A stretch of DNA of 64,000 nt, from contig JAYWCB010000002.1 of NCBI GenBank assembly GCA_043780835.1, positions 27,466 through 91,465 on the forward strand, given 5' to 3'. The translations under genes were made by a program, and so were the position numbers. Origin of the DNA: Minisyncoccota bacterium. Lineage in GTDB: Bacteria; Patescibacteriota; Minisyncoccia; Phycocordibacterales; UBA2100. A model generated the notes under the pieces. That model was not told the origin of the DNA. It did not search any database and saw nothing but the letters and a program-made list of their open reading frames with translations. This document shows positions 1 to 64,000 of this stretch, piece by piece. Within the stretch, counting starts at the first letter, position 1. Each line of letters opens with the position of its first letter.

Positions 1-8
1 TTGAATAT

Positions 9-854
9 ATGAAAAAACTAGCGCTCGTAGGTTTACTCTTTGTATCAGCCATTCCCTTTGTCGCATCGGCATACGTTGATTGCCGCGAAACTGATAAGGG
101 CTGCACTGTTGCGCAATTGGTGGCAATTTCCAGTCAGACGTTTTTGTCAGCAGAAGACAGAATTGCGGCACTTCAGCAAGCCATTACAACGCTGACGAAA
201 CAACGCGAGCTATCGAACGGTCAGTCACCCGATGCACTCAATACAAATACTCCGTCGTGCATCGACCTCTCACATAACATAAACCCCGGATCAAAAGACA
301 GTTACATCTCTCACGGAGACGATGTTTCGGCATTACAGCAGTTTCTAGGTGTTTCGGTCACGGGCTACTACGGCACACTCACGGCAGATGCGGTCGTTCG
401 TTGGCAAAAGGCGCACGGGATGGATTTTGTTACGGCAAAAAGTGGTGTCGGTCCGATGACTCGCGGCAAGATGGCGTGTACGCAAACAGTCGCACGGTGT
501 CCTACCTACGAAAGTAAGCCTGTGATTTCTTCCATTAGTCCCACTTCGGGACCAGTTGGAACGACTATAGAAATTCAAGGATGTAACTTTTTAGGCTTTG
601 AGGGAGACAAAACTGTGTGGTTCACGAACGGTAACGGAGAGAAGGCCATATGGAACGCCCAGTCGGACGAAGCAACACGCACGTCAAACACGACGCTCCG
701 CGTGACCCTCCCTGCAAAAATCTGCCAAGACATGAATTGGTACTCCGGGCTTCCCTGTAAGTCCTATCTAAACATGACCCCTGGTATCTACTCCATCAAT
801 ACGAGGTCGTATGGTGGAGATAGCAATATGATCAACTTTACGGTCACAAATTAA
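9..854 (+). CDS. Secreted protein with a putative peptidoglycan-binding domain (PG_binding_1-like motif DDVSALQQFLGV..GYYG..T..AVVRWQKAHGM) and a C-terminal IPT/TIG-like beta domain
   Basis: N-terminal signal peptide MKKLALVGLLFVSAIPFVASA. PG-binding-like repeat motif. Followed by an intrinsic terminator. Confidence 0.55.
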   Translation: MKKLALVGLLFVSAIPFVASAYVDCRETDKGCTVAQLVAISSQTFLSAEDRIAALQQAITTLTKQRELSNGQSPDALNTNTPSCIDLSHNINPGSKDSYISHGDDVSALQQFLGVSVTGYYGTLTADAVVRWQKAHGMDFVTAKSGVGPMTRGKMACTQTVARCPTYESKPVISSISPTSGPVGTTIEIQGCNFLGFEGDKTVWFTNGNGEKAIWNAQSDEATRTSNTTLRVTLPAKICQDMNWYSGLPCKSYLNMTPGIYSINTRSYGGDSNMINFTVTN

Positions 855-884
855 ACTATTCGCTCCACTACACATCATATGCAA

Positions 885-915
885 AAGCGCCGTCCGTGAC
901 GGCGATTTTTGTTTG
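885..915 (+). terminator. Rho-independent terminator (stem gcgccgtc/gacggcg followed by atttttgtttg)
   Basis: GC hairpin plus T-tract immediately after the stop of the 9-854 CDS. Confidence 0.5.
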
Positions 916-1010
916 TGCAGCTTTTTCAGTACGTCTTTTAGTCATTAGCAGAAATTGTAAAACAGATTCTTTTGCGAACGTCAGTACTGCCAACGATGGT
1001 GGGTGTTCGA

Positions 1011-1862
1011 TTAATGTGTCGATGCCGATATTTCGCGATGAGATTGAGAATCATTTACGATCACAATGATAAGAAGTATCGCTGTGTACGTAAACAACGG
1101 CAACCCGATGAACAGTCCAAAAAATGCTGCCAAAATCGTAACCGGAATACTTGCGAATAGCGCAGACACATACGCCGTTCGGTATGATTCATTCCGTTTA
1201 CGGAGTTTGAAGTACGCAAATACGAGCAGCGCCGGAAAGAAAATGTAGAGCAAGTGGAATACCAGCATGCCGAATCCGCCCAGAATGACCGCGAGCACAA
1301 ACAATATCGCGCCACCAAAAATCGCCACAGGTCGCACGTACGGTTTTATTTTTGACGCAAAGGATACGATGTCTGATTTTGTAAGTGTTGTCGTGCCAGT
1401 CGTTGTTCCGTAGGAGAAAATGCGCTGTTCACCGGAACTCGGCAACGACGCGCTATCGCTGTTTTCCGTAATCGCAAAAGTTCGTTTGAAAAGCACGAGC
1501 GTGTGCGCGTCGCGTAGTGCGGATGGTGTGAATACGTCGTTTCGTGTATCAAATACTGCAAGATTTGCCGGCAGTGATTTGGTGAACGTGTTCGGTATGG
1601 CAAACGGCTCAGGCTGATTTGTGTGGAGCTCACCGTGCGCGAGCGTCAGCTCAAGTGTGTCAGGGTAGAGTGCTGTTGCGGTATCGATGATTTCCGGACG
1701 TGCGTTCAAAAGCACCGCCCATACGGGCGCCATCAGTATAAACACGATGATAAATGCAACGACCGCATAGTATTTTGCGCCTTCACTCCATGAGCGATCA
1801 TGCATGCGGGCGTAAAACTCTGGATCAAACACACACGATCGTATGGTCTTAAATAAAGTCAT
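1011..1862 (-). CDS. Hypothetical polytopic membrane protein
   Basis: Long ORF with several hydrophobic helices (AVVAFIIVFILMAPVWAVLL..., ILFVLAVILGGFGMLVFHLLYIFFPALLVF...). Confidence 0.45.
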   Translation of the reverse strand: MTLFKTIRSCVFDPEFYARMHDRSWSEGAKYYAVVAFIIVFILMAPVWAVLLNARPEIIDTATALYPDTLELTLAHGELHTNQPEPFAIPNTFTKSLPANLAVFDTRNDVFTPSALRDAHTLVLFKRTFAITENSDSASLPSSGEQRIFSYGTTTGTTTLTKSDIVSFASKIKPYVRPVAIFGGAILFVLAVILGGFGMLVFHLLYIFFPALLVFAYFKLRKRNESYRTAYVSALFASIPVTILAAFFGLFIGLPLFTYTAILLIIVIVNDSQSHREISASTH

Positions 1863-1865
1863 GCA

Positions 1866-2558
1866 TTATTTGCGCTCAAACTTTACCTCGGGCATTCCCG
1901 CGGCATACGCGACCACTTGGTACGCTTGGAAAATAAACGTTACATTCTGCGGTGTCACCATAAACGTGGAATAGTTCTCGGGCTTCGCAGACGCGCCGTC
2001 TATAAATACTGAATCGCCATATGCCTGTTTAAGCTGCGCAAGCGATTTGGTAGAGACCTGACCGAGCGATAATCCGGTCAGTGAAAGCGCGCGATCGAGC
2101 GTGATCGTTTCTCCTGATTTCGCATCATAATTGAGTGCAAGTACAATCGGCAATCCGTGCGCGCCGCCTGTATCCTGATAGAGATTGATACGCTCGCTCA
2201 CGATATTGCCACCGCTGTAGTAATCGGCGATTTTTCCAGAAAATTCGTATGGTCGCATCTCGACTTTCGGATCGAATCCGGCGGCGTCTTTTTTGAACGC
2301 ATCAATGGCTTTTTGAACTTCGGCTTCTACATGTGCGTCAACAACGGCGTTATTAAACAGACGATATTCCACGTTGATGGTGTAGCTCGGGGTCTCCTCT
2401 TTAATGAGGTGAACATCACTTCCAGGAGCCGATGTGGTGCCCGTCGTTTCGGGTACTGGTGCCGGAAGCGCTACCATGGCAGGTTTCTGATTCAGTGCAA
2501 AATATATAACGCCACCGAGCGCTGCGATAAAGACAATTGCAACTAGAAGCCGCTTCAT
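1866..2558 (-). CDS. Secreted/anchored protein, DUF3298/DUF4163-like (RsiV/PdaC-type fold), tentative
   Basis: N-terminal TM/signal MKRLLVAIVFIAALGGVIYFAL. Overall composition and motifs resemble DUF3298-family extracytoplasmic proteins. Weak call. Confidence 0.35.
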   Translation of the reverse strand: MKRLLVAIVFIAALGGVIYFALNQKPAMVALPAPVPETTGTTSAPGSDVHLIKEETPSYTINVEYRLFNNAVVDAHVEAEVQKAIDAFKKDAAGFDPKVEMRPYEFSGKIADYYSGGNIVSERINLYQDTGGAHGLPIVLALNYDAKSGETITLDRALSLTGLSLGQVSTKSLAQLKQAYGDSVFIDGASAKPENYSTFMVTPQNVTFIFQAYQVVAYAAGMPEVKFERK

Positions 2559-2578
2559 ACGACTAGCCTAACATATGT

Positions 2579-2610
2579 AAAACCGACCCTCAGAGAGGGT
2601 CGGTTTTACT
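2579..2610. terminator. Bidirectional hairpin terminator (aaaccgaccctc-aga-gagggtcggtttt)
   Basis: Perfect 12-bp stem flanked by A/T tracts, between convergent gene ends. Confidence 0.45.
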
Positions 2611-2624
2611 TTCGAATCAGTACT

Positions 2625-2843
2625 TTATTGGTCAACGCGGCCCGTGTCGCCAACCGGTGCGGACGGAAGTGATACGTTCAGATGTGTCTCATCTGAACCG
2701 GTATTTGGTATGCCTACGTCTCGGCGAGCCCACACAAAGCCGGCCACGATGACAGCGAGAATAACGATAAGCGCAACGATCCAGCCGAGCGCCGTAGAAC
2801 CGTCATCGCGCGTCGGAGAATTTGTAACAATTGTATCTGCCAT
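2625..2843 (-). CDS. Small single-pass membrane protein (hypothetical)
   Basis: 72 aa ORF with central TM helix LGWIVALIVILAVIVAGFVWA. Downstream of dinB on the same strand. Confidence 0.3.
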   Translation of the reverse strand: MADTIVTNSPTRDDGSTALGWIVALIVILAVIVAGFVWARRDVGIPNTGSDETHLNVSLPSAPVGDTGRVDQ

Positions 2844-2932
2844 AATATTTGAGTTAACTGGCTAATGGTGCCCGAGAGCACCAGTGATCAGGCTACTCCA
2901 GAGGCGTGAATTGAAAATGAAGGACTTCATAA

Positions 2933-4258
2933 TCAGTTAACCTCCCCGAGCGATGCAACGCCAAGCCTTCGGCGAGCGGTTTCTCCCCGAAAGAGTTCTC
3001 GATGACGTTGCGGCTTTTCTTCGCGGGCGATCGGTGCGTGGTGTGCAACCTTACTCAATTGCGGCGCCATTGCATGAAAGCTGGATCCGAGGAACACCGC
3101 GTGTTTGCCGTATTTTCCGCAAATCTCATCGAGGCTCGCATACACCGATTTGGCAGCTTCGGTTTTCAAGACAGATCCGAACAGATCAAGCTGCGTATTA
3201 TTAGCATCCTGTAATTTCATAAGCACGATGCCGGTTGCACGATACAGCGTCCCCTTTTTAAAAACTTTCAAGAAATACTCCCGCACCGCCGAAAGAATCT
3301 CGCTCGGGATACACGTGGCATGCGAAAGCTTGATCTCGCATCCGTGATACTTAAATTCCTGTGTCTTCAGAAAAAAGAATATCTCCGTCGTCGCGAGACC
3401 CCAGCGCCGGGCCTTGATGCATGCGTTTTCAACATTCTTGGAAAGCTGTGCCCCCACGAAGCGCGGATCGGACGACGGCGGCGTAAATGTTTTTGTCTTG
3501 CTAATCGATTGATATGATTCCCTTCCTTCAGTATCCAGTTCGTACACCACCTGGCCGTTGAGCTCGTGCCAAATCTCACGATACGGCTTCGCCATATTTT
3601 TTTGAATCCACGCTTCGTCTTTCTTTGCGTACTCGTATGCTGTTTTTACGCCGAGCTGCTGCAGGTACGCAGCGGTATTGGGACCGATCCCCCACACACC
3701 GACGGTGGGGGTTTTGCGAAGAAACGATTCTGCGGCAGATAATGGAATCAGGGTAAGGCCGTGCGGCTTTTTCCATTTTGATCCGACTTTCGCGAGCACC
3801 TTTGTGGGCGCGACGCCGATTGAAAACGAGAGTCCGAGATCGCGCTCGAGCTCATCCTGCAGGCGCGCTGCGATTTTTGCATATGGCATGCGGAGCGTAC
3901 GGCGCAACCCTGTGAGGTCGGCAAAGCACTCATCTATTGAATACTCCTCGACCGTGGGTGTGTACCGGCGCACGATCTCATACATACGATTGGAAAACAG
4001 ACTGTATGTTTCGTAGTCAGACGGCAGAATAATTGCATCGGGACACACCTTTCGCACTTCGTGCAACGCCATGCCCCGCTTCACGCCGCGCGCCTTCGCT
4101 TCGTATGTGCACGCGGATACAATGCCGCGCTCTTTTCCGGTGATTACCGCCTTGCCCCGAAGCGACGGATCTTTTGCGACCTCGCATGCCGCAAAGAAAG
4201 AGTCACCGTCGATGTGGAGGATTGCGCGCGGAAATGATCGTAGTGAGCCCCAGGCCAT
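2933..4258 (-). CDS. dinB: DNA polymerase IV (Y-family translesion polymerase)
   Basis: ILHIDGDSFFAACEV (catalytic DxD, compare E. coli IIHVDMDCFFAAVE), SACTYEAKARGVKRGM, KVLAKVGSKWKKPHG. Likely start at MAWGSL (4258); the ORF extends to 4291. Confidence 0.8.
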   Translation of the reverse strand: MAWGSLRSFPRAILHIDGDSFFAACEVAKDPSLRGKAVITGKERGIVSACTYEAKARGVKRGMALHEVRKVCPDAIILPSDYETYSLFSNRMYEIVRRYTPTVEEYSIDECFADLTGLRRTLRMPYAKIAARLQDELERDLGLSFSIGVAPTKVLAKVGSKWKKPHGLTLIPLSAAESFLRKTPTVGVWGIGPNTAAYLQQLGVKTAYEYAKKDEAWIQKNMAKPYREIWHELNGQVVYELDTEGRESYQSISKTKTFTPPSSDPRFVGAQLSKNVENACIKARRWGLATTEIFFFLKTQEFKYHGCEIKLSHATCIPSEILSAVREYFLKVFKKGTLYRATGIVLMKLQDANNTQLDLFGSVLKTEAAKSVYASLDEICGKYGKHAVFLGSSFHAMAPQLSKVAHHAPIAREEKPQRHRELFRGETARRRLGVASLGEVN

Positions 4259-4263
4259 ACCCC

Positions 4264-4533
4264 TCACACGAAACGACCTGATCGCAGACAATCAGGAATT
4301 CGTCGCTTCAGCGCAGTTTGTGCTCCAGCCGACCTTTTGAGACGATCCTCTCGCTTTTTAGCATCTGTCTGCGATAGGTACGCCTCGTAGTACACGAGTT
4401 TGAGCGGTGCTCTAAACTTCGTTGATTTGTTAAGACCATTATTATGTTCGGATAATCGACGCTTCAAGTTATTGGTATAGCCTGTGTACATATTTTGATC
4501 TTTCAAGCTTTGTAATATATATACGTAGAACAT
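4264..4533 (-). CDS. YhbQ-like (UPF0213) GIY-YIG nuclease family protein
   Basis: FYVYILQS...NMYTGYTNNLKRRLSEHNNG GIY-YIG motif, about 89 aa like E. coli YhbQ. Confidence 0.7.
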   Translation of the reverse strand: MFYVYILQSLKDQNMYTGYTNNLKRRLSEHNNGLNKSTKFRAPLKLVYYEAYLSQTDAKKREDRLKRSAGAQTALKRRIPDCLRSGRFV

Positions 4534-4558
4534 AATAAGGTCGTTTCGTGTGTAGGGG

Positions 4559-6106
4559 TTATTGAATAACCGACTCGCCTTCTATCTCGTGGAGAAAACG
4601 TTTGAACTCCTCGCGTGAGAGCGGGCGGATACGGGAACAATTTGCGGGATCGCGCATGTAACGCGAAAAGATCTTATAACGATCATGATCAAACTCGGGA
4701 ACGGTTGTGCGTGATTCCACATCAATATCCGAGGTCTTGATATCGCCGATGAGACACCAGTTGTCGAGCACAAATGAGTGCCGTTCCAGATCGTCTTTTT
4801 TCTCTTCGATCACGACCGCACCCGGATACGGCCACGCTTTCAACCGTCGGGCGCGAAACGCCGATTCGAAACGTTTGTTGTAACCGTCGCTTTTTTCTTT
4901 CATCTGACAGGCGCCTTTACAGGTACCGATCTGATGCCCAAAGCACGCGCCTTTCCCCAATTCGAGGCCGAGAATTTTTTTGCAGAGCGTGTGCGCAGCG
5001 GCGGCGAGCGAGAGGAATTCCTTTGCCTGCGCGATTGATTTAAAAATGCCGAGTATATCGCGGTATTCGTGCGCACCGATTCCTTCAACGCGCGAGAGCT
5101 CGAGCGAGGCATATGCACCGCACATTGACCGCCGCGCAACCACAATCTCTTTGCGCTTCACCAACATACGGTTATAGCGCGGCATCATCGATTTAATAAG
5201 CGAGGATTCCAAAAGCAGTGCCGACAGTTCACCGGCGGTTTCGCGGGCTTCCACACGCACCACATGCTGACTCATAATCGCTTCTTTCGAAGATGAGTGA
5301 CTGCCGGAGAAATGTGAGAGCACGCGAGTTTTGATGTTGCGACTCTTACCCACATAGAGAGGTACCTGCTCTTCGTCATAAAAGATGTACACCCCCGGAC
5401 TGTCGGGGAGATTACTAATTGTCTGCATATCCAAAAACGGCGGGAGCGTGTGCCGCTGCAAAAGTGTGTCGATTGCTGTTTCGAGCTTCGCCCCATACTT
5501 CTCGTGCGAATACTGCAGAAATTGCCAGAGTACGTGCGCATCATCAAATGCACGGTGCCGATCTGTGCAGGTAAAACTGTAGCGTCTAATCACACTCGAG
5601 AGATCGTGTTTCTTTGCGCGCGGGTAGAGCGCGCGAGAGAGTCGCACGGTGCACACGCACCGCGCATTGAATCGTTTTCCCACACGCTTGAATTCGTTCT
5701 TGATGAATCCATAATCGAACCGTGCGTTATGTGCCACGAATATCGCACCTTCGAGCAATCGCTCGACGGTGTCTGCAATATCTTCGAAGGACGGGGCGGC
5801 ATCGACTTCGCTTTGTTGAATACCCGTGAGTGCGGATATCCACGGTGATATCGCACGACCGCCCGGATTCACGCATGAGCGAAATGTTTCTGTGCATACG
5901 CCGTCTTCGATGCGAAGAATGCCGATTTCGATAACACGGCTGAACGTGGCGCTTGTCCCTGAAGTCTCAACATCGACGATTGCGAATGTTTTGCCCTTTA
6001 GATATTCCATACCTCGTAGCGCGTTGGCACGTACAGATGCGCACGCAAGAGGCGACGAATAAAGGTACTGATACGCGGCGTGAGTGTGATGGAAATTCTC
6101 ATACAA
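4559..6106 (-). CDS. DnaQ-like 3'-5' exonuclease fused to a UvrC/Cho-like GIY-YIG endonuclease domain
   Basis: Exo I motif FAIVDVETSG and Exo III H..DA. Central GIY-YIG GVYIFYDEEQVPLYVGKSRNIKTRVLSHF. Start may be MEYLKG (6010). Confidence 0.7.
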   Translation of the reverse strand: MYENFHHTHAAYQYLYSSPLACASVRANALRGMEYLKGKTFAIVDVETSGTSATFSRVIEIGILRIEDGVCTETFRSCVNPGGRAISPWISALTGIQQSEVDAAPSFEDIADTVERLLEGAIFVAHNARFDYGFIKNEFKRVGKRFNARCVCTVRLSRALYPRAKKHDLSSVIRRYSFTCTDRHRAFDDAHVLWQFLQYSHEKYGAKLETAIDTLLQRHTLPPFLDMQTISNLPDSPGVYIFYDEEQVPLYVGKSRNIKTRVLSHFSGSHSSSKEAIMSQHVVRVEARETAGELSALLLESSLIKSMMPRYNRMLVKRKEIVVARRSMCGAYASLELSRVEGIGAHEYRDILGIFKSIAQAKEFLSLAAAAHTLCKKILGLELGKGACFGHQIGTCKGACQMKEKSDGYNKRFESAFRARRLKAWPYPGAVVIEEKKDDLERHSFVLDNWCLIGDIKTSDIDVESRTTVPEFDHDRYKIFSRYMRDPANCSRIRPLSREEFKRFLHEIEGESVIQ

Positions 6107-6318
6107 GTGGTGATAATTACGAAATTAAATCTTTGTAATATGGGGCACGAGGAACCGGCTAACTTTGCGGGCGACCCGAGGCGATCGCACCTTCCCCCAG
6201 ACTTCTACGTTGGTAATGGTTGGCATCGAGGTAATGAGCGAGGACTCAATGACGTATCGTTGGATGGAAAGCCAGTTGTCTATTTTCTTCATATCGTAAT
6301 GTGGATGGTTGGTGATGA

Positions 6319-6897
6319 TTAGTACTTGCGCACGACTGCCGTAACGACCGCTTCGATCCGAAAGGACTCTTTCGGATAAATGGGTTTGTAACGCTCATTG
6401 GCCGGTTCGAGATATACCTTGTCTCCGTCTTTGCGGTAATACTTCATGGTGTACTCGCCGTCGACACTCGCGATTACAATCTGTCCCGGCTTGTACGATG
6501 CACGGCGCTCTACGATCACCATATCGCCTTCGCGAATTCCCGCATCGATCATGGAGTCGCCTTTTACTTTCAAGATGTAGCTCGATTCTTTGTTCGGCGT
6601 GAGGTATTCGTCGAAACTGAGCACGTCGAGCAATTCTTCTTCGGCCGGAGACGGGAATCCCGCTTCGACAAGTCCGAGGTATTTCAACCCCTGTTCCTCT
6701 TCGAAGTTATGCGGAATCAGATGCCCCGTTTTGTCTTTGCGCACGAGCCCTGCATCGATCATTTGATCGAGTTTGTAATTGACTGCGCTCTTAGTTTTGT
6801 AGCCCCATAGTTTCTGCAATTCCGAAAACGACGGCATGCGCTTGTGTTCGCGATAGAACTTTGCCATTTCGTCTCGGTACGCTGCGAAATCTTCCAT
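6319..6897 (-). CDS. lexA: LexA repressor (S24 peptidase, SOS regulator)
   Basis: N-terminal wHTH (SFSELQKLWGYKTKSAVNYKLDQMIDAGLV), cleavage-site region, S24 motif VKGDSMIDAGIREGDMVIVE. Confidence 0.85.
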   Translation of the reverse strand: MEDFAAYRDEMAKFYREHKRMPSFSELQKLWGYKTKSAVNYKLDQMIDAGLVRKDKTGHLIPHNFEEEQGLKYLGLVEAGFPSPAEEELLDVLSFDEYLTPNKESSYILKVKGDSMIDAGIREGDMVIVERRASYKPGQIVIASVDGEYTMKYYRKDGDKVYLEPANERYKPIYPKESFRIEAVVTAVVRKY

Positions 6898-6912
6898 ACG
6901 TGAATTATATTA

Positions 6913-6924
6913 GAACGATCGTTC
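6913..6924. promoter_or_regulatory. Candidate LexA operator (Cheo/SOS box type), palindrome GAACGATCGTTC
   Basis: Perfect GAAC-N4-GTTC inverted repeat 16-27 nt upstream of the lexA start and upstream of the divergent nuclease gene. Confidence 0.55.
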
Positions 6925-6953
6925 TGACGCAAGCGTGAAGCTGTGGATATCCA

Positions 6954-7565
6954 TTGGGAGTGCATACTGTGCCTATGATTCGCGCACGAAACAGACCACT
7001 TCGTCTTATCATTGCGGTCTTGTTTGTTGTTATTGCAGCGTACGTTGCAAAGGTTCCACTTCCTCAAACAAACCCCACACCCTCTGGGTCGTCTGCAACC
7101 ACTCCGACATCAACAAGTGCCTGGTACCCCATCGTGCGGGTTTCAGACGGAGACACAATCGTAATTAAAAAAGACGGCGCCGATGTACACGTGCGATTGA
7201 TCGGTATTAACACACCCGAAGTAAATGGTCCGTATACAAAAGAACAGTGTTACGGCAAAGCGGCCTCTGCCGAAGCAAAGAAAATTATGGGAGTGGGATC
7301 GGTGCGCATTGAAACGGATCCGTCGCAGGATCTTTACGATCAATACCATCGCCTGCTCGCATACGTGTACGTTCCGGCAAACATTCGCCCAGAAGGAATC
7401 ATGGTGAACGAATATATGGTGCGCGAAGGATTTGCCCGCGAATACACGTACAAGAAACCGTACGCGCACCAAGCGGAGTTCAAAGCCGACGAAGTGACGG
7501 CGAAATCCGAGAACAAAGGATTATGGGCGGCGTGTCCGCCTGCGCAGGCAGGCACGTCTTCATAG
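6954..7565 (+). CDS. Membrane-anchored/secreted thermonuclease (staphylococcal nuclease, SNase-like)
   Basis: DGDTIVI..G..V.VRLIGINTPE, YGKAAS, LLAYVYV, EYMVREGFA. N-terminal TM LRLIIAVLFVVIAAYVA. Confidence 0.75.
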   Translation: MGVHTVPMIRARNRPLRLIIAVLFVVIAAYVAKVPLPQTNPTPSGSSATTPTSTSAWYPIVRVSDGDTIVIKKDGADVHVRLIGINTPEVNGPYTKEQCYGKAASAEAKKIMGVGSVRIETDPSQDLYDQYHRLLAYVYVPANIRPEGIMVNEYMVREGFAREYTYKKPYAHQAEFKADEVTAKSENKGLWAACPPAQAGTSS

Positions 7566-7619
7566 TCGTCTCCACAGCGCACACCGTTTAATAGAGTATT
7601 TCTCTGTATACTTCATCGT

Positions 7620-9071
7620 ATGCAGTGCATCCCGAAATCCGGCACGATATTTTTGTGTGCCACTGCGCTTCTCACATCTTTTTTTTTGTTTAACAAAGTA
7701 AACGCGGACATCGGACCGAACACCACGGGATGCGGATCAGGCAAACACATGTCGACATCCGATGACGTTGCAAAAGGACTACCTGCAAACACATGCGTCG
7801 ACGATTCTATATCGTCCTACTTAAACGGTGGGTGCGGTTCAAACCCGTACGACATGCTGCAATCCGGCGGATTCATAGGAGGCGGCCAAGTTCGCCCTGT
7901 TTCCAGCGGTAGCAGCGGTAGCGCCGACCCTGCACTACGTCAAGGTATTGATCCGGCTCTCGCATGCCGTCTGTTTAAATTTTTTGAAGCGACAAAAGCA
8001 AAGGGCTGCACAGTAAAAATTATCAGCGCATACCGAAGCGCTCAACAACAGGAAGATATGTGCGGTACCGGGCGATCAGGATGTGCCGCCGCCGGCAGAT
8101 CGTGTCATCAGTACGGACTCGCCGTAGATGTTCAGACAAGCTGTATCGGATGGATGCGCGCAGCAGCGCCACAGTTCCAATTGGTTTTTCCCTACTATGG
8201 TCAGCACATTCAATGCGCCGAACATCCTGTCGCTGCATGCTCTACGAATACGAAGCCGTGTAATGGGGGTGTAAAAATCACTCCTGATCTTTCCCGCATT
8301 CCAAATCCCTCGCAAATCCCGGATTCATATTTCGTCCCACCGCCCGCCGCAACAAATCCATTCAGCAGTTCCAACTCGTTCATGCCAAATGCTCCGGTTC
8401 CGCCACCACCTTATTCGCCACAATCGTCAGGATCAAATACATCTTCGTACCCGACGAACACTTCGACAAACTCGTCGGGAATGAATGATATGAACGGTAC
8501 CGCAAACACGATCCCCCTACCAACAGCAACATCGAGTATTTTCACCGTGCCACCACCATATCCCTATTCACTCGGCACATCCTCGAATCCATCTAGTGGA
8601 CCGAGTGCGTATCAAAAGCTCGAGTTGATCGCACGGGACCCAGACGCAAGCAGCTCTTCGCAAAGCACACCGACGTCTGTTTCTGCACCGACACAGCTCA
8701 ACGGAGACCTCAACGACATCCAAAGCGGCTCAACTGATGGAACAAATTCGAGCCTCAATACTGTTGAGGCCAACACAACCGGTGGAACGAACGAAACAAA
8801 TCCTGCCGGCGGCACCATCGCCAAAAATTCTGTCTCGGTAAACCCCATCCATGTAACCGAAACTTTTTCGGGTTCGCAGCCGACTATGGTGCAACCTTCA
8901 CAAGCCGCGACTTCCGGATTGAACGCGGCCGCCAGCAAATCTCTGATTCTTGCACTTCTCACGACGCTTCGCGACTTACTCGTCTCTTACCTTCATTTCC
9001 TGCAATCGCGTTCTACCTACGGATTTCAAGGTTCGTGGCAGGTCCCCGCCGCAAGCGCTACGTACCGCTAA
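7620..9071 (+). CDS. Secreted peptidase M15-like (VanY/D,D-carboxypeptidase superfamily) protein with long Ser/Thr/Pro-rich low-complexity tail
   Basis: Signal peptide. IISAYRSAQQQEDMC ... HQYGLAVDV (M15-like Zn ligand pattern). About 250 aa S/T/P/N-rich C-terminal region. Confidence 0.4.
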   Translation: MQCIPKSGTIFLCATALLTSFFLFNKVNADIGPNTTGCGSGKHMSTSDDVAKGLPANTCVDDSISSYLNGGCGSNPYDMLQSGGFIGGGQVRPVSSGSSGSADPALRQGIDPALACRLFKFFEATKAKGCTVKIISAYRSAQQQEDMCGTGRSGCAAAGRSCHQYGLAVDVQTSCIGWMRAAAPQFQLVFPYYGQHIQCAEHPVAACSTNTKPCNGGVKITPDLSRIPNPSQIPDSYFVPPPAATNPFSSSNSFMPNAPVPPPPYSPQSSGSNTSSYPTNTSTNSSGMNDMNGTANTIPLPTATSSIFTVPPPYPYSLGTSSNPSSGPSAYQKLELIARDPDASSSSQSTPTSVSAPTQLNGDLNDIQSGSTDGTNSSLNTVEANTTGGTNETNPAGGTIAKNSVSVNPIHVTETFSGSQPTMVQPSQAATSGLNAAASKSLILALLTTLRDLLVSYLHFLQSRSTYGFQGSWQVPAASATYR

Positions 9072-9116
9072 ACGCGATTGCCGCAGGGACCTATTTTTGC
9101 TATAGTCCTGCGACCA

Positions 9117-9728
9117 ATGGGCTTTACAAAATACACATCGCAAGCGGAAAAAGAGCGCGTTCGAATGAACGAAGGCATCCGCGCCAAAGAAGTTCGCGTA
9201 CTTGGACCCGAAGGAGAAAACTTCGGGGTTCTTGCCACTGCCGACGCGCTCGCAAAGGCAAAGGAACTCGGTCTCGACCTCATTGAGGTATCCCCCAATG
9301 CGAACCCGCCCGTGTGCAAAATCACCGACTACGGTAAGCACAAATACGATCAAAAGAAGAAGGATAAGGACATTAAGTCAAAAGCCAAGGTAACCGAGAC
9401 AAAGGAAGCGCAGGTCAAAATCGGCACCTCGACCAACGATATGAACATCAAGGCCTCCAAAATCGGAGCCTGGCTACGCGAAGGCCATCGTGTCAAGGTG
9501 GATCTGTTCCTTTGGGGACGCTACAAATACATGGAATTCGACTTCTTAAAGGACCGTTTAGAGCGCTTTCTTGCAATAATCCCAGAATCGTATAAAATCG
9601 CTGACGAGATCAAGAAGAGCCCCAAAGGCCTCTCGGTCGTGCTGGAACGAGATGCTTCAAAAAAGGCGCCTTCCAAACAGGCGCTTAAAACCGAGGTAAT
9701 TCCCGATTCAGACGAGACAGACGCATAA
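9117..9728 (+). CDS. infC: Translation initiation factor IF-3
   Basis: RMNEGIRAKEVRVLGPEGENFGVL...DLIEVSPNANPPVCKITDYGKHKY. Start set at ATG 9117 by alignment to the IF3 N-terminus (the ORF is open from 9078). Has a C-terminal tail. Confidence 0.85.
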   Translation: MGFTKYTSQAEKERVRMNEGIRAKEVRVLGPEGENFGVLATADALAKAKELGLDLIEVSPNANPPVCKITDYGKHKYDQKKKDKDIKSKAKVTETKEAQVKIGTSTNDMNIKASKIGAWLREGHRVKVDLFLWGRYKYMEFDFLKDRLERFLAIIPESYKIADEIKKSPKGLSVVLERDASKKAPSKQALKTEVIPDSDETDA

Positions 9729-9733
9729 ATACC

Positions 9734-9928
9734 ATGAAAACGAACAAGTCATTCACCAAGCGCCTGCGCGTAACCCGCAAGGGTAAAATCATTGCCCGCG
9801 CTCCGGGTAACAACCATTTCAATGCAAAGCGCTCAAGCAATATCCGCCTCCAGAAAGGACGCCCCGTGGATATGAAAATGACCAATGTGCTTCGCTCGCG
9901 CTTCCTCCCAAACACCCCCAACACATAA
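9734..9928 (+). CDS. rpmI: 50S ribosomal protein L35
   Basis: MKTNKSFTKRLRVTRKGKI..R...NHFNAKRS. Confidence 0.9.
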   Translation: MKTNKSFTKRLRVTRKGKIIARAPGNNHFNAKRSSNIRLQKGRPVDMKMTNVLRSRFLPNTPNT

Positions 9929-9931
9929 TAT

Positions 9932-10282
9932 ATGGCACGCGTAAAACGAGGAGTAACGGCCAATAAGCGCCGAAAAAACACCCTTAAGATGGTCAAAGGC
10001 TATCGCTTCGGACGCTCCACCAAGGAGCGCATGGCGAAAGACGCCATCTTCCACGCGGGAACACACGCATTCCGCGACCGAAAGACAAAGAAGCGATTGG
10101 CTCGTAACCTTTTCACACTTCGCATTAATGCCGCAGCTCGAGAAGCTGGTTGGTCGTACTCAAAGTTTATCGGTGCTCTCAAAGCTGCCGGTATCACGAT
10201 CGATCGCAAGGCACTCGCGGGACTTGCCAAGGATCACCCGGAAGCATTCACCCGCTTCGCAGCCACTCTCAAGAAAGACTAA
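9932..10282 (+). CDS. rplT: 50S ribosomal protein L20
   Basis: MARVKRGVTANKRRKNTLKMVKGYRFGRS...FIGALKAAGI. Confidence 0.9.
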   Translation: MARVKRGVTANKRRKNTLKMVKGYRFGRSTKERMAKDAIFHAGTHAFRDRKTKKRLARNLFTLRINAAAREAGWSYSKFIGALKAAGITIDRKALAGLAKDHPEAFTRFAATLKKD

Positions 10283-10287
10283 ACAAA

Positions 10288-10320
10288 AAGCCTCGGGAAA
10301 CCGGGGCTTTTTAGTTTTTG
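10288..10320 (+). terminator. Rho-independent terminator after rplT (cctcggg-aaa-ccggggc, then tttttagttttt)
   Basis: Hairpin with one GU wobble followed by T-tract. Confidence 0.5.
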
Positions 10321-10886
10321 GCTATCTGCCGCTCGAGTAGCCTCAGTCCCTGCAGAATAGAGCGGGCGTCGGAGAGCCCATTGTGAGCACTACCCTGCGG
10401 CTCTACCCCGAAGGCCTTTGTGATGGTGCCCGAGGTGTAAGGAGTCGTGTCGATGCCATGAGAATCGAACAGCTCGCGAACATTGTGAAAGCTTCCCTCA
10501 TAGTCATGTGATATACCGCACAGTCGGCAGTTCTCTTCGATTACAAGGTTGTCGCGACCGAATGCGTACGCGGGGCGCGCACCACACCATGTTTTGAATG
10601 TGTTCCACGCATCGGCAAAATCAACCCCATCGCGATCAACAGTATCCTGTGCGATCTTCGTGAGCTCAATAAAATAATCCGAGAGCGTCGGATTGATACG
10701 AGGGCGCACATACAGATCGAGCGAATCCGTCTCTATAAATCCGGCGGTCTCTACGATAATCGCTCCTATCTCCACGATTTCCCGGTGTTCGTGCGCTCCG
10801 GTCCATTTACGCTCCTGTGAACCCTCCCAGGCAGAGTATTCGGTGTCATACAAAACTATGACGGGTGGCAGATCGAGCTTCATCAA
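10311..10886 (-). CDS. DEDDh-type 3'-5' exonuclease (DnaQ/ExoX/KapD-like)
   Basis: VIVLYDTEYSAW...EIVEIGAIIVE Exo I motif. HNGLSDARS Exo III-like motif. Confidence 0.5.
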   Translation of the reverse strand: MMKLDLPPVIVLYDTEYSAWEGSQERKWTGAHEHREIVEIGAIIVETAGFIETDSLDLYVRPRINPTLSDYFIELTKIAQDTVDRDGVDFADAWNTFKTWCGARPAYAFGRDNLVIEENCRLCGISHDYEGSFHNVRELFDSHGIDTTPYTSGTITKAFGVEPQGSAHNGLSDARSILQGLRLLERQIAKN

Positions 10887-10910
10887 AACAGTGTACTCGA
10901 AATACCGCAG

Positions 10911-12539
10911 CTACATTCCGTTCAGTTCCCGCAGTATTTGCTCCAGAGTTTGCTTAATTTGATCCAGCGCACCTCCGACGGCTGCCGAGTTACCCAGCGG
11001 ATCCCATGCACTGCCCTTCGGTGAACTTGGATCGATGGGTGCACGGACACCGGACATGGTAAACGTTTCGGATTGTACGCGCTCGCTAGCTCCGCCGGCG
11101 TTACGCGACAAAGTTGCTGTATATGTGCCTGCCTTATACCCGTACACAGTGCCCATCGTATAGTTGCTTGCGCAACGATCGGCCGGAACCTTTATAGTCA
11201 TCGACTTGCCGTCCCCGTACGTAAATGTGTATGGGGTTTTTGAGCAATCCTTATCGGTATTGACCCTGAAGTCGAAGTACATAGTCGCGCCGTCCTGCTT
11301 AACTGCTTTAAATCCGTCTTTGTATACTGGCGTGACGACCGGCGCCTTTATTTCATCGGGTCCGCCGCCGTACATCTTTATCGAAAAAGCACCGATCTCC
11401 GCACCTACGGCTTTCATGTATGAGATCTCGCCGCTGTACCCGAATTTACGCGGAGGAACATTCGCAAACGTATCCTGACCGGTCATCGTAAATTTTGTCG
11501 TGCCGTTCAATGAAACTTTAAATGACTCGCTCGGATCGCGTCTTGTAGGCCACGAGGAATCAATAAAGGAGCTGAAATACGCCACATTATTCTCAATACG
11601 ATCAAGCCGGATAATAAACCGTCCGCCCCACACATCGAATTCGTTCCCGACGCCGAGCACGATGGCCCCATCGGACTTATAGTTATCGGCTTTGTAATCG
11701 AGCAGTGCATCCGATGTTCCGTGCACGACAAACGTTTTGTCGCTTTCATCAGCCGCCACCAATACTTGAACCGGGAGCTGGATCTGCTGTGTGGTCATAT
11801 CAATACCCAACGCCTCTGCGGCTGATCGCACTGCCGGCGACGTCGTTGAGCGCTCGCTCTTAAAGATTCTCAGGCGGACTACGTTGTCGCTATCTTTGGC
11901 GTCGGCCATGTCGCGATAGAACGGGAGCGGCAGACTGCCGCCTGACAGGCTTGCACCTGCGAGAGATCCTAGTTCTGTGCCGCTTGAACTGACCACGCCG
12001 ATTTCGATGCGGTAATCCGACGGATTCGCACCCGGCGATAATCCCGTGACCGTGTACGTGATGGTCGTGGTTGATCCCTCGAAAAAATCTTCCCCACCGT
12101 TGGGAGTGAGAATATGGGCTGAAATACCGGAGCTCGCACGCCCATCGACAAAACCCCCGCCCCCCTCCAATGAAAGTGCACGGACAAGCTTGCATTGATA
12201 CAAGTGCAAACGAGTCTCTAAGCCGGTGACTCCGAATTCTTTGGAGGTTGTCTTAAAGCCCTTCGACACCTGAAATGCTTTTAACGCCGTCGAAGTCTTT
12301 GCGCCAAAGTAGCCTGTTGCGGCGTCCTGAGGAAGAAGTGCCTGACTGATCAAATATTTCTGCAATGCGGATACCTCGGCACCTTGCGATCCGATTTTCA
12401 GCGTTTTTGTTACGGTCGGACATGCCACTTGAGTTGACCGCGTCGACGGAGCTCGCAAAGCGAGTGCCGAGCCCGGCAGGACCGCCACGATCAGTAACAG
12501 TGCCGCGATCGTCCGCATGTCGGCCTTATTCATGAACAA
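10911..12539 (-). CDS. Large secreted protein with N-terminal peptidoglycan-binding-like domain
   Basis: Signal peptide MRTIAALLLIVAVLPGSALA. LKIGSQGAEVSALQKYLISQALL....TGYFGAKTSTALKAFQ. Confidence 0.45.
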   Translation of the reverse strand: MFMNKADMRTIAALLLIVAVLPGSALALRAPSTRSTQVACPTVTKTLKIGSQGAEVSALQKYLISQALLPQDAATGYFGAKTSTALKAFQVSKGFKTTSKEFGVTGLETRLHLYQCKLVRALSLEGGGGFVDGRASSGISAHILTPNGGEDFFEGSTTTITYTVTGLSPGANPSDYRIEIGVVSSSGTELGSLAGASLSGGSLPLPFYRDMADAKDSDNVVRLRIFKSERSTTSPAVRSAAEALGIDMTTQQIQLPVQVLVAADESDKTFVVHGTSDALLDYKADNYKSDGAIVLGVGNEFDVWGGRFIIRLDRIENNVAYFSSFIDSSWPTRRDPSESFKVSLNGTTKFTMTGQDTFANVPPRKFGYSGEISYMKAVGAEIGAFSIKMYGGGPDEIKAPVVTPVYKDGFKAVKQDGATMYFDFRVNTDKDCSKTPYTFTYGDGKSMTIKVPADRCASNYTMGTVYGYKAGTYTATLSRNAGGASERVQSETFTMSGVRAPIDPSSPKGSAWDPLGNSAAVGGALDQIKQTLEQILRELNGM

Positions 12540-12552
12540 AGTATAGCAAGGT

Positions 12553-13239
12553 CTATAGGATCACGTCCGCGTTCTTGCCGGTGGCGGACCATCCGTCGTG
12601 GTTGTTGAACACCAAGTTCGTTCCCTCTTTCATCCGCATCACCTTCTCGATCAATGCTTCCACAAGCGCTTTTGGATCAGAATCAAACACAATATTGGTA
12701 TTCGGGCGGTGCGCGGCATCAATAATCAATTCGAGCAATTCATCGGTGTCAGATGAGGAGCGCAGCACACCAATCGGCCTGTGGTCTTCGAATGCAACTG
12801 CAAATTCATTGATGGTACCAATGCGGCCCGGGCCGATGATCATCGCATCCGACGAACGCACGAAAAGCAGATCGCGGCCGGAATAGCCGAATCCGGTATA
12901 CATAACCACATCCATAAAATCGAGCGGAAGCTGGTAGGTGTCCACATGTTCGCGTTCCGTTGCGGCTGGAGAAAATCCAATTGAAAAACCGCACTCGTCC
13001 TTGGCACCCATCGCGGCGTAAAGCGGAAAGCCGGTGGTAGCACCCGTGGTAATGATTGCACCGTGTCGCGCGATCTCGCGTCCGATTTCTTTTGCTTTCT
13101 CAAAGGCATCGAGTCCCGCGTATGTGGTATCCGCTGCACCGGATACACCGATTTTTACAACACCGTATCCGTCGGGCAATCGACAAAAGTTCTGAGGAAC
13201 CGCCGAATGATTCGGATGAATGAGACGTTTATTCATCAT
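12553..13239 (-). CDS. TIGR00725/LOG-like (SLOG) Rossmann-fold protein
   Basis: VKIGVSGAADT...GAIITTGATTGFPLYAAMGAK...MIIGPGRIGTINEF pattern typical of the TIGR00725 family. Confidence 0.55.
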   Translation of the reverse strand: MMNKRLIHPNHSAVPQNFCRLPDGYGVVKIGVSGAADTTYAGLDAFEKAKEIGREIARHGAIITTGATTGFPLYAAMGAKDECGFSIGFSPAATEREHVDTYQLPLDFMDVVMYTGFGYSGRDLLFVRSSDAMIIGPGRIGTINEFAVAFEDHRPIGVLRSSSDTDELLELIIDAAHRPNTNIVFDSDPKALVEALIEKVMRMKEGTNLVFNNHDGWSATGKNADVIL

Positions 13240-13281
13240 CGTGCAATAAGTATAGCACCAGTAAATACGAAATCTGTATAG

Positions 13282-14640
13282 TTAGAACTCGATTTCTTGG
13301 GATTCTGCTTTTTTTGGTACGACGGCCCCGATTCCTAAGAAATCGTTGATGCGCTGCGCCAGAAACAGTGATGCCTTCGTCTCCCCCATTGTCACAAACA
13401 CGCGCTCGAGTGATGCGCCGGCGTTCTCGACGAATTGCATGAGCTGATCGCGATCTGCATGCCCGGAGTATCCGGTGAGGCTCGCAATCTGCGCTTGCAC
13501 CCTAATGGATTCCCCATCGATGTTTACTTTTGGCGCACCGTCCTGCAGACGGCGACCGAGTGTGCCTGGTGCTTGGTACCCGACAAAGAGTACGGTTGCA
13601 TTTTTGTCGCCCAAATAATGCTGCTCATGAGCCCGGATGCGGCCACCGGCAGACATTCCCGCGCCCGCAATAATGACTTTCGGGCTGTCGGCTTTGTGAA
13701 TTGCCATCGATTCCTGTTTGTTTTTTGTGATAGTGAGTCCGGGGAACATAAACAAATCATCTCCTGCCGCGATTTTGGCCGCTGCTTCGTCATTGAGGTA
13801 TTCCGCGTACGTGCGGAATACGGGCGTCACACGGCTTGCGAGCGGTGAATCCAGATACATTGGAATCGGGCGCATTGAGCCGTCATTGATCATGTTATTT
13901 ATTTCGTAGAGCAACACTTGAGTGCGCTCAACGGAAAACGACGGAATCAGGAGCGTGCCTTTACGTACGCGAATGTCTTCGATAAAACTCCGCAGACTCT
14001 CCTTTCGCTCGTCACGCTGTTCGTGCACGCGATCGCCGTACACGCTTTCCATTACCAGATAGTTGGCGCCCTCCGGCGATTCCGTGTCTTTTAAGAGCGG
14101 TTCCGGAGTATTTCCTAAATCGCCGGTAAAAATGATCGTGCGATTGCCGCGTGTGAATTTTACGAGCGCAGAGCCAAGAATATGTCCCGCATCCAGAAAC
14201 TCAACCGCCACATCATGTATATGGAACCGTTCGTGATACGAGTGATTTTTCCACTGCGACATCGTGTGCTCTATATCATCAGCCTCGTACAAAACAGGGA
14301 CACCGTATTTAAGCTCCTCTTCCTGCATGATATGGAGTGCATCCTGAAACATAATCTCCGCAATATCACGCGTTGCGCCGGTGGAATAAATTGCGCCACG
14401 GAATCCGGCTCTCACCAGTTTGGGAATTCGGCCGATATGATCTGCGTGTGCGTGTGTTACGACGAGCGCCTGCACGCTCTGCACGTCGTATGCAAACGGC
14501 TCATGATTTACGTCGTCAGCACTTGCGTGTTCGGCCACACTCCCGCAATCTACAAGTATCTTTGCGCTCCCGGTATCGAGAAGAAAGTTTGCTCCTGTTA
14601 CAGAGCCTGCACCGCCGTGAAAAGTGATGGTTGATTTCAT
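13282..14640 (-). CDS. Beta-CASP metallo-beta-lactamase ribonuclease (RNase J / CPSF-like)
   Basis: ITFHGGAGSVTGANFLLDTG..ILVDCG, VTHAHADHIG MBL motifs. Beta-CASP-like central region. Confidence 0.7.
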   Translation of the reverse strand: MKSTITFHGGAGSVTGANFLLDTGSAKILVDCGSVAEHASADDVNHEPFAYDVQSVQALVVTHAHADHIGRIPKLVRAGFRGAIYSTGATRDIAEIMFQDALHIMQEEELKYGVPVLYEADDIEHTMSQWKNHSYHERFHIHDVAVEFLDAGHILGSALVKFTRGNRTIIFTGDLGNTPEPLLKDTESPEGANYLVMESVYGDRVHEQRDERKESLRSFIEDIRVRKGTLLIPSFSVERTQVLLYEINNMINDGSMRPIPMYLDSPLASRVTPVFRTYAEYLNDEAAAKIAAGDDLFMFPGLTITKNKQESMAIHKADSPKVIIAGAGMSAGGRIRAHEQHYLGDKNATVLFVGYQAPGTLGRRLQDGAPKVNIDGESIRVQAQIASLTGYSGHADRDQLMQFVENAGASLERVFVTMGETKASLFLAQRINDFLGIGAVVPKKAESQEIEF

Positions 14641-15044
14641 ATATGACGTAGCATACTTCCCATTCGAACAGCTGCGTACCCACCAATTACGTCGCAGATG
14701 AGATCTTTTATGGTGTCGGCCTCATAACTCATGTATTTCGATCCCCCGGTACCGATGTGGTATTCCATGATTTCCCAGGCGATGCCAACTGCAAATACTA
14801 TCAGGACAGTACTAAGCGCGGGTTTCGGAATGAGAAACAGTGTCACTACAAATAACGCCGCGAATCCCACGGTGATCCCGCCGATAAAATGTTCGAACGA
14901 ATCCCACCATGCATATGTATCTGAATATGACCGCACGATATCAAAATAAGAAAAGATAACAGCTATGACCGCAAGCGATGCGATAGCGGCGAATAGATAG
15001 CGGCGCTCCATTGGCACGATTGTAACATTTGGAATGTTGACCAT
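14637..15044 (-). CDS. Small polytopic membrane protein, possibly VanZ-like
   Basis: Start set at MVNIPN/MERRY internal Met; the annotated longer ORF would run through a terminator hairpin. C-terminal E..DTIKDLICDVIGGYAAV resembles the VanZ-family motif. Weak. Confidence 0.35.
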   Translation of the reverse strand: MVNIPNVTIVPMERRYLFAAIASLAVIAVIFSYFDIVRSYSDTYAWWDSFEHFIGGITVGFAALFVVTLFLIPKPALSTVLIVFAVGIAWEIMEYHIGTGGSKYMSYEADTIKDLICDVIGGYAAVRMGSMLRHI

Positions 15045-15065
15045 GGCGCAACGCGCGATGAATTC

Positions 15066-15094
15066 CAAACAAAAAACTCCGCTGTGAAGCGGAG
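15066..15094 (-). terminator. Intrinsic terminator on the minus strand (ctccgcttcacagcggag plus UUUUUUGUUUG)
   Basis: Perfect 7-bp stem with loop and 6-T tract when read on the minus strand. Sits at the 3' end of a 200-nt ORF-free GC-rich segment. Confidence 0.45.
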
Positions 15095-15300
15095 CCCTTT
15101 GTTGCGGTAGATACAGTAAAGCCCGGCTCTGAAGCACAGGTGGGAGCCCGCACCGGTTTCGTTTGAAATTCGCTATCATTGGACCACGACTCTCAGCGGA
15201 AGACCGAGTATAGAAGGCCGCCCTAATCTTTACTAAGCAGGTTTTAGTACCTACCGCAAAAAAGAGTATACCCCATCTGTTTTTTTCTTGAATGAGGGGG
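15095..15300 (-). ncRNA. Candidate structured RNA / cis-regulatory leader (class unassigned) ending in the 15066-15094 terminator
   Basis: About 200 nt non-coding, GC-rich with several local stems, located between the stop of the 15301-15621 ORF and the start of the VanZ-like membrane gene. The terminator-just-before-CDS geometry fits a transcription-attenuation riboswitch or sRNA. Confidence 0.25.
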
Positions 15301-15621
15301 CTAGAGATGCTTCTTGAGTTCATAAATGGAGCTATGATACGGATGATTTATTGTGGTCTGAAGCGTATCGCCCTTCACATGGAACATCGCGTGGGGCGAT
15401 GCGCCACCCGGGTGATATTCCGTGGCGTACGCCTTGTCTCCTTTGAGCGCAAAGATCGGCTTCGATGTATCGACGATGCCGTTTTTAATGTCGTATATGT
15501 GTCCTCTATCGCGATCCATCGCCATAATAGGCTTCGCCGTATGAAATCCGCCCACATGACCATACGTTGATTGGTGTAGATATTCCATGCCGCTATTGTA
15601 CACCCGTGATGTAAGCTTCAT
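15301..15621 (-). CDS. Small His-rich hypothetical protein
   Basis: 106-aa ORF (HPGGASPHAMFHVKG...NHPYHSS). Start probably internal, because the annotated start abuts the divergent cax start with zero intergenic space. Confidence 0.25.
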   Translation of the reverse strand: MKLTSRVYNSGMEYLHQSTYGHVGGFHTAKPIMAMDRDRGHIYDIKNGIVDTSKPIFALKGDKAYATEYHPGGASPHAMFHVKGDTLQTTINHPYHSSIYELKKHL

Positions 15622-15623
15622 CC

Positions 15624-16670
15624 ATGCAAAAGATTTTCTTAGGGCTCCTTGTTTTTACGCCGATTACCCTTGTTGCCGAATATACAGGCACTTCACCGCT
15701 TATCGTGTTTTTTCTGAGCGCTATCGCGATTATTCCACTTGCAAAATTTATCGGAGACGCAACGGAGCATTTGGCGGCTCGAACGACACCCGCGCTCGGC
15801 GGGTTTCTGAATGCAACGTTTGGCAACGCAACGGAACTCATCATTGGGATACTCGCGCTTCGAGCGGGGCTCGTAGAAGTCGTACAGGCATCAATTACAG
15901 GTTCCATTATTGGCAACCTACTACTCGTCATTGGACTTTCGATGGTGGCAGGCGGATGGAAACGCGAGCGACAGACATTTAACCGAACAAGCGCCGTTGC
16001 GGCTGGCACAACGCTCCTCGTGTCAGCAATCGCCCTGATTATTCCTGCGGTATTTGTGTATTCATCGCCGGGAATGTCGAGTGCCACCGTAATGAAGCTC
16101 AGCATCTTCGTTTCTCTGATGATGATACTTTCGTACGGTGCAAGCCTCCTTTTTTCTCTGCGCACACACAAACACCTGTTTGATCAGGAAGAGATCGACA
16201 CAACGCATTCCTGGTCACTGTTGCATGGATGCGTCGTACTCACAGTCGCCACAATCGGAGTCGCATTTGTGAGTGAAGCACTGGTATCGTCTATTACTCC
16301 AGTCGTGGAAACTCTCGGATGGACGCAGCTCTTTATCGGCGTGGTATTTATCGCCATTATTGGCAATGCAGCGGAACATTTTTCTGCGGTCACGGTTGCG
16401 ATGAAAAACCGCATGGATCTCTCGCTTCAGATCGGCATGGGTTCGGCGGCGCAAATCGCACTTTTTGTGGCACCGTTCCTCGTACTCGTGAGTCTTTTTT
16501 TCCCTACACGAATGAATCTTGTATTTACACCGTTCGAAGTAGCAGCTGTTGTGCTCTCAATCTTTATCGCGAACTTTGTCGTCTCTGACGGTGAGAGCAC
16601 GTGGTTCGAAGGCGTCCAGCTGCTCGTTGCCTATACCGTTATTGGTGCGGCGTTCTTCTTCCTTCCATAA
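15624..16670 (+). CDS. Ca2+/H+ antiporter (CaCA family, ChaA/YfkE/CAX-like)
   Basis: Two alpha-repeat signature motifs GNATELIIGILA and GNAAEHFSAVTVA. About 11 TM helices. Confidence 0.8.
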   Translation: MQKIFLGLLVFTPITLVAEYTGTSPLIVFFLSAIAIIPLAKFIGDATEHLAARTTPALGGFLNATFGNATELIIGILALRAGLVEVVQASITGSIIGNLLLVIGLSMVAGGWKRERQTFNRTSAVAAGTTLLVSAIALIIPAVFVYSSPGMSSATVMKLSIFVSLMMILSYGASLLFSLRTHKHLFDQEEIDTTHSWSLLHGCVVLTVATIGVAFVSEALVSSITPVVETLGWTQLFIGVVFIAIIGNAAEHFSAVTVAMKNRMDLSLQIGMGSAAQIALFVAPFLVLVSLFFPTRMNLVFTPFEVAAVVLSIFIANFVVSDGESTWFEGVQLLVAYTVIGAAFFFLP

Positions 16671-16702
16671 CAAAAGAGCGCACTAGTGCGCTCTTTTGTT
16701 AT
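16671..16702. terminator. Bidirectional terminator (caaaagagcgcac-tag-tgcgctcttttg)
   Basis: Perfect 13-bp palindromic stem between convergent cax and ndk. Confidence 0.55.
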
Positions 16703-16712
16703 GTAGACTTTG

Positions 16713-17330
16713 TTATTCGAAGATGTTCTCGAGTTCTTTCGCGTAGATCACTGCCTCGTGGGTGACTTTGTAGTCGATTAATTCCTCTTTAGAAAACCAA
16801 TGCGGGATTTCCATATTCGCTTCCGCTACCGATCCGGATCCATGAATAAGATTACGCACTGCGCGATCGTCGTTGTCGGACATGACGTACGAATCAACAA
16901 CGAAATCTCCGCGGATTGTACCTACCTGTGCTCCACGCGGCTCGGTGCCGCCCGTGACTTTGCGCACAAGTTCTACCGCATGCGCACCTTGCCATACCAT
17001 CGCGATGACCGGGCCTGCCGTGAGGTACTTCTTGAGATTCTTGAGAATTTTTGCAGTGATTTCCAATGGGTCATCGGACGGCGGCGTGAGTCCGCGATCC
17101 TTATAGCTCTTAATCGTTTTTTCGCCGGTGACGCGGCGCCACTCCGGATCGAGCGTGTAGTGCCCTTCCACTTGTTCGGCTGTCGGGACCATGAGCTTCA
17201 TGCCCACGAGCTTTAGACCAAGGCGCTCGTAGCGTCCGAGAATCTCTGCAACCAGCGCGCGCTGAATGCCATCGGGTTTAATAATGACGAGCGTTCGCTC
17301 GTGGCTTGGATGCGATGTGGTATTTGTCAT
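16713..17330 (-). CDS. ndk: Nucleoside diphosphate kinase with about 60-aa C-terminal extension
   Basis: ERTLVIIKPDG, NLIHGSGSVAEANMEIPHWF (NDK active-site His region). Confidence 0.8.
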   Translation of the reverse strand: MTNTTSHPSHERTLVIIKPDGIQRALVAEILGRYERLGLKLVGMKLMVPTAEQVEGHYTLDPEWRRVTGEKTIKSYKDRGLTPPSDDPLEITAKILKNLKKYLTAGPVIAMVWQGAHAVELVRKVTGGTEPRGAQVGTIRGDFVVDSYVMSDNDDRAVRNLIHGSGSVAEANMEIPHWFSKEELIDYKVTHEAVIYAKELENIFE

Positions 17331-17359
17331 GGGCGGAAATATAGCACGGAGTGCATTCA

Positions 17360-17746
17360 CTAGCGAGGCAGAACAACAATCTTTTGTTCGCAGGTCTTTT
17401 GTATTCCGTTTGGGCCGAAAAACGTGAACTTATAGATGCGTGACTGCGGCGCATCCATCAGCATTGTCTGTTCACCATTTTCAGAGTAGGCATTCTGCGG
17501 ATCGGTTGAGTATTTTGCATCTGCCCCATATGAACCCCATGCAATAGTAAACGGCTCCCCTACTTTTACTGTTGACTTCGTTGCAGTCACTGCACAATTT
17601 ATTGATGTGTTAGCGAGGATTGCTTCAAGCGCAGCAATACGCGAAAGCAACTGACCGAGCGTCGGTTGAATTCCAAACGAATCCGCAGACGCGAACGCGG
17701 GAGCGAATAACGCGGTTACTATGAATGCGGCGAGGATTTTTTGCAT
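17360..17746 (-). CDS. Small secreted hypothetical protein
   Basis: Signal peptide MQKILAAFIVTALFAPAFASA, then about 100 aa. Confidence 0.35.
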   Translation of the reverse strand: MQKILAAFIVTALFAPAFASADSFGIQPTLGQLLSRIAALEAILANTSINCAVTATKSTVKVGEPFTIAWGSYGADAKYSTDPQNAYSENGEQTMLMDAPQSRIYKFTFFGPNGIQKTCEQKIVVLPR

Positions 17747-17789
17747 GGAGCCAGTATACCCAAACAGTGTGTCCTCGTCTCGGCCTGAT

Positions 17790-20600
17790 TCATCCGATGA
17801 TATTGAGCGGGCCGCGCACGAGAGGCTCAACCGGCGAAAAACCGAATTTACGCCGAATGTCCGCTTCTACTACTTCACGCGGCGTACCATAGCGGGCATA
17901 CGACCGCTCCTTTAATTCATCAATACTGCTGTGGTCGAATTCAGGAAGCTGCAGCGTCTCGATGGTAAAGGGCTTTGCGGGCACGCCATTCACAAGCATC
18001 GCCGCAACCCCGGTCCGATTCGGCAGCTGTTCAAGATCTTTTGCGGTAAACTCCGGCGAAAATTGTTTCTCTAAGAACTCCGCGTCGGTCGTACCGACTC
18101 GCATGGCAATTTTGGTTCCGACGTTGCCTATCACCGCATCGCGGATGTCGTCTTCGAGCTGTGCCATAAACTGATGCGCGACAGTGAGCGACAATTTGTA
18201 TTTGCGCGCTTCGGAGAGAATCGTTGAGATGGAGGGTGTGACAAAGTTCTGGAATTCATCAATATAGAGATAGTGCGGAGGAAGCACGTCTTTCGTGTTG
18301 GCGCGCGAAAACGCGGCCTGGAGAAACTTCGACACAATTACGAGACCGAGCAACGCCGCGTTTTTATCGCCGAGCCGCCCCTTTGAGAGATTCGCAAGAA
18401 ATATTTTCTTGTTGTCCATGATATCGCGGAAGTTGAATGCGGATTTTTCCTGCGCAACGATCGGCCGCATAATGTCGTGACTAAGGAACGCATCGAACTT
18501 GCTGGTAATGTACGGCGCGATTGATTCAAGCCCTGCATCCCCTTCTGCCGCTTCGGCTATTTTGCGCCAAAACTGAATGACAATCGGATTGTTGCACCGT
18601 GAAATCTTGAGATCGCGGAACGCTTTGTCGGCGAACACGCGGGGAATTTCCACAAATGTGCAACCGGTTGCGGGATCCTCCACCACGAGCTGTACCGCAT
18701 TGCGATAATACTGTTCGAACATTGGTCCGAATGCTTCCGGCACATCTGAGTACAACTGCCGAAACACTCCATAGACTTCGTCGATCACAAACGATTTCAT
18801 TTCCGGTTTGGTCGTATCGTATTCGAGCATATTGAGCCCCATGGGCATGGCCGCATGCGCAGGGTCGAAATAAATGATGTCTTTTTTACGATCTTCCGGA
18901 ATCGCCGAAAGAATATTTTCTATATCGCTACCGTGGGGATCAATAAATGCGACTCCTTCGCCGTTCTTGATGTCCTGCAAAATCATATTCGTTATGAATC
19001 CCGTCTTACCGGTGCCAGTTTGCCCGATGATGTAGCAGTGTCGCAAGCGGTCTGCCGGTGCAAAATGAACCGCCGTTTCATCGGCACCGTAGCGGTTCGT
19101 ACCAAGCACGATACCGTCGCCGCCGATTTCGACTGGTGCAGGCGCCTGCTTGCCGTGCGATTTTTTGAGCTCGCGCGAGGTGGTCACACGTTCCGCCGTG
19201 AAGTGGAACATCGCATTTATTTCCGCGAGACAAAGCGGCACCGCAATCGATGCCTCAAACGAGCGGAATGTAAAATCGCGAAGAAAATTTGAAATACCCC
19301 AACTGGAAATCCGTTCGAATATAAAATGATTGCCGCGCGGATTATCGTACTGATTGAGACCGGACATCAGATTGCTCAGCATTTCTTCGGCGCGAGCGGC
19401 GGTATGCGCGGATGCAACAAGCCGCACCGTAACCGGTGCGATTCGTGTGTGCACTTTGCGCGTGAGTTCGTCGAGCGCGATCTGATCAACGGCATGGCGA
19501 TCGCGATGATCGTCTTTTTGCGAATTCGAACTCGAAAAAATATGCTTTCCTAAATCGCGGAATACTTCCCCGACTTCGGTTTCCGGTGCATGTAGTGCTT
19601 CGTTTATCGGAGTTCCCTGCTCAAGCTCACGGATAATTTTCTGGTAGTAGCGATTATAGCGGTCGCCTTCGGAACCGACGACCAATTGCAGTGCCGCACC
19701 TTCGCCGTGCTTTGCAATTTTTGCAAACGCAGCCAGGAGCACATTCATAGGATCGTGTTCGAACATGTCGGGTGTTTTTATAGGAAAGGACGGATGCTTT
19801 GCAAGGGTGCCATAGGCAGCAGCGTGCGAGCCTTCGTAATCGAAAATATTATAGTCACCGCGACTCTCAGAAATCGTCGCGTTGGGAAAAACTGATGAAA
19901 TGAGCCGCTCCGCCAGCGTTTTCTTCTCGCGCGGTACTGCCAGATAGAGCGTTGCGCTTTCGGAGCCCTGAGGCACCGCGATTTCAAGCGAGAAACCTTC
20001 GTGACGCTCGATGAGCGAGAGTAGGCCTGCGTACAACTGTTCAGACGGCGCGAGTAGTTGTTCCAGCTTCGTTGCCGCCTGATCATTTGAACTGTTCTCG
20101 CCGTGTGCTTGTGGACGCACTTCAAAAAGCACGAGGTGTAGTGCCCGCTTCACCTTTTCCGGAACTGATGATCCTTTGTCGGGCAATCCCTCTGCTACGT
20201 AGCGCACCAAGACCCTGTGAAAATCGTCTTCGAGGTGCGGGTTTTTTAGGCGCATTGCCACCGATAACGCATTTCTTATCCCCTGCGTTTCGATGATACT
20301 GATAAGCCCATCCAGCTGCTTGTCGTGCGCCTCCGGTTCGAGCTTCATAATCTGTCGCATGGTTTCATGCTCAGGCATGACTACGGTCTCGTGCAATATC
20401 TGCGCAGCCGGCATATCGGCATACTGCACAATTTCACGCTTTGCAATGCGTTCACTTTCGAATTTACCCGGTTGCAGCGATAACTCGCGCTCTTTTTGCG
20501 CGACCTGTTCACGCAAGTATGCCAATTCTTCTTCGGCAGATTTCAGCTTTTCGGTATTTGCGCGCGGGGTTATCCGTTCGCTGAGTATTCTCGGCTCCAT
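17790..20600 (-). CDS. VirD4/TraG/TrwB-type (type IV coupling protein-like) P-loop ATPase with about 470-aa N-terminal region
   Basis: Walker A IIGQTGTGKTGF followed by VAFIDPHGS (compare TrwB VIVDPNGD). Walker B YLYIDEFQNF. FtsK/HerA/VirD4 superfamily. Confidence 0.55.
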   Translation of the reverse strand: MEPRILSERITPRANTEKLKSAEEELAYLREQVAQKERELSLQPGKFESERIAKREIVQYADMPAAQILHETVVMPEHETMRQIMKLEPEAHDKQLDGLISIIETQGIRNALSVAMRLKNPHLEDDFHRVLVRYVAEGLPDKGSSVPEKVKRALHLVLFEVRPQAHGENSSNDQAATKLEQLLAPSEQLYAGLLSLIERHEGFSLEIAVPQGSESATLYLAVPREKKTLAERLISSVFPNATISESRGDYNIFDYEGSHAAAYGTLAKHPSFPIKTPDMFEHDPMNVLLAAFAKIAKHGEGAALQLVVGSEGDRYNRYYQKIIRELEQGTPINEALHAPETEVGEVFRDLGKHIFSSSNSQKDDHRDRHAVDQIALDELTRKVHTRIAPVTVRLVASAHTAARAEEMLSNLMSGLNQYDNPRGNHFIFERISSWGISNFLRDFTFRSFEASIAVPLCLAEINAMFHFTAERVTTSRELKKSHGKQAPAPVEIGGDGIVLGTNRYGADETAVHFAPADRLRHCYIIGQTGTGKTGFITNMILQDIKNGEGVAFIDPHGSDIENILSAIPEDRKKDIIYFDPAHAAMPMGLNMLEYDTTKPEMKSFVIDEVYGVFRQLYSDVPEAFGPMFEQYYRNAVQLVVEDPATGCTFVEIPRVFADKAFRDLKISRCNNPIVIQFWRKIAEAAEGDAGLESIAPYITSKFDAFLSHDIMRPIVAQEKSAFNFRDIMDNKKIFLANLSKGRLGDKNAALLGLVIVSKFLQAAFSRANTKDVLPPHYLYIDEFQNFVTPSISTILSEARKYKLSLTVAHQFMAQLEDDIRDAVIGNVGTKIAMRVGTTDAEFLEKQFSPEFTAKDLEQLPNRTGVAAMLVNGVPAKPFTIETLQLPEFDHSSIDELKERSYARYGTPREVVEADIRRKFGFSPVEPLVRGPLNIIG

Positions 20601-20629
20601 TCAAAAAGTATACCCTGTGAAATGTGACG

Positions 20630-21949
20630 CTAGTACTTGGGCATATTGCGGACATCTTTTAATCCAGGTTGGATCGACTTCATACCGATATCGCGTCGCA
20701 CATACGCTCCTTCAAACGCTATAGTATCAATTGCTATATACGCGAGTTCGAGCGCTCTATCAATCGGAGAACCCGTGGCTGAAACAGACAGTACCCGCCC
20801 ACCCGCCGTTTTAAGCGTATCAGCCTGCACCGTTCCTGCATGAAACACAACGACATTTTCAATGCGCTCTGCCTCTTTAACACCGGTGATTGTGTAGCCT
20901 GTTTTAAAGTCGTCGGGATATCCTGCAGACGCGAGCACAATGGTTACAGACCCCTCGGTGCCCCAGCGCGGCACGTGTGTGCCGATTCCACCGTCGACAC
21001 ATTCGTCCAGTAGGTCGAGTAAGTCGGACTCAAGCAATCGCATAAACGCCTGGCACTCGGGGTCGCCGAAGCGAGCGTTCAATTCGATGACTTTGGGTCC
21101 TTTTTCAGTAATCATAATGCCGGGAAACAGAACTCCCTGAAACGGCATGCCGCGATTCCCAAGGGCAAGAATGAGGGGCTTGATGATGGTGTTTTCAATC
21201 GCAACCATTGTTTCTGCGGTAACCCACGGTACCGGTGCAATCACACCCATGCCGCCGGTGTTTTTCCCTGTGTCACCATCACCGACACGTTTGTGATCTT
21301 GCGCCGATGGAAAGAGTGCGTAATTTACTCCATCGGTCATGGCATGTATAGAAATTTCCGCTCCGATCAAGAATTCTTCAATTATCACTTGCGTGCCCGC
21401 GTCACCATGTATTTTCCGCACCATAATATCGTCGATTGCAGTCTGGACCTGTTCCATCGTTTCGCAAATATAGACACCTTTGCCGCCGGCGAGTCCGTTG
21501 GCTTTTACTACGAGCGGCACATGAGAGGCTTTTGCGTATGCATGAGCTTCCGTTGCATCAAAAAATGAGCGAAACGCAGCAGTGGGTATGCGCGCCTCTT
21601 GCATGAGCTTCTTTGCAAATACCTTGGAGCTTTCAATCTGGGCTGCGGCTTTTGACGGACCAAAAATACGCAATCCCGATCGTTTAAACTGATCAACAAT
21701 GCCGTGTGCGAGCGGCTCATCGGGCCCGACCACGGTCAGGCCAATGTTTTTTGTCGAAGCAAACTTCGCGAGATCCGGAATATTGTCTGCGCGAATATCC
21801 ACATTTACACAAAATGTTTCAGTACCTGCATTGCCCGGGGCGACGTAGATTGTGCCAACACGATTCGATTGGGAAAGCTTCCACGCGAGCGCGTGCTCGC
21901 GTGCCCCGCTTCCCACGATCAAAATGTCTGTCTTTCCCGCGTCTGCCAT
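20630..21949 (-). CDS. purD: Phosphoribosylamine--glycine ligase
   Basis: ILIVGSGAREHALAWKL, ATP-grasp core, GGMG, about 430 aa. Confidence 0.9.
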   Translation of the reverse strand: MADAGKTDILIVGSGAREHALAWKLSQSNRVGTIYVAPGNAGTETFCVNVDIRADNIPDLAKFASTKNIGLTVVGPDEPLAHGIVDQFKRSGLRIFGPSKAAAQIESSKVFAKKLMQEARIPTAAFRSFFDATEAHAYAKASHVPLVVKANGLAGGKGVYICETMEQVQTAIDDIMVRKIHGDAGTQVIIEEFLIGAEISIHAMTDGVNYALFPSAQDHKRVGDGDTGKNTGGMGVIAPVPWVTAETMVAIENTIIKPLILALGNRGMPFQGVLFPGIMITEKGPKVIELNARFGDPECQAFMRLLESDLLDLLDECVDGGIGTHVPRWGTEGSVTIVLASAGYPDDFKTGYTITGVKEAERIENVVVFHAGTVQADTLKTAGGRVLSVSATGSPIDRALELAYIAIDTIAFEGAYVRRDIGMKSIQPGLKDVRNMPKY

Positions 21950-21958
21950 ACCGACAAA

Positions 21959-22546
21959 CTATACACCGTCGGACTGATGCGGATACCGTCTCTTTAAAAT
22001 AATAACGAGCGCCATTACCCCGTTAATGACAACGAGATACACGGGAAATGCGTATGCAATAAATGAAGGTGGAGCCACAATAAAACTTGCAATAACGCTG
22101 AGCCCTGCAGCAACGTACGCGAACGCCGTTTCTGTCTCGGGATCGGTCCATGATTTAAACAAGGTCGGCAATGCCGCGAAGGCATCAGCAATGATGGCAA
22201 ATATTATTGCAATAACAGGCTCTCGCGTTACTGCCCACAGTATAAGTGCGAGCACAGAAAACGCGCCGCAGGCATAGTCGAATTTTTCAAGCTTCCAGTA
22301 AGCGTTTGAGTTCCAAAATGATGCTGCAAATACGAGCAAGGGACAAAGGCCCGTCATCAGCACTGGAACTACCGCCCATGACACGCCCCCATAGAATGCC
22401 GCTACCGCTCCAATAAGTGGAGCTATAGACCATAAAAACCACGTCACCCGATTCGGTTTGGTACTTCCTCGAAGTGTATCCCGAATGTAGGTATAGGTCC
22501 CAGCAAAATTGATAAGCACGCCGAGGATAACGACGGCTTGGACCAT
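21959..22546 (-). CDS. Hypothetical 6-TM membrane protein
   Basis: Hydrophobic ORF immediately downstream of map. Confidence 0.4.
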   Translation of the reverse strand: MVQAVVILGVLINFAGTYTYIRDTLRGSTKPNRVTWFLWSIAPLIGAVAAFYGGVSWAVVPVLMTGLCPLLVFAASFWNSNAYWKLEKFDYACGAFSVLALILWAVTREPVIAIIFAIIADAFAALPTLFKSWTDPETETAFAYVAAGLSVIASFIVAPPSFIAYAFPVYLVVINGVMALVIILKRRYPHQSDGV

Positions 22547-22548
22547 AG

Positions 22549-23319
22549 TTATTCTTTAGTCAAAATTTCCGGGCCATCGGCAGTGATCATGACGGTGTGT
22601 TCACTGTGCGCACTATGGGAGCCGTCTTTTGTGCGGTATGAATGTCCGTCATCATCTACAACAAGTACACCTGAACCAAGTGTAAACATCGGCTCGATTG
22701 CAATCACGAGACCTTCCACGAGTTCGTCACCGCTTCCCGGTGCGCCGAAGTTCGGTACATACGGCTCTTCATGCACTTTTGTGCCGACGCCGTGACCGGA
22801 AAGGTTCTTCGGGTAGCCGAAGCCGTTTTTCTTGGCGAAGCGCTCCACTGCATAGCCGATATCCCCTGTCATCTTTCCCATCTGCGCTTGCTCAATGCCG
22901 AGCAAGAGCGCTTCGTGTGTGCCGCGTACGAGGCGAAGATCTTCCGGATTATGCTTCGTCCCAGCAATGACCGTTGCTGCGTGATCGGTGAAAAGTCCGC
23001 GATGTTTGATGCCGAAATCGATACAGACCACGTCACCCTCTTCGATGAGCATATTGTTTACCGCTGCCGGCGAATGCACGATTACATCGTTGACCGATAC
23101 GCAGAGCGCTGACGGATACGGATGTTCATCTTTCTTTCCCTTGTAGCCCAGAAACGCCGGTTCGTCTCCGTCTTTGGCGACCATCTCGCGAGCAACTTTC
23201 TCGAGCTCAGCGGACGTGACTCCCGGTTTGACCATTTCAGAGATAATGCGCACGTGTCGCGCGAGACGGCGACCGCCTTCGCGCAGGATTTCAATTTGCT
23301 CTTGTGTAGTTGCAATCAT
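22549..23319 (-). CDS. map: Methionine aminopeptidase type I
   Basis: GDVVCIDFG...HRGLFTDHAATV, HGVG, EPMFTLG metal-ligand motifs. Confidence 0.9.
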   Translation of the reverse strand: MIATTQEQIEILREGGRRLARHVRIISEMVKPGVTSAELEKVAREMVAKDGDEPAFLGYKGKKDEHPYPSALCVSVNDVIVHSPAAVNNMLIEEGDVVCIDFGIKHRGLFTDHAATVIAGTKHNPEDLRLVRGTHEALLLGIEQAQMGKMTGDIGYAVERFAKKNGFGYPKNLSGHGVGTKVHEEPYVPNFGAPGSGDELVEGLVIAIEPMFTLGSGVLVVDDDGHSYRTKDGSHSAHSEHTVMITADGPEILTKE

Positions 23320-23909
23320 ACAAGCTTGAGCGAAGCGACGATATTATTGTGAATAGTTTCCACTTCGGGTTCGCCGTCGATCTCGTGCACGGTCCAGCCC
23401 AGTGTACCCAATTCATTTATCGCAGGAACCACATGTTCCTCGTACCACGAAAACCGTGCTGCAATAAGTTCGTCACGCGCATCGTCGGCGCGACCCCGTG
23501 CAACTAATCGCGCTTTGGCGCTCGCCGGTGTGAGCGTGAGCACAACGACCTGCAGATTCGTGCGATCGAATAGCTGCATCATGTCGTTTACGGCGCGGGA
23601 TTGATCCGGGCGACGGCAGGTTCCGTCAAGAATCAAATTCTCAGTACCGCTGAAAGTCTTGTTCAGCATTTCTGTCAGCATAAATATCGGCATGAACGAC
23701 GGCACCAACCCTCCCGCAGAAACGATCTCCCCAGTTTTTGCTGCGAGCGGCGTGCCGCTCTGCATAAACGTGCGCAAGAGACTACCCATTTCGGGGCGCA
23801 CGACAGCACGCTCCGTATCATGCTCAGTAAGATATTTTTCCAATAAGTCACACTGTGTCCCCTTACCCGATCCCGAGATGCCAAAAAATACGACAGAGAG
23901 GGGTTCCAT
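23316..23909 (-). CDS. adk: Adenylate kinase (short type)
   Basis: VVFFGISGSGKGTQ P-loop, ILDGTCRR (LDGFPR-like), RADD region. Confidence 0.8.
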   Translation of the reverse strand: MEPLSVVFFGISGSGKGTQCDLLEKYLTEHDTERAVVRPEMGSLLRTFMQSGTPLAAKTGEIVSAGGLVPSFMPIFMLTEMLNKTFSGTENLILDGTCRRPDQSRAVNDMMQLFDRTNLQVVVLTLTPASAKARLVARGRADDARDELIAARFSWYEEHVVPAINELGTLGWTVHEIDGEPEVETIHNNIVASLKLV

Positions 23910-24044
23910 ACCCCTACACACGAAACGGCATCGTGCTACCCGCACACTCCGTTACATTAGCGCTCGTAAAAGCCGAATCTTTCAGATGATTTGCATTCAT
24001 ACCAATATTTGAATATTTATGCCGCTTCGTGTGTCGGGGCATAA

Positions 24045-24623
24045 TTATTCAAGAGTATAGCCCTGTTTCTTTAAAATATCGACAACAGATTCAACAGCAT
24101 GATCGAGTTGTCCTTGTGCATTAATGACCGTGAAATCGTACTCTTTTACATCTTCTTCCATTTCTCGTTTTCCGATTGCCAGACGCTCCATAACCTCGGC
24201 GTCATCCATATCGGGATTGCGCGAGCGTATGCGATATTCCAACACTTCCGGAGAATCAGGTATTACGAATATGATGACCGCCCCGTAGAGTTCTTTCAGT
24301 CGTCTCGCGCCAATAATATCCAAATGCGCGAGTACAATTTTGCCCTGACCGAGCTTTGTATCAATATCGGGTTTATAGACACCGTAATGGGTTCCGAGAC
24401 CTTTTACATCGCGATGTTCCAGAATGTCACCGTTTTCGAGCGCCACCATAAACTGCTCGGTTGAAAGAAAATGGTAATCGATTCCGTCTTGTTCCCCGTT
24501 GCGGGGCTGGCGCGTTGTCGCGGTTACCAGACGCGCGCACATAGGATACCGCTCGACGAGCTGATCGAGAATCGAATTCTTTCCCCCGCCCGACGGCCCG
24601 GCGATGACCGCAACGTTCTTCAT
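24045..24623 (-). CDS. gmk: Guanylate kinase
   Basis: IAGPSGGGKNSI, VTATTRQPRNGEQDGIDYHFL, YGV. Confidence 0.8.
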   Translation of the reverse strand: MKNVAVIAGPSGGGKNSILDQLVERYPMCARLVTATTRQPRNGEQDGIDYHFLSTEQFMVALENGDILEHRDVKGLGTHYGVYKPDIDTKLGQGKIVLAHLDIIGARRLKELYGAVIIFVIPDSPEVLEYRIRSRNPDMDDAEVMERLAIGKREMEEDVKEYDFTVINAQGQLDHAVESVVDILKKQGYTLE

Positions 24624-24694
24624 GTCGAGACAGTATCACAAATCAAACAAAAAACCCCACACACGTGGGGTTTTTTGTGGTTTGTGAGCGAGTC

Positions 24695-25969
24695 TTAGTA
24701 CTCGCGAATTGATGTTTGGGCGTCGATCTTTTTAACAAGGTCGAGGACGACCGAGACTGCGATCAAGAGTGCAGTACCACCGATCGAAACTGCCGTAATG
24801 CCCGTGATCGCCTGCAAAGCGATCGGAGCAACCGCAAGCACACCAAGGAAGAGCGCCCCTACCAATGTGATGCGCGTGATGATGTTGCCCAAGTAGTCTG
24901 CTGTCGTGTTGCCTGGACGAACGCCTGGAATGAACGCACCGTTTTTCTGCAAGTTTTTAGCAATCTGGTGCGGCTCGAATGTGATTGCCGTATAGAAGTA
25001 CGTGAACATAACCACAAAGAAGAAGTAGAGCCCTCCGTAAATCCATTGATTCGCGAGACCGGTTACAACTGCGTGTGCTGCATTTGCAATCCACGCGATG
25101 TGCACACGCGCAAGGAAGGTCGCGATCATCTGCGGAAACAAGAGGAACGAAAGCGCAAAGATAATCGGAATCACACCGGCCTGATTTACCCGAAGTGGCA
25201 AGTACGTGGATACCCCGCCCATCACTTTCATCCCCCGCACGCGGCGCGCGTAGGTCACCGGAATGGGGCGTTCCGCTTCAGTGATGTATACAACTCCCGC
25301 CATGATCGCAATGCCGGCAGCCAAGAAGCCGAGGTACGCGGGCGCCTGCGACGCATCAAATGCGAAGAGTGTTTGCGAGATGTTGGCCGGAATGCGCGAC
25401 ACGATACCCGCAAAGATGATGAGCGATACACCGTTTCCGACGCCGAATTCAGAAATGAGTTCACCGATCCACATCAAGAGGATAGATCCTGCGGCGATAA
25501 CGGTGACGTTGGTAACGAGACCGATAAGCGAAAGTGAGGGCACAATGCCGTTTTGCTGCAGCAACAAGAGAAACGCAAACGCCTGGATAAATGCGAGCGG
25601 AATAGCGAGGTAGCGGGAATACTGTGAGAACCGCTGACGACCGGCGTCTCCCTCTTCCTGATACATCTCTTTCAAGCGAGGAATGAGGATTGTCATGAGC
25701 TGCATCACGATTGATGCCGTGATGTACGGACCGACGCCGAGCATGACGATAGAGAGATTCGAAAATCCGCCACCCGAGAAAATATTTAACAGACCAAAGA
25801 ATTGGTTATTCGAAAGGAAGGCCTCGAGCTGTTGTGCGTCGATGCCCGGAACCGGAATAGCCGCCAAGAAGCGGAATACCACAAGTGCACCGAGGACGAA
25901 AAGGATGCGGCTTCGCAACCCCTCGTCTTCGAACACAAGTTTTGTTTTTCGAAGGAAGGATTCAAACAT
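24695..25969 (-). CDS. secY: Preprotein translocase subunit SecY
   Basis: RILFVLGALVVFRFLAAIPVPGID, 10 TM helices, about 420 aa. Confidence 0.9.
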   Translation of the reverse strand: MFESFLRKTKLVFEDEGLRSRILFVLGALVVFRFLAAIPVPGIDAQQLEAFLSNNQFFGLLNIFSGGGFSNLSIVMLGVGPYITASIVMQLMTILIPRLKEMYQEEGDAGRQRFSQYSRYLAIPLAFIQAFAFLLLLQQNGIVPSLSLIGLVTNVTVIAAGSILLMWIGELISEFGVGNGVSLIIFAGIVSRIPANISQTLFAFDASQAPAYLGFLAAGIAIMAGVVYITEAERPIPVTYARRVRGMKVMGGVSTYLPLRVNQAGVIPIIFALSFLLFPQMIATFLARVHIAWIANAAHAVVTGLANQWIYGGLYFFFVVMFTYFYTAITFEPHQIAKNLQKNGAFIPGVRPGNTTADYLGNIITRITLVGALFLGVLAVAPIALQAITGITAVSIGGTALLIAVSVVLDLVKKIDAQTSIREY

Positions 25970-25975
25970 AGAATG

Positions 25976-26416
25976 TTATTTAACCGCAACGGTGCCGCCC
26001 GCTTTCTCGACTACCGCTTTCGCGGAGCCGGTTACACGGACGCCCGTAAATGAATACTTTTTGGAGGTTTCGCCGGCAACGATGGTAACCGGCTGGCTCT
26101 TGCGAGCGAGACCCAAGTCCACAATCATCTGCTTTGTGACGTTTCCTGCCGCAAAGATCGCATCGATCTTCGTGAGTGAGATAGCGCGCGCATCCTGACC
26201 GGGAATGACGGTGCGTCCGCGGTTTTTACCGTATCCGCGACGCTTCGGAAGCTTTTTGATGATATCGCGCATTTCTGGGCGCACCTTGTGACCCGCACGT
26301 GCGGTCTGTCCCTTACCACCGCGACCTGACTGCTTGCCACGGGTAGAACCCTGGCCACGTCCGACGCGTCGGTATGGTCGCTTTCCTGATCGTTTGAGTT
26401 CGTTGAGCGTTGCCAT
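25976..26416 (-). CDS. rplO: 50S ribosomal protein L15
   Basis: LNELKRSGKRPYRRVGRGQGSTRGKQSGRGGKGQ. Confidence 0.9.
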   Translation of the reverse strand: MATLNELKRSGKRPYRRVGRGQGSTRGKQSGRGGKGQTARAGHKVRPEMRDIIKKLPKRRGYGKNRGRTVIPGQDARAISLTKIDAIFAAGNVTKQMIVDLGLARKSQPVTIVAGETSKKYSFTGVRVTGSAKAVVEKAGGTVAVK

Positions 26417-26417
26417 A

Positions 26418-27029
26418 TTATTTTGTTGAGACGGATGCGAGTGCCTGTAGTGCTGCGCGTGCGTTGTTGATCGGATTCTTTGAGCGCGAGAGCAATTTTG
26501 CAGTCACGTCTGATACTCCTGCCATTTCAAGGACGGAGCGCACCGATGAACCTGCAACCAGGCCGCGGCCCGGAGATGGTCGAATTTCTACCACCGATGC
26601 ACAAAACTTTGCTTCGACGTTGTGCTTAATGGATCGGTTTTTGGTGAGATTGAGTGTAATCATGTGGCGCTTTGCATGGCGAGTCGCCTTTTCGATTGCG
26701 AGTTGTGTGTCTGCAGCTTTGCCTACACCCACTCCCACGCGGCCCTTCTTGTCGCCAATAACGATTGCAACAGAGAAATTGAAACGACGACCTCCTGCCA
26801 TCACACGGGCAACGCGGCGAATCCCGATCATCTTCTGGGCAAACTCACTGCGCTCGCGTTCCGGACGATTTCCTCCACGTCGTGGACCACGTTGACCGGG
26901 ACCGCCGCGGCGATCACGATTTTCGCGACCCTGGGAACGAGCCGGCCGTTCTGCAACAGCTGCAGGCGCTGCACCCTCTGCGGGCGCTGCCTGTGTCGCA
27001 TCCATATTCTGTTGTGTTTCGTCAGCCAT
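26418..27029 (-). CDS. rpsE: 30S ribosomal protein S5 (N-terminal extension)
   Basis: RRFNFSVAIVIGDKKGRVGVGVGKAADTQLAIEKA...LEMAGVSDV. Directly abuts rplO; no L30 gene between. Confidence 0.9.
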   Translation of the reverse strand: MADETQQNMDATQAAPAEGAAPAAVAERPARSQGRENRDRRGGPGQRGPRRGGNRPERERSEFAQKMIGIRRVARVMAGGRRFNFSVAIVIGDKKGRVGVGVGKAADTQLAIEKATRHAKRHMITLNLTKNRSIKHNVEAKFCASVVEIRPSPGRGLVAGSSVRSVLEMAGVSDVTAKLLSRSKNPINNARAALQALASVSTK

Positions 27030-27038
27030 AGTAAATGT

Positions 27039-27383
27039 TTAAAATTCTAATCCTGCGCCCCGTGCGGCGTCTGCAAATGCTTTAATAGTTCCGACATACT
27101 GGAAGCCGCCGCGATCAAACACGACCGCCTTGATTCCCTTCTCAACGGCGATCTTTGCAATCGCTACCGCAGCCTGTTCAGCGCGCTCGCGCGGAGTCTT
27201 TCCCTTTTCGTTTGCCGATGATGCTGCGGCGAGCGTAACCCCCTTGTCGTCATCGATAATCTGCGCAGTAAGACGCGTGTTGGACTTGTAAATCGAAAGA
27301 CGCGGACGGGATTCCGTGCCGGAAACACCTGCGCGTACGCGTCGGTGTCGTCGTTCTCGTTGTTCTCGTTTAGTGAGTGCCAT
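27039..27383 (-). CDS. rplR: 50S ribosomal protein L18
   Basis: [34 protein letters not shown]. Confidence 0.9.
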
Positions 27384-27391
27384 ACAAATAT

Positions 27392-27928
27392 TTATCCAGC
27401 TACCTTCTTACCTTGTTTCATGCGCACGACTTCGCCTTCGTATCGAATGCCCTTGCCCTTGTACGGCTCCGGCTTTTTGATTGCGCGAACCGATGCGGCA
27501 AACTGACCGACCGATTCTTTATCTGCGCCCGATACGGAGATAATGTTCTTTTCTACCAATACTGCGACTCCGTGCGGAATTGCAACCAAAACTGGATGCG
27601 AAAAGCCGAGTGCCATTTTGAGATTGGTTCCCTGCATTTCTGCTTTATAGCCGATGCCTTCGATCTGAAGCTTTTTGATGAACGGCGTGTTGACCCCCGA
27701 GATCATGTTGCGCACGTGTGCGGCATAGGTTCCCCACAATGCCTTTGCGAGGCGTGAGTTGTTGGCCGGGTTCACGGTCACATTTTGGCCGTCGATTGTA
27801 ACGGTAACTGCCGGATGGACCATTTTTGTGAGCGTGCCGCCCTTGCCTTTGACGATCAATTCCATCGAAACAACCGAGACTTCGGTGCCCGCAGGGATGA
27901 TTATTTCTTTTTTGCCGACTCGTGACAT
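27392..27928 (-). CDS. rplF: 50S ribosomal protein L6
   Basis: [19 protein letters not shown]...GIGYKAE. Start set at MSRVGKK. Confidence 0.9.
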
Positions 27929-27947
27929 ACAAATATAAATACGATGA

Positions 27948-28343
27948 TTACCAAATCTGGAAAAGCGCTTCGCCGCCGATGTTTTCTTTGCGCGCCTCCT
28001 TATCAGTCTTAATGCCTTTCGGAGTTGAGAGAATGAGTGAGCCGTGTCCGTAACGCACGCGCACGATTTCGCCCGCACGCTTGTATACACGTCGGCCCGG
28101 CTTTGAAATGCGCTTTACGCCCTGGATGATGTGCGTGCCCTCTGAATCGTATTTCAAGGTAACGTCGAGTGTCTTCTTGACCTTCTTACCCTTCTTTTCG
28201 ATTGCTGCGATGTACCCCGCCTCCTTGAGCTTCTCAGCGATTGCAGCCTTGAATGTGGAGTACGGCAAAGATACGACTGCGTGCTTAACAGCGCCGGCGT
28301 TGGTGAGGCGTGTGATGAAATCTGCTACGGGATCTGTGACCAT
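27948..28343 (-). CDS. rpsH: 30S ribosomal protein S8
   Basis: MVTDPVADFITRLTNA...GEALFQIW. Confidence 0.9.
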   Translation of the reverse strand: MVTDPVADFITRLTNAGAVKHAVVSLPYSTFKAAIAEKLKEAGYIAAIEKKGKKVKKTLDVTLKYDSEGTHIIQGVKRISKPGRRVYKRAGEIVRVRYGHGSLILSTPKGIKTDKEARKENIGGEALFQIW

Positions 28344-28344
28344 A

Positions 28345-28530
28345 TTACCAAGATGACTTTTTAACTCCGGGGATATTTCCTTCGAGCGCTTCTTCACGGA
28401 AGCAGATGCGGCAGAGGTTGAAGTCACGCATAAACCCGCGCGGACGTCCGCACTTGAAACAGCGACGTACTGTGCGCGAAGAAAACTTCGGGACGCGGTT
28501 TGCCTTTGCGATCATTGATTTCTTTGCCAT
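28345..28530 (-). CDS. rpsZ: 30S ribosomal protein S14 type Z (zinc-binding)
   Basis: [46 protein letters not shown]. Confidence 0.9.
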
Positions 28531-28779
28531 GTAATTTGTTTATCCCGCACTTTTTTAATTGGGCGGGGGCCGTGAAGGAAAGCGTGGGAGGCCTGCACCC
28601 TGCCTTGCGGCCTGGGTTATGGACACTCCGCGGCGTAGGTCCTAGATTCTTGCGATATACCTGAAAAGTTCAGGAATCAGGCCAAAAAACGGACCTCCTG
28701 CGAGGCCTGCAAAATATACTCGAAAGGTACAGTGAAGTCAAACGGTGACTATTTCATTTATTGACCCGCTGGAGAGATC

Positions 28780-29169
28780 GTGTATCGTTTCAAAAGCGAA
28801 GCATGGAGAACTCCGATGACCGCTGCATTTTCTGACGTAAAAGTAGAACTATCATTCACTATCCCGAAAATGGGAAATGGTCGTCGCGTATTCGTTATTC
28901 CAAACAACGAGGGGCGGCGGCATAAAATTCTCCCAGGATTCGGCACCTATCTTGGTGACGCGAGTCTCGGAAGAATTCTCAATTTGGGTCGACCTGACCT
29001 GATTCGTACGCTCACGCCGAAATTCCGCATGCAGTCTGGCAAAGTTGTGTATGGGATTGAATGCGCATGGACGACGACTCTGCTGTTTCAATCTCCCAGC
29101 AACATCATTGTGCAGTTCGGTGTCGACGACGCTACACTTGAACTCTGCAAAAGACACGGTCTTTTTTAA
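28780..29169 (+). CDS. Hypothetical protein (island 1)
   Basis: GTG/ATG start with GGAGAG upstream. Followed by a strong terminator. Confidence 0.35.
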   Translation: MYRFKSEAWRTPMTAAFSDVKVELSFTIPKMGNGRRVFVIPNNEGRRHKILPGFGTYLGDASLGRILNLGRPDLIRTLTPKFRMQSGKVVYGIECAWTTTLLFQSPSNIIVQFGVDDATLELCKRHGLF

Positions 29170-29183
29170 ATAGCTGGAACGAA

Positions 29184-29210
29184 CGGCCGCGCAATTGCGC
29201 GGCCGTTTTT
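29184..29210 (+). terminator. Rho-independent terminator (cggccgcgc-aatt-gcgcggccg ttttt)
   Basis: Perfect 9-bp GC stem plus T-tract. Confidence 0.55.
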
Positions 29211-29330
29211 ATACTAGTTTCTGCAGCTAGACAGAAAAGTGGGCGTTTCCAGTCACGCTATTCCCCTAACTTGCATATAGTTGGGCTACATGGTTCTGTG
29301 GGTGCAGGATCATTGAAAAGGAGAATATGC

Positions 29331-29918
29331 ATGACGGTGCAGACCAACGATGCGGACTTCGCGGATATTCTCGGGCAGCTTACACAGCGTATTGCAAACG
29401 TAGATGCGTCGAACTTCGTACCACCATCCCGTCAACCGAGCACACGCGACATCATCCTCGGTCCTGCAACAGATCACATCAAGACCTTGAGGACAGCACG
29501 AGCAAAACTCAAGCAGGAGATTGAGTCGATGAGACAGAATATCATTACACTCATCGACAAGATCCAGGCGATGCTTCCGGACACCGTCGCGTCCCTCGCA
29601 GACTACAGCGTGTGGGAAGAACATAATCCTTCAGGAAAAAAGATAGTGGAGGAGCTTTATCGCTTGGACGCTTTAGGTCAGCCGATGCGCGCGATTGAGA
29701 AGATGATGACCGTCCTTCTTAATGCGGAGGTCGCTCGGGCTTATCCTGAGATCTACAAGAAGCGCAACGACGACAAGATCCCTCGCATTAACTCAAACTG
29801 GGATGTGGTGTTTGTTGATCCCCCACACTACACAGGCATCAGCATCGCGGACGGGATAGTTTTTCCGAGTTTACGAACGCTGATGACACAAGAGTCCTCG
29901 GGTATGCACAAGCATTAG
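29331..29918 (+). CDS. Hypothetical protein (island 1)
   Basis: AAAGGAG RBS 7 nt upstream of ATG 29331. Followed by a terminator. Confidence 0.4.
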   Translation: MTVQTNDADFADILGQLTQRIANVDASNFVPPSRQPSTRDIILGPATDHIKTLRTARAKLKQEIESMRQNIITLIDKIQAMLPDTVASLADYSVWEEHNPSGKKIVEELYRLDALGQPMRAIEKMMTVLLNAEVARAYPEIYKKRNDDKIPRINSNWDVVFVDPPHYTGISIADGIVFPSLRTLMTQESSGMHKH

Positions 29919-29947
29919 TCTGTGTTCTAAACGAACGACTGATGCAA

Positions 29948-29975
29948 AAAGGGCCGCTACATGCGGCCCTTTTTC
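29948..29975 (+). terminator. Rho-independent terminator (aaagggccgc-taca-tgcggcccttttt)
   Basis: Perfect stem plus T-tract. Confidence 0.55.
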
Positions 29976-30024
29976 ATATTTTTTTGGGAGTTGGTCGAGA
30001 ATACGTGGCTCTTCGGATCGTGTT

Positions 30025-30567
30025 TTATAAATCGATATACATGTGGTGTGAGTCGACGAGTTCCCCCTGATGACGGGTTCCCTTTGGGAGCATGCCGAAC
30101 TCAACGAATCCGAGCTTTTCGTACAGCGATTTTGCGAGACTGTTCGGAGCCTTCACGGTGAGAATAATCTTTTGCAATCCTTCTAGCTTTTTTGCCTCAT
30201 CAATTGTTGTTTCCATCAGCAATCGGCCAAACCCTTGTCCGCGTGATGCCGCATCAACTCCGAGCCCGAGCTTTGCGATATGACTTTCAGTTTTATCCTG
30301 CATCTCGATATTGCAAAGCCCATGAACCTCGCCATTAACGATAAGAAATAATGCTGCAGCCTTTCCTACCTCGACTTTCTCGATCAGCTTCGTAATAAAC
30401 TTCTGCTCTTCCTCGAGCGTTACCTCTTCTCCCTGCACACGCACAAACGTGCGTTCTTTAGAAAGACGATTGATGTATCTCCACGCACTTTCAACATCTG
30501 CAATTTCCGGATACCGAATGGTATACGGTGTACCATTTTTAGTCGTTCCTTCAGTAACTATTCTCAT
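30025..30567 (-). CDS. GNAT family N-acetyltransferase
   Basis: Acetyl-CoA binding motif RGQGFGRLLM, GNAT beta-alpha core. Start set at MRIVTEG. Confidence 0.7.
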   Translation of the reverse strand: MRIVTEGTTKNGTPYTIRYPEIADVESAWRYINRLSKERTFVRVQGEEVTLEEEQKFITKLIEKVEVGKAAALFLIVNGEVHGLCNIEMQDKTESHIAKLGLGVDAASRGQGFGRLLMETTIDEAKKLEGLQKIILTVKAPNSLAKSLYEKLGFVEFGMLPKGTRHQGELVDSHHMYIDL

Positions 30568-30607
30568 AGGATGAGTGTACGCTCGCACATGCTCGCTGAC
30601 GAGCGAC

Positions 30608-30904
30608 TTATTCTTCAATGTCGGCGTAGATGACAACCCCACATCCGTCATCGAGTGCGGTGTTCAAAGCTATTTCCAACGGATCGGTCGTTTCAAGTTT
30701 TGGCATCGCATCAGGGAGTGTGCCCATTTTCTCTATTGAGAGTATCCAAAAGGCATCAAACATCGCCGTATCGATTTTCTTTATCGCATCTTCCTCATTA
30801 AGGGCTTTTACAAAAATCATCGCACCGTGCTTTTCACCCGTGTTGTACCGCGCATTCCCCTGCGCAGCTGTCGCGATACCGGTGGCTATATGAATGACGT
30901 CCAT
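30608..30904 (-). CDS. Small hypothetical protein between the MTase and GNAT genes
   Basis: 98-aa ORF from MDVIHIATG. The upstream part of the annotated ORF overlaps the MTase and was rejected. Confidence 0.3.
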   Translation of the reverse strand: MDVIHIATGIATAAQGNARYNTGEKHGAMIFVKALNEEDAIKKIDTAMFDAFWILSIEKMGTLPDAMPKLETTDPLEIALNTALDDGCGVVIYADIEE

Positions 30905-30911
30905 AGATTGG

Positions 30912-31694
30912 TTATACCAGCTTCTGTAGGTACATCGAGAAGGTACGGCGTTTCCAGGCACGCTCCTCGCCGATTTTTCCGCGATTGATGTGCTTATGGG
31001 ATTTCTGGATCTTGTGGATCTCGAAGTACGGCTCAAAAAATTCACGGGCCTCGTCCTCGGTCCACACGTGCTCATGCACGCCGATCTTCGGGTGAATATA
31101 TCCTCCGGGTTCATCCGACGGATGATCTTTGAGCAGGCGCGCACTGTGCAGGTCTTCATCCGCAAGGAATGATTTGAAAAACAGCCATCCGCCCGGTTTG
31201 AGCACTCGCACGATTTCTGCGAGGAGTTTCTCACGCTCCTCTTTATGCAAGAAATGCGACGCCATCATATCGAGCACAAACGTGGTTGAGTTGTCGGCAT
31301 CCGGCAAGGGTTCCGTCATGGAGCGCACTGCAAATTCGAGCGGTAAGTCTTCGGCGTTTTTGATGGCTTCTTTGATTGCGACTTCTGATATGTCGTAACC
31401 CACGCCGCGCATGCCAAAATTATTCGACATGTAGATAATGTTGCGCCCGTTGCCGGTGCCGATATCGATCACTTTTACGATCGGATTCAGGTATTTACGA
31501 CCGAAGTCACGCTCCATCCAGCGGATGAACTTTTCAAGATCTTCTGACACATTCATAGAGAGCGCGAGGTGTTCGCTCGTTTGGTATTCCTTATTCCAGA
31601 ATTCCTTATGCTTGCCGGTCCCCTGCTTGAGAAGGGTCGTTTGCCCCGGTTTTATCTTTTTTACTTTTCGTACCATAGTCTGTATTTTCCCCAC
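30912..31694 (-). CDS. Class I SAM-dependent methyltransferase
   Basis: Motif I VIDIGTGNGRN, motif post-I GYDIS, VLKPGGWLFF. Confidence 0.7.
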   Translation of the reverse strand: MGKIQTMVRKVKKIKPGQTTLLKQGTGKHKEFWNKEYQTSEHLALSMNVSEDLEKFIRWMERDFGRKYLNPIVKVIDIGTGNGRNIIYMSNNFGMRGVGYDISEVAIKEAIKNAEDLPLEFAVRSMTEPLPDADNSTTFVLDMMASHFLHKEEREKLLAEIVRVLKPGGWLFFKSFLADEDLHSARLLKDHPSDEPGGYIHPKIGVHEHVWTEDEAREFFEPYFEIHKIQKSHKHINRGKIGEERAWKRRTFSMYLQKLV

Positions 31695-31730
31695 AATACC
31701 TTACCCCACTCTTCTATGCACCCTTCCGTA

Positions 31731-31764
31731 TCCCTATCTGTACGCGATAGCGTATATTTAGGGA
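31731..31764. promoter_or_regulatory. Operator-like repeat copy A (tccctatctgTACGCGATAGCGTAtatttaggga), palindromic core TACGC-GATA-GCGTA
   Basis: Immediately upstream of the PaaX-like gene start (31766). A near-identical copy sits at 32384-32413. Confidence 0.4.
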
Positions 31765-31765
31765 T

Positions 31766-32347
31766 ATGAGAAATATCGAGGAGAAAGGGAGAAAGCGAAG
31801 AAGAAAAGAAAATATTCAGAACGCCCTCCTTTCGATTGTCACCGTCGCTGGAACTCTAGCCGTTGCAACAGTGGCACCGAATATATTCCAAGCACTTCCT
31901 CATATCGTCGGCAAGGATCGCTATAGACTCGCATTCAAAAGTAAGACGGCGATCGATCGGTTGATCATAAAGAAGTATCTTCGTCGCGTTCGTAAAAACG
32001 GATCAGTGTTTTTGGAGTTAACCAACGAGGGCCGCCAACATCTACTTGTGGAAGAAGCGCGAGTAAGCTCTCCCGCGTCAAAAAAGAGAAAGCGATGGGA
32101 CGGTCGATATCGGCTTGTTATGTTCGATATACCAGAAAAGCGAAAAACTACGCGCGATCGCCTACGAATGCTCATGAACGAATTTGGCTTTATGCGATTA
32201 CAAAACAGCGTGTGGGTTTCTCCGTACGATTGTGAGGAACTGATTGCACTCGTAAAGGCGGAGCTCCGAATCGGGTCGGCAATTCTGTACGCTCTTGTCG
32301 ACCAGATCGAGGGCGAACGAAGAATTAAGGATCATTTTGGACTGTAA
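31766..32347 (+). CDS. PaaX-like transcriptional regulator-like protein (wHTH-like N-terminus plus Cas2/VapD-like ferredoxin-fold C-terminal domain)
   Basis: C-terminal YRLVMFDIPEKRKTTRDRLRMLMNEFGFMRLQNSVWVS strongly resembles the Cas2 N-terminal beta1-alpha1-beta2 region (...YDV..KRR.R..K....YG.RVQNSVFEC). N-terminal region is basic/HTH-like. Confidence 0.45.
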   Translation: MRNIEEKGRKRRRKENIQNALLSIVTVAGTLAVATVAPNIFQALPHIVGKDRYRLAFKSKTAIDRLIIKKYLRRVRKNGSVFLELTNEGRQHLLVEEARVSSPASKKRKRWDGRYRLVMFDIPEKRKTTRDRLRMLMNEFGFMRLQNSVWVSPYDCEELIALVKAELRIGSAILYALVDQIEGERRIKDHFGL

Positions 32348-32383
32348 TATACCGCCACAAACAAATATATGTCGTTTAATAAA

Positions 32384-32413
32384 TCCCTATTTCTACGCGA
32401 TAGCGTAATTATA
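32384..32413. promoter_or_regulatory. Operator-like repeat copy B (tccctatttcTACGCGATAGCGTAattatagaga)
   Basis: Second copy of the palindromic motif, upstream of small gene 32501-32788. Confidence 0.4.
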
Positions 32414-32500
32414 GAGACATGACTGTAGTGAGGTAGTGAGATAGCGGATAAATCATACGTCTGGTACCGTACCACAGGATCATCACCGAAGGAGACTCTT

Positions 32501-32788
32501 ATGTTGGCTATTCGCATTATTGCGATGCCTCCTGGCTTCGCGCCCGAAGAAATACGTAGATCTTGGATTGGCGTTACCATTCCGCTCGCGACAGACGAAG
32601 AGATTGCAGTAGATCCGCCATCGGGCTTCGGATTCGGCAACCTGAACATGGACGGACATCTTGTCCTTCTAGACAAGGCTCTGGCTGCTTTGGATGCTGC
32701 TCAACAGAATGAGGCTTTCATATTCTGGGAACAATTCCTAATGGGCAGATATCTTCGTTTCAGCAAGGACGTGTGCGAACTGGTTTAA
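32501..32788 (+). CDS. Small hypothetical protein (island 1)
   Basis: GGAGA RBS 6 nt upstream. Terminator follows. Confidence 0.4.
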   Translation: MLAIRIIAMPPGFAPEEIRRSWIGVTIPLATDEEIAVDPPSGFGFGNLNMDGHLVLLDKALAALDAAQQNEAFIFWEQFLMGRYLRFSKDVCELV

Positions 32789-32804
32789 GTTCGTTCCAAT
32801 ATCA

Positions 32805-32832
32805 AAATGGCCGCTTTGCAGCGGCCATTTTT
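32805..32832. terminator. Bidirectional terminator (aaatggccgc-tttgca-gcggccattttt) between the island and rplE
   Basis: Perfect 10-bp stem with flanking A/T tracts. Confidence 0.55.
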
Positions 32833-32837
32833 GTTTG

Positions 32838-33368
32838 TTATTTCTGGAGCGGGACACCGAGATGTCGTAAAAATGCTTCTGCCTCTTTTTTGTTTTTTGC
32901 AGTCGTTGTAACCGTGACTGCGAGACCGAACACATCTTTTGCGTCTTCGTCGGATGTCTCCGGGAAGACGGTGTGTTCCTTGAAGCCGATGGTGATATTT
33001 CCCATCTCATCGATTGCAGAGACCTTGATACCACGGAAGTCTTTCACACGCGGGAGTACGATATTGACGAGTTTGTCGAAGAACGAAACCATTCGAGCAC
33101 CGCGCATCGTGATCTGGTAGCCAGAGAGATCACCAACACGAGTCTTGAAGTTCGCAATTGATTTCGTGGTGAGGCGCTTGGCGGGAGCCTGACCGGTAAT
33201 TTTGGTCAGACGATCAACGATGACCTCGAGCTTCTTTTTGTCTTTGACGGAGCCTACGCCGCACGAAACGATGAGCTTACTCAGCGTCGGGGTCTGCATG
33301 ACATTTTTGTATCCGAACTCAGCCTTGAGGGCTGCGTGGGTATTCTTCTGAATAGTGTGTGCGTCCAT
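32838..33368 (-). CDS. rplE: 50S ribosomal protein L5
   Basis: PTLSKLIVSCGVGS...FRGI...GNITIGFKEH. Confidence 0.9.
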   Translation of the reverse strand: MDAHTIQKNTHAALKAEFGYKNVMQTPTLSKLIVSCGVGSVKDKKKLEVIVDRLTKITGQAPAKRLTTKSIANFKTRVGDLSGYQITMRGARMVSFFDKLVNIVLPRVKDFRGIKVSAIDEMGNITIGFKEHTVFPETSDEDAKDVFGLAVTVTTTAKNKKEAEAFLRHLGVPLQK

Positions 33369-33369
33369 A

Positions 33370-33681
33370 TTATTTGATGGCCTGACCGCTCTTTACAGCG
33401 ATGCGGCTACGAACTCCTTTTTCGTCTCGCTTGATTGAAATACGTGATGGCTTTCCGGTTTTCACGTCTACGATCATTACATTCGATACATGGATCGGCA
33501 TCGGTTTATTGATGATCTGGCCGCTTCGGGAAGCCTGTGTTCGCTTCTTGTGACGCTTGCCCATGTTCACGCCGTCGATGATGATCTTATCGATCTTCGT
33601 GAATACCTGTGTGATTGCGCCGGTTGCGCCTTTTGCCTTGCCCGCAATCACCATTACTTTGTCTCCTTTTTTGAGTTTCAT
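33370..33681 (-). CDS. rplX: 50S ribosomal protein L24
   Basis: MKLKKGDKVMVIAGKAKGATGAI (KOW motif). Start set at MKLKKGD. Confidence 0.85.
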   Translation of the reverse strand: MKLKKGDKVMVIAGKAKGATGAITQVFTKIDKIIIDGVNMGKRHKKRTQASRSGQIINKPMPIHVSNVMIVDVKTGKPSRISIKRDEKGVRSRIAVKSGQAIK

Positions 33682-33685
33682 ATAA

Positions 33686-34057
33686 TTACAAAATTTCCGG
33701 TGCAAGTGATGCGATCTTCTGATAGCCGCGTTCAATGACTTCGCGCGGAATCGGTCCGAATACACGGTTTGCCTTTGGCTCCTTCTTATCCTTTTCCACG
33801 AGCACCACAGCGTTTTCGTCGAAGCGGATGTATGAACCGTCCTTGCGGCGGAATGCCTTTTTCTGGCGTACGACAACTGCGCGGTGCACATCCTTCTTCT
33901 TTACAGACTTACGAGGCTGCGCAGTTTGGATGGAGAGGACGACCTCGTCGCCGATTTCGGCATAGCGCTTTTTGGATCCGCCAAGAATTTTGAACACACG
34001 CCCGATCTGTCCGCCGGAGTTGTCTGCAATTTTTACGAGTGATCGATCCTGCAACAT
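33686..34057 (-). CDS. rplN: 50S ribosomal protein L14
   Basis: MLQDRSLVKIADNSGG... Confidence 0.9.
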   Translation of the reverse strand: MLQDRSLVKIADNSGGQIGRVFKILGGSKKRYAEIGDEVVLSIQTAQPRKSVKKKDVHRAVVVRQKKAFRRKDGSYIRFDENAVVLVEKDKKEPKANRVFGPIPREVIERGYQKIASLAPEIL

Positions 34058-34063
34058 ATATAT

Positions 34064-34333
34064 TTATTTTGTTTCGACTGCGGCACTATCGGATGAAACG
34101 ATGATGAAGCGCTTGAGCTTTGAAATTGGTCGTGTCTCCTTGATGGTCACTTTTGCACCAACGACTGCGGTATTACCCGGATTGTGGACGAGAAACTTCT
34201 TTGAAAGACGCATGTACTTCTTGTATTTCGGATGCTTCACGTAGCGTTCCACCTGAACGGTCACCGTGTCTTTCATCGCCGCTTTTACAACGACGCCGTC
34301 AAATGTCTTTCCTGTTGTGATTTTAGCTTCCAT
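34064..34333 (-). CDS. rpsQ: 30S ribosomal protein S17
   Basis: GVVVKAAMKDTVTVQVERYVKHPKYKKY. Confidence 0.9.
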   Translation of the reverse strand: MEAKITTGKTFDGVVVKAAMKDTVTVQVERYVKHPKYKKYMRLSKKFLVHNPGNTAVVGAKVTIKETRPISKLKRFIIVSSDSAAVETK

Positions 34334-34339
34334 ACAATC

Positions 34340-34531
34340 TTACTTTTGGCCTACCTTACGCGAATTCATCTCTGTAAGCAACCGAGCGATCTCTTTGCGG
34401 AGTCCGCGACCCTCGCGCACGTTGCGTGTGCGGGTTCCAGCCTCACCGAATCGGAACGTGCGAAGTGCCTCGCGCTTTGTTGCGATCTCCTTCTGCAGGT
34501 CTTCCATGTTCCATGATTTAAGTTCAGCCAT
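34340..34531 (-). CDS. rpmC: 50S ribosomal protein L29
   Basis: MAELKSWNMEDLQKEIATKREALRTFRF. Confidence 0.85.
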   Translation of the reverse strand: MAELKSWNMEDLQKEIATKREALRTFRFGEAGTRTRNVREGRGLRKEIARLLTEMNSRKVGQK

Positions 34532-34542
34532 ACAATTTATGA

Positions 34543-34965
34543 TTACGCTCGTGCGACAATGCGGACTTTTACGGGAAGTTTTGTGCCTGCCTTGCGAAGT
34601 GCTTCGCGTGCCATAGCCTCGGTTGCTCCGTCGACTTCGAACAGGATGCGTCCCGGACGAACATCAAACACGTAGCCTGCCAAATCACCTTTACCGGATC
34701 CCATGCGTACTTCTGCAGGCTTTTTGGTGAACGGTCGGTCCGGGAAAATGCGCACCCAGATCTTTGCGCTCTTCCCTGCTGCGCGCGAGAGCGCACGACG
34801 AGCTGCTTCGATCTGATTCGCAGTCACTCGGTGCTGGCTCATGGCCTTGAGGCCGAATGATCCGAAGGCTACGGTGATGCCGCGGGTGTCGGGAGCAACA
34901 CGACGATCGCCTCGTCGGCGGCCGTTCTGCCACTTTCGGTGTTTAACTTTTTTTGGTGCCAACAT
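34543..34965 (-). CDS. rplP: 50S ribosomal protein L16
   Basis: MLAPKKVKHRKWQNGRRRG... Confidence 0.9.
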   Translation of the reverse strand: MLAPKKVKHRKWQNGRRRGDRRVAPDTRGITVAFGSFGLKAMSQHRVTANQIEAARRALSRAAGKSAKIWVRIFPDRPFTKKPAEVRMGSGKGDLAGYVFDVRPGRILFEVDGATEAMAREALRKAGTKLPVKVRIVARA

Positions 34966-34971
34966 ACAAAT

Positions 34972-35646
34972 TTATTGATCCTTCTTGTCGAAGATGTCGC
35001 CGCGATAGATCCATACCTTCACACCGATAACGCCGTATGGGAGATATGCCTTTTCTTTCGCAAAATCGATGTCTGCGCGAAGCGTCTGCAACGGCACACG
35101 ACCGCGTTTGATCTCTTCGGAGCGAGACATTTCTGCCCCTCCCAATCGGCCGGAGATGCCGATGCGCACACCCTGTACGTCACGGTTTGCCATCACCTTC
35201 TCTACCGTCTGCTTGAGCACGCGGCGGAACGTTTGGCGCTTCTCGAGACCTTCTGCAACCATGTAGGCAACAACCGGAGCCTGCGACTCAGGAGAACGCA
35301 CTTCTTCGATGTCGAGCTTGACCAACGATCGTCCTTTTGGAGCACCTTTTACCGTGCCGACAACCTTCTCGATTTCTTTGACGAGTTTCTGGCTACCTTC
35401 GCCGCCGCGGCCGATGACGAGTCCCGGTCGTGAGGTTTTCACGAGGATGCGGATAACGGTCTGTGCGCGTTCGATTTCAACTGACGTCACGAACATACCG
35501 CGAAGGCGCTTCGTAAGGAATCGGCGGATAGTCGTGTCGATCATCACGTTGGTGCGGTACTCGAGCGGTGACTTCGCAAACCAGCGCGACTTCCAATCGC
35601 GGATGATGCCGAGGCGATGTGCGTATGGATGTACTGTATGTGTCAT
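34972..35646 (-). CDS. rpsC: 30S ribosomal protein S3
   Basis: HPYAHRLGIIRDWKSRWFA, KH domain GLVIGRGGEG. Confidence 0.9.
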   Translation of the reverse strand: MTHTVHPYAHRLGIIRDWKSRWFAKSPLEYRTNVMIDTTIRRFLTKRLRGMFVTSVEIERAQTVIRILVKTSRPGLVIGRGGEGSQKLVKEIEKVVGTVKGAPKGRSLVKLDIEEVRSPESQAPVVAYMVAEGLEKRQTFRRVLKQTVEKVMANRDVQGVRIGISGRLGGAEMSRSEEIKRGRVPLQTLRADIDFAKEKAYLPYGVIGVKVWIYRGDIFDKKDQ

Positions 35647-35649
35647 AAA

Positions 35650-36111
35650 TTATTCGGATTTTGATTCGCTCTTTGGTGCTTTCTTTGCGGTCTTTTTTGC
35701 GACAACTTTCTTCGCAGCCTTCGGCTTAGCCTCTTCTGCTACGTCTGCCGTCTTTTTCGACTTTGCGGGTACCGCAGGTGTCGCGCTGTTAGAACCGAGC
35801 TCGAGCGTTACGATGGAAAAAGTCTTTGCATAGCGCGCCGCGCGACCACGTGCCTTCGGCATAAAGCGGCGCATGACCTGACCTTTGTTCACCGCTATAG
35901 CCTTTACAAAAAGACTCTCCACATCGGCGCCGTTATTTTGCACCGCATTCGAGACAGCGGAATTAAGGAGCTTCAACATAACCGGAGAAGACTTTTTTGG
36001 GAGAAACGACAATGCCTGACGCGCTGCCGGAATCGACTTGCCGCGAATTAAATCCGCAACGAGGCGTACTTTGCGTGGTGATTGTTTGTAGTTTGTGAGC
36101 AGCGCCTTCAT
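35650..36111 (-). CDS. rplV: 50S ribosomal protein L22 (Lys/Ala-rich C-terminal tail)
   Basis: SPRKVRLVADLIRGKSIPAARQALSFLPKKSSPVMLKLLNSAVSNAVQN. Confidence 0.9.
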   Translation of the reverse strand: MKALLTNYKQSPRKVRLVADLIRGKSIPAARQALSFLPKKSSPVMLKLLNSAVSNAVQNNGADVESLFVKAIAVNKGQVMRRFMPKARGRAARYAKTFSIVTLELGSNSATPAVPAKSKKTADVAEEAKPKAAKKVVAKKTAKKAPKSESKSE

Positions 36112-36120
36112 AAAAATCTA

Positions 36121-36459
36121 TTATTTCTTCGCTGCGGTAGTTGCTGCTTTTGCGGCTTGTGCGGTCTGGATCTCCTGCTGCTTAGCAGCCATTTCAGCCT
36201 CCTTTTGCATCTTACCGCCGTGTCGAACGAAGCGCGTAGTTGGTGCAAATTCGCCGAGCTTGTGGCCTACCATGTCTTCAGAAACGAACACCGCATCGAA
36301 GTTCTTTCCCGTGTGGACTGCGAATGTGTAGCCGACGAATTCAGGAGCGATCGAGCTTGCGCGCGCCCACGTCTTAATAGAGCCGTCATTCGGCTTGCGA
36401 TTAGACACCTTTTTGAGGAGTTTCTCGTCTACGTAAGGTCCTTTTTTTGCGCTTCGCAT
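36121..36459 (-). CDS. rpsS: 30S ribosomal protein S19 (C-terminal extension)
   Basis: [17 protein letters not shown]...[23 protein letters not shown]. Confidence 0.9.
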
Positions 36460-36633
36460 AGTATTATTTGTTCGGTCAATTGAAAACCCGCGTTTGGCGG
36501 GAGTTCGTGCAATTTATACGAAGTACCCTCTAATGTCAACTATTTTCAAGCTAAATTAGAGGTCGTGTTGCAGAGTTGCGGATATGTGGCATAGTAATCG
36601 CCGGAAAACGTCCGCAAACAATGGAGTTAAGCC

Positions 36634-36957
36634 ATGAAATACGTGCTCGCGCTGGATATTCGTGTCATGAATCCCGATGACCCAAAACTGGAATGTGCGC
36701 TCAGATGTTGGAATGGACCGCTTATCCCGGCGGGAGCCGGCGTATTCATTGATTGCGGTTTATCTGAGGGCTACATGACAACCGTAGTCGGCCACAATAC
36801 GATGCTCAAGCCGAGCCAAATCCACGAGGAACATATAGAGATCAATCTCGAGTTCACAGCAGAGGCGCTCGGAGAAATCCCCTCTCGCGATCGTACGTGG
36901 GCCGAAGCACAAGTCGCCTACCTCCTTGGTGAGGGCGGATGGAAGCTGCTTAGTTAA
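36634..36957 (+). CDS. Hypothetical protein (island 2)
   Basis: 107-aa ORF with GGAG RBS, opposite strand to the flanking r-protein genes. Confidence 0.35.
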   Translation: MKYVLALDIRVMNPDDPKLECALRCWNGPLIPAGAGVFIDCGLSEGYMTTVVGHNTMLKPSQIHEEHIEINLEFTAEALGEIPSRDRTWAEAQVAYLLGEGGWKLLS

Positions 36958-37096
36958 CAGGACTAAAGCAATTCTATTTAAAAAAACCCGGATGCTGTGA
37001 AAAGGACCGTGTGAAAAGGACCGTCCTTTTCAGAGCTCTGCATGCGAACCATGGAAAAGGCTCATTGAATAAGCCTCATCGTTCATTGCGATATTC

Positions 37097-37130
37097 AAAA
37101 GGCCCGGATCACTCCGGGCCTTTTTGTTTT
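37097..37130. terminator. Bidirectional terminator (aaaaggcccgga-tcact-ccgggcctttttgtttt)
   Basis: Perfect 8-bp GC stem with T-tract, between 36634-36957(+) and the hydrolase(-). Confidence 0.55.
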
Positions 37131-37134
37131 CAAA

Positions 37135-37803
37135 TCAGTCCGTCTGAAGAAAATGACGGACGGCGTGAAGAAATTCCCCTTTCTTATCCCGAAACACAAA
37201 GTGTCCTCTGTGCGGTATGACCACACACTGTGCATTTGGAATACGCGTAGCCATGTGTTTCCCGTAGTGTGCCGGCGCGAGCGCGTCTGCGCTCGCATAC
37301 ACAAACAGAACGCTACTGCGTATCTTCGAAAAAAGACTACTGTCTCCTCGAGTGTGAGCGGCAAGATAACGCTTACGATGGAATATGTGCGCCAACGCGA
37401 TGCATGCGAAGCGAAACAGAGAGTGCTCGCCGATAGGGCCCATCGATATGAGCACGATTTTCTTGATGGGAAATCGTGACGCATACGTCAGTGCAATTCG
37501 TGCGCCAAAGGAGTGTCCGATGATTGCACACGGCGCCACCTGGAGCGTTACCGCAAATTTGTTTACAAAATCCGCGTACGTTTCCACCGTCCACGCTGCT
37601 TGTGGAGTATCGCTCTCTCCGAACCCGGGAAGATCGAGTATATAGAGGGTGAAATGCTCTCCAAGCACTGATGCAGAGCTGCTCCAGGTTTTTCCGGCCT
37701 GAGCCCAACCATGCAAAAGAATAACTGCGGGACCGGAACCAATCTGCTCGTACGCGCATACTACGCCGTCTACTTCGACCGTACCGCGAGTCATACATCG
37801 CAT
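37135..37803 (-). CDS. Alpha/beta-fold hydrolase
   Basis: VILLHGWAQAGKTW, nucleophile elbow IIGHSFGARIAL, C-terminal His region. Confidence 0.7.
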   Translation of the reverse strand: MRCMTRGTVEVDGVVCAYEQIGSGPAVILLHGWAQAGKTWSSSASVLGEHFTLYILDLPGFGESDTPQAAWTVETYADFVNKFAVTLQVAPCAIIGHSFGARIALTYASRFPIKKIVLISMGPIGEHSLFRFACIALAHIFHRKRYLAAHTRGDSSLFSKIRSSVLFVYASADALAPAHYGKHMATRIPNAQCVVIPHRGHFVFRDKKGEFLHAVRHFLQTD

Positions 37804-37867
37804 CGTATCTTGTCATCTCACAAACAAAAACACTGCCATGCGGCAGTGTTTTTGTTTTGAATCTGTT

Positions 37868-38710
37868 TTACTTGCGCTTGCCAACCTTTCGGCGGGTGAC
37901 CACGAAGACGTTTGAGTACTTCTTTGGTGAGCGAGTCTTTTGACCCTTGCCTGATGGCTTGCCCCACATGGTGCGCTGACGTCGGTGACCGCGACCCTGC
38001 TTTCCTTCTCCGCCGCCGTGTGGGTGATCTACCGGGTTCATGACCGTTCCGCGAACCGTTGGGCGGATGCCCATCCATCGGGAGCGACCTGCTTTACCAA
38101 TGACCACGAGGCGATGTTCGTCATTTGAGACTTCTCCAATGCATGCCCATGCGGTTGAGATCACGCGACGTACTTCGGTTGATGGCATTTTGAGGTGTGT
38201 GTAGCCTGCATCTTGCGCAACCACTTCTGCGTAGTTACCTGCTGAGCGTGCGATTGCGGCTTTCATACCCGGTTGAATCGACACGTTGTACACGAATGTG
38301 CCGACCGGCATTTTACCTAACGGGAGACGATTGCCCGGTTTGAGCGGTGCGGTTTCAGAGACGATGAACACGTCGTCGACTTTTACCGACTTCGGCAAAA
38401 CTACGTATCGCTTTTCGCCGTCACGATAGACCGCGAGACCGATGAACGCAGAGCGGTTCGGATCGTATTCAATGGTCTTGATCGTCGCCTCGATGTTCTG
38501 TTTGTCGAAAACGAAGTCCACATTGCGGTACTTGCGCTTGTGACCGCCGCCATGATGACGAGTCGTGATGCGACCGAATGAGTTTCGGCCACCGGTTGAG
38601 CGCTTTCCCTTCAAAAGCGACTTTGTCGGCTTGTGACCGGAAAGTACTTTATTGTATTCAATGCGCGTCATGCCGCGCGTTCCTGGTGTGACTGGTTTAA
38701 GGTGTTTCAT
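37868..38710 (-). CDS. rplB: 50S ribosomal protein L2
   Basis: MKHLKPVTPGTRGMT...GRNSFGRITTRHHGGGHKRKYR. Confidence 0.9.
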   Translation of the reverse strand: MKHLKPVTPGTRGMTRIEYNKVLSGHKPTKSLLKGKRSTGGRNSFGRITTRHHGGGHKRKYRNVDFVFDKQNIEATIKTIEYDPNRSAFIGLAVYRDGEKRYVVLPKSVKVDDVFIVSETAPLKPGNRLPLGKMPVGTFVYNVSIQPGMKAAIARSAGNYAEVVAQDAGYTHLKMPSTEVRRVISTAWACIGEVSNDEHRLVVIGKAGRSRWMGIRPTVRGTVMNPVDHPHGGGEGKQGRGHRRQRTMWGKPSGKGQKTRSPKKYSNVFVVTRRKVGKRK

Positions 38711-38715
38711 ATAGT

Positions 38716-39078
38716 TTAGAACGTGATCGTATCGCTCGACTTGAGATAGACGTATGCTTTTTTGCCACCGCCCTTCATACCGGACTTTCCGGTGCGTGCA
38801 TGCCGAACTGACTTCATTGGAACCGTAACCATGCGAACGCTTCGCGGAGTTACCTTGTAAAGCTGGTAGACCGCACGGATCACGTCGCGCTTCGTGGCGC
38901 GGGTTGCAACATCGAAGGTATACACCTTTGCGTCTGCATGCATCGTCGCCTTTTCGGTGATGCGGGCATGCATCAACACGTGCGAGAGATCGCGTTGACC
39001 TGCTGAAACAGATTCAGTTGCTTTAACGGGTGCATCCGCTTTCTTAGCTGCTTTTTTCTTAGTTGAGAAGAGTGCCAT
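38716..39078 (-). CDS. rplW: 50S ribosomal protein L23 (N-terminal extension)
   Basis: VLMHARITEKATMHADAKVYTFDVATRATKRDVIRAVYQLYKV. Confidence 0.85.
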   Translation of the reverse strand: MALFSTKKKAAKKADAPVKATESVSAGQRDLSHVLMHARITEKATMHADAKVYTFDVATRATKRDVIRAVYQLYKVTPRSVRMVTVPMKSVRHARTGKSGMKGGGKKAYVYLKSSDTITF

Positions 39079-39087
39079 ACGCGATTA

Positions 39088-39804
39088 TTATTTTTCTGAT
39101 GTGTCAGAGGTATCTGCCTTGTTCTTTTTTGCACCGCTCTTGCTTCCGCGTTTTGCGATTGCAGGAACGGAAAGATCAGGGTTTTCGATGACGATGTACT
39201 TATATTTGAGCACATTGACCGGATTTAAGTTCGAAACCTGTTCAAACGTAACGGAGCCGATGTTGCGGAAGCTTTTTTCTGCAGCCTCGGATTTTACCGG
39301 CGTCGCAATGAGGGCGAGGTTGTGCTTTTTTGTGCCCAACAGTTTTTCAAACCCTTTTACACTCGCAAGTGCGATGAGTACCTTCTTTGCGTCTGCAGTT
39401 TTCGGTGCTGAGAAGCCGAACGAGTCCACAAACAGGAGTTCTCCGTCGCGCATTTTGCGTGAGAGTGCTACGAAAAGTGCCTTTGCACGCATCTTCTTCG
39501 GGATTTCGCGAGAATAGACCTTTTCGTTGCGCGGACCGTGAGTTACACCGCCGCCTTTCCAGATTGGAGAGCGAGTGGAACCGTGACGGGCGCGACCAGT
39601 ACCCTTCTGAGCCCACGGCTTTTTGCCACCGCCGCGTACCTCACCACGGGTCTTGGTGTGCGCAACATTCGTGCGGGCGTTTGCCTGCATCGATATAACC
39701 ACCTGGTGAATCAGTGCATCGTTCCACGGAAGATCAAATACGTTCTCCGGGAGCTCAACGTTGCCCGCCTTCTTTCCTTTGATATCAAAAATGTCTGTTT
39801 TCAT
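39088..39804 (-). CDS. rplD: 50S ribosomal protein L4 (C-terminal extension)
   Basis: GGGKKPWAQKGTGRARHGSTRSPIWKGGGVTHGP. Start set at MKTDIF. Confidence 0.85.
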   Translation of the reverse strand: MKTDIFDIKGKKAGNVELPENVFDLPWNDALIHQVVISMQANARTNVAHTKTRGEVRGGGKKPWAQKGTGRARHGSTRSPIWKGGGVTHGPRNEKVYSREIPKKMRAKALFVALSRKMRDGELLFVDSFGFSAPKTADAKKVLIALASVKGFEKLLGTKKHNLALIATPVKSEAAEKSFRNIGSVTFEQVSNLNPVNVLKYKYIVIENPDLSVPAIAKRGSKSGAKKNKADTSDTSEK

Positions 39805-39808
39805 AGTG

Positions 39809-40426
39809 TTATGCGCGGATTTCCACGAGTGTTCCCGGTCGGCCAGGAACGGCACCGGAGATAAGAATTTGATTGTTTTCTGCGTCTACCTGCAATACGC
39901 GGAGATTTGAGACTGTAACACGGTCACCGCCCATGCGACCAGCCATGCGCATGCCTTTGACTACACGACCGCCAGCGCGACCGCCGCCGCCGATAGATCC
40001 AGGAGCACGCTCCTTATTTTTCTGACCGTGCGATCGCGGTCCACCCGAGAATCCGTGTCGCTTCACGACTCCTTGAAAGCCCTTACCTTTTGAGATTGCG
40101 GATACTTCCACAACGTCGCCGGGAACAAAAATAGAAAGGTCGATGGTGTCGCCGCGCTTCATTTCACCCGCAAGCATCCGATGTTCACGAATATATCGTG
40201 CATTTGGAAGGTCCTTCAAGTGACCGAGCATTGCTTTACCGAGATTTTTTGGAGCACGTGTACCCATACCCACCTGAACTGCATCGTATCCGTCTTTCTC
40301 CTTTCCCTTTATCTGGGTAACAGTGAGCGGTCCGGCATTAATAACTGTTGCAGCATGCACGACACCCTTCTCGTCGAAGATTTGTGTCATTTTGCCCTTC
40401 GTTCCGAGCATGAATTTGCCTGCCAT
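39809..40426 (-). CDS. rplC: 50S ribosomal protein L3
   Basis: MAGKFMLGTKGKMTQIFDEKGVVHAATVI...GKGFQGVVKRHGFSGGPRSHG. Start set at MAGKF. No rpsJ upstream. Confidence 0.9.
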   Translation of the reverse strand: MAGKFMLGTKGKMTQIFDEKGVVHAATVINAGPLTVTQIKGKEKDGYDAVQVGMGTRAPKNLGKAMLGHLKDLPNARYIREHRMLAGEMKRGDTIDLSIFVPGDVVEVSAISKGKGFQGVVKRHGFSGGPRSHGQKNKERAPGSIGGGGRAGGRVVKGMRMAGRMGGDRVTVSNLRVLQVDAENNQILISGAVPGRPGTLVEIRA

Positions 40427-40592
40427 AATTATTGTGTATTTTGCAAAAAAATTGACCCGCCATAAGCGAGCCGTATCTTCGAAATCGAAGATGATGAGTC
40501 GCCAGTGGTCCCCGACCGGTATGCCGGAGGGACATGGGTGGAGGCAGTATACGGAACTGTCGGGAATTTGCAAATTCCTCACCGAACGAGGA

Positions 40593-41027
40593 TCAGGCGT
40601 GCGTATGAATGGATTCGATGGTGGGATGAATGCCGTGTTTGTGGTGACGATGCAACATCATACTAATGAACAGTATGAGCAGTGCCGAAGTCACACCGAG
40701 TCCGATCGGTATGGTGAAGTCGTTGCCTCCAAACCCGAAAATGGCATTGATTGAGCACAGGAAATCGCAATCAAGCGGTTTTGATCCGTTCGATTTTGCT
40801 TCCGCGGGTCGCCACGTGATGTCGGCTGCAGTAACTCCCTGTTGGGAAGCAGCTTGTGCGAGCGACGCAACCATCGCGTCTACCTGTGCCGCAGGGATGG
40901 ATGACGAGCGTGGATCTTTTAAAATTTCGGCACGAATCGCTTGGGATAGTCCGGTAGATTGCGCACCTGCAGCAAACGGGAGCGCGAGTGCAAGCGTGAG
41001 AATAGTTGCAACGAATGACGCTTTCAT
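40593..41027 (-). CDS. Secreted protein with His-rich C-terminal TM segment (hypothetical)
   Basis: Signal peptide MKASFVATILTLALALPFAAGA. C-terminus ALLILFISMMLHRHHKHGIHP. Confidence 0.35.
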   Translation of the reverse strand: MKASFVATILTLALALPFAAGAQSTGLSQAIRAEILKDPRSSSIPAAQVDAMVASLAQAASQQGVTAADITWRPAEAKSNGSKPLDCDFLCSINAIFGFGGNDFTIPIGLGVTSALLILFISMMLHRHHKHGIHPTIESIHTHA

Positions 41028-41095
41028 ATGAATACAATCAGTATACAGGAGTGTTCGGCGGTCGATTGCATTGATGCGCTTATAGTGTGGATGAA

Positions 41096-41908
41096 TCATT
41101 TCTTACCGATTGCCACCTCAATTTTTGCAAGATTCGACGCGACCGCCGCCTTGAATGCGGCCATACCCGCTGGAGCGGCAGCATATCCGTTGCCCGAATA
41201 CGCGCGTACAAATTGATCTTCAGTAAGTACACTGACCGCTTTTTCGGCGCGACGTGCCCACGTTTCTGCCTCTGTGAATGATTGGGTTTCATACAGCGCG
41301 ACCGCATATTCATTCATGAGCCACGGATTTTCCGGAAATTGCTGCATACCATCTACGAGCATATGCAACGCGCGATCAACGTGACCGCCTTTCAACATGA
41401 CCCATGCATAGTCGTTCATCGCAGACCAATTGAGCGACCCGTGAGGATTTAATCTAAGAAACGTAAGGAAATCACGACCCGCAGCGTCGTATTGTCCCGA
41501 AAATCCGTACGCAAGCGCGCGGATATAAAACGGCTTGTCGAAAGCTTCGCCCTGCAACGCGATTTCTTCATCAGCATAGACCCGTGCCTTTACAAGCTCA
41601 TTACGTAAGAACGCGATGCGTGCCAATTGGTAGTGAGCGCGCGGATACACAGGATCAATGTGCACGGTTTTAGAAAAGAAATATTCAGCGCGCATAAGAT
41701 CCTGGTGATCCGTTGCATCCATGAACTTCATGCCGTAACGAAATCCCCGCTCCCCACTCGGAAATCGCGAGAACGCGATCTTATCGCAGGCATACTCCAT
41801 TTCCCACCGCATTGTGTGCATATGTCCGGATGTTATACCGAACGCTATTATGGCCAGCGAGAGGCCTACTACAGCAGCGAGTTTATACGCCCGTCGTTCA
41901 CGTATCAT
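41096..41908 (-). CDS. N-terminally anchored TPR-repeat protein (paralog of 52035-52817 and 52834-53637)
   Basis: N-terminal TM, TPR-like repeats, conserved ...PENPWLMNEYAVALYE... block shared with the two paralogs. Confidence 0.5.
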   Translation of the reverse strand: MIRERRAYKLAAVVGLSLAIIAFGITSGHMHTMRWEMEYACDKIAFSRFPSGERGFRYGMKFMDATDHQDLMRAEYFFSKTVHIDPVYPRAHYQLARIAFLRNELVKARVYADEEIALQGEAFDKPFYIRALAYGFSGQYDAAGRDFLTFLRLNPHGSLNWSAMNDYAWVMLKGGHVDRALHMLVDGMQQFPENPWLMNEYAVALYETQSFTEAETWARRAEKAVSVLTEDQFVRAYSGNGYAAAPAGMAAFKAAVASNLAKIEVAIGKK

Positions 41909-41911
41909 GTG

Positions 41912-42370
41912 TTACCGCGGTGACGAACCTTGTACGATGGGCAGGTTCTCGACAATCCATTCGTTGGTCCCGCCACCGATGCGTCTCAAATTCAGATACC
42001 CGTGATGCTCGAGATAACCGTAGCCAACACCGGATTCACGTCCGCCTGCACAAATCAGCACGATCGTCTTTCCTTTTTTTGGAAACTGGGAATACCCATC
42101 AAAAAAGCGCGGAAGCGGTACATTGACCGCGCCGAGTGCATGCCCTTTTTCGTATTCGCTTCCTGATCGCACGTCAACAAACATGTACGAATCGGGATGT
42201 GCGAGAAAAGCAGCCTGAAATTCCGTGGGCGAAATATCTTTCGTAGCCGGTTCAATGATATGCAGATTCTGAAGCGGCGTAAGATAGATAATGAGCACAC
42301 TAGCAACAACGCCAATGATAAGAAAAAAGATTGCGATTAACGAAATACGCATATAAGAAAAGTATAGCAA
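41912..42370 (-). CDS. Membrane-anchored rhodanese-domain protein (sulfurtransferase-like); paralog of 53669-54196
   Basis: N-terminal TM. Rhodanese core FVDVRSGSEYEKGHALGAVNVP...IVLICAGGRES (active-site Cys loop CAGGRES). Confidence 0.7.
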   Translation of the reverse strand: MLYFSYMRISLIAIFFLIIGVVASVLIIYLTPLQNLHIIEPATKDISPTEFQAAFLAHPDSYMFVDVRSGSEYEKGHALGAVNVPLPRFFDGYSQFPKKGKTIVLICAGGRESGVGYGYLEHHGYLNLRRIGGGTNEWIVENLPIVQGSSPR

Positions 42371-43045
42371 CTATTTTAAAGTGTCGACGCGATGTATGAG
42401 CGACTGAATATAGTCAATCGCTACGCGCGTGCCGTTCCCCCTATTCCCCTGCACAAGAATGGACTTCCCCGCTCCTTCAATTACAACACCCGGCGTTGCA
42501 TCAACCCCCGCACCTTTGCCCTCAGCAATGTCGTCGTCCACAATCTTTTTCGCAACACCACTTGCAACACAGGTTCGCACGGGGGCGACTGCAATTCCGA
42601 CGGCTTCTGCTGCCGCATATCCCGCATTATCCGACTGCGACGTCGCAACAGGTTGATCAACTTTGAATAAGCGCGATACGTATTTCCAATATGTTTCTTC
42701 CCCATCAATACGCGCGATGCACTCTGCGATCTGCGCTTTCAAATATGCACCAGTATGTTCTTCGCGTGGAAAATTTTTATATATCACAACGATGCCGCCC
42801 CCATATGCAGCGTGAAGTTTTCCATAAGATCTTTCGTGAAAGTCCTTGCAGTGTGGACACTCGTAATCTGTAAATATCGTCAGTGTAATCGGCGCAGCGA
42901 GATTTCCTATCACATGCCGGGCTGCGGTGTGGACTGCCGATTGTGACTCTTGTCTACCGGTGTACACGGTCGTGAACACCAATACCGCAGTGATGACGAC
43001 TCCGATGACCGCTATCAGTGCAGTAATAAAGCGCACCGGTTTCAT
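42371..43045 (-). CDS. Membrane-anchored DsbA-like thiol:disulfide oxidoreductase; paralog of 54201-54899
   Basis: N-terminal TM. Thioredoxin CPHC active site in FTDYECPHCKDFHE. Confidence 0.7.
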   Translation of the reverse strand: MKPVRFITALIAVIGVVITAVLVFTTVYTGRQESQSAVHTAARHVIGNLAAPITLTIFTDYECPHCKDFHERSYGKLHAAYGGGIVVIYKNFPREEHTGAYLKAQIAECIARIDGEETYWKYVSRLFKVDQPVATSQSDNAGYAAAEAVGIAVAPVRTCVASGVAKKIVDDDIAEGKGAGVDATPGVVIEGAGKSILVQGNRGNGTRVAIDYIQSLIHRVDTLK

Positions 43046-43047
43046 GC

Positions 43048-44211
43048 TTATCGATTTGATCCAGTGAAGTCACGAGTCTGCCACCCAAGACGAATAAGCA
43101 ATTTCTTGAAGTTGGGATCTTTTGCCGCGAGCGCTACGAGATAGCGTTTTTTTCCTCGCGCGTCGTCTTTTTCACGCGCAAAATAACGGAACGCACTTGA
43201 ATGTTCATACGCATTGGATGCATACATCGGTGAAAGAATCTTCCTGATGTCAGCAGCGCGCTTTTCTCCGTACACTTGATTCAAAAAGCGTGCATATTGG
43301 AAGCGCGCCAGTCCGTCGTCAGGAGTACCCTTTACAACGGCGTACGAGGCAAGCACTTGAGAGAAGATATGTTCCGTTTTTTCTGGCGTACTTTCACCGA
43401 TCACCGCGAGACTACGCTCTATAGATGCGCGAAGTAACAGAGTCGGCGGTACGAGGTTTGCCGTATTGGGGTCGTCTTTCGAACGCGCGAGATTATGTTC
43501 CGCCGCATCAATACGACGGCGCAATTCTGTCAGGTATTCTTTTTGTTCGGCATCAGAAAGCTTCTGGTCTTTGCCGGTAAATGAGCGTTCAAGTTTGGTT
43601 GCATACCAATCGGCAACATACAGTTCTGAAAATGCGAGCGGATAGAAGTCTGAGGCGTATGCAAAGAGTTCGCGCTGTGTAAGCGACAGATCTTTCGGAT
43701 GGTAGAATGTTGCGAACGGAGGCTGGGAAAATATCTGATCCTCGAACACATTTCCAAATTCCTGCCAAAATCGGCCGATAGTCTGTATCGCGTATGCGCG
43801 CACAATGGGAGTGGCTTGACCGTCGCGTGCAATATTCATGTACAAATCAATTGCACCACCCACATTGCCGCGATCATACTCCGCGAGTCCGATTTTATAT
43901 CGTATTTGATCTTTTTGTTCTTTATCAGGCGCAGTGCCGATTGCCGATTGATAGAGCGCGATTGCGCTCGTTGCATTACCGAGCCGGCGCTGGTTTTCTG
44001 CATCTGCAAATGAGCCATTCCCTTGCATGAGATGCATGTAGGGGTCATTGGTACTGGTGTATTTGCTTTTGCTCGGAAAAATCCCACTCAAAGGAATCCC
44101 CATAAGAGTGAGCACAAGAAAAACCACAACGATAATCGCAAGGATTGCTCCGAGCGCATTTCGAATCGGGTGTTTTCGTACGGTGGTTTCGGGTTTCATG
44201 TATTGAATCAT
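43048..44211 (-). CDS. N-terminally anchored helical-repeat (TPR-like) protein; paralog of 54907-56031
   Basis: N-terminal TM. Shared block IRYKIGLAEYDRGNVGGAIDLYMNIA vs IRFKIALATEESGDFANAIAQYKSIA. Confidence 0.4.
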   Translation of the reverse strand: MIQYMKPETTVRKHPIRNALGAILAIIVVVFLVLTLMGIPLSGIFPSKSKYTSTNDPYMHLMQGNGSFADAENQRRLGNATSAIALYQSAIGTAPDKEQKDQIRYKIGLAEYDRGNVGGAIDLYMNIARDGQATPIVRAYAIQTIGRFWQEFGNVFEDQIFSQPPFATFYHPKDLSLTQRELFAYASDFYPLAFSELYVADWYATKLERSFTGKDQKLSDAEQKEYLTELRRRIDAAEHNLARSKDDPNTANLVPPTLLLRASIERSLAVIGESTPEKTEHIFSQVLASYAVVKGTPDDGLARFQYARFLNQVYGEKRAADIRKILSPMYASNAYEHSSAFRYFAREKDDARGKKRYLVALAAKDPNFKKLLIRLGWQTRDFTGSNR

Positions 44212-44492
44212 CCATCATCTGCGTCACCTGATCCACCTGCATCGCCTCCACAATCATCATCGTCGCCACCGGTTGACACATCGACCACTATCGCCTCTGC
44301 ATGAGCAACGGGCACATCGAGGTGAACTCTATCTGCTATCAAAGCGTGCTCGGGATCGTGAATGGATGTGTGAGGACTGATTGCAAAAAAAAGACCGAGA
44401 AAACTGAAAAAGATTCCGCTCGCCCACGAGACTTGTTTGATCAGACGTTTTGCGCGGCGCTCGATGAATACCATGCATTCATCATATCTCAA
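44208..44492 (-). CDS. Small membrane-anchored peptide with Gly/Asp/Cys-rich C-terminal tail; paralog of 56035-56310
   Basis: Basic N-terminus, TM helix ASGIFFSFLGLFFAISP, conserved VAHAEAIVVDVS, tail TGGDDDDCGGDAGGSGDADDG. First gene of the minus-strand operon. Confidence 0.4.
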   Translation of the reverse strand: MRYDECMVFIERRAKRLIKQVSWASGIFFSFLGLFFAISPHTSIHDPEHALIADRVHLDVPVAHAEAIVVDVSTGGDDDDCGGDAGGSGDADDG

Positions 44493-45930
44493 TTACATGA
44501 AGGAATGGGCACCTGCTGGGGAAAAGGTTTTTCAAGCGAAGACTATCGGCCTGATATACACTACTGCCATGTTTCGTTTCAGGCGCATCGGCGAGTACTA
44601 CAAACGCCTCTTTTCAGTTTCTGAAATTGAAACGACACCGGTGCTGCAATGGATGTGCGGTGTCACACTCCTCTTCTTTTACGCCACCTTCACGCGCTGG
44701 ATTTACAGCGATGAAGCCACGATTGATGCGGTGAATCGCGGCGCCGCATACTGCTGGCCGTATTTTCAAAGCTGTCACGCTCTCTTTTTCCTGCATAGCT
44801 TACCTTACAGCTACGTGCAGATGACCTTTTACATGGGACTGCTTGTCAGTATGTGCGCAACCGTGTACGCAATGTGGAAAAAACGGTGGGCGCTGGTACA
44901 CGCACTCCTCTCGATACTTTTTGCATGGAAGCTGTGGGTGATGTTTGTGCTTTCATACGAGATTTCGGGCAATTACGACTACTACCACGTGTTCCTCACC
45001 TTTTTACTCCTTGTGGTGCCGCATAAAGAGTATTTCCTCAAACTATGCTTCGTGGTTCTCTATTTCCTTTCCGTTACAACAAAATTTCATCAAACGTGGA
45101 TCCTGGGCAGCTACTTTACGTCGCTCCATACCGGTACGCCTCTTTTTCCTGATGCGGTTGCGCCCCTGCTCACCAATACCGTGATCTTTATGCAGGTTAT
45201 CGGCAGTTGGTTTTTAATCAGCAGGAACTGGCCGCTACAACGCCTCTCGCTTACATACTTCACGATATTCCATTTGTATTCGGGGATTCTCGTGCGCTAC
45301 CTCTATCCCTCGATCGCACTTACCGCACTCCTCGTATTGTTTGGGCCCCTCTATCGGTACACGCCACCGCCGCGATCCTTACTCAAAGCGCTGCCGGGAG
45401 CACTGCTCATTCTTACGCAGTTCGCATTTCAGATGCCTGCTCATTTCATAGTCGGTGATCAGAAACTGACGCTCGAGGGTAATAAGTACGGCATGTACAT
45501 GTTCGAAGCGAATCATCAATGTATCGGGCATATGAAATATATTGAGCGACGCGACGGTCCGGTTGCGGAAACGTTTTCTCAGATTCCACCCGGTACACAA
45601 TGTCCGGGAGGGTCGTGTGTGACGAAGCGCCACACATACGCAGACGGAGCGTACACTGTGCGCGAAGAAACATGGGAGTCAGCCGTCGCTTGGAACCGCT
45701 GCGATCCCTATTTGTTCTGGCAGCGGACTCGTCGATTTTGTGAGTTGCCGCGGGCGGTACGGGTCGATATGCAGTTCGACCACTCAATAGACGGCGGGCC
45801 ATTTTATCGCATTATCGATGAGCGAGATATTTGCGGCCTCACCTATCATCCGTTCGTGCACAATAATTGGATTCTGCTTCCACCCGACGCAAAGATCGTC
45901 GGCTATCCCGTCCAAAATATCTTGCGATAA
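44437..45930 (+). CDS. Large polytopic membrane protein with Cys-containing C-terminal soluble domain (possibly HTTM/vitamin-K-carboxylase-like). Start uncertain (maybe 44572).
   Basis: About 8-10 TM helices, then conserved C-domain (ANHQC...QFDHSIDGGPFYRI.DE..IC.L.Y). Paralogous to the next gene. Confidence 0.4.
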   Translation: MIRRFARRSMNTMHSSYLNYMKEWAPAGEKVFQAKTIGLIYTTAMFRFRRIGEYYKRLFSVSEIETTPVLQWMCGVTLLFFYATFTRWIYSDEATIDAVNRGAAYCWPYFQSCHALFFLHSLPYSYVQMTFYMGLLVSMCATVYAMWKKRWALVHALLSILFAWKLWVMFVLSYEISGNYDYYHVFLTFLLLVVPHKEYFLKLCFVVLYFLSVTTKFHQTWILGSYFTSLHTGTPLFPDAVAPLLTNTVIFMQVIGSWFLISRNWPLQRLSLTYFTIFHLYSGILVRYLYPSIALTALLVLFGPLYRYTPPPRSLLKALPGALLILTQFAFQMPAHFIVGDQKLTLEGNKYGMYMFEANHQCIGHMKYIERRDGPVAETFSQIPPGTQCPGGSCVTKRHTYADGAYTVREETWESAVAWNRCDPYLFWQRTRRFCELPRAVRVDMQFDHSIDGGPFYRIIDERDICGLTYHPFVHNNWILLPPDAKIVGYPVQNILR

Positions 45931-45933
45931 GCT

Positions 45934-47760
45934 ATGCCTACAACGTCACCAACATTTATTGTATTAACAGAGCTTGTAGGACACGCTCCCGCGTCTCTCA
46001 ATCAAATACAGGCTGTGATTGCACCGCATGTGCATTCCCTGACGGTAACGTGGCTCGCGCTGTGGTGTACAGCGCTTGTCTTTGCAATCCGAGCACTCAT
46101 CAACAAAATCCGATTTCCGGAACTCGATGTGCCGAGTACGACTCCATCGATTTCATTCGAGCTACCACCGATACTCACTCGCATACGCGTCCTGTACAGA
46201 CGATTATTCTCTGTTTCTGAAATTGAGCATTCGCTCGTACTCAGATGGCTCTATGGGGCGATGCTGTTCGGATTCTTTACCTCGTTTGGAAATTGGATAC
46301 TTGATTCGTCGATCACCGCAGAAACTGCTTCGAAAGGTGCGCAGATCTGCTGGACGTATTTTCCGCAGTGTGGTCAGTGGTATGTGCTGCATACCCTGCC
46401 CTACGGATACTCATATACGAGTGTATACATGGTGCTGTACGCCGTCATGCTTGCCTGCGTTTTTGCGATGTGGAAGAAATCGTGGACGTCTGCGCATGCA
46501 TTGATGATGATCCTCTTTGTGTGGAAAGTGCTTGTGATGTTCGTGCTCACCGCTTCTATTCAGGGTGGCCCGAACTACCACCATGTACTGATCACCTTCG
46601 TGCTCTTATTTCTCCCGTATAAGGAGTTTTTCGCGCGCGTGTCGTTTGTCGTCATGTATTTCTTGTCGGCAGTCATCAAGCTTGATGAATCGTGGATACT
46701 GGGCGAATATTTTACATCGCTTCAGTCCGGACTGCCCGTGTTCGGAAACACACTTGCGCCCATCTTTACCAACGCGGTCATCGGCATGCAGATCATTTTG
46801 GGATGGTTTTTGCTCAGTGGAAGAAGTCGCATCCAAAAAACGGCGCTCGTGTGCTTTAGCGTGTTCCATATCTATGCAGGTATTTTTGTCGGGTACACGT
46901 ATCCCATACTCGCGCTCTCCATGCTGTGGATTCTGTTTGGACCACTGTTTCACGTAAGTACAATCCCGCTTAACCGTCGTTCGGTGGCAGGATGGATAAC
47001 ACTCATCGCGCTTTTTGCATTTCATGCACCGGCACATCTCATAGAAGGCGATCAGCGAATGACACAAGAAGGAAGTCGCTTCGGATTGAATTTATTTGAC
47101 GCGAATCATCAGTGTGCGAGTACCCTCTCGATCTACGCTACATCGAGTACACCTGTGCGCGATACGCAATGGTCCGCAAAACCGCGGCAAACCTGTGGTG
47201 ATTATATTTGTCTCACCACCACGATTACGCACGAAGCCGACGACATGGTTGTAACGCGCGAACGGTGGGAATCTCCCGTATCGTGGCAACGGTGTCGCGT
47301 ATCTACGTTTTGGTCAATTGCAAAACAACAGCATTGCAGCGATCCGGGTGTGCTTCGCGTGCAGATGCAATTTGATCACTCAATTGACGGTGGACCGTTT
47401 TACCGCATCGTAGACGAGCAGAATATTTGCACACTTTCATATCAGACATTTAGCCACAACGGCTGGATAAAAATGCCACCAGAAGCACCCATCGTCGGAT
47501 ATCCGGTCAAAAATGTTTTCCGCTACCAGCGTCAAAGCGGCAGCGCGTTCAATGAACGTGCCCCTCAAATTTCTACGTCTTCAGATATCATCGCGCTCAA
47601 CGAACTCGTGGGTAACGATCGGATACAGCGCACCAGTCTCCAGAGCGCGGTTGCGCCATACTTTCCGGTGCTCGTGTTCTTCTGGCGCGTTATCTGGACA
47701 ATGATGTGTGCACTCGTGATCAGTCGCGTGTGGTTTGCATATCAGCGAACCAAAAAATAA
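45934..47760 (+). CDS. Paralog of 44437-45930: large polytopic membrane protein (HTTM-like?) with extra C-terminal TM
   Basis: Colinear similarity, e.g. RLFSVSEIE, HVLITFVLLFLPYKEFF, QFDHSIDGGPFYRIVDE. Confidence 0.4.
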   Translation: MPTTSPTFIVLTELVGHAPASLNQIQAVIAPHVHSLTVTWLALWCTALVFAIRALINKIRFPELDVPSTTPSISFELPPILTRIRVLYRRLFSVSEIEHSLVLRWLYGAMLFGFFTSFGNWILDSSITAETASKGAQICWTYFPQCGQWYVLHTLPYGYSYTSVYMVLYAVMLACVFAMWKKSWTSAHALMMILFVWKVLVMFVLTASIQGGPNYHHVLITFVLLFLPYKEFFARVSFVVMYFLSAVIKLDESWILGEYFTSLQSGLPVFGNTLAPIFTNAVIGMQIILGWFLLSGRSRIQKTALVCFSVFHIYAGIFVGYTYPILALSMLWILFGPLFHVSTIPLNRRSVAGWITLIALFAFHAPAHLIEGDQRMTQEGSRFGLNLFDANHQCASTLSIYATSSTPVRDTQWSAKPRQTCGDYICLTTTITHEADDMVVTRERWESPVSWQRCRVSTFWSIAKQQHCSDPGVLRVQMQFDHSIDGGPFYRIVDEQNICTLSYQTFSHNGWIKMPPEAPIVGYPVKNVFRYQRQSGSAFNERAPQISTSSDIIALNELVGNDRIQRTSLQSAVAPYFPVLVFFWRVIWTMMCALVISRVWFAYQRTKK

Positions 47761-47782
47761 AAACCCGGGCGAACCCGGGTTT
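47761..47782. terminator. Hairpin terminator (aaacccgggc-gaa-cccgggttt), strong on the minus strand (followed by TTATTTTTT)
   Basis: Perfect stem between the convergent 45934-47760(+) and 47801-48028(-) genes. Confidence 0.45.
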
Positions 47783-47800
47783 CTAAAACCGTCATTTCAA

Positions 47801-48028
47801 TTACGCGCAGCTTCGTTCACGGCCGCCGCCGTGACCCTTCATACTGCATGAGCCGACGACCTTCTGTACGCCGGACGGGCACGAGCCGCTTTTCACGTAG
47901 ATAACTTGCTTGCAATTGAGCTCACCCGCCGCTGGCTCTGCGCCGAGGGGATTGCTGCGGCTTTGCGCCTGAGCGGCACCGGCGATCAGCGCAACGAACG
48001 TACACGCGAGTATGGTCGAACGAATCAT
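47801..48028 (-). CDS. Small secreted Cys-rich peptide (75 aa precursor)
   Basis: Signal peptide MIRSTILACTFVALIAGAAQA. Mature region with 5 Cys. Strong SD AGGGAGG 6 nt upstream. Paralog-like to 60303-60551 (shared AQSR after signal). Confidence 0.45.
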   Translation of the reverse strand: MIRSTILACTFVALIAGAAQAQSRSNPLGAEPAAGELNCKQVIYVKSGSCPSGVQKVVGSCSMKGHGGGRERSCA

Positions 48029-48145
48029 TGATTCCTCCCTTGATGAGGCTGCCGGTCGTGTGACAGCTGGCGATTTTATACCACATGCTGGCTAAATTGC
48101 AATCTGCTCAATGACCCGATCTCAGCACAGCGGTATACTCTCACC

Positions 48146-49891
48146 ATGTCGCTACTCGCTGCTCGTGATCGTATTAAACGTGCAATCGAAACACGCGCAT
48201 ATGTAGATGTCAGACAAGGTACGATCGTTCAAAGAAACAAACAGGTGAAGACTGAAGGGTGGCTTATCGATATTCGTTCAATACTACTCGATTCTGATGT
48301 ACTCTCTGACATAGCGGAAGTATTTTGGGACTCGTTTCGAGAAATGAACGATGTGCAGATCGGCGGCATTGAAACTGCCGCTATCCCGCTCATTACCTCG
48401 CTTGTTACACATGCAAAGACGTATGCACAGCGCGAACACACATCGGGATTTTATATACGCAAATCACGAAAGAAAGACGGGCTTCTTAAAATGATCGAAG
48501 GAACACTCGTACCGGATGTGCCAGTGATACTCGTAGATGATCTCATCAATAGCGGACAAAGCCTGATTCGTCAGGTTGAAGTTTTACGCGATCACGGCAC
48601 AGCGGTGCACGCGGTGTGGACCCTTGTGCGATTCCGGGATCCTGAATTCTATACGTATTTTTCAGAGCGGAATATTCCAATATATTCGCTATTCACGCTC
48701 AACGATTTTCACGATTCACTTGGCCTGAGCAATCGGACAAGTGGTGCGCTCGACGAGCGATACGCGCCGTTTCGCGTGCTATGGCGGTACGGCTCGCCAC
48801 GCCCGAGTTACCAACACGTGGTTCCAAAATCTGATCCCGTAATCGACGAGCAGCTACTGTTTATTGGATCTGACACCGGTCACATGCGTGCCTTGCGCCA
48901 AAAAGACGGTGGTATCGCGTGGGAGTTTAAAACCGGCACACACGCACACGGCAAAGGTATTTTTTCTACACCAGCGCTCCACAATGGAGTTCTCTATTTC
49001 GGATCGTATGACGGCAATGTATACGCCCTCGATGCAATGACGGGTCGCACGAAATGGACCTATTGGGATGCGGACTGGGTCGGTTCATCGCCCACTCTTG
49101 CACCCGATCTCGGGATACTCTTTATTGGATTGGAATTCGGATTATGGAGAAAACGCGGCGGCATTGCCGCACTCGATATGCGTACCGGAAAGACGGCGTG
49201 GGAACATATAATGCCGTGCTATACGCACTCATCTCCACTGTATATTCCAAAACACGCGCAGGTCGTTATTGGAAGCAATGACGGCGCAGTGTATTTGTAC
49301 AACGCATCCACCGGCACGCTTCTGTGGAAATATGAAAAAGCCGCCCTCACCGCACGCGAGCTCGAAACGGGATTCGGTGAGCGCGACATCAAAGAATCAT
49401 TTGCCTACGACGCAGCGCGCGACATCATTCTGTTTGGCGCCATGGACGGCACGCTGACCGCGCTCGAGCGCTCAACAGGGAGAGCGCTGCGGTCATTCCA
49501 GGCAGAATTCGGCATCTATTCAACCCCCATTATTCACGGTGATACCGTTATTTTTAGCTCTCTCGATAAACATCTGTATTGCCTCAATATTGATACTTTA
49601 GAATTGAAATGGAGGTGGTACGCAGGTGCTCGTCTATTTGCCACGCCAGTTATCATGGGCGGCATGATATATATCGGTGCCAATACCGGGAGATTAACCG
49701 TACTCGACGCTGAATCAGGCCTCGCTCGCACTTATTTCACCGTAAGCGAACGAATCACAAATAGGATTGCATTCAACCCGATCACGCGACATCTTTTTCT
49801 CACAACGTTTGCCAACGAGGTGTACTGCCTTGAGCAACCACCATCAATGGCAGATATTACGAACCTGCCGGCTCGTACCACTGTGGAATAA
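48146..49891 (+). CDS. Orotate-PRTase-like (type I PRTase) domain fused to a PQQ-repeat beta-propeller; paralog of 58610-60253
   Basis: PRPP-binding loop PVILVDDLINSGQSL, PyrE-like IRKSRKKDGLLKMIEG. Then repeated DGNVYALDAMTGRTKW / DGAVYLYNASTGTLLW / DGTLTALERSTGRAL propeller blades. Confidence 0.55.
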   Translation: MSLLAARDRIKRAIETRAYVDVRQGTIVQRNKQVKTEGWLIDIRSILLDSDVLSDIAEVFWDSFREMNDVQIGGIETAAIPLITSLVTHAKTYAQREHTSGFYIRKSRKKDGLLKMIEGTLVPDVPVILVDDLINSGQSLIRQVEVLRDHGTAVHAVWTLVRFRDPEFYTYFSERNIPIYSLFTLNDFHDSLGLSNRTSGALDERYAPFRVLWRYGSPRPSYQHVVPKSDPVIDEQLLFIGSDTGHMRALRQKDGGIAWEFKTGTHAHGKGIFSTPALHNGVLYFGSYDGNVYALDAMTGRTKWTYWDADWVGSSPTLAPDLGILFIGLEFGLWRKRGGIAALDMRTGKTAWEHIMPCYTHSSPLYIPKHAQVVIGSNDGAVYLYNASTGTLLWKYEKAALTARELETGFGERDIKESFAYDAARDIILFGAMDGTLTALERSTGRALRSFQAEFGIYSTPIIHGDTVIFSSLDKHLYCLNIDTLELKWRWYAGARLFATPVIMGGMIYIGANTGRLTVLDAESGLARTYFTVSERITNRIAFNPITRHLFLTTFANEVYCLEQPPSMADITNLPARTTVE

Positions 49892-50726
49892 CATTCACGG
49901 TTCTAGTTTCGGTAATTGTGGTAGGTGTAGCACCGGCTTTTGAATGGCAGAAGAGTGTGTAATCGGTGCGACTCGTGATCGGACTGGTGACTTTCCCTGA
50001 AGGACCCGAGCCTGAAGAAATTCCTGACGTATCCCACGAACCGGTACGACTCCCTGCGGTGCCGTCGCCGTTTGTGCCATGCACCGTGCAGTCACGTACA
50101 TTTGTTACGTTCCAGTAGACGCGTGATGGATCTCCTGAACGTACGAGTGACGGCCGGACTTCGAGATGCCCTGAGGCACTGAATCCTTGCGTCGTGGTAA
50201 ATCCTATAAATTGTGGTGATTGTGGTGGTAGACACGCATTGCCTTGTGCGGTGTACCCGACCGGACATGCTGGACATGCCCCCAATCTGTCGGGCAGGGA
50301 TCCATCCCAACAGGTTGATGCGTACGTGCTTTCGTATGAGCTTTCTGCGGGACCGGAGGCTTGAGAAGGTCCGGAGGCTTGAGAAGGTCCGGAGGCTTGA
50401 GGTGGAGGATATGCGGCTTCGTAGTAACTCGTAACAGGACCGGAGTCTTGTGGTGGCGGATATGAGGCTTGGTAGTAGCTTTGGTAGTACGCCTGATAGT
50501 ACGCCTGATAGTACGCTTCGTAGTAGTCTACGACAGATCCGCCAGATGCGGGCACAACTTGTAAACCCGATGGCGTGGTATCAGTGAAGCGAGCCTCGGC
50601 TGAAACTGCAACATGATGATTCGACACCCCATTCAAGAGAAAATATGCAATTGCAAAAATTGCCGCCGCAAATAATCCATACCGCAGAAAACGGAATACG
50701 GGGCGCCGATGCGTGTGATGAACCAT
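49857..50726 (-). CDS. Anchored Tyr/Gln/Ser-rich repetitive surface protein
   Basis: N-terminal TM. YYQAYYQAYYQSYYQASY and (GPSQAS)n repeats encoded by DNA tandem repeats. Confidence 0.4.
   Translation of the reverse strand: MVHHTHRRPVFRFLRYGLFAAAIFAIAYFLLNGVSNHHVAVSAEARFTDTTPSGLQVVPASGGSVVDYYEAYYQAYYQAYYQSYYQASYPPPQDSGPVTSYYEAAYPPPQASGPSQASGPSQASGPAESSYESTYASTCWDGSLPDRLGACPACPVGYTAQGNACLPPQSPQFIGFTTTQGFSASGHLEVRPSLVRSGDPSRVYWNVTNVRDCTVHGTNGDGTAGSRTGSWDTSGISSGSGPSGKVTSPITSRTDYTLFCHSKAGATPTTITETRTVNVIPQWYEPAGS
50353..50404. repeat. 18-bp tandem repeat (ccggaggcttgagaaggt) x about 2.8 inside CDS
   Basis: Direct perfect repeats encoding GPSQAS units. Confidence 0.55.
50467..50530. repeat. 12-bp tandem repeat (gcctgatagtac and variants) x about 5 inside CDS
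   Basis: Direct repeats encoding AYYQ units. Confidence 0.5.
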
Positions 50727-50747
50727 ACGTACTACAATTGTACTTCA

Positions 50748-52004
50748 TCAATGCGTCTCTAGAGGAGCGGCTGTGTATAGCGAAGCCCGTCTACCAAGAC
50801 AGACATCGGAATATTTTTTATCAAGCGAGCCGCATCGTTGCGCACGCACAGATGCATCCGGGATGTATATCGAAATACTAGTGGCTAAATCGTTAAAACA
50901 AAAATCCTTTGAACCGTCATCAGCAAGCGTACTGCAAAAACGGAGCGATAATTTCGGATCGGCATCCCCTCCCCAAAAAAAATAGGAGAGTGCATACGAT
51001 TCGCACGCATACGCATCTTCACGTGCTTGAACCAGGTGACACAGACTTTCAACGCGTCGCAACTGCTCATCGGAAAATACACCCTGATCCAGTTTTCGGA
51101 TGTCTTTTTCCCCGACGACACTTACGAAATCTTTTCCAAAACCACCGATACATGAACTGCGGTCCGATCCAAACGGAAGTGCAGTACACGCGCGCATTGC
51201 ATCAGCAAACTTAGACGTGTCTTTCGTACGGAAATCAGATCCTACTGCCGCCAAAAGATGCGGAGTGATGTACACATAACATCGTGCCTTTGCACTCTGC
51301 GGAATAAGCCGCGTCGAGCATGGCGCGAGTGGATCTGAGGCGGTGAAATACGTGGCGTTTGCCTTTTTCCATAGCTCTCGGTCATGGCCGCCCCCGCCCA
51401 CTAATTCCATTATGGATCCTCCGATACACTCCTGCGATTGCATATATTTCCATTCAGCCGTACCGGTTTTCGAACAAAAGCTGATTGTCTTTTCCAAGGA
51501 ATACCCATAATAGGCAAGTACACCATGACCAAGCCCGTGGTAACACATGCCATATGCGCTTTTCCCGCCCGGTGCTTTTTTACATGCAGTGTCGATCATG
51601 GCGCGCACGTCGTCTCCGTCACCGAATTCCTGCAGCGTATCGACGACAATCGAATGTGAGCAACCATTTCTGAATTCCTGCGTGCAGATTGACATGCCGT
51701 CGATTCCCTTCTGTGCATAGAGTTTATGTCCGATTGCATGTGCAACGAGATGAATATCTGTATTCGGCGGAATTACCGCATACCGAAGCACACCGAATGC
51801 GTATTCGGCACCTTTTTTATCGGCAATGTCTTCGAATCGTTTTACGAGCACATCAAATGTCGGATTATCCGCCGCAATAGTCTTTACTTCCGCATATGTT
51901 GCCTCACCGTCGGCCACGTGTACCTTTGACTCTTTTAGATATGCCCCAGCGGCACCCGCGAGCAGTACGAGCAATACAACTATCAGATGTTTCGTCGAAG
52001 TCAT
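50748..52004 (-). CDS. Large secreted Cys-rich hypothetical protein
   Basis: Signal/TM MTSTKHLIVVLLVLLAGAAGA. About 18 Cys. Confidence 0.4.
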   Translation of the reverse strand: MTSTKHLIVVLLVLLAGAAGAYLKESKVHVADGEATYAEVKTIAADNPTFDVLVKRFEDIADKKGAEYAFGVLRYAVIPPNTDIHLVAHAIGHKLYAQKGIDGMSICTQEFRNGCSHSIVVDTLQEFGDGDDVRAMIDTACKKAPGGKSAYGMCYHGLGHGVLAYYGYSLEKTISFCSKTGTAEWKYMQSQECIGGSIMELVGGGGHDRELWKKANATYFTASDPLAPCSTRLIPQSAKARCYVYITPHLLAAVGSDFRTKDTSKFADAMRACTALPFGSDRSSCIGGFGKDFVSVVGEKDIRKLDQGVFSDEQLRRVESLCHLVQAREDAYACESYALSYFFWGGDADPKLSLRFCSTLADDGSKDFCFNDLATSISIYIPDASVRAQRCGSLDKKYSDVCLGRRASLYTAAPLETH

Positions 52005-52034
52005 ACGTGTGAGTATAGATGATACGTAACAGTA

Positions 52035-52817
52035 TTATTCACGAATCCCCTTTGCTGTGGCTGCTGATTCTATTTTCTGTAGATTTTGATGTGCTGCGTT
52101 TCGTAACGTTTCAAGGCCGGTTTCTGCCGCATCCGGAGCATTTCCGGGATATGCTGCGTGCCACTGTGCAGGTGTAATACCATCAACCGCCGCTGTTGCA
52201 CGCCGTGCCGCAACAAGCGCTTCGCGCAGTTTTCCTTGTTCAAAAAAGATCGTAGCGCGCACGCTCAGAAGCCATGGATTGTCTGGATACCGACTAAGTC
52301 CCGCGTCGACTACGATAAGCGCTTCGTCCAGCTTTCCTGTTTTGATCAAAACCCAGGCATAGTCTGTTCGGCCTTCCCAACCACCGGGATTCAGCTCCAC
52401 ATACGTTTTGTAATCTCGGGCGGCAGCATTGTAATCATTGAGATACCCCTCTATAAGACCGCGTAGATAGTACGCACTTGAACGAGATGTGTGGGTGTTA
52501 TTTTGGATTTCAATATTTACTTCTGCAAGTGCTTCGTGATACTCGCCGTTCAAAAAATGAATCCGCGCCAATTGATGGTGCACGAGCGGATATTGTGGAT
52601 CCAGGTGCGCCGCCCGTGAAAAGAAATATGCAGCTTCCGCTAAATCATATTCTGACTCATTCGGTCGGTCGATATGCTGCAGGCCGTATGTATAGGCGAG
52701 CTCTGCGCGCGGATGAAGTTTGAGATGCAGTCGTTCCCGTATGGCTCCGGGATCAATAAGAAATAGTCCGATAATAAATACAGCGGCTACAGTACATGAA
52801 ACGAGGGAGCGAGTCAT
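52035..52817 (-). CDS. N-terminally anchored TPR-repeat protein (paralog of 41096-41908)
   Basis: TM plus TPR; shared YPDNPWLLSVRATIFFEQGK block. Start trimmed to MTRSLV. Confidence 0.5.
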   Translation of the reverse strand: MTRSLVSCTVAAVFIIGLFLIDPGAIRERLHLKLHPRAELAYTYGLQHIDRPNESEYDLAEAAYFFSRAAHLDPQYPLVHHQLARIHFLNGEYHEALAEVNIEIQNNTHTSRSSAYYLRGLIEGYLNDYNAAARDYKTYVELNPGGWEGRTDYAWVLIKTGKLDEALIVVDAGLSRYPDNPWLLSVRATIFFEQGKLREALVAARRATAAVDGITPAQWHAAYPGNAPDAAETGLETLRNAAHQNLQKIESAATAKGIRE

Positions 52818-52833
52818 GAGCGCATTGTACTGT

Positions 52834-53637
52834 TTAGCGCGTACTAGATGTCGCGTTCTTTTGTATAGCCGCATGGATAAGCTTGATATTTCCCGCTATT
52901 GCTTCGCGCAGTTTTTCTATACCCTTTGCACCCATAGAAGGGTCGTTGCCTGGATTTACTTTGGCCCAATCATCTGGTTCAAGCAGTTGCGCCGCTTTGG
53001 CGGCTGATTCTGCAACGGCACGTGATTCATCGTAACGACCCATCTCATAGAGCGCCGTCGCTTTACTGTTCAGCAGCCATGCGTTTCCCGGTGTATATGC
53101 CAAGCCGGTGTCGAGCGCGACAAGCGCCTCCGTAAATTTATGCTCCTTCAGTAATATCCATGCGTAATCGTTGAATCCCGGCCAATTGTGCGACCCGCCT
53201 TTTAAGTATGTTTCGTAATCAGCCTGCGCCTCGGGATATTTGCCGAGGAATCCGTACGTAAGAGCGCGTACATAATACGAACTCGGTCTGGAATCAGGGT
53301 GGAGGTTTATTTGCAGTGTAATTTCGGCTAGCGCGGCATTGAGCATCCCTATGATGAACGACGTTCTCGCGAGCTCATGATATGCCATCGGATAGTTCGG
53401 ATCGAGTGCGACGGTTTTTAAATAGTACTGTCGCGCTCGACGAACATCGTATGCGCGATTCGGGACGGGTCCAAAATGATGCTCGGCAATTTCAAAAGCG
53501 TGTGCCGCCGTCGGTGAATGCATAAACGACACGTCTTCGTACGTATTTAAGATTTTTGTGCGCAAGGGCATTCGAAATGCGATCGCAAATACGACAGCAC
53601 ATAAAGACACAACAAGCATCATCTGTCGCGTGACCAT
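52834..53637 (-). CDS. N-terminally anchored TPR-repeat protein (third paralog)
   Basis: TM plus TPR; TPGNAWLLNSKATALYEMGR block. Start trimmed to MVTRQM. Confidence 0.5.
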   Translation of the reverse strand: MVTRQMMLVVSLCAVVFAIAFRMPLRTKILNTYEDVSFMHSPTAAHAFEIAEHHFGPVPNRAYDVRRARQYYLKTVALDPNYPMAYHELARTSFIIGMLNAALAEITLQINLHPDSRPSSYYVRALTYGFLGKYPEAQADYETYLKGGSHNWPGFNDYAWILLKEHKFTEALVALDTGLAYTPGNAWLLNSKATALYEMGRYDESRAVAESAAKAAQLLEPDDWAKVNPGNDPSMGAKGIEKLREAIAGNIKLIHAAIQKNATSSTR

Positions 53638-53668
53638 GACGCAAGTATACTGCGGTTCCCTCGCGGTG

Positions 53669-54196
53669 TTACTGATGCTCATCGACACCGGAAAATCCAT
53701 GTGGAATGTTATTTCCTTCTATCGGCAGTCCTTCGAGTGACCAATTTTCGAGCCCTCCTTTGATGCGAATAAGATTGAGAAAGCCCCAATTTTCCAAATA
53801 TCCATACGCGATTCCGGCAAGCCTGCCGCTCGTGCAAATCAGCGCAATCTTTTTACCGTGCTTCGGCAAGGTAAAATGTTCATCAATGAGATTTTCAATC
53901 GGTATATTTATCGCGCCAACTGCGTGGGCGGAATTGTAGACAGTCGTCGATCGCACATCGATCAACATATACTGATCGCGGTGCTGAGAATAATCAGCAT
54001 AAAACTCCTTCGGATCGATATCGTTTGATATCGGGGCGATCAGTGTGAGGTGTTTGAGTGGCGTCAGATAGATGAGCAGTATCGTCACAACAATGACGCC
54101 GATGAGTGATGCAATAAACATGAAGCGATCATCGAAAAGACTTACAGAGCCGTCTGCCTCTGCTTTTGCTCGATTCGAAAAATATCGTTTTAACAT
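53669..54196 (-). CDS. Membrane-anchored rhodanese-domain protein (paralog of 41912-42370)
   Basis: LIDVRSTTVYNSAHAVGAINIP...IALICTSGRLAG (Cys loop CTSGRLA). Confidence 0.7.
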   Translation of the reverse strand: MLKRYFSNRAKAEADGSVSLFDDRFMFIASLIGVIVVTILLIYLTPLKHLTLIAPISNDIDPKEFYADYSQHRDQYMLIDVRSTTVYNSAHAVGAINIPIENLIDEHFTLPKHGKKIALICTSGRLAGIAYGYLENWGFLNLIRIKGGLENWSLEGLPIEGNNIPHGFSGVDEHQ

Positions 54197-54200
54197 AAAA

Positions 54201-54899
54201 TTATTTTTTCCCTAAGAGATAGCTGATACTCGTCGCAATCTGCGAACGGTAATCCCCTTTTATGATGATACTGCGTCCTGCGGATTTCAAAACAATAGAC
54301 GGTGTTACGTCGAGTCCGGCAATTGCACCTTGGACCATGTCACGCCTTACCCGATCGGCGGGAGTTTGATTTTTTACACATTGATCGAATGACGCCGGAT
54401 TGACCCCGACGTTCACTGCGAAACGCGTGAGCGTCACCGGATCGACTGGTCCCTCGAGCCGAGGAGAGCTGTAGACATCTGTTACGAAGGTATCAAATGC
54501 CGCCGCGCCACGATCATTAAATACGCACTCGGCGGCAATCGCCTCACCATACGCACCCGTGTGCTTTGGCAGCGGCAGATGACGAAATGCGATCAATAAT
54601 GTATTGGCGAACTCTTTCTGCAATGCGGGGAGAGTCTGCAAATAGAGATGTTTGCAATACGGACAATCAAGATCCGAATACACAATCATTTGAACCGGAG
54701 CTTTCAAATCACCGGAATATATATGATCGTCTGCGGCCACACCAATAACCGCAAGCGGTGATTGATCATCAACGGTCCGGACCTGTTCGAGCGCACGCTT
54801 ATTATGCAAAACAGCCAGTAGAATAAATACACCGATACCGACCGCAGAAATTACTAAGATTAGAATTTTCGAATCACGTTTGATTTTGGAACTTCGCAT
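54201..54899 (-). CDS. Membrane-anchored DsbA-like thiol:disulfide oxidoreductase (paralog of 42371-43045)
   Basis: CPYC active site in YSDLDCPYCKHLY. Confidence 0.7.
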   Translation of the reverse strand: MRSSKIKRDSKILILVISAVGIGVFILLAVLHNKRALEQVRTVDDQSPLAVIGVAADDHIYSGDLKAPVQMIVYSDLDCPYCKHLYLQTLPALQKEFANTLLIAFRHLPLPKHTGAYGEAIAAECVFNDRGAAAFDTFVTDVYSSPRLEGPVDPVTLTRFAVNVGVNPASFDQCVKNQTPADRVRRDMVQGAIAGLDVTPSIVLKSAGRSIIIKGDYRSQIATSISYLLGKK

Positions 54900-54906
54900 G
54901 GAACCG

Positions 54907-56031
54907 TTACTGTGCGAAGTCGCTTGGCTGCCAGCCGAGCGATATCAGATACGCCTTGAATGAAGGTGCAATATCGGCAATTTTAATCAGTGCCATATGA
55001 TTATATTGCGCCTGATTGTTTCTTCGAACACTTCTGAAGAAGCCTTCGACTGATTGAACATACGTATTTTTAACACCCGTCACAGGTTTGAGCGTGGACA
55101 CGGTAGATATAATTTCGTCCGCTCGCGATTCGCCATAGAACGTCGCGAGTGCAGCCGCGTATAAATAGCGCGGGTAGCTGTCCTGCCCCGGTACGGTGGC
55201 GGCAGTAGCTGAAAGGCTGAGCGCGTCTCGGAAAGGCGCAATCACGTCCTCAATCTTTGCAACACCTGCAGTCGCAAGTTTACGCTCCACAATTCCTTCT
55301 CTTGTGAGGGCATCTATAAGCGGACCGGTTTCGTTTGCATCTTTGCGCATGCGATCAAGCTCGGGTTGCGCCTGCGATTGTAGTTCTTTAATTTTCGCGA
55401 TGTCTGCAATGCCTGCGGGACTGGTACTTGCGTTGTGTAATGTTTTTGATAGGTCCGTCGCATACCAATCCGCTTGACGCATAAGAGAAGGAGCGAGCAG
55501 GTAGAGCGAAGAAGCGTACTCATTCAAGCGTCTGAGCGCCATTTCGGTATCGACACCTTGCGCCATCTCTGCGTAGGGTGAATCTTTGAAAATCTCATCG
55601 CTCACCTCAGGATGGGAATAATTATATGTGTAGTAGAACGATGCGAGCTGTTGCACGGCATACGCTCTTATTTGCTTGAAATATCGCTCATTTGAAGCGA
55701 TTGATTTATATTGAGCTATAGCGTTGGCAAAATCCCCGCTCTCCTCAGTCGCGAGCGCAATTTTAAACCGAATTTGTGCTTCTGCTTGCGGATCAGAAGC
55801 ATTGGCAAGAGATGCCTGAAGTGCCTGCTTTGCCTCATCATACTGGCCTGCTTTCATGAGAGTCATCGCGTGAGAAAACGACTGATCTTCTTGGGTCAGT
55901 ACTTTATACGGCGTGCGAGATGCATCGTATTGATTTTGAGATCTTACGGCGGCAAACCAATACACCAAAAGTGCAACCGCGATAACGAAGAGGACGCCGA
56001 GTGCGAGTGATATATCTTTTCGTAGATTCAT
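54907..56031 (-). CDS. N-terminally anchored helical-repeat (TPR-like) protein (paralog of 43048-44211)
   Basis: TM plus helical repeats. Confidence 0.4.
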   Translation of the reverse strand: MNLRKDISLALGVLFVIAVALLVYWFAAVRSQNQYDASRTPYKVLTQEDQSFSHAMTLMKAGQYDEAKQALQASLANASDPQAEAQIRFKIALATEESGDFANAIAQYKSIASNERYFKQIRAYAVQQLASFYYTYNYSHPEVSDEIFKDSPYAEMAQGVDTEMALRRLNEYASSLYLLAPSLMRQADWYATDLSKTLHNASTSPAGIADIAKIKELQSQAQPELDRMRKDANETGPLIDALTREGIVERKLATAGVAKIEDVIAPFRDALSLSATAATVPGQDSYPRYLYAAALATFYGESRADEIISTVSTLKPVTGVKNTYVQSVEGFFRSVRRNNQAQYNHMALIKIADIAPSFKAYLISLGWQPSDFAQ

Positions 56032-56034
56032 ACA

Positions 56035-56310
56035 TTAGCCGCAACTACCGCCACTACCACCACTATCACATCCGGATCCACTGTCACTTCCTCCGGCGCT
56101 TCCGGCTCCGGAGTCAACCACTTCTGCGTGAACAGTTCCTGCGCCCAACACAGTGTCGCTCAAATGAGCAGATGATTTTGGCGAAGCCGTATAAAAGAGT
56201 ACGGTAAAAAATCCCACGGCTATGATGGAAGCTGCGGTTATCTTTCGGTAGTATCTGGAAAACGTCGAAATACCTTGTACGAGAAATGCCATATACGTAT
56301 TATTCCACAA
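56035..56310 (-). CDS. Small anchored peptide with Gly/Ser/Cys-rich C-terminal tail (candidate RiPP/TOMM-type precursor)
   Basis: TM AASIIAVGFFTVLFYTASP, conserved TVHAEVVDS, tail GAGSAGGSDSGSGCDSGGSGGSCG. Divergent from the YcaO-SagB genes. Confidence 0.45.
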   Translation of the reverse strand: MWNNTYMAFLVQGISTFSRYYRKITAASIIAVGFFTVLFYTASPKSSAHLSDTVLGAGTVHAEVVDSGAGSAGGSDSGSGCDSGGSGGSCG

Positions 56311-56399
56311 AAAGACGAATTGCTATGCAACCTGCTTCCAATTTGGGGATAATAGCTATTTCTTTGCTCAACAAAGACTGACTTGATATTATATCCTGG

Positions 56400-57839
56400 A
56401 TGATTCTTGATGCTGAGCTGTTTACTGTAGTCAAGAATGCCCACAATACGGACAGTTCTCAAAGTCCGATCGCGCGGTTTATTGCCTACATTGAAAAAAA
56501 ACTCGGCGTTGTTGTAGCGTACGATAAACACGACCTGCCCTATGGAAGGACAGATCTTTCGCAACAATTTACACTTGCTGCAAAACTTGAACACGCCGGT
56601 ATCCTTCGCACGTTCGGTCCAATCATTCCATTGGCGGACGAACCGCAAATGCGCTTATGGGGAACCCGCGACACGACCGATCAACACGCCGGTGGCGCAA
56701 CAATGAATGACGACGCGGCGGCATTGACCGCAGCGCTTGCAGAGGGTTTGGAGCGCTCAATTTGGAGAACGAAAAACGATTATTTTGACGGTGCTATCCG
56801 TGCGACAGTCGGAGAAATTGCGATCAAAGGCAGGTACATCGCCCCAAAATCCTTTGCAAGTTTCTCTGAGGAGCAGCGGGAAGGAAACTCACAACTACGC
56901 CTGCCTCCGGAAGCAACGTACACATGGATTAAGGGTAAATCATTGGTATCAAACGAAGCAACCTATGTGCCTGCTCAGACCGTGAGCGGTAATCGCGCCT
57001 GGCTTACCGATCCGTACAGTGAACCACGAATCCGTATACCGATTACCATCGGTCTCGCCACGTGGCCTACACGATCGGGTGCGCAACTCGCCGGCGCACT
57101 GGAAGTGATCGAACGAGAGGCGTATATGATTATGTGGCTCAACCAGCTCACGCTTCCCCACATTCGCTTGGAAGATTTACAAGCAAAGTACCCCGAACTT
57201 GAATCGGTATTATCTGACTGTAAACGATATCGCATCAAGCCGCACGTGATACCCATGCTTACCGATGCACCTGTGCATGCGGTCAGTGTCATTTTAGAGG
57301 ACATGTCGGGCAACGCACCCCGTTTTATTATCGGGTTAAAAGCCCATCGGTCGTTTGCGCTTGCGGTCGAAAAAGCCATTACCGAAGCCCTTCGTGGACG
57401 AGCATTTTGCCGAAGAGATTTTCTTCCCAAGGGCGACTGGGACACCTCGCGATCCGTAGACACCGTTGGTCATTATGAGCGACTCTATTATTGGAGCCAT
57501 CCGCAAAACGCGCGCAAATTGGAATTTCTGGTGAGCGGCGCGGAAATAGCCGTGCCGGAAACAACATGGGAAAATTTGTCGATCGAGGAACATCTCAAAA
57601 TGGTTACCGCATGGTGCGCGACGAATCAATTCGATTGCATTTCGGTATCATTGAGCACTAAAAAAAACAATCCCACGTCTTGGTACATTGAAATGGTGGT
57701 TATCCCGCAACTGCAACATACGTATCTCGACGAAAAACTCCGTCAACTCGGTGGAACGCGCCGCTTAGAGGTACCGAAACTGTTCGGCTATTCACCACGA
57801 CCCGCACCATACCTTGACGACCCTCATCCGTACGCATGA
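56400..57839 (+). CDS. YcaO-domain protein (ATP-dependent peptide-backbone-activating enzyme; cyclodehydratase/thioamidase family)
   Basis: GGATMNDDAAALTAALAEGLERSIW matches the YcaO ATP-binding region (G.G......A..SAL.EA.ER, ExxER). About 480 aa, typical size. Confidence 0.6.
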   Translation: MILDAELFTVVKNAHNTDSSQSPIARFIAYIEKKLGVVVAYDKHDLPYGRTDLSQQFTLAAKLEHAGILRTFGPIIPLADEPQMRLWGTRDTTDQHAGGATMNDDAAALTAALAEGLERSIWRTKNDYFDGAIRATVGEIAIKGRYIAPKSFASFSEEQREGNSQLRLPPEATYTWIKGKSLVSNEATYVPAQTVSGNRAWLTDPYSEPRIRIPITIGLATWPTRSGAQLAGALEVIEREAYMIMWLNQLTLPHIRLEDLQAKYPELESVLSDCKRYRIKPHVIPMLTDAPVHAVSVILEDMSGNAPRFIIGLKAHRSFALAVEKAITEALRGRAFCRRDFLPKGDWDTSRSVDTVGHYERLYYWSHPQNARKLEFLVSGAEIAVPETTWENLSIEEHLKMVTAWCATNQFDCISVSLSTKKNNPTSWYIEMVVIPQLQHTYLDEKLRQLGGTRRLEVPKLFGYSPRPAPYLDDPHPYA

Positions 57840-58596
57840 GCATATGACGATTTTTCTTTCACATCTGCATACTGCTTTACGCGCAACGCGATTCACCCGC
57901 CGAGGCGCGACGCGTCGACCTGAAGACGTGCCGCAAGGCACACATAAAGAATACAGTCGTATGGAACGTATTTCACTGCCGGAACCCGTGGTATTGGATA
58001 TTTCTCTACCCGAAGCGCTCTCCCGCCGTGTTTCATCACTGAATCAGGGTGGGGATACGCCGCTTTCGCTGCAGGATATTGGCACCGTATTTGGACTTGC
58101 GCTCAGACAGCACGCCGATTCGAATCACAGAAATTATCCGTCCGGTGGCGCACTCTATCCGATTGAAACGTATTTGATTGCAACATCACTGGAAGGTGCG
58201 GCTCCCGGGGTGTACCACTATCACCCCTCTGCACATGCACTTGAATACTTATGGGAACTCGAGCCGAATTTTGATATCACCCGACTCGTTCAGAAACCGG
58301 AGTTTCTCTTACCTTCCGCACTGATCGTGTTCACGAGTGTATGGCGTCGATCATCCGCAAAATACGGCGATTTCACGTACGGACTTTCATTACTCGAGGC
58401 AGGCCACATGTCGGAAAACGTGCTTCTCGTCTCAAGTGCACTCAAGCTCCAGGTGCGCCCCATGGCAGGATTCGACGACCAGCGAACGAATGATCTTTTG
58501 GACCTTGACCCTGATCTCGAGCAAGCGGTGCACTCTATTACGCTTTCGAAAGGCGCGCATGTGCAGACTCGCGCCCGTATGGATGCAGACGAATGA
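57814..58596 (+). CDS. SagB/McbC-type FMN-dependent dehydrogenase (nitroreductase fold)
   Basis: Hallmark NYPSGGALYPIETY (PSAGALYP-type motif). Size about 250 aa. Start may be the second Met at 57844 to avoid overlap with ycaO. Confidence 0.6.
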   Translation: MTTLIRTHEHMTIFLSHLHTALRATRFTRRGATRRPEDVPQGTHKEYSRMERISLPEPVVLDISLPEALSRRVSSLNQGGDTPLSLQDIGTVFGLALRQHADSNHRNYPSGGALYPIETYLIATSLEGAAPGVYHYHPSAHALEYLWELEPNFDITRLVQKPEFLLPSALIVFTSVWRRSSAKYGDFTYGLSLLEAGHMSENVLLVSSALKLQVRPMAGFDDQRTNDLLDLDPDLEQAVHSITLSKGAHVQTRARMDADE

Positions 58597-58609
58597 GCAA
58601 TGCTCGTGT

Positions 58610-60253
58610 ATGACCGCACAAGAAAAATTATTTCATCATGCAATCGCTGCCGGGGCTTTTATCCGCTCAAACGCGATAACTCCCATCATTCGATCCGAGC
58701 ATACCGGTGATCGGGATGAGTGGATATTTGATTTCAGAGCAATCATGCTGCAACCGACATGGCTTGCCTGCTACGCTGAACTATTCTGGGAACGATTCGC
58801 GACTCAGTACCCGTTTCAAGTGGGAGGACTTGAAACGGCATCAATCGCACTTATTACTGCAATCGTGATGAAAGGAATTGAGCGAGGCACACCAGTAAAT
58901 GGGTTTTATGTGCGAAAGTCGCGAAAACGACAGGGACTTATGAAACAAGTGGAGGGCACGCTGACCGATGATCCGATCGTACTCGTTGACGACCTCATAA
59001 ATTCGGGACAATCCTTCCTTCGACAACTTGAGATCCTCGAAAGTCTGGGGAAAACCGTTCGGGACGTGTTCGTAATCCTCGCGTTCCGCGACGATGCGAC
59101 CTATCACTTTTTAAACGATCGTGGTGTTCGTTTTTCAAAACTGTTTACGGTTGCTGATTTCGATATTCCACTCCTCAAGGAAACACCGGATGTCCCGGAT
59201 GATGCATTTGTTGAACATTGGTTGTATGCGCCGCAGCACATGAGTCACTATAATGTGGTACAAAAATCAGCTCCCATCCTGTTCGAAAACCTCATTCTGT
59301 ACGGCGGCGACGATGGTATCTTTCGAGCACTCGATAGCGAACATGGAACCGTCGTATGGAATTTTAAAGTAGGACGACATCCGGATGGAAAAGGAATATT
59401 GTCCTCGCCGTGCATATACAACGGCACGGTATTTTTTGGCGCGTATGACGGTAACGTATACGCGCTCAATGCGCGCAGCGGTACGCAACAATGGCAATAC
59501 GACCACGCAGATTGGATCGGTTCATCTCCTGCGGTAGCAGGAAAATTTGGAGTCATATGTATCGGTCTTGAATTCGGATTGTTCAGAAAGAGAGGCGGCA
59601 TCGCCGCGATCGATATTGCGACCGGTGTCGAACGGTGGAACGCACCACATGCAGCCCTTACCCACGGTTCGCCACTCTACATCGAATCAGAAGACATCGT
59701 CGTCATTGGCGATAATGACGGTGTCGTATACGCATATCGTGCTTCTGACGGTGAACTGTTGTGGCGAACACCGTGCGATAGTGACATCAAGACGACTCCT
59801 GCATATGACGCAAAACGTAAACAGATACTGTGCGGCACGATCAAAGGAACTCTCTATGCATTGTCCGTACACAACGGTTCTCCGATGCGCGCGTTTTCGA
59901 CTGCGGGATTTTATTCGATACCGCTCGTGATTGATGATGTGGCCTACGTTGCATCGCTCGACAAGCACCTGTACGCCCTCGATCTCGTCAGTTGGAAGCC
60001 GCGATGGGAGTTTCGCACCAATGGCCGCATTTTTGCATCGCCTCGCCTCTTCGACGATTCGGTATGGATCGGCTCCAACGACGGCAGACTCTACGAGATC
60101 GATCCGAAGACAGGCACGCTCATTCGTTTTTTCCAAACGACCGAAAGAATTTTGAACGCGGTCGAGTATGACGCATCGTCAAAAAAGATATATATTCCGA
60201 CATCATCGAACGGCATGTACTGCATATCTAAAAAGATGGGTGCGGATGCATAA
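58610..60253 (+). CDS. Orotate-PRTase-like domain fused to PQQ-repeat beta-propeller (paralog of 48146-49891)
   Basis: PIVLVDDLINSGQSF, FYVRKSRKRQGLMKQVEG, DGNVYALNARSGTQQW propeller blades. Start trimmed to MTAQEK after the SagB stop. Confidence 0.55.
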   Translation: MTAQEKLFHHAIAAGAFIRSNAITPIIRSEHTGDRDEWIFDFRAIMLQPTWLACYAELFWERFATQYPFQVGGLETASIALITAIVMKGIERGTPVNGFYVRKSRKRQGLMKQVEGTLTDDPIVLVDDLINSGQSFLRQLEILESLGKTVRDVFVILAFRDDATYHFLNDRGVRFSKLFTVADFDIPLLKETPDVPDDAFVEHWLYAPQHMSHYNVVQKSAPILFENLILYGGDDGIFRALDSEHGTVVWNFKVGRHPDGKGILSSPCIYNGTVFFGAYDGNVYALNARSGTQQWQYDHADWIGSSPAVAGKFGVICIGLEFGLFRKRGGIAAIDIATGVERWNAPHAALTHGSPLYIESEDIVVIGDNDGVVYAYRASDGELLWRTPCDSDIKTTPAYDAKRKQILCGTIKGTLYALSVHNGSPMRAFSTAGFYSIPLVIDDVAYVASLDKHLYALDLVSWKPRWEFRTNGRIFASPRLFDDSVWIGSNDGRLYEIDPKTGTLIRFFQTTERILNAVEYDASSKKIYIPTSSNGMYCISKKMGADA

Positions 60254-60282
60254 AAAGGCCGGCATCAATTGCCGGCCTTTTG
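60253..60282. terminator. Bidirectional terminator (aaaaggccggc-atcaatt-gccggcctttt)
   Basis: Perfect 9-bp stem flanked by A/T tracts between convergent genes. Confidence 0.55.
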
Positions 60283-60302
60283 CGAAGAACTGAACGAAAA
60301 GA

Positions 60303-60551
60303 CTATTTCATCTTGCCGGAGGATGTGCTCATGCTCTTCCACTGTTCGGATCGTGCGTTCGGTTGGTCGTTCACGAACTCTTTCGACGGCGTACAACTGG
60401 ACGAACAGGAAACGGCGCCTGGCATGTACTTGCTACACCACGCGACGCACGTAATTTTTCCTGCCGGACGGGATTGTGCGAGCGCCTCGCTCAGCGAGCC
60501 ACTGACTACCAGCAATGCCATGAGGGCAGATTTAGTAAGTAATTTCTGCAT
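60303..60551 (-). CDS. Small secreted Cys-rich peptide (82 aa precursor)
   Basis: Signal peptide MQKLLTKSALMALLVVSGSLSEALA. CVAWCSKYMPGAVSCSSSC. Strong SD AAGGAGG 6 nt upstream. Confidence 0.45.
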   Translation of the reverse strand: MQKLLTKSALMALLVVSGSLSEALAQSRPAGKITCVAWCSKYMPGAVSCSSSCTPSKEFVNDQPNARSEQWKSMSTSSGKMK

Positions 60552-60670
60552 CGCATCCTCCTTGAAGGTGATGTATCGCTTGATGCACTTTCTCAACCAC
60601 CAAAGTATTCTATAACTTAGAATCCTCCCGACGTCAATGGGTCTATTTATTCGGGGCGGGGCGATAATGA

Positions 60671-61216
60671 TTGCGCGGTATGCGATCTCGCTTCGATCAA
60701 TTTTCTTTCACAGCCGGTGTTTGTGTTGCGCTCCTTGTTCTCTGTTTCGGTGCTTGGTTTGGAATAGGAAAAATATTTTTTGCAATCGTGTTTGATCCAT
60801 CACTTCCGGCGCTCTCGCGTGTATCGTTTGCGAGATCACTCCTTTTTGGAGCGTTCACTGATAAACCCCTCGTGGAGTTGGCGTATCTTGTGAGCGTTGC
60901 AGTTCTTATCGGGGTGAATGCCACACTCACGAGCACCTACATTCGAACCTATCGCAAACTGGAAACATCATATGGCATATCGAGCGGTCTGCTTGGCCTT
61001 GTCTCCGCTGTGCTCGGTTTTGGGTGCGCCGCATGCGGCTCCCTCGGTGCAGGATGGGCACTGGCGTCTGTCGGTGCCGGTAGCCTTATCGCGGCACTTC
61101 CCTTTGGCGGCATTGAGTTACGCGTGAGTGCCCTCGCACTTCTTGCACTATCATCATATTTTATGATCCGCGAGCTTCGCCGCGCGCAGTCATATATGAA
61201 ATCATCGAAATCGTGA
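60671..61216 (+). CDS. Hypothetical polytopic membrane protein
   Basis: 4-5 hydrophobic helices. Confidence 0.4.
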   Translation: MRGMRSRFDQFSFTAGVCVALLVLCFGAWFGIGKIFFAIVFDPSLPALSRVSFARSLLFGAFTDKPLVELAYLVSVAVLIGVNATLTSTYIRTYRKLETSYGISSGLLGLVSAVLGFGCAACGSLGAGWALASVGAGSLIAALPFGGIELRVSALALLALSSYFMIRELRRAQSYMKSSKS

Positions 61217-61241
61217 CGAGCGTATTTGCTATGATAGCCAC

Positions 61242-61898
61242 ATGCAGCTCTACAGTGCCTTGCTCGATAGAAAGAGTAACGCTGTATTAATTGCCAGTAC
61301 CCACATATCCGCAATCGTTTTTTTGAATAAACACGTACCGGATACGGTTCACTGGCCGCTCGTACAAAGTCCAAATCATGAGCAGTCGTTTCCGCTTCAT
61401 GGCCTCGTGCCTGAACAGTATCCCAACTGGCACTGGGATGAAAAAGCCCGATTGTTCAGTCAGACTACCCCGCATGACGTTGCAGAAGCGCTCAGGGAGC
61501 GCGCGCAACTTACGGCAGCAAAATTCGGCGCGATTTCGAAAGTTATGTTTAATATCAATGCAGCGAGATACCAGAACCGGTCGGGAATAGAATTTCAAGA
61601 AACAGTTTATCTATTGAAGCGATTACAAGCCGAGGGATTCATCGCATCAAATTACGACGAGTCTCGCGCATCTGAATTTCCTCTTGTGGTGCAGTACGCG
61701 GATTTCTCGGGTTGTACCCTGCGCACAGCGGCGGACGACATTCGCTTTAAAGCGCGCTTGTACGAAGACCTGCTCGCAAAAAGCGAAATTCTACGCATGA
61801 AATATTTTCAGTTGATCGGCGATGCTGCCGAATCAGCGCTTCCGGAAATTTTAGGGGAATTTTATCGAGACTGCTACGAAAACGCACTCGTCGCATAA
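61242..61898 (+). CDS. Hypothetical protein
   Basis: ORF only. Confidence 0.3.
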   Translation: MQLYSALLDRKSNAVLIASTHISAIVFLNKHVPDTVHWPLVQSPNHEQSFPLHGLVPEQYPNWHWDEKARLFSQTTPHDVAEALRERAQLTAAKFGAISKVMFNINAARYQNRSGIEFQETVYLLKRLQAEGFIASNYDESRASEFPLVVQYADFSGCTLRTAADDIRFKARLYEDLLAKSEILRMKYFQLIGDAAESALPEILGEFYRDCYENALVA

Positions 61899-61908
61899 GT
61901 ACATACGC

Positions 61909-62994
61909 ATGAACAATCTTCTGTATTTCAACGCAGGCGTCACTGCACACTCACCTCTCCCCGGCATGAAAATGCTTTCGGGGCTCGCAAAGATTTTTAA
62001 AACGCGAGTAACGTTCGTGGATCGCAGCAATACCATCGCATCTCCGCTGCGAACTCAATCACTCTTTCCCCTTCCAGTCATGCGCACTTTTTCAAAGACG
62101 TACGAAAACATATGTGATGAACGTGCTGTTGAATTACTGACCACGGCAACCAAGCGCGGCTGCAAAATATATGTATCGTGGTCGGGCGGTATTGATTCCA
62201 CCACAGCGCTCGTTTCACTGCTGAAGCACGCAACCGTGGAACAAAGAAAATCGATTGTGGTACTCCTTACAGAGGACTCGATATTTGAAAATCCGGTATT
62301 TTATCGAGAGCATATACGAGGGCACCTTGCGCGGGAGTCGTCAATGCTGCTCCCGTATCTCGTCGGGGATGATCATATTTTCGTGAGCGGAGAACTCAAT
62401 GACCAATTGTTCGGTGCTGAAACAACAAATGGATTGATTAAACGATTCGGGCCGCACGCACCGCACAAAGCGTATGACAGAGATATGCTGCACACCTATT
62501 TTTTGGAAAAGAGCGGGGATGAAACTCTCACGACATTTTATCTGAATTTGTTCGAACGCATGCGGGACAATGCTCCGATTGATGTGGTCTCGAATCACGA
62601 TATGATTTGGTGGTTCAGTTTTGCCGTTAAATGGCAATCGGTGTACTACAGAGCGGTTTCATACGCCAGCACGCACAGCCTTCCGAAGATTTCGGCGGCA
62701 TATTTACATGAATCATTTACCCCGTTCTTTAATACGGAGGACTTCCAACTCTGGAGCATGCTCAACCCCGATAAAAAAATCGGTGATGGGTGGCACACCT
62801 ATAAATGGCCCGCGAAAGACATTATCTACAAATTTACCAAAGACGAACACTATCGCGATACCAAACTAAAATCAGGGTCGCTATCACTCGTGACGCTTCG
62901 CATGCACTCATATCGTTTTATTGACGACGACATGTGTTTTTCAGATACGATCAATCTCGACGATTACCACAATCCCATCAATGACTTCGTTTAA
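61909..62994 (+). CDS. PP-loop (SGGxDS) ATP-pyrophosphatase family protein (QueC/AsnB-C-terminal-like adenylating enzyme)
   Basis: KIYVSWSGGIDSTTALVSL PP-loop motif. Confidence 0.5.
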   Translation: MNNLLYFNAGVTAHSPLPGMKMLSGLAKIFKTRVTFVDRSNTIASPLRTQSLFPLPVMRTFSKTYENICDERAVELLTTATKRGCKIYVSWSGGIDSTTALVSLLKHATVEQRKSIVVLLTEDSIFENPVFYREHIRGHLARESSMLLPYLVGDDHIFVSGELNDQLFGAETTNGLIKRFGPHAPHKAYDRDMLHTYFLEKSGDETLTTFYLNLFERMRDNAPIDVVSNHDMIWWFSFAVKWQSVYYRAVSYASTHSLPKISAAYLHESFTPFFNTEDFQLWSMLNPDKKIGDGWHTYKWPAKDIIYKFTKDEHYRDTKLKSGSLSLVTLRMHSYRFIDDDMCFSDTINLDDYHNPINDFV

Positions 62995-63553
62995 TTATCT
63001 GACCCGTAGCTCGCTTGATACAAGCGATTACGCACGATATGGGATCTTCGATTTCAGGCTGATACCTTATCACGTCGATAGGTTCGTCAAACGGTTCAAA
63101 CTCTTGCACAGTATGCTCACGCTGACGAAGCGCACGCTCGAATAAAGGGCCGGAATTCGATCCGACACTCTCAGCAATGCGCTCTTGGATAGCACCTTCG
63201 TCTGAGTCGAGCCAAATCGTAACAACATTCGAAAAATGGCGTCTTGCCGCAGTGATTAAATGTTCACGTGGAAGTCGTCGATGTAATAGATGCTCAACGA
63301 TGACACCATCGTACATTTTCGACAACAGCGGAAAATCCCTTACGATCTTCTCCAGCCGCTGCACACGGAGTGCGTCTGTAATGATGACCGGATCGGTATG
63401 TATCACAGTTGATGAGCGCTCGAAACGGGATGGCACAACAGATCCATTTCGGGCAGTGTCGTGCCAAAAGAAGCCTGTAGCATCAGAAAAAGCCCGTGCG
63501 AGCTGGCGTTTACCGCTCCCCTGAAGACCGCCGAGAAGGATAAGCATAGTCAA
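62978..63553 (-). CDS. P-loop kinase-like protein with atypical Walker A (GGLQGSGKR)
   Basis: MLILLGGLQGSGKRQLA, about 190 aa like small-molecule/polynucleotide kinase folds. Confidence 0.35.
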   Translation of the reverse strand: MTMLILLGGLQGSGKRQLARAFSDATGFFWHDTARNGSVVPSRFERSSTVIHTDPVIITDALRVQRLEKIVRDFPLLSKMYDGVIVEHLLHRRLPREHLITAARRHFSNVVTIWLDSDEGAIQERIAESVGSNSGPLFERALRQREHTVQEFEPFDEPIDVIRYQPEIEDPISCVIACIKRATGQIIKRSH

Positions 63554-63664
63554 ATTGTCTCGTATCGATCCGCGAGATGCAACCGAAATTGACCGCGCGT
63601 ACGACCACTCGTATAGTGTGCCGCGGGACGAACAGAATGTTTGTCATTATGTGGAGAATCTGAA

Positions 63665-64000
63665 TGTCTGCTTTCCGCAATACGCTTCGCGTTACCGCGC
63701 TTACACTGCCGCTTGCAACCGCACATATTGGATTAGCGGCGGAACACTATCCCGCGCGACGCGTAACAGTGATCGCTCCGTTTCCGGCAGGTGCCTCGGC
63801 TGACGCTGCGGCACGTATTGTGTTGCAGCGAATGACCGAGCTGCTCGGGCAACCGTTCATCGTCGAAAACAGAAAGGGAGCACTTGGAGAAATCGGCGTG
63901 CGCGAAATGCTTAAAGCGTCCGCGGACGGGTACACGCTCTGCTTCTGCAACGACGGAGGTGCCATTACCGTCCCAGCCGCATACGCTGCTGCCGGTAAGA
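63665..64000 (+). CDS. TctC/Bug-family periplasmic solute-binding protein (tripartite tricarboxylate transporter receptor), 5' partial (runs off window)
   Basis: Own translation: MSAFRNTLRVTALTLPLATAHIGLAAEHYPARRVTVIAPFPAGASADAAARIVLQRMTELLGQPFIVENRKGALGEIGVREMLKASADGYTL matches the Bug-family N-terminus (R..VIAPF.AGG..D..AR.......LGQ..VVENR.GA.G.IG...V..A.PDGYTL). GGAGAA RBS. Confidence 0.5.

What the first reader, a model, noticed from the sequence alone, without database searches (positions are those of the whole stretch)
48146..49891. Orotate-PRTase-like domain fused to PQQ-type beta-propeller, present twice (48146-49891, 58610-60253)
The N-terminal about 200 aa carry the type I PRTase PRPP loop (VILVDDLINSGQS) and PyrE-like flexible-loop region (IRKSRKKDG). 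The C-terminal about 380 aa are 6-8 PQQ/BamB-like propeller blades (DGxVYALDAxTGxxxW). Such a fusion is atypical: PRTases are cytosolic nucleotide-salvage enzymes and PQQ propellers are usually extracytoplasmic. Co-conservation with both redox cassettes suggests a dedicated role, such as a ribosylated/nucleotidylated intermediate, or propeller-mediated substrate recognition.
Basis: seen in the sequence. Interest (0 to 1): 0.55.

Follow-up and report, generated by a model that had tools for sequence, protein, structure and literature searches.

The report
PRTase–propeller hub of CPR peptide-maturation system
The two genes really do encode an orotate-phosphoribosyltransferase-like domain fused to an eight-bladed propeller, and this uncharacterised protein is the constant cytoplasmic partner of a previously undescribed peptide-modification system, found only in tiny Parcubacteria (CPR) bacteria, that decorates small membrane-anchored Gly/Asp/Cys-rich peptides.

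Summary
48146-49891 (581 aa) and 58610-60253 (547 aa) are paralogues, 40% identical. Each has an N-terminal OPRT-like type I PRTase domain with invariant PRPP-loop and flexible-loop residues, and a C-terminal 8-bladed BamB-type propeller. Neither has a signal peptide or shows a PQQ-dehydrogenase signature.

The family ("FUS") appears restricted to Patescibacteria/Parcubacteria and has no dedicated Pfam or NCBIfam model. It sits in a conserved island, often between rpsJ and rplC. Its usual neighbours are:
- small N-terminally anchored peptides with an AxAD(A/V)P motif and a Gly/Asp/Ser/Cys-rich tail;
- membrane-anchored TPR-like proteins;
- variable tailoring modules: YcaO+SagB (window cassette 2), or polytopic membrane proteins with a vitamin-K-dependent γ-carboxylase fold plus DsbA/rhodanese (cassette 1).

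Elsewhere the same PRTase–propeller unit is fused to Asp/Asn β-hydroxylase, HlyC acyltransferase or formyltransferase domains, and the PRTase domain to a radical-SAM domain.

Best reading: FUS is the constant cytoplasmic hub of this maturation system. The propeller probably docks peptide or partner enzymes, and the PRTase domain probably performs or senses a PRPP-dependent step. Membership of the system is well supported; the chemistry is inferred. I rate it a new variant of RiPP-type systems, of high interest.

The parts
48146..49891 (+). FUS copy 1: OPRT-like PRTase (about residues 1-200) fused to an 8-bladed propeller (about 210-565). It is the 'long' subtype, with a helical insert in blade 5.
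58610..60253 (+). FUS copy 2, 'short' subtype. It starts 13 nt after the SagB stop, so it is probably co-transcribed with YcaO and SagB.
56400..57839 (+). YcaO cyclodehydratase of the TOMM/SagD type, with a Pro-rich C-terminus
57814..58596 (+). SagB-family FMN dehydrogenase
44497..45930 (+). Polytopic membrane protein MEM-1 with a vitamin-K-dependent gamma-carboxylase (GGCX)-like fold and a Cys-rich C-terminal domain
45934..47760 (+). MEM-2, a paralogue of MEM-1 (GGCX-like)
44208..44492 (-). Precursor-like peptide 1: K/R-rich N-terminus, one TM helix, linker, VAHAEA motif, then tail IVVDVSTGGDDDDCGGDAGGSGDADDG. The likely start is at 44474.
56035..56310 (-). Precursor-like peptide 2: one TM helix, TVHAEV motif, then tail VDSGAGSAGGSDSGSGCDSGGSGGSCG, which resembles a microcin-B17 core
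43048..44211 (-). p387: N-terminally anchored TPR-like protein of the 'p380' family, the most frequent neighbour of FUS
54907..56031 (-). p374: paralogue of p387 (30% identity)
42371..43045 (-). Membrane-anchored DsbA-like thioredoxin, cassette 1
41912..42370 (-). Membrane-anchored rhodanese, cassette 1
41096..41908 (-). Membrane-anchored TPR protein, cassette 1
40593..41099 (-). p168: conserved unknown protein. It is the last gene of the island and lies 10 bp upstream of rplC.
54201..54899 (-). Membrane-anchored DsbA-like thioredoxin, cassette 2
53669..54196 (-). Membrane-anchored rhodanese, cassette 2
52035..53700 (-). Two membrane-anchored TPR proteins, cassette 2 (52035-52874 and 52834-53700)
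49857..52004 (-). p289 (Tyr/Gln-repeat anchored protein, 49857-50726) and p418 (Cys-rich anchored protein, 50748-52004), both recurrent in related loci

Best explanation
FUS is the constant cytoplasmic component (a 'hub') of a Parcubacteria-specific maturation system for small ribosomally made peptides.

The substrates are peptides of about 70-110 aa. Each has a short K/R-rich N-terminus, one TM helix, a linker, a conserved AxAD(A/V)P motif and a Gly/Asp/Ser/Cys-rich tail.

In the cytoplasm, FUS works with interchangeable tailoring enzymes. In cassette 2 these are YcaO+SagB, which would make azol(in)es from Cys/Ser/Thr. Elsewhere the partners are Asp/Asn beta-hydroxylase, HlyC acyltransferase, formyltransferase or radical-SAM domains. 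After export, GGCX-like membrane enzymes (cassette 1), DsbA/DCC, rhodanese and anchored TPR proteins would act on the tail outside the membrane.

Within FUS, the 8-bladed propeller most likely docks the precursor and/or the partner enzyme. This would fill the place of the missing E1-like/RRE 'C' protein of classical YcaO systems. The OPRT-like domain, whose PRPP-binding and catalytic-loop residues are invariant, most likely binds PRPP and transfers phosphoribose to a nucleophile on or associated with the peptide.

Shown: the architecture, the residue conservation, the gene neighbourhood and the domain fusions. Inferred: the docking role, the cytoplasmic location, PRPP use and the acceptor.
For: 1. 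Catalytic potential. R105, K106, R108, K109, E118, G119, D131, D132, G137, R164, D42 and E76 are invariant in 26 diverse members. They align with the flexible loop and PRPP loop of solved OPRTases.
2. Neighbourhood. In the 53 species-level loci with at least 7 kb upstream, the counts are precursor 40, p380 39, TPR 39, YcaO 32, SagB 33 and MEM 22. All 53 have at least one of precursor, p380, YcaO or MEM. YcaO-SagB-(MEM-MEM)-FUS are often collinear with gaps under 150 bp.
3. Reverse check. In MEM-anchored metagenome loci with flanks of at least 5 kb, FUS is present in 10 of 15.
4. Precursor specificity. The precursor pattern occurs only at the two cassettes in the whole 64 kb window.
5. Tail composition tracks the enzymes. 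Tails within 4 kb of a YcaO are richer in Cys (p = 0.0026) and in Cys+Ser+Thr (p = 1.5e-5). Tails without a nearby YcaO are more acidic (p = 0.0017).
6. FUS subtype tracks the module. The 'long' subtype goes with MEM and the 'short' subtype with YcaO/SagB (odds ratio 14.5, p = 0.0012). The window holds one of each, which fits cassette-specific physical partners.
7. Domain fusions. Among the best 150 representatives of the PRTase domain, most are 520-580 aa fusions. The longer ones add Asp_Arg_Hydrox (4), HlyC (3), Formyl_trans_N (1), Radical_SAM (1) or an extension of about 700 aa (3; weak AMMECR1 match in one).
8. A telling locus. In L165 the FUS-AspH fusion is followed directly by an Asp/Asn-rich, Cys-free precursor and a p380 homologue.
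9. No alternative docking protein. No E1-like or ThiF partner is detectable in the island.
10. Location. FUS, YcaO and SagB have no hydrophobic segment, whereas every minus-strand product has one N-terminal TM.
Against: - No biochemical data exist, and neither PRPP binding nor an acceptor has been tested.
- The PRTase scores lie below the curated OPRT cutoffs, and the conserved residues might serve ligand binding only.
- Net charge of the propeller is about 0, so a simple electrostatic fit to acidic tails is not evident.
- I had no coordinates and could not check whether the PRTase site faces the propeller.
- The statistics on loci are not corrected for phylogenetic relatedness.
- The precursors carry an N-terminal TM rather than a classical leader, so they may be mature anchored surface proteins rather than RiPP precursors in the strict sense.
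- The fused architectures are rare, mostly single 50%-identity cluster representatives from metagenomes.
Confidence: 0.55

Rival explanations
1. FUS is a purely non-catalytic adaptor or regulator. The PRTase fold has been recruited as a ligand-binding or structural module, as in PyrR, PurR or GfcR, or as in the ATP-inactive E1-like 'C' protein of TOMM synthetases. It may sense PRPP or a nucleotide. The propeller scaffolds the precursor and the tailoring enzymes. No phosphoribosyl transfer to the peptide occurs.
For: FUS occupies the position of the missing C protein in YcaO-SagB-FUS operons. Its fusion to many unrelated tailoring domains resembles the behaviour of RRE adaptor domains. PRTase scores are below the family cutoffs. 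There is a weak hit to the GfcR regulator model.
Against: The invariance of the two catalytic-loop Lys/Arg pairs and of the DD pair across about 40%-identical sequences is more than a scaffold needs. It is still compatible with ligand sensing.
Confidence: 0.3
2. FUS is the organism's ordinary orotate (or other nucleobase) phosphoribosyltransferase for nucleotide salvage. It merely carries a propeller for localisation, and its position next to the cassettes is incidental.
For: The closest solved relatives are genuine OPRTases. OPRT-family hood residues (the D-x-R motif) are kept. CPR bacteria depend on salvage (general knowledge). purD lies in the same window, so PRPP metabolism exists.
Against: There are two diverged copies, one per cassette. 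Linkage to the peptide system is near-universal across 53 of 53 well-flanked loci. FUS subtype co-varies with the tailoring module. FUS is fused to protein-modifying domains. No pyr genes are adjacent. The pyrE equivalog score is 61 against a cutoff of 106.8.
Confidence: 0.07
3. The propeller is a quinoprotein (PQQ or another quinone) redox domain. It would serve the neighbouring thiol/quinone redox proteins (DsbA, rhodanese, GGCX-like), with the PRTase domain making or binding a cofactor.
For: There are Pfam PQQ-family hits. The neighbours include DsbA, DCC and a GGCX-like enzyme whose homologue uses a quinol.
Against: TIGR03075 scores 72.6 bits against a 480 cutoff and covers only about 130 residues. 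The best fold matches are the BamB and Cake scaffolds. FUS has no signal peptide while the redox partners are extracytoplasmic. CPR genomes are reported to lack PQQ synthesis (preprint 10.64898/2026.07.10.737718). FUS is equally linked to YcaO-only loci.
Confidence: 0.03

Closest known systems
Orotate phosphoribosyltransferase (PyrE, type I PRTase; e.g. M. tuberculosis 5hkf, C. diphtheriae 2p1z, human UMPS OPRT domain 2wns)
   Same: The fold is the same. FUS keeps the PRPP loop (VILVDDLINSGQS against VLVVEDTSTTGNS), the flexible catalytic loop (IRKSRKKDGL..IEG against VRKSAKAHGM..IEG) and the hood motif (ID.R).
   Different: FUS scores below the curated cutoffs, is fused to a propeller, and its loop is more basic. 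It sits in a peptide-maturation island, is duplicated per cassette, and no pyrimidine genes are nearby.
BamB / YxaL / AfsK-type 8-bladed PQQ-like propellers (non-quinoprotein scaffolds)
   Same: An 8-bladed propeller with TM 0.8-0.94 to BamB and to the Cake8 design, and strong PF13360/PF13570 hits.
   Different: FUS has no lipoprotein signal and is cytoplasmic. The host is a CPR bacterium, in which an outer-membrane BAM role is not expected (background knowledge, not tested). FUS also has extra strongly conserved loops (GLEFGLxRKRGG, TERITN, DIKES).
TOMM/LAP synthetase (McbBCD, SagBCD): YcaO 'D', dehydrogenase 'B' and E1-like/RRE 'C' acting on Gly/Ser/Cys-rich cores such as microcin B17
   Same: Cassette 2 has a SagD-type YcaO, a SagB dehydrogenase and a Gly/Ser/Cys-rich C-terminal core. 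CPR LAP clusters (YcaO plus nitroreductase) were noted by Sharrar et al. 2020 (PMC7298704).
   Different: No E1-like or RRE protein is present, and FUS takes the third position. The precursors are N-terminally membrane-anchored with an AxADxP motif. The island is embedded in the ribosomal-protein gene region. The same hub also serves non-YcaO modules.
RiPP recognition element (RRE, PqqD-like) adaptor domains
   Same: FUS behaves in the same way at the genomic level: a constant module found free-standing or fused to many different tailoring enzymes such as radical SAM and cyclodehydratase partners.
   Different: The fold is entirely different and the size is about 560 aa rather than about 90. 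FUS also carries an apparently catalytic PRTase domain.
Vitamin-K-dependent gamma-glutamyl carboxylase (GGCX / HTTM) - for the neighbouring MEM proteins, not FUS itself
   Different: There is no sequence-level similarity. Catalytic residues were not mapped, and quinone availability in CPR bacteria is unknown.

Membership tests
Type I phosphoribosyltransferase (PF00156) / OPRT (TIGR00336 pyrE) | PRPP-binding loop: acidic pair followed by a small-residue loop ending in G-x-S/T | tested here: met
   VILVDDLINSGQS in copy 1 and IVLVDDLINSGQS in copy 2. D131, D132 and G137 are invariant in 26 sequences.
Type I phosphoribosyltransferase (PF00156) / OPRT (TIGR00336 pyrE) | Flexible catalytic loop with conserved Arg/Lys residues (R99, K100 and K103 in the S. 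typhimurium enzyme, numbering from memory) | tested here: met
   R105, K106, R108 and K109 are invariant. The loop aligns to VRKSAKAHG of M. tuberculosis OPRT.
Type I phosphoribosyltransferase (PF00156) / OPRT (TIGR00336 pyrE) | Score above the curated family cutoff | tested here: not met
   PF00156 scores 26.2 against 26.3 for copy 1, and copy 2 is not listed. TIGR00336 scores 61.2 and 51.1 against 106.8.
Type I phosphoribosyltransferase (PF00156) / OPRT (TIGR00336 pyrE) | Catalyses orotate + PRPP -> OMP | not testable with these tools
   This needs an enzyme assay or pyrE complementation.
PQQ-dependent dehydrogenase (TIGR03075 / TIGR03074) | Full-length match above cutoff, including the PQQ/metal-binding site | tested here: not met
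   72.6 bits against 480 and 28.9 bits against 832, with only about 130 residues matched.
BamB (TIGR03300) | 8-bladed PQQ-like propeller fold | tested here: met
   Foldseek TM is about 0.8-0.86 to the BamB structures.
BamB (TIGR03300) | Lipoprotein signal peptide, outer-membrane BAM context and score above cutoff | tested here: not met
   There is no hydrophobic N-terminus. Scores are 106 and 125 bits against 285.
TOMM/LAP biosynthetic cluster (context of copy 2) | YcaO cyclodehydratase plus SagB-type dehydrogenase | tested here: met
   PF02624 gives E = 4.9e-40, and TIGR03605 scores 114.7 against 78.4. TIGR03604 scores 146 against 219, below its cutoff.
TOMM/LAP biosynthetic cluster (context of copy 2) | Adjacent small precursor with a Cys/Ser/Thr-rich core | tested here: met
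   The 56035-56310 tail is VDSGAGSAGGSDSGSGCDSGGSGGSCG. Cys+Ser+Thr enrichment near YcaO has p = 1.5e-5 across loci.
TOMM/LAP biosynthetic cluster (context of copy 2) | E1-like/Ocin-ThiF partner with an RRE | tested here: not met
   No such hit appears among the island ORFs in Pfam or NCBIfam.
TOMM/LAP biosynthetic cluster (context of copy 2) | Azol(in)e heterocycles actually formed on the peptide | not testable with these tools
   This needs mass spectrometry of the co-expressed precursor.

The most novel reading that the evidence does not exclude
FUS is a peptide phosphoribosyltransferase and leader-recognition hub in one protein. It would dock anchored Gly/Asp/Cys-rich precursors on its propeller and use PRPP to attach ribose-5-phosphate to them. 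That would be a new PRPP-dependent post-translational modification, and a fold-unrelated functional replacement for the RRE/E1-like partner of YcaO enzymes. The system is co-located, and probably co-transcribed, with ribosomal protein genes, so it may be a core cell-surface feature of Parcubacteria rather than an antibiotic pathway.
Probability: 0.2. Interest if true: 0.9.

Novelty: new variant of a known kind. Interest (0 to 1): 0.72.

Why it matters
CPR/Parcubacteria are a large, uncultivated part of bacterial diversity with very few understood lineage-specific systems. This analysis identifies a family-level signature protein, 380 relatives among the species-representative genomes, with no functional annotation. 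It is linked to a multi-enzyme peptide-modification island placed inside the most conserved gene region of bacteria.

If the hub idea holds, it gives:
- a new kind of substrate-recruiting module for RiPP-like pathways, useful for genome mining where RRE-based tools fail;
- a candidate new PRPP-dependent peptide modification;
- a bacterial context in which a gamma-carboxylase-fold enzyme meets acidic peptide substrates;
- directly testable reagents (short precursors and soluble enzymes) for a surface structure that may mediate the host-attached lifestyle of these bacteria.

Tried and rejected
- Direct paralogy of the plus-strand genes of the two cassettes: rejected. MEM against YcaO and MEM against SagB show no similarity. 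Only FUS and the minus-strand genes are paralogous.
- Pfam and NCBIfam at permissive thresholds for MEM, p289, p418, p168, p181, p218 and p361: nothing useful.
- Profile-to-PDB sequence search for MEM: no hit. Only fold comparison worked.
- The afdb50 fold library was unavailable.
- The idea that the propeller is strongly basic, to bind acidic tails: net charge is about 0, so it is not supported by that crude measure.
- The idea that the conserved His of the AHAD motif is the phosphoribosyl acceptor: rejected, because His is replaced by N, S, Q, K or Y in many loci.
- The small Cys-rich secreted ORFs next to the FUS genes as conserved parts of the system: not conserved elsewhere.
- A SLOG/LOG-like gene downstream of FUS as a general partner: found in only 3 loci.
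- Literature searches for the fusion, for YcaO+PRTase, for HTTM+RiPP and for CPR RiPPs: no description of this protein or system. Sharrar et al. 2020 report CPR YcaO/nitroreductase 'LAP' clusters only.
- A search with the FUS-AspH fusion found no further AspH fusions among the best 120 listed hits, so that architecture is rare.
Full report
**Observation**

Both ORFs are real. Copy 1 (48146-49891, 581 aa) and copy 2 (58610-60253, 547 aa, starting at the ATG 13 nt after the preceding stop) are full-length paralogues with 40% identity, E = 8e-146.

Pfam detects the propeller strongly. PF13570 scores 153/160 bits, PF13360 108/112 bits and PF01011 61/58 bits, all above their cutoffs. The PRTase domain is detected weakly: PF00156 scores 26.2 bits against a cutoff of 26.3 in copy 1. 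NCBIfam pyrE TIGR00336 matches residues 41-187 with E = 1e-16 and 1e-13, below its equivalog cutoff. Quinoprotein and BamB equivalog models are far below their cutoffs.

A profile of 26 family members hits solved OPRTases: 2wns at 3.5e-17, 2p1z at 5e-15 and 5hkf at 7.5e-14. Residue-level alignments show three matches to the M. tuberculosis enzyme:
- the flexible loop, IRKSRKKDGLLKMIEG against VRKSAKAHGMQRLIEG;
- the PRPP loop, VILVDDLINSGQS against VLVVEDTSTTGNS;
- the hood motif, ID.R.

The AlphaFold2 model (pLDDT 88.1, pTM 0.81) has an α/β N-domain and eight four-stranded blades. Foldseek gives TM 0.94 to the 8-bladed Cake8 design and about 0.85 to BamB. Neither copy has a hydrophobic segment, so the protein is predicted to be cytoplasmic.

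**Family**

The word-indexed search found 1605 proteins (E ≤ 1e-5) among the 8000 candidates scored. The best 120 are 451-598 aa, and nearly all cover more than 90% of the query. Where they are named, the names are only 'PQQ-binding-like beta-propeller repeat protein' or hybrid BamB/OPRT labels, from Kaiserbacteria, Paceibacterota, Peribacteria and Parcubacteria.

In one genome per species (GTDB r232) there are 380 relatives. The 80 loci fetched are almost all labelled Patescibacteria groups: Kaiser-, Nomura-, Giovannoni-, Wolfe-, Adler-, Campbell- and Moraniibacteria. Two odd labels, a Bathyarchaeia MAG and an Azotimanducaceae MAG, are probably binning errors.

In 26 diverse members the residues R105, K106, R108, K109, E118, G119, D131, D132, G137, R164, D42 and E76 are invariant. 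So are many propeller positions, including unusual loops such as GLEFGLxRKRGG, DIKES, SLDK and TERITN. Conservation of this kind implies a real PRPP-type ligand site, not a decayed fold.

**Context in the window**

The two FUS genes belong to two paralogous cassettes.

On the minus strand each cassette encodes, in order:
- a small ORF (44208-44492 or 56035-56310);
- an anchored TPR-like protein (p387 or p374, 30% identical);
- a DsbA-like thioredoxin;
- a rhodanese;
- one or two TPR proteins.

Every one of these products has a single N-terminal hydrophobic segment.

The plus strands differ. Cassette 2 has a SagD-type YcaO (PF02624, E = 5e-40, with a Pro-rich C-terminus), a SagB dehydrogenase (TIGR03605, 114.7 bits against a 78.4 cutoff) and FUS2. 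Cassette 1 has two paralogous polytopic membrane proteins ('MEM') followed by FUS1. MEM has no Pfam, NCBIfam or PDB sequence match. Its AF2 model (pLDDT 84.7) matches only vitamin-K-dependent γ-carboxylase:
- Foldseek finds 14 GGCX entries with E from 6e-7 to 4e-5, TM about 0.53 and about 500 aligned columns.

The cassette-1 minus-strand operon abuts rplC with a 10-bp gap. rplD, L2 and SecY follow.

**The small ORFs**

Both small ORFs have the same design: a K/R-rich N-terminus, one TM helix, a linker of about 25 residues, a VAHAEA or TVHAEV motif, and a low-complexity tail. The two tails are:
- IVVDVSTGGDDDDCGGDAGGSGDADDG
- VDSGAGSAGGSDSGSGCDSGGSGGSCG

The same design, with consensus AxAD(A/V)P followed by a Gly/Asp/Ser/Cys tail, lies directly upstream of p380 homologues in other loci. 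A strict pattern finds it in 39 of 84 loci. In the whole 64 kb window it matches only the two cassette ORFs. A leader HMM finds it in 54 of 81 non-redundant loci, and in 40 of the 53 loci with at least 7 kb upstream of FUS.

Tail composition tracks the enzymes present:
- Tails within 4 kb of a YcaO have about twice the Cys fraction (0.097 against 0.050, p = 0.0026).
- They also have more Cys+Ser+Thr (p = 1.5e-5).
- Tails without a nearby YcaO are more acidic (p = 0.0017).

This is what one expects if YcaO/SagB heterocyclise these tails. The tails resemble microcin-B17-type cores.

**Neighbourhood statistics**

In the 53 loci with at least 7 kb upstream of FUS, the counts are p380 39, TPR 39, SagB 33, YcaO 32 and MEM 22. 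All 53 have at least one of precursor, p380, YcaO or MEM. The commonest order is TPR- p380- precursor- <> YcaO+ SagB+ (MEM+ MEM+) FUS+, and SagB often lies within 150 bp of FUS.

Ribosomal genes flank the island. S10 is present in 18 loci, L3 in 14 and EF-Tu in 8, so the island frequently lies between rpsJ and rplC.

Sampling from the other side gives the same picture. In MEM-anchored metagenome loci with at least 5 kb on both sides, FUS is present in 10 of 15, more often than YcaO at 4 of 15.

FUS subtypes co-vary with the module. The 'long' form, with a blade-5 insert as in window copy 1, goes with MEM. The 'short' form, as in copy 2, goes with YcaO/SagB (odds ratio 14.5, p = 0.0012, not corrected for phylogeny).

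**Domain fusions**

An exhaustive HMMER search with the PRTase domain alone against 1.84 billion representatives gave 2359 hits. The best 150 are mainly 520-580 aa PRTase–propeller proteins. There are also short, probably truncated ORFs and 14 longer architectures. In 12 of the 14 longer proteins the unit is joined to a further domain or extension:
- an Asp/Asn β-hydroxylase (4, at either end);
- an HlyC-type protein acyltransferase (3);
- a formyltransferase (1);
- a radical-SAM domain (1, fused to the PRTase domain; no propeller was detected in that protein);
- an extension of about 700 aa (3; one of them gives a weak AMMECR1 match).

AMMECR1-containing proteins also occur as separate neighbours in 7 loci.

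On the contig of one FUS–AspH fusion, the next gene is an 84-aa precursor with tail ...AYADVPSGGGDGFGGFDSDSSAGGGDVTGDGNGVDGNGDVSA. This tail is Asp/Asn-rich and Cys-free, which suits an Asp/Asn hydroxylase. A p380 homologue follows it.

A constant module that appears alone or fused to many different side-chain-modifying enzymes behaves like RRE adaptor domains in RiPP pathways.

**Interpretation**

The best-supported reading is that FUS is the constant cytoplasmic hub of a Parcubacteria-specific system that matures small anchored peptides.

Shown here:
- the architecture;
- the invariant PRPP and catalytic-loop residues;
- the tight, bidirectional gene linkage;
- the covariation of FUS subtype with module type;
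- the fusions to tailoring domains.

Inferred:
- The propeller docks the precursor and/or the partner enzymes. No E1-like or RRE partner for the YcaO is detectable.
- The PRTase domain uses PRPP.
- The acceptor is unknown.

I put about 0.8 on FUS belonging functionally to this peptide system. I put about 0.35 on catalytic phosphoribosyl transfer, and about 0.2 on transfer to the peptide itself.

The rivals are:
- a non-catalytic adaptor or PRPP sensor (0.3);
- an ordinary salvage OPRT (0.07), disfavoured by the duplication per cassette, the fusions and the linkage;
- a quinoprotein redox role (0.03), disfavoured by the scores, the fold matches, the cytoplasmic location and the reported absence of PQQ synthesis in CPR.

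**What is known**

Sharrar et al. 2020 (PMC7298704) reported 110 antiSMASH 'LAP' clusters (YcaO plus nitroreductase) in CPR genomes, including 51 Parcubacteria. The passages examined did not mention the PRTase–propeller protein, the anchored precursors or the GGCX-like proteins. No searched paper describes the fusion. No Pfam or NCBIfam model covers the family as such.

I therefore classify it as a new variant of a known kind: a RiPP/TOMM-type maturation system with an unprecedented hub protein and anchored substrates. It overlooked what the cassettes actually are.

**Caveats**

- All functional statements are computational.
- The locus statistics ignore phylogenetic non-independence.
- ORF calling in related loci was mechanical.
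- The GGCX similarity is at fold level only.
- The fused architectures are rare metagenomic sequences.
- I could not inspect model coordinates or run complex prediction.

Noticed in passing
[not shown]
   Followed up: partly
window 39809-44492 (-); related loci L001, L003, L006, L010, L033 and others: The island sits at the head of the S10 ribosomal operon. The run precursor-p387-DsbA-rhodanese-TPR-p168 ends 10 bp before rplC. In 18 related loci rpsJ lies on the far side of the island. This is a conserved insertion of 15-25 kb between rpsJ and rplC, which are normally adjacent (background knowledge).
   Followed up: partly
window 44208-44492 (-) and 56035-56310 (-); 54 of 81 related loci: This is an apparently undescribed family of small N-terminally anchored peptides with an AxAD(A/V)P motif and Gly/Asp/Ser/Cys (sometimes Tyr/Gln) tails. 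Some tails are extreme, for example 38 acidic residues out of 57 in L006.
   Followed up: yes
window 37135-37803 (-): An alpha/beta-hydrolase gene (PF00561, E = 1e-26) lies inside the run of ribosomal protein genes just downstream of L2. That is an unusual place for such a gene.
   Followed up: no
window 20630-21949 (-): A complete purD (GAR synthetase; the GARS_N, A and C domains are all strong) is present. Most CPR genomes are thought to lack de novo purine synthesis. The neighbouring ORFs at 21959-23945 were not examined.
   Followed up: no
window 47801-48028 (-) and 60303-60596 (-): Two small Cys-rich ORFs with signal-peptide-like N-termini (both ...AQAQSR / ...ALAQSR) flank the two FUS genes. 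They are not conserved in the related loci searched.
   Followed up: partly
window 47760-47790 (+): A perfect GC-rich hairpin (aaaaacccgggcgaacccgggttt) follows directly after the MEM-2 stop. It looks like a terminator and implies that FUS copy 1 has its own promoter, unlike copy 2.
   Followed up: no
L003 11715-12218 (+); also L015 and L064: A SLOG cluster-4 (LOG/DprA-like) protein, from a superfamily that includes nucleotide phosphoribohydrolases, overlaps the stop codon of FUS in L003, and homologues occur in two further loci. This may hint at nucleotide-type chemistry, but it is rare.
   Followed up: partly
window 17790-20600 (-): A 936-aa protein has a TraG/TraD-type coupling-protein C-terminal domain. 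It may be a remnant of conjugation or type IV secretion in a CPR genome.
   Followed up: no

Follow-up and report, generated by a model that had tools for sequence, protein, structure and literature searches.

A candidate RiPP-maturation island of Paceibacteria with a YcaO/SagB pair and signal-anchored precursor-like peptides

A YcaO enzyme and a SagB-type dehydrogenase encoded divergently from an operon of membrane-anchored proteins raise the question of what these enzymes modify and where the product goes. The case studied here lies in a 64,000-nucleotide stretch (the window) of contig JAYWCB010000002.1 from a Minisyncoccota bacterium. An earlier note had called the system undescribed, which is too strong, as LAP clusters with YcaO and a nitroreductase were published in 2020 from genome mining/antiSMASH in 93 CPR genomes, 51 of them Parcubacteria (Sharrar 2020, PMC7298704). 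The best explanation, to which we assign a probability of roughly 0.58, is a lineage-specific (Paceibacteria, CPR) RiPP maturation system of the LAP/TOMM type, acting by a chemistry that we infer on a precursor with a Sec-like signal-anchor leader. The outcome is most likely an azole-containing peptide exported by an unusual, partly extracellular route.

The two enzymes are encoded side by side:

56400-57839, plus strand: YcaO, stand-alone cyclodehydratase-type enzyme (479 aa)
57844-58596, plus strand: SagB-type FMN dehydrogenase (open reading frame callable from 57814)

Both had been proposed in the earlier note, and both assignments are borne out. The YcaO matches PF02624 (E 4.9e-40), and its best NCBIfam match is TIGR03604, the SagD family (146 bits, E 1.4e-42), at a score below that model's cut-off of 219 bits; the dehydrogenase, which probably starts at 57844 rather than 57814, scores 114.7 bits against TIGR03605 (cut-off 78.4). 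The profile check that the note had suggested thus comes out positive for PF02624 and TIGR03605, with the TIGR03604 match under its cut-off. Residues E115, E118, R119, E235, E238 and R239 and the C-terminal P-H-P of the YcaO are invariant among 25 homologues, these Glu/Arg motifs being its ATP/Mg motifs. The R.YPSGG and KYG..Y...LEAGH motifs of SagB are kept in 34 homologues, and 33 of 37 YcaO genes have SagB as their next gene downstream.

An AF2 model of the YcaO (pLDDT 90.5) has LynD, MusD and TruD as its top Foldseek matches (E 2e-21), and these azoline heterocyclases are the nearest solved proteins both in fold and in sequence profile. MusD (PDB 7u58) is the best sequence-profile match and among the best fold matches, and its deposition is titled 'YcaO-mediated ATP-dependent peptidase activity'; this, together with the lack of an encoded leader protease, could suggest that the YcaO activates amides of the peptide for some other end, such as ATP-dependent cleavage as for MusD or amidine formation, with a non-canonical SagB. 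Such chemistry is very improbable, however, as MusD is itself of the heterocyclase type and has E1/RRE domains that the window YcaO lacks, and a conserved SagB that retains the KY motif speaks for oxidation of azolines.

Azoline-forming YcaOs normally need an E1-like or Ocin-ThiF-like partner. In contrast to those known systems, the CPR system yielded none: an E1-like/RRE partner was found neither by Pfam and NCBIfam searches of 34 window proteins, nor by unbiased clustering across 30 loci, nor in the YcaO structure model, in agreement with the earlier note.

The best candidate for the substrate, judged from sequence, is the small gene transcribed divergently from YcaO:

56035-56292, minus strand: PEP2, precursor-like peptide with K/R N-terminus, hydrophobic helix, linker, TVHAE motif and Ser/Gly/Cys/Asp core (family comparison)

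Translation probably begins with the ATG at 56292 (the open reading frame reaches 56310), and the peptide's tail reads ...VHAE followed by VVDSGAGSAGGSDSGSGCDSGGSGGSCG, confirming the Gly/Ser/Cys tail that had suggested a substrate in the first place. The peptide family counts 36 members, spread over 29 of about 30 related Paceibacteria loci. They share a K/R-rich N-terminus, a single hydrophobic helix, a linker of 15-24 aa and a nearly invariant A-x-A-[D/E] motif, after which comes a variable core of the Gly/Ser/Cys/Asp type, 14 to 97 aa long. Among 32 cores the composition is 29% G, 19% S, 12% C and 10% D; Cys is present in 31 of them and at least 2 Cys/Ser/Thr in all 32. Certain cores (L003, L027) closely resemble microcin B17, and those with a single Cys (PEP1, L008, L011) count against an azole-peptide reading. 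Conservation of Cys/Ser positions in orthologous tails had been set beforehand as the test of the peptide's role; the positions vary and the composition is kept, a criterion that we judge ill-suited, other RiPP cores likewise keeping composition rather than residue positions.

The leader is hydrophobic and resembles a membrane anchor, as proposed before. Leaders are not better conserved pairwise than cores (0.25 versus 0.31), so that the 'conserved leader' is one of architecture only. The charge flanking the helix predicts an N-in/C-out topology: the N side has 3.3 K+R and the C side 1.5, and in 27 of 34 peptides the N side has the higher number. The A-x-A sits 15-24 residues past the helix, whereas in ordinary signal peptides of the window (T168 and the 75-aa and 97-aa peptides) the motif lies 3-7 residues past it; this distance makes cleavage by signal peptidase I uncertain.

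On the minus strand the peptide gene is followed by a series of genes for mostly anchored proteins:

54907-56031, minus strand: X38, N-terminally anchored helical protein of about 380 aa, constant partner of the peptide gene
54201-54899, minus strand: anchored DsbA-like thioredoxin-fold protein, CPYC, accessory (Thioredoxin_4, E 3.3e-15; 7 loci only)
53669-54196, minus strand: anchored single-domain rhodanese, active-site loop CTSGR, accessory (PF00581, E 2e-12; PspE-like matches)
52834-53700, minus strand: anchored TPR protein (several TPR families above cut-off; family in 20 loci)
52035-52874, minus strand: anchored TPR protein, paralogue of the preceding (TPR matches)
50748-52004, minus strand: C418, Cys-rich protein, either anchored or secreted (15 copies across 9 loci)
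49857-50726, minus strand: S289, secreted Cys-rich protein with a conserved C-terminal domain ending ...VNxxPxxxE (family in 17 loci, 263-1474 aa)

Each of 30 peptide genes is followed by X38, and X38 with one or two TPR proteins makes up the constant company of the peptide. Three TPR proteins had been counted in this operon; two stand, and the third, X38, has sub-threshold TPR matches only and, on comparison of its homologues, no invariant residue of a catalytic type. The identities of the rhodanese and DsbA also stand, though not their place in the core of the system: the rhodanese, whose Cys loop is conserved among homologues, adjoins DsbA in every case and occurs in 7 of about 30 loci, and both proteins are predicted to face outwards.

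The rhodanese bears on thioamidation, as in McrA or thioamitides, which had been offered as an alternative with the rhodanese as sulfur donor. The window has two rhodanese genes with intact active-site Cys, and the fold search also finds the thioamide-forming YcaOs of methanogens. A rhodanese that is accessory and outward-facing makes this route unlikely, being anchored, paired with DsbA, PspE-like and probably extracellular; moreover, no TfuA was found, SagB is almost always present, and the thioamidation model TIGR03266 gives the YcaO 52 bits versus 146 for the azoline model TIGR03604, about 94 bits apart. The earlier preference for azoles is thereby supported, and thioamidation appears the least probable of the readings considered.

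The Cys-rich proteins S289 and C418 (the latter without a match in Pfam or NCBIfam) are co-transcribed and widespread, and they might themselves be the substrates, or the peptide might be an uncleaved, anchored surface tail, the system then performing protein modification without any diffusible RiPP. In keeping with this idea, the peptide block encodes neither a protease nor a dedicated exporter, and inheritance is vertical at one locus, unlike that of typical antibiotic gene clusters. We regard it as quite unlikely nevertheless: many loci have the peptide, X38, YcaO and SagB but lack S289 and C418, which are large folded proteins with ordinary N-terminal export signals, and the near-invariant A-x-A-[D/E] suggests processing.

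Beyond SagB come further genes:

58610-60253, plus strand: PRTase (OPRTase-like, PRPP motif VDDLINSG) fused to a PQQ-type beta-propeller, copy B (21 loci)
60303-60596: open reading frame for a 97-aa secreted Cys peptide with a signal-peptide-like N-terminus
60671-61216, plus strand: M181, a small polytopic membrane protein in which LGFGCAACG (CxxC) is invariant
61242-61898, plus strand: U218 (5 loci, always paired with PP361)
61909-62994, plus strand: PP361, with a WSGGIDST (PP-loop-like) motif invariant in 4 homologues

The OPRTase-like/propeller fusion proposed earlier is confirmed by Pfam and NCBIfam matches; 58610 is a more probable start than 58337, and 21 homologues keep the PRPP motif. 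The secreted Cys-rich peptide said to complete the locus is present as an open reading frame, but has no counterpart in any of about 30 related loci. Of the 7 loci with DsbA, 5 also have M181, for which there is no PDB or Pfam match; family searches gave none for U218. PP361 matches PP-loop families only marginally (E 0.01-0.18) and has no PDB match.

Missing from the earlier note is a second peptide cassette at 40593-49891, listed here with the adjoining rplC:

39809-40582, minus strand: rplC (L3), island boundary toward the ribosomal operon
40593-41099, minus strand: T168, with signal peptide and C-terminal anchor, final gene before rplC (9 loci, always adjoining L3)
41096-41908, minus strand: anchored TPR protein of cassette 1
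41912-42370, minus strand: rhodanese, copy 1, CAGGR loop
42371-43045, minus strand: DsbA-like protein, copy 1, CPHC
43048-44211, minus strand: X38 paralogue, 387 aa
44208-44474, minus strand: PEP1, second precursor-like peptide, VAHAE motif and Asp-rich core (28 aa, of which 9 are Asp and 1 is Cys)
44497-45930, plus strand: TMx-1, polytopic membrane protein, its beta domain facing outward and its fold like that of vitamin K-dependent gamma-carboxylase
45934-47760, plus strand: TMx-2, TMx paralogue fused to a small membrane protein
48146-49891, plus strand: copy A of the PRTase/beta-propeller fusion, sharing 40% identity with copy B

The TMx genes had also gone unmentioned; in other genomes they lie between SagB and the PRTase-propeller gene, and the small membrane protein fused in TMx-2 is there a separate gene of 64-72 aa. 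Their fold match to vitamin K-dependent gamma-carboxylase was obtained by two methods, and MloH, a bacterial homologue of gamma-carboxylase, has an aspartyl residue as its carboxylation target. The Asp fraction is 0.20 in cores beside TMx versus 0.12 in the others (6 versus 26 peptides, p = 0.016 by a statistic that ignores phylogeny). In the window the system appears to have been duplicated and split, an Asp-rich peptide going with TMx and a Ser/Cys-rich one with YcaO/SagB.

The island sits between rpsJ and rplC, inside the S10 ribosomal-protein operon, a setting that the earlier note lacked and that recurs in many genomes of Paceibacteria. L3/L4 flank it in 9 loci and S10 lies on the opposite side in 10. 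The same arrangement in about 30 independent Paceibacteria (CPR) loci exceeds chance; the block was met in three contigs reached through YcaO homologues and in two loci retrieved independently through TMx.

This fixed position might point to another substrate for YcaO/SagB, for example a ribosomal protein, the minus-strand operon then being a separate envelope or surface module at the same site. In E. coli, YcaO has been connected with the modification of ribosomal protein S12. PMC7550191 reports a thioamide in uL16. Peptide-X38 cassettes also occur without an adjacent YcaO (cassette 1 of the window, 43048-44492; L014; L025), and the predicted topology places the core outside the cell. Two independent modules seem unlikely all the same, since a divergent peptide gene adjoins 23 of the 30 YcaO genes whose upstream sequence is long enough, across YcaOs only 36-53% identical, duplicated YcaOs accompany duplicated peptide genes (L003, L004, L010), and the core composition fits known azole-peptide cores. 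We also know of no role for a SagB-type dehydrogenase in modifying ribosomal proteins.

In the favoured RiPP pathway, the small gene would yield a precursor with a Sec-type signal-anchor leader (K/R-rich end, helix, a 'propeptide' of 15-24 aa and A-x-A-[D/E]) and a low-complexity Gly/Ser/Cys/Asp core. The stand-alone YcaO would use ATP in the cytoplasm to activate backbone amides, converting Cys (and Ser) to azolines, which the SagB-type flavoprotein would oxidize to azoles, giving a linear azole peptide without an E1-like/RRE partner. The hydrophobic leader should carry the core away from these cytoplasmic enzymes, and modification before export is assumed. Bufferins, RiPPs with Sec signal peptides in which Cys is heterocyclised in the cytoplasm and a disulfide forms after export (PMC11626156), provide a precedent for combining such a signal with cytoplasmic heterocyclisation, as proposed for the CPR peptide.

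The modified peptide would then be inserted or exported N-in and C-out, handled outside by the membrane-anchored helical-repeat X38 and TPR proteins, and probably cleaved between A-x-A and [D/E]. TMx, where its gene is present, would act as a gamma-carboxylase-like membrane enzyme and add a further modification, possibly carboxylation of Asp. In some genomes the set of DsbA, rhodanese and CxxC membrane protein could provide extracellular thiol redox chemistry, directed at leftover peptide Cys and/or the secreted Cys-rich proteins that the operon also encodes. Such a pathway would give an acidic peptide with azoles, either secreted or displayed at the cell surface of these Paceibacteria, as a candidate metallophore or host-directed effector.

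The earlier note predicted that family searches would recover a YcaO protein and a SagB-type dehydrogenase at this locus, and both were found. The YcaO protein (479 aa) matches Pfam family PF02624 with E 4.9e-40, and the dehydrogenase scores 114.7 bits against NCBIfam model TIGR03605 (cut-off 78.4). The gene list drawn up for the locus is borne out. The best NCBIfam model for the YcaO protein is TIGR03604, the azoline-type SagD family (146 bits, E 1.4e-42), and with a trusted cut-off of 219.25 bits the protein falls short of membership in that subfamily; the thioamidation model TIGR03266 reaches 52 bits, about 94 bits under TIGR03604. Foldseek comparison of an AF2 model (pLDDT 90.5) ranks the azoline-forming cyanobactin heterocyclases LynD, MusD and TruD first among solved structures, followed by methanogen YcaO proteins, E. 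coli YcaO and McbD (a significant match), and a sequence-profile search gives the same ranking, with LynD, MusD and TruD nearest. The Glu/Arg motifs for ATP and Mg and a C-terminal P-H-P are invariant among homologues, and a Pro-rich C-terminus is a mark of azoline-forming YcaO proteins. MusD is also reported to have an ATP-dependent peptidase activity; that the island enzyme carries out this or some other YcaO chemistry is very improbable. Some 150 YcaO homologues are 40-53% identical to it, every one from a Parcubacteria/Paceibacteria-type CPR assembly. The SagB family keeps the R.YPSGG and KYG...LEAGH motifs in the homologue alignment, and TOMM dehydrogenases have a Lys-Tyr pair as their catalytic motif.

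The three cyanobactin enzymes differ from the island protein in being fusions of about 780 aa with N-terminal RRE and E1-like domains, which the island protein lacks. Because its match to LynD spans nearly the whole YcaO protein, the first 100 residues are part of the YcaO fold and not a concealed RRE; a Foldseek comparison of the AF2 model matched YcaO proteins only. The earlier note had seen no E1-like or RRE partner either, and that observation stands. Pfam scans of 34 window proteins, 20 of them also scanned with NCBIfam, found no E1-like, Ocin-ThiF-like or RRE protein, TfuA, protease or ABC exporter. Unbiased clustering of the unassigned ORFs of 30 loci likewise gave no E1-like/RRE, TfuA, protease or ABC-transporter family; apart from S10 and further ribosomal proteins, it brought out just CapK-like adenylating enzymes and a second family with an SGG motif. 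It is conceivable that a partner is encoded at a distant site of the genome.

Comparison with homologues moved three start sites, those of SagB (to 57844), of the PRTase-propeller gene (to 58610) and of the peptide gene beside YcaO (ATG at 56292). The principal features of the island are as follows.

40593-44492 (-): second cassette, directly upstream of rplC, comprising PEP1 (a precursor-like peptide), a paralogue of X38, a DsbA-like protein, a rhodanese, a TPR protein and T168
44497-45930 and 45934-47760, divergent from PEP1: TMx paralogues, polytopic membrane proteins, followed by a second PRTase-propeller gene (48146-49891)
50748-52004, PEP2 operon: C418, a Cys-rich protein of 418 aa
PEP2 operon: two true TPR proteins
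PEP2 operon: rhodanese with a CTSGR loop (PF00581, E 2e-12)
PEP2 operon: DsbA-like protein (CPYC) with an N-terminal hydrophobic helix (Thioredoxin_4, E 3.3e-15)
3' of PEP2, same strand: X38, a 374-aa anchored helical protein with sub-threshold TPR hits only
56035-56292 (-): PEP2, the precursor-like peptide beside YcaO
56400-57839 (+): YcaO protein
57844 onward, 3' of YcaO: SagB-type dehydrogenase
58610-60253, 3' of SagB: OPRTase-like PRTase fused to a PQQ-type beta-propeller

Two of the three TPR proteins that the earlier note had counted are thus genuine, and the 374-aa third is not, its TPR hits being sub-threshold. The second cassette and the TMx genes had been overlooked altogether.

Related loci came from three contexts reached through YcaO homologues and 27 from a one-genome-per-species scan, all with the same block of genes, and profiles made from the window proteins were searched against all ORFs of these roughly 30 loci. 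The consensus map that emerged is [L4-L3]-T168-S289-TPR-(rhodanese-DsbA)-X38-peptide, divergent from YcaO-SagB-(TMx-small membrane protein)-PRTase/propeller-(M181, or U218-PP361), where S289 is a second Cys-rich protein, M181 a CxxC membrane protein, and U218 and PP361 are orphan proteins. SagB lies immediately 3' of 33 of 37 YcaO genes, and X38 is next after the peptide gene in all 30 cases. A divergent peptide gene stands immediately 5' of YcaO in 23 of the 30 instances with enough upstream sequence, the exceptions being mostly second YcaO copies. It is conceivable that the two divergent operons are functionally separate and have only their site in the S10 operon in common; the site is indeed shared, and with the peptide and YcaO genes so regularly side by side we consider this reading unlikely.

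That site is a fixed one. L3/L4 genes lie on one flank of the island in nine loci and S10 on the other in ten, and both ribosomal flanks are visible in L001 (4539-19345), in L009 and in the P0006 contig. In the window the region concerned is 39809-63553, with rplC at 39809-40582 as the boundary and T168 as the final gene of the second cassette ahead of it; S10 lies beyond the window's end. The genes rplC (L3) and rpsJ (S10) are ordinarily adjacent in the S10 operon, and these flanks across loci therefore show that the island is an old insertion between them. Scans for tRNA genes, Rfam families and promoters or terminators gave nothing informative. The S10 operon of the window is also broken between rpsS (S19) and rplB (L2), at 36634-37803, by an opposite-strand 107-aa ORF and a 222-aa ORF that is alpha/beta-hydrolase-like (GHSFG motif), and insertions occur at the same point in L001 and the P0006 contig. 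Adenylating enzymes of a CapK/PaaK-like type, frequently as tandem copies, lie beside the island in L011, L012, L015, L024, L028 and L083 (11564-14220), two methyltransferases in L084, and an ATP-sulfurylase/APS-kinase fusion in L083; all of these are possible variable tailoring genes. Elsewhere in the window, a 936-aa protein (17790-20600) has a TraG/TraD-type coupling-protein C-terminal domain, a possible sign of a protein that takes part in type IV secretion or conjugation.

The PEP2 reading frame ends in ...TVHAE VVDSGAGSAGGSDSGSGCDSGGSGGSCG and belongs to a family with 36 members in 29 loci and two more in independently fetched loci. Its members have an N-terminus rich in K and R, then a hydrophobic helix of 19 aa (Kyte-Doolittle mean 1.6-2.7) with GF at its centre, a linker of 15-24 aa, an A-x-A-[D/E] motif and a core. 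The motif is most commonly AHAD, with AQAD, AYAD, AFAD, ALAD, ANAE and VHAE as variants, and is usually followed by [A/V/T]-P. The cores, 14-97 aa long, average 29% Gly, 19% Ser, 12% Cys, 10% Asp and 10% Ala; Cys is present in 31 of 32, and at least two Cys/Ser/Thr residues in all. The enzyme pair is accompanied by a neighbouring gene for a small precursor-like peptide whose core is rich in Cys, Ser and Thr, as in LAP clusters, and the cores of L003, L019 and L027 strongly resemble those of microcin B17 or other azole peptides. The charges flanking the helix predict an N-in, C-out topology. A reading of the GF as a type IV pilin signal was ruled out, since it lies in mid-helix with no Glu at +5. 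Two members are peculiar: at L012 2275-2730 the core is nearly all (Glu-Gly)n/(Gln-Gly)n repeats with two Cys, beside a same-strand YcaO gene, and at L016 1-612 the reading frame runs about 90 ordinary, non-repetitive residues beyond the Gly/Ser/Cys part, owing either to fusion or to a frameshift or overlooked stop codon.

Leaders have a mean pairwise identity of 0.25 and cores one of 0.31, so a numerical version of the conserved leader with hypervariable core was rejected. It is architecture and composition that the family conserves, and not residue positions. The earlier note had made conservation of the Cys and Ser positions among orthologs one of its tests; no such conservation is seen at these low identities, composition being kept instead, and for that reason the positional test does not apply to this family.

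In the second cassette the core of PEP1 (44208-44474) is AIVVDVSTGGDDDDCGGDAGGSGDADDG, which is Asp-rich and has a single Cys, and the divergent genes encode the two TMx proteins, the second of which (45934-47760) has a C-terminal segment that is a separate membrane protein of 64-72 aa in other genomes. No Pfam, NCBIfam or PDB sequence match was found for TMx, and nine members lack a Pfam hit even at E 10. The family comprises 668 representative clusters and, at 90% identity, 473 clusters, none of the latter with a Pfam domain, and the cluster names listed are all "hypothetical protein" from Parcubacteria/Paceibacteria-type assemblies. The sole specific structural relative of the AF2 model (pLDDT 85.9) is human vitamin K-dependent gamma-carboxylase (GGCX), matched by Foldseek with E 1e-6 and probability 1.0 over 473 aligned columns; the GGCX fold is matched by the membrane domain and by the outward beta domain alike. 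Two lysines, K177 and K196, are invariant within the family. TMx genes lie between SagB and the PRTase-propeller gene in L004, L008, L011, L013 and L017, and also in L083 and L084, which were fetched through TMx alone; TMx accordingly belongs to the YcaO operon as an integral part. In the window the system seems to have been duplicated and then split, one copy having TMx and an Asp-rich, Cys-poor peptide and the other YcaO/SagB and a Ser/Cys-rich peptide. Cores within 6 kb of TMx have a higher Asp fraction, 0.20 versus 0.12 (Mann-Whitney p = 0.016, n = 6 versus 26, uncorrected for phylogeny), a difference that is suggestive only.

The layout of the island peptides, with a signal, a propeptide and an acidic substrate region, is also that of GGCX/Gla precursors. 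We know of no ribosomal-peptide substrate of a bacterial gamma-carboxylase homologue. TMx differs from GGCX in having no significant sequence similarity to it, save a marginal match of one distant family member to the carboxylase lumenal domain (PF22777, E 0.0077). As cited in a 2026 preprint, the bacterial gamma-carboxylase homologue MloH carboxylates an aspartyl residue.

Other partners are less constant. The DsbA-like protein and the rhodanese always occur together, in only 7 of about 30 loci. The DsbA-like family has a thioredoxin fold with an export or anchor signal and CPYC or CPHC at the active site, and the rhodanese loop, C-[TA]-[SG]-G-R, is kept in eight homologues. PspE can feed the disulfide-bond pathway of E. 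coli, and the island resembles that arrangement in that a single-domain, PspE-like rhodanese gene adjoins a DsbA-like gene, both products being anchored or exported; it differs in that the pair, whose role is putative, is co-transcribed with a RiPP-like precursor. The earlier note had offered, as an alternative, the rhodanese as sulfur donor for thioamidation by YcaO. The rhodanese is predicted to face outwards, however, and is an accessory, DsbA-paired protein; moreover, no TfuA was found in any scanned protein and SagB is almost always present, which together make thioamidation most improbable. M181 (60671-61216), a small polytopic membrane protein in which LGFGCAACG is invariant, accompanies DsbA in five of the seven DsbA loci. 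A PDB profile search gave it no significant match as a VKOR/DsbB homologue; from its CxxC motif and its co-occurrence with DsbA one may guess at a DsbB/VKOR-like recycling partner. Across loci, the presence of DsbA shows no association with the Cys content of the cores.

The remaining families are orphans. PDB and family searches with PP361 and U218 returned nothing apart from marginal PP-loop matches, and two different orphan families of the SGG type (PP-loop-like), with WSGGIDST and FSGGMEGE, recur in the window (61909-62994), L009 (12515-13423), L010, L011 and L017. The PRTase-propeller protein has an intact PRPP-binding motif (VDDLxNSG) and no export signal, and its two copies in the window are 40% identical. 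X38, whose homologue search returned only five proteins, has no invariant polar residues of a catalytic type and was rejected as an enzyme. C418 matches no known family; its own family has 15 Cys-rich copies in nine loci, with repeated H-x-x-G-H motifs. Each PRTase-propeller gene is followed by a small opposite-strand ORF (47801-48028, 75 aa; 60303-60596, 97 aa) encoding several Cys and a signal peptide that ends in A-x-A-QSR. These two peptides lack significant similarity and were rejected as paralogues, and neither has a homologue in the roughly 30 loci searched.

On the most likely reading of the island, YcaO and SagB would place azol(in)es on Cys and Ser of the core while the precursor is still in the cytoplasm, and its Sec-like leader would then direct insertion or export. 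The outer steps would fall to X38 and TPR, anchored proteins of helical repeats that would handle the peptide, and cleavage would probably occur at A-x-A|[D/E]. Acidic residues may also receive a carboxylase-type modification from TMx, and DsbA, the rhodanese and M181, where present, would provide outward-facing thiol redox chemistry. These last proteins may serve the secreted Cys-rich S289 and C418 as much as the peptide, or more. A quite unlikely alternative makes such secreted proteins the true targets, or leaves the peptide as an uncleaved surface anchor. The A-x-A has the form of a signal-peptidase-I site but stands far more helix-distal than in the signal peptides of T168 and of the 75- and 97-aa peptides of the window. 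A bolder version, to which we give a probability of roughly 12%, is a two-compartment pathway in which YcaO and SagB, acting without a partner, would form azoles on the signal-anchored precursor in the cytoplasm, and TMx, as a very divergent enzyme of the vitamin K-dependent-carboxylase type, would carboxylate or otherwise modify Asp residues after export, on the membrane's outer face, with anchored TPR-type chaperones and DsbA/rhodanese/CxxC proteins assisting.

The island has partial counterparts in known systems. It shares with microcin B17 (McbA; McbBCD) and other TOMM/LAP systems the YcaO cyclodehydratase with a SagB/McbC-type FMN dehydrogenase and a Gly/Ser/Cys-rich precursor core, strikingly McbA-like in several related loci. 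Unlike them, the island has no McbB/SagC-type E1-like RRE partner and no dedicated export or immunity genes, its leader is a hydrophobic signal-anchor where theirs is soluble, its cores are Asp-rich as well, its partners are extracytoplasmic, its chromosomal site is fixed and its inheritance vertical. Bufferins are Sec-signal RiPPs whose Cys residues are heterocyclised in the cytoplasm before export by the general pathway, with a disulfide formed outside; they are copper-binding metallophores, and their cluster encodes a membrane redox protein (PMC11626156). Modification followed by Sec export thus has a precedent, and by analogy bufferins may be a model for the island's mode of action and for a metal-binding role of its product. 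They differ in their MNIO/DUF692 and DUF2063 enzymes, unrelated to YcaO/SagB, in their 5-thiooxazole chemistry, and as small folded proteins whose signal peptide is canonical and is cleaved off. MNIO (DUF692) and DUF2063 were absent by Pfam from all scanned proteins, and the likeness is one of pathway logic only.

The earlier note called the system a candidate undescribed one, a term that is too strong. Sharrar et al. 2020 (PMC7298704) reported YcaO genes with an adjacent nitroreductase as "LAP" clusters with a nearby small precursor in 93 CPR genomes, 51 of them Parcubacteria, so it was already known that this lineage has the enzyme pair. Those clusters, which very probably include the present family, come from antiSMASH screening, and the one worked through in detail is from Microgenomates and contains a peptidase. 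As far as the paper could be read, it mentions neither the signal-anchor leader and the X38/TPR/DsbA/rhodanese operon nor the gamma-carboxylase-like protein, PRTase-propeller and S10 position. In the searchable literature we found no description of a precursor family with signal-anchor leaders, of X38/TPR as constant partners or of the missing RRE partner, and none of the gamma-carboxylase-like protein, the PRTase-propeller or the rpsJ/rplC position of a YcaO island. Nor did it yield any link of YcaO with a gamma-carboxylase-like protein, or of HTTM proteins with YcaO-type RiPPs.

The island would widen the range of azole peptides in three ways: a YcaO protein acting on Gly/Ser/Cys cores without an RRE/E1 partner, a hydrophobic Sec-like leader of a kind that is rare among RiPPs (bufferins being a precedent), and a link to extracytoplasmic finishing enzymes, including a relative of the carboxylase fold that sequence models had missed. 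It also offers testable functions for the orphan CPR families X38, TMx, PRTase-propeller, M181 and PP361. Should the bolder two-compartment pathway be correct, no bacterial ribosomal peptide before it would have been known to undergo gamma-carboxylase-type modification, and the product would be a surface or metal-binding factor that ultra-small CPR bacteria conserve, inherit vertically and encode inside the S10 operon. Paceibacteria have very small genomes, and many nevertheless keep this island of 10-25 kb, often duplicated, at one fixed site, which suggests that its product matters to how they live, for instance by serving contact with a host, the handling of metals or antagonism.
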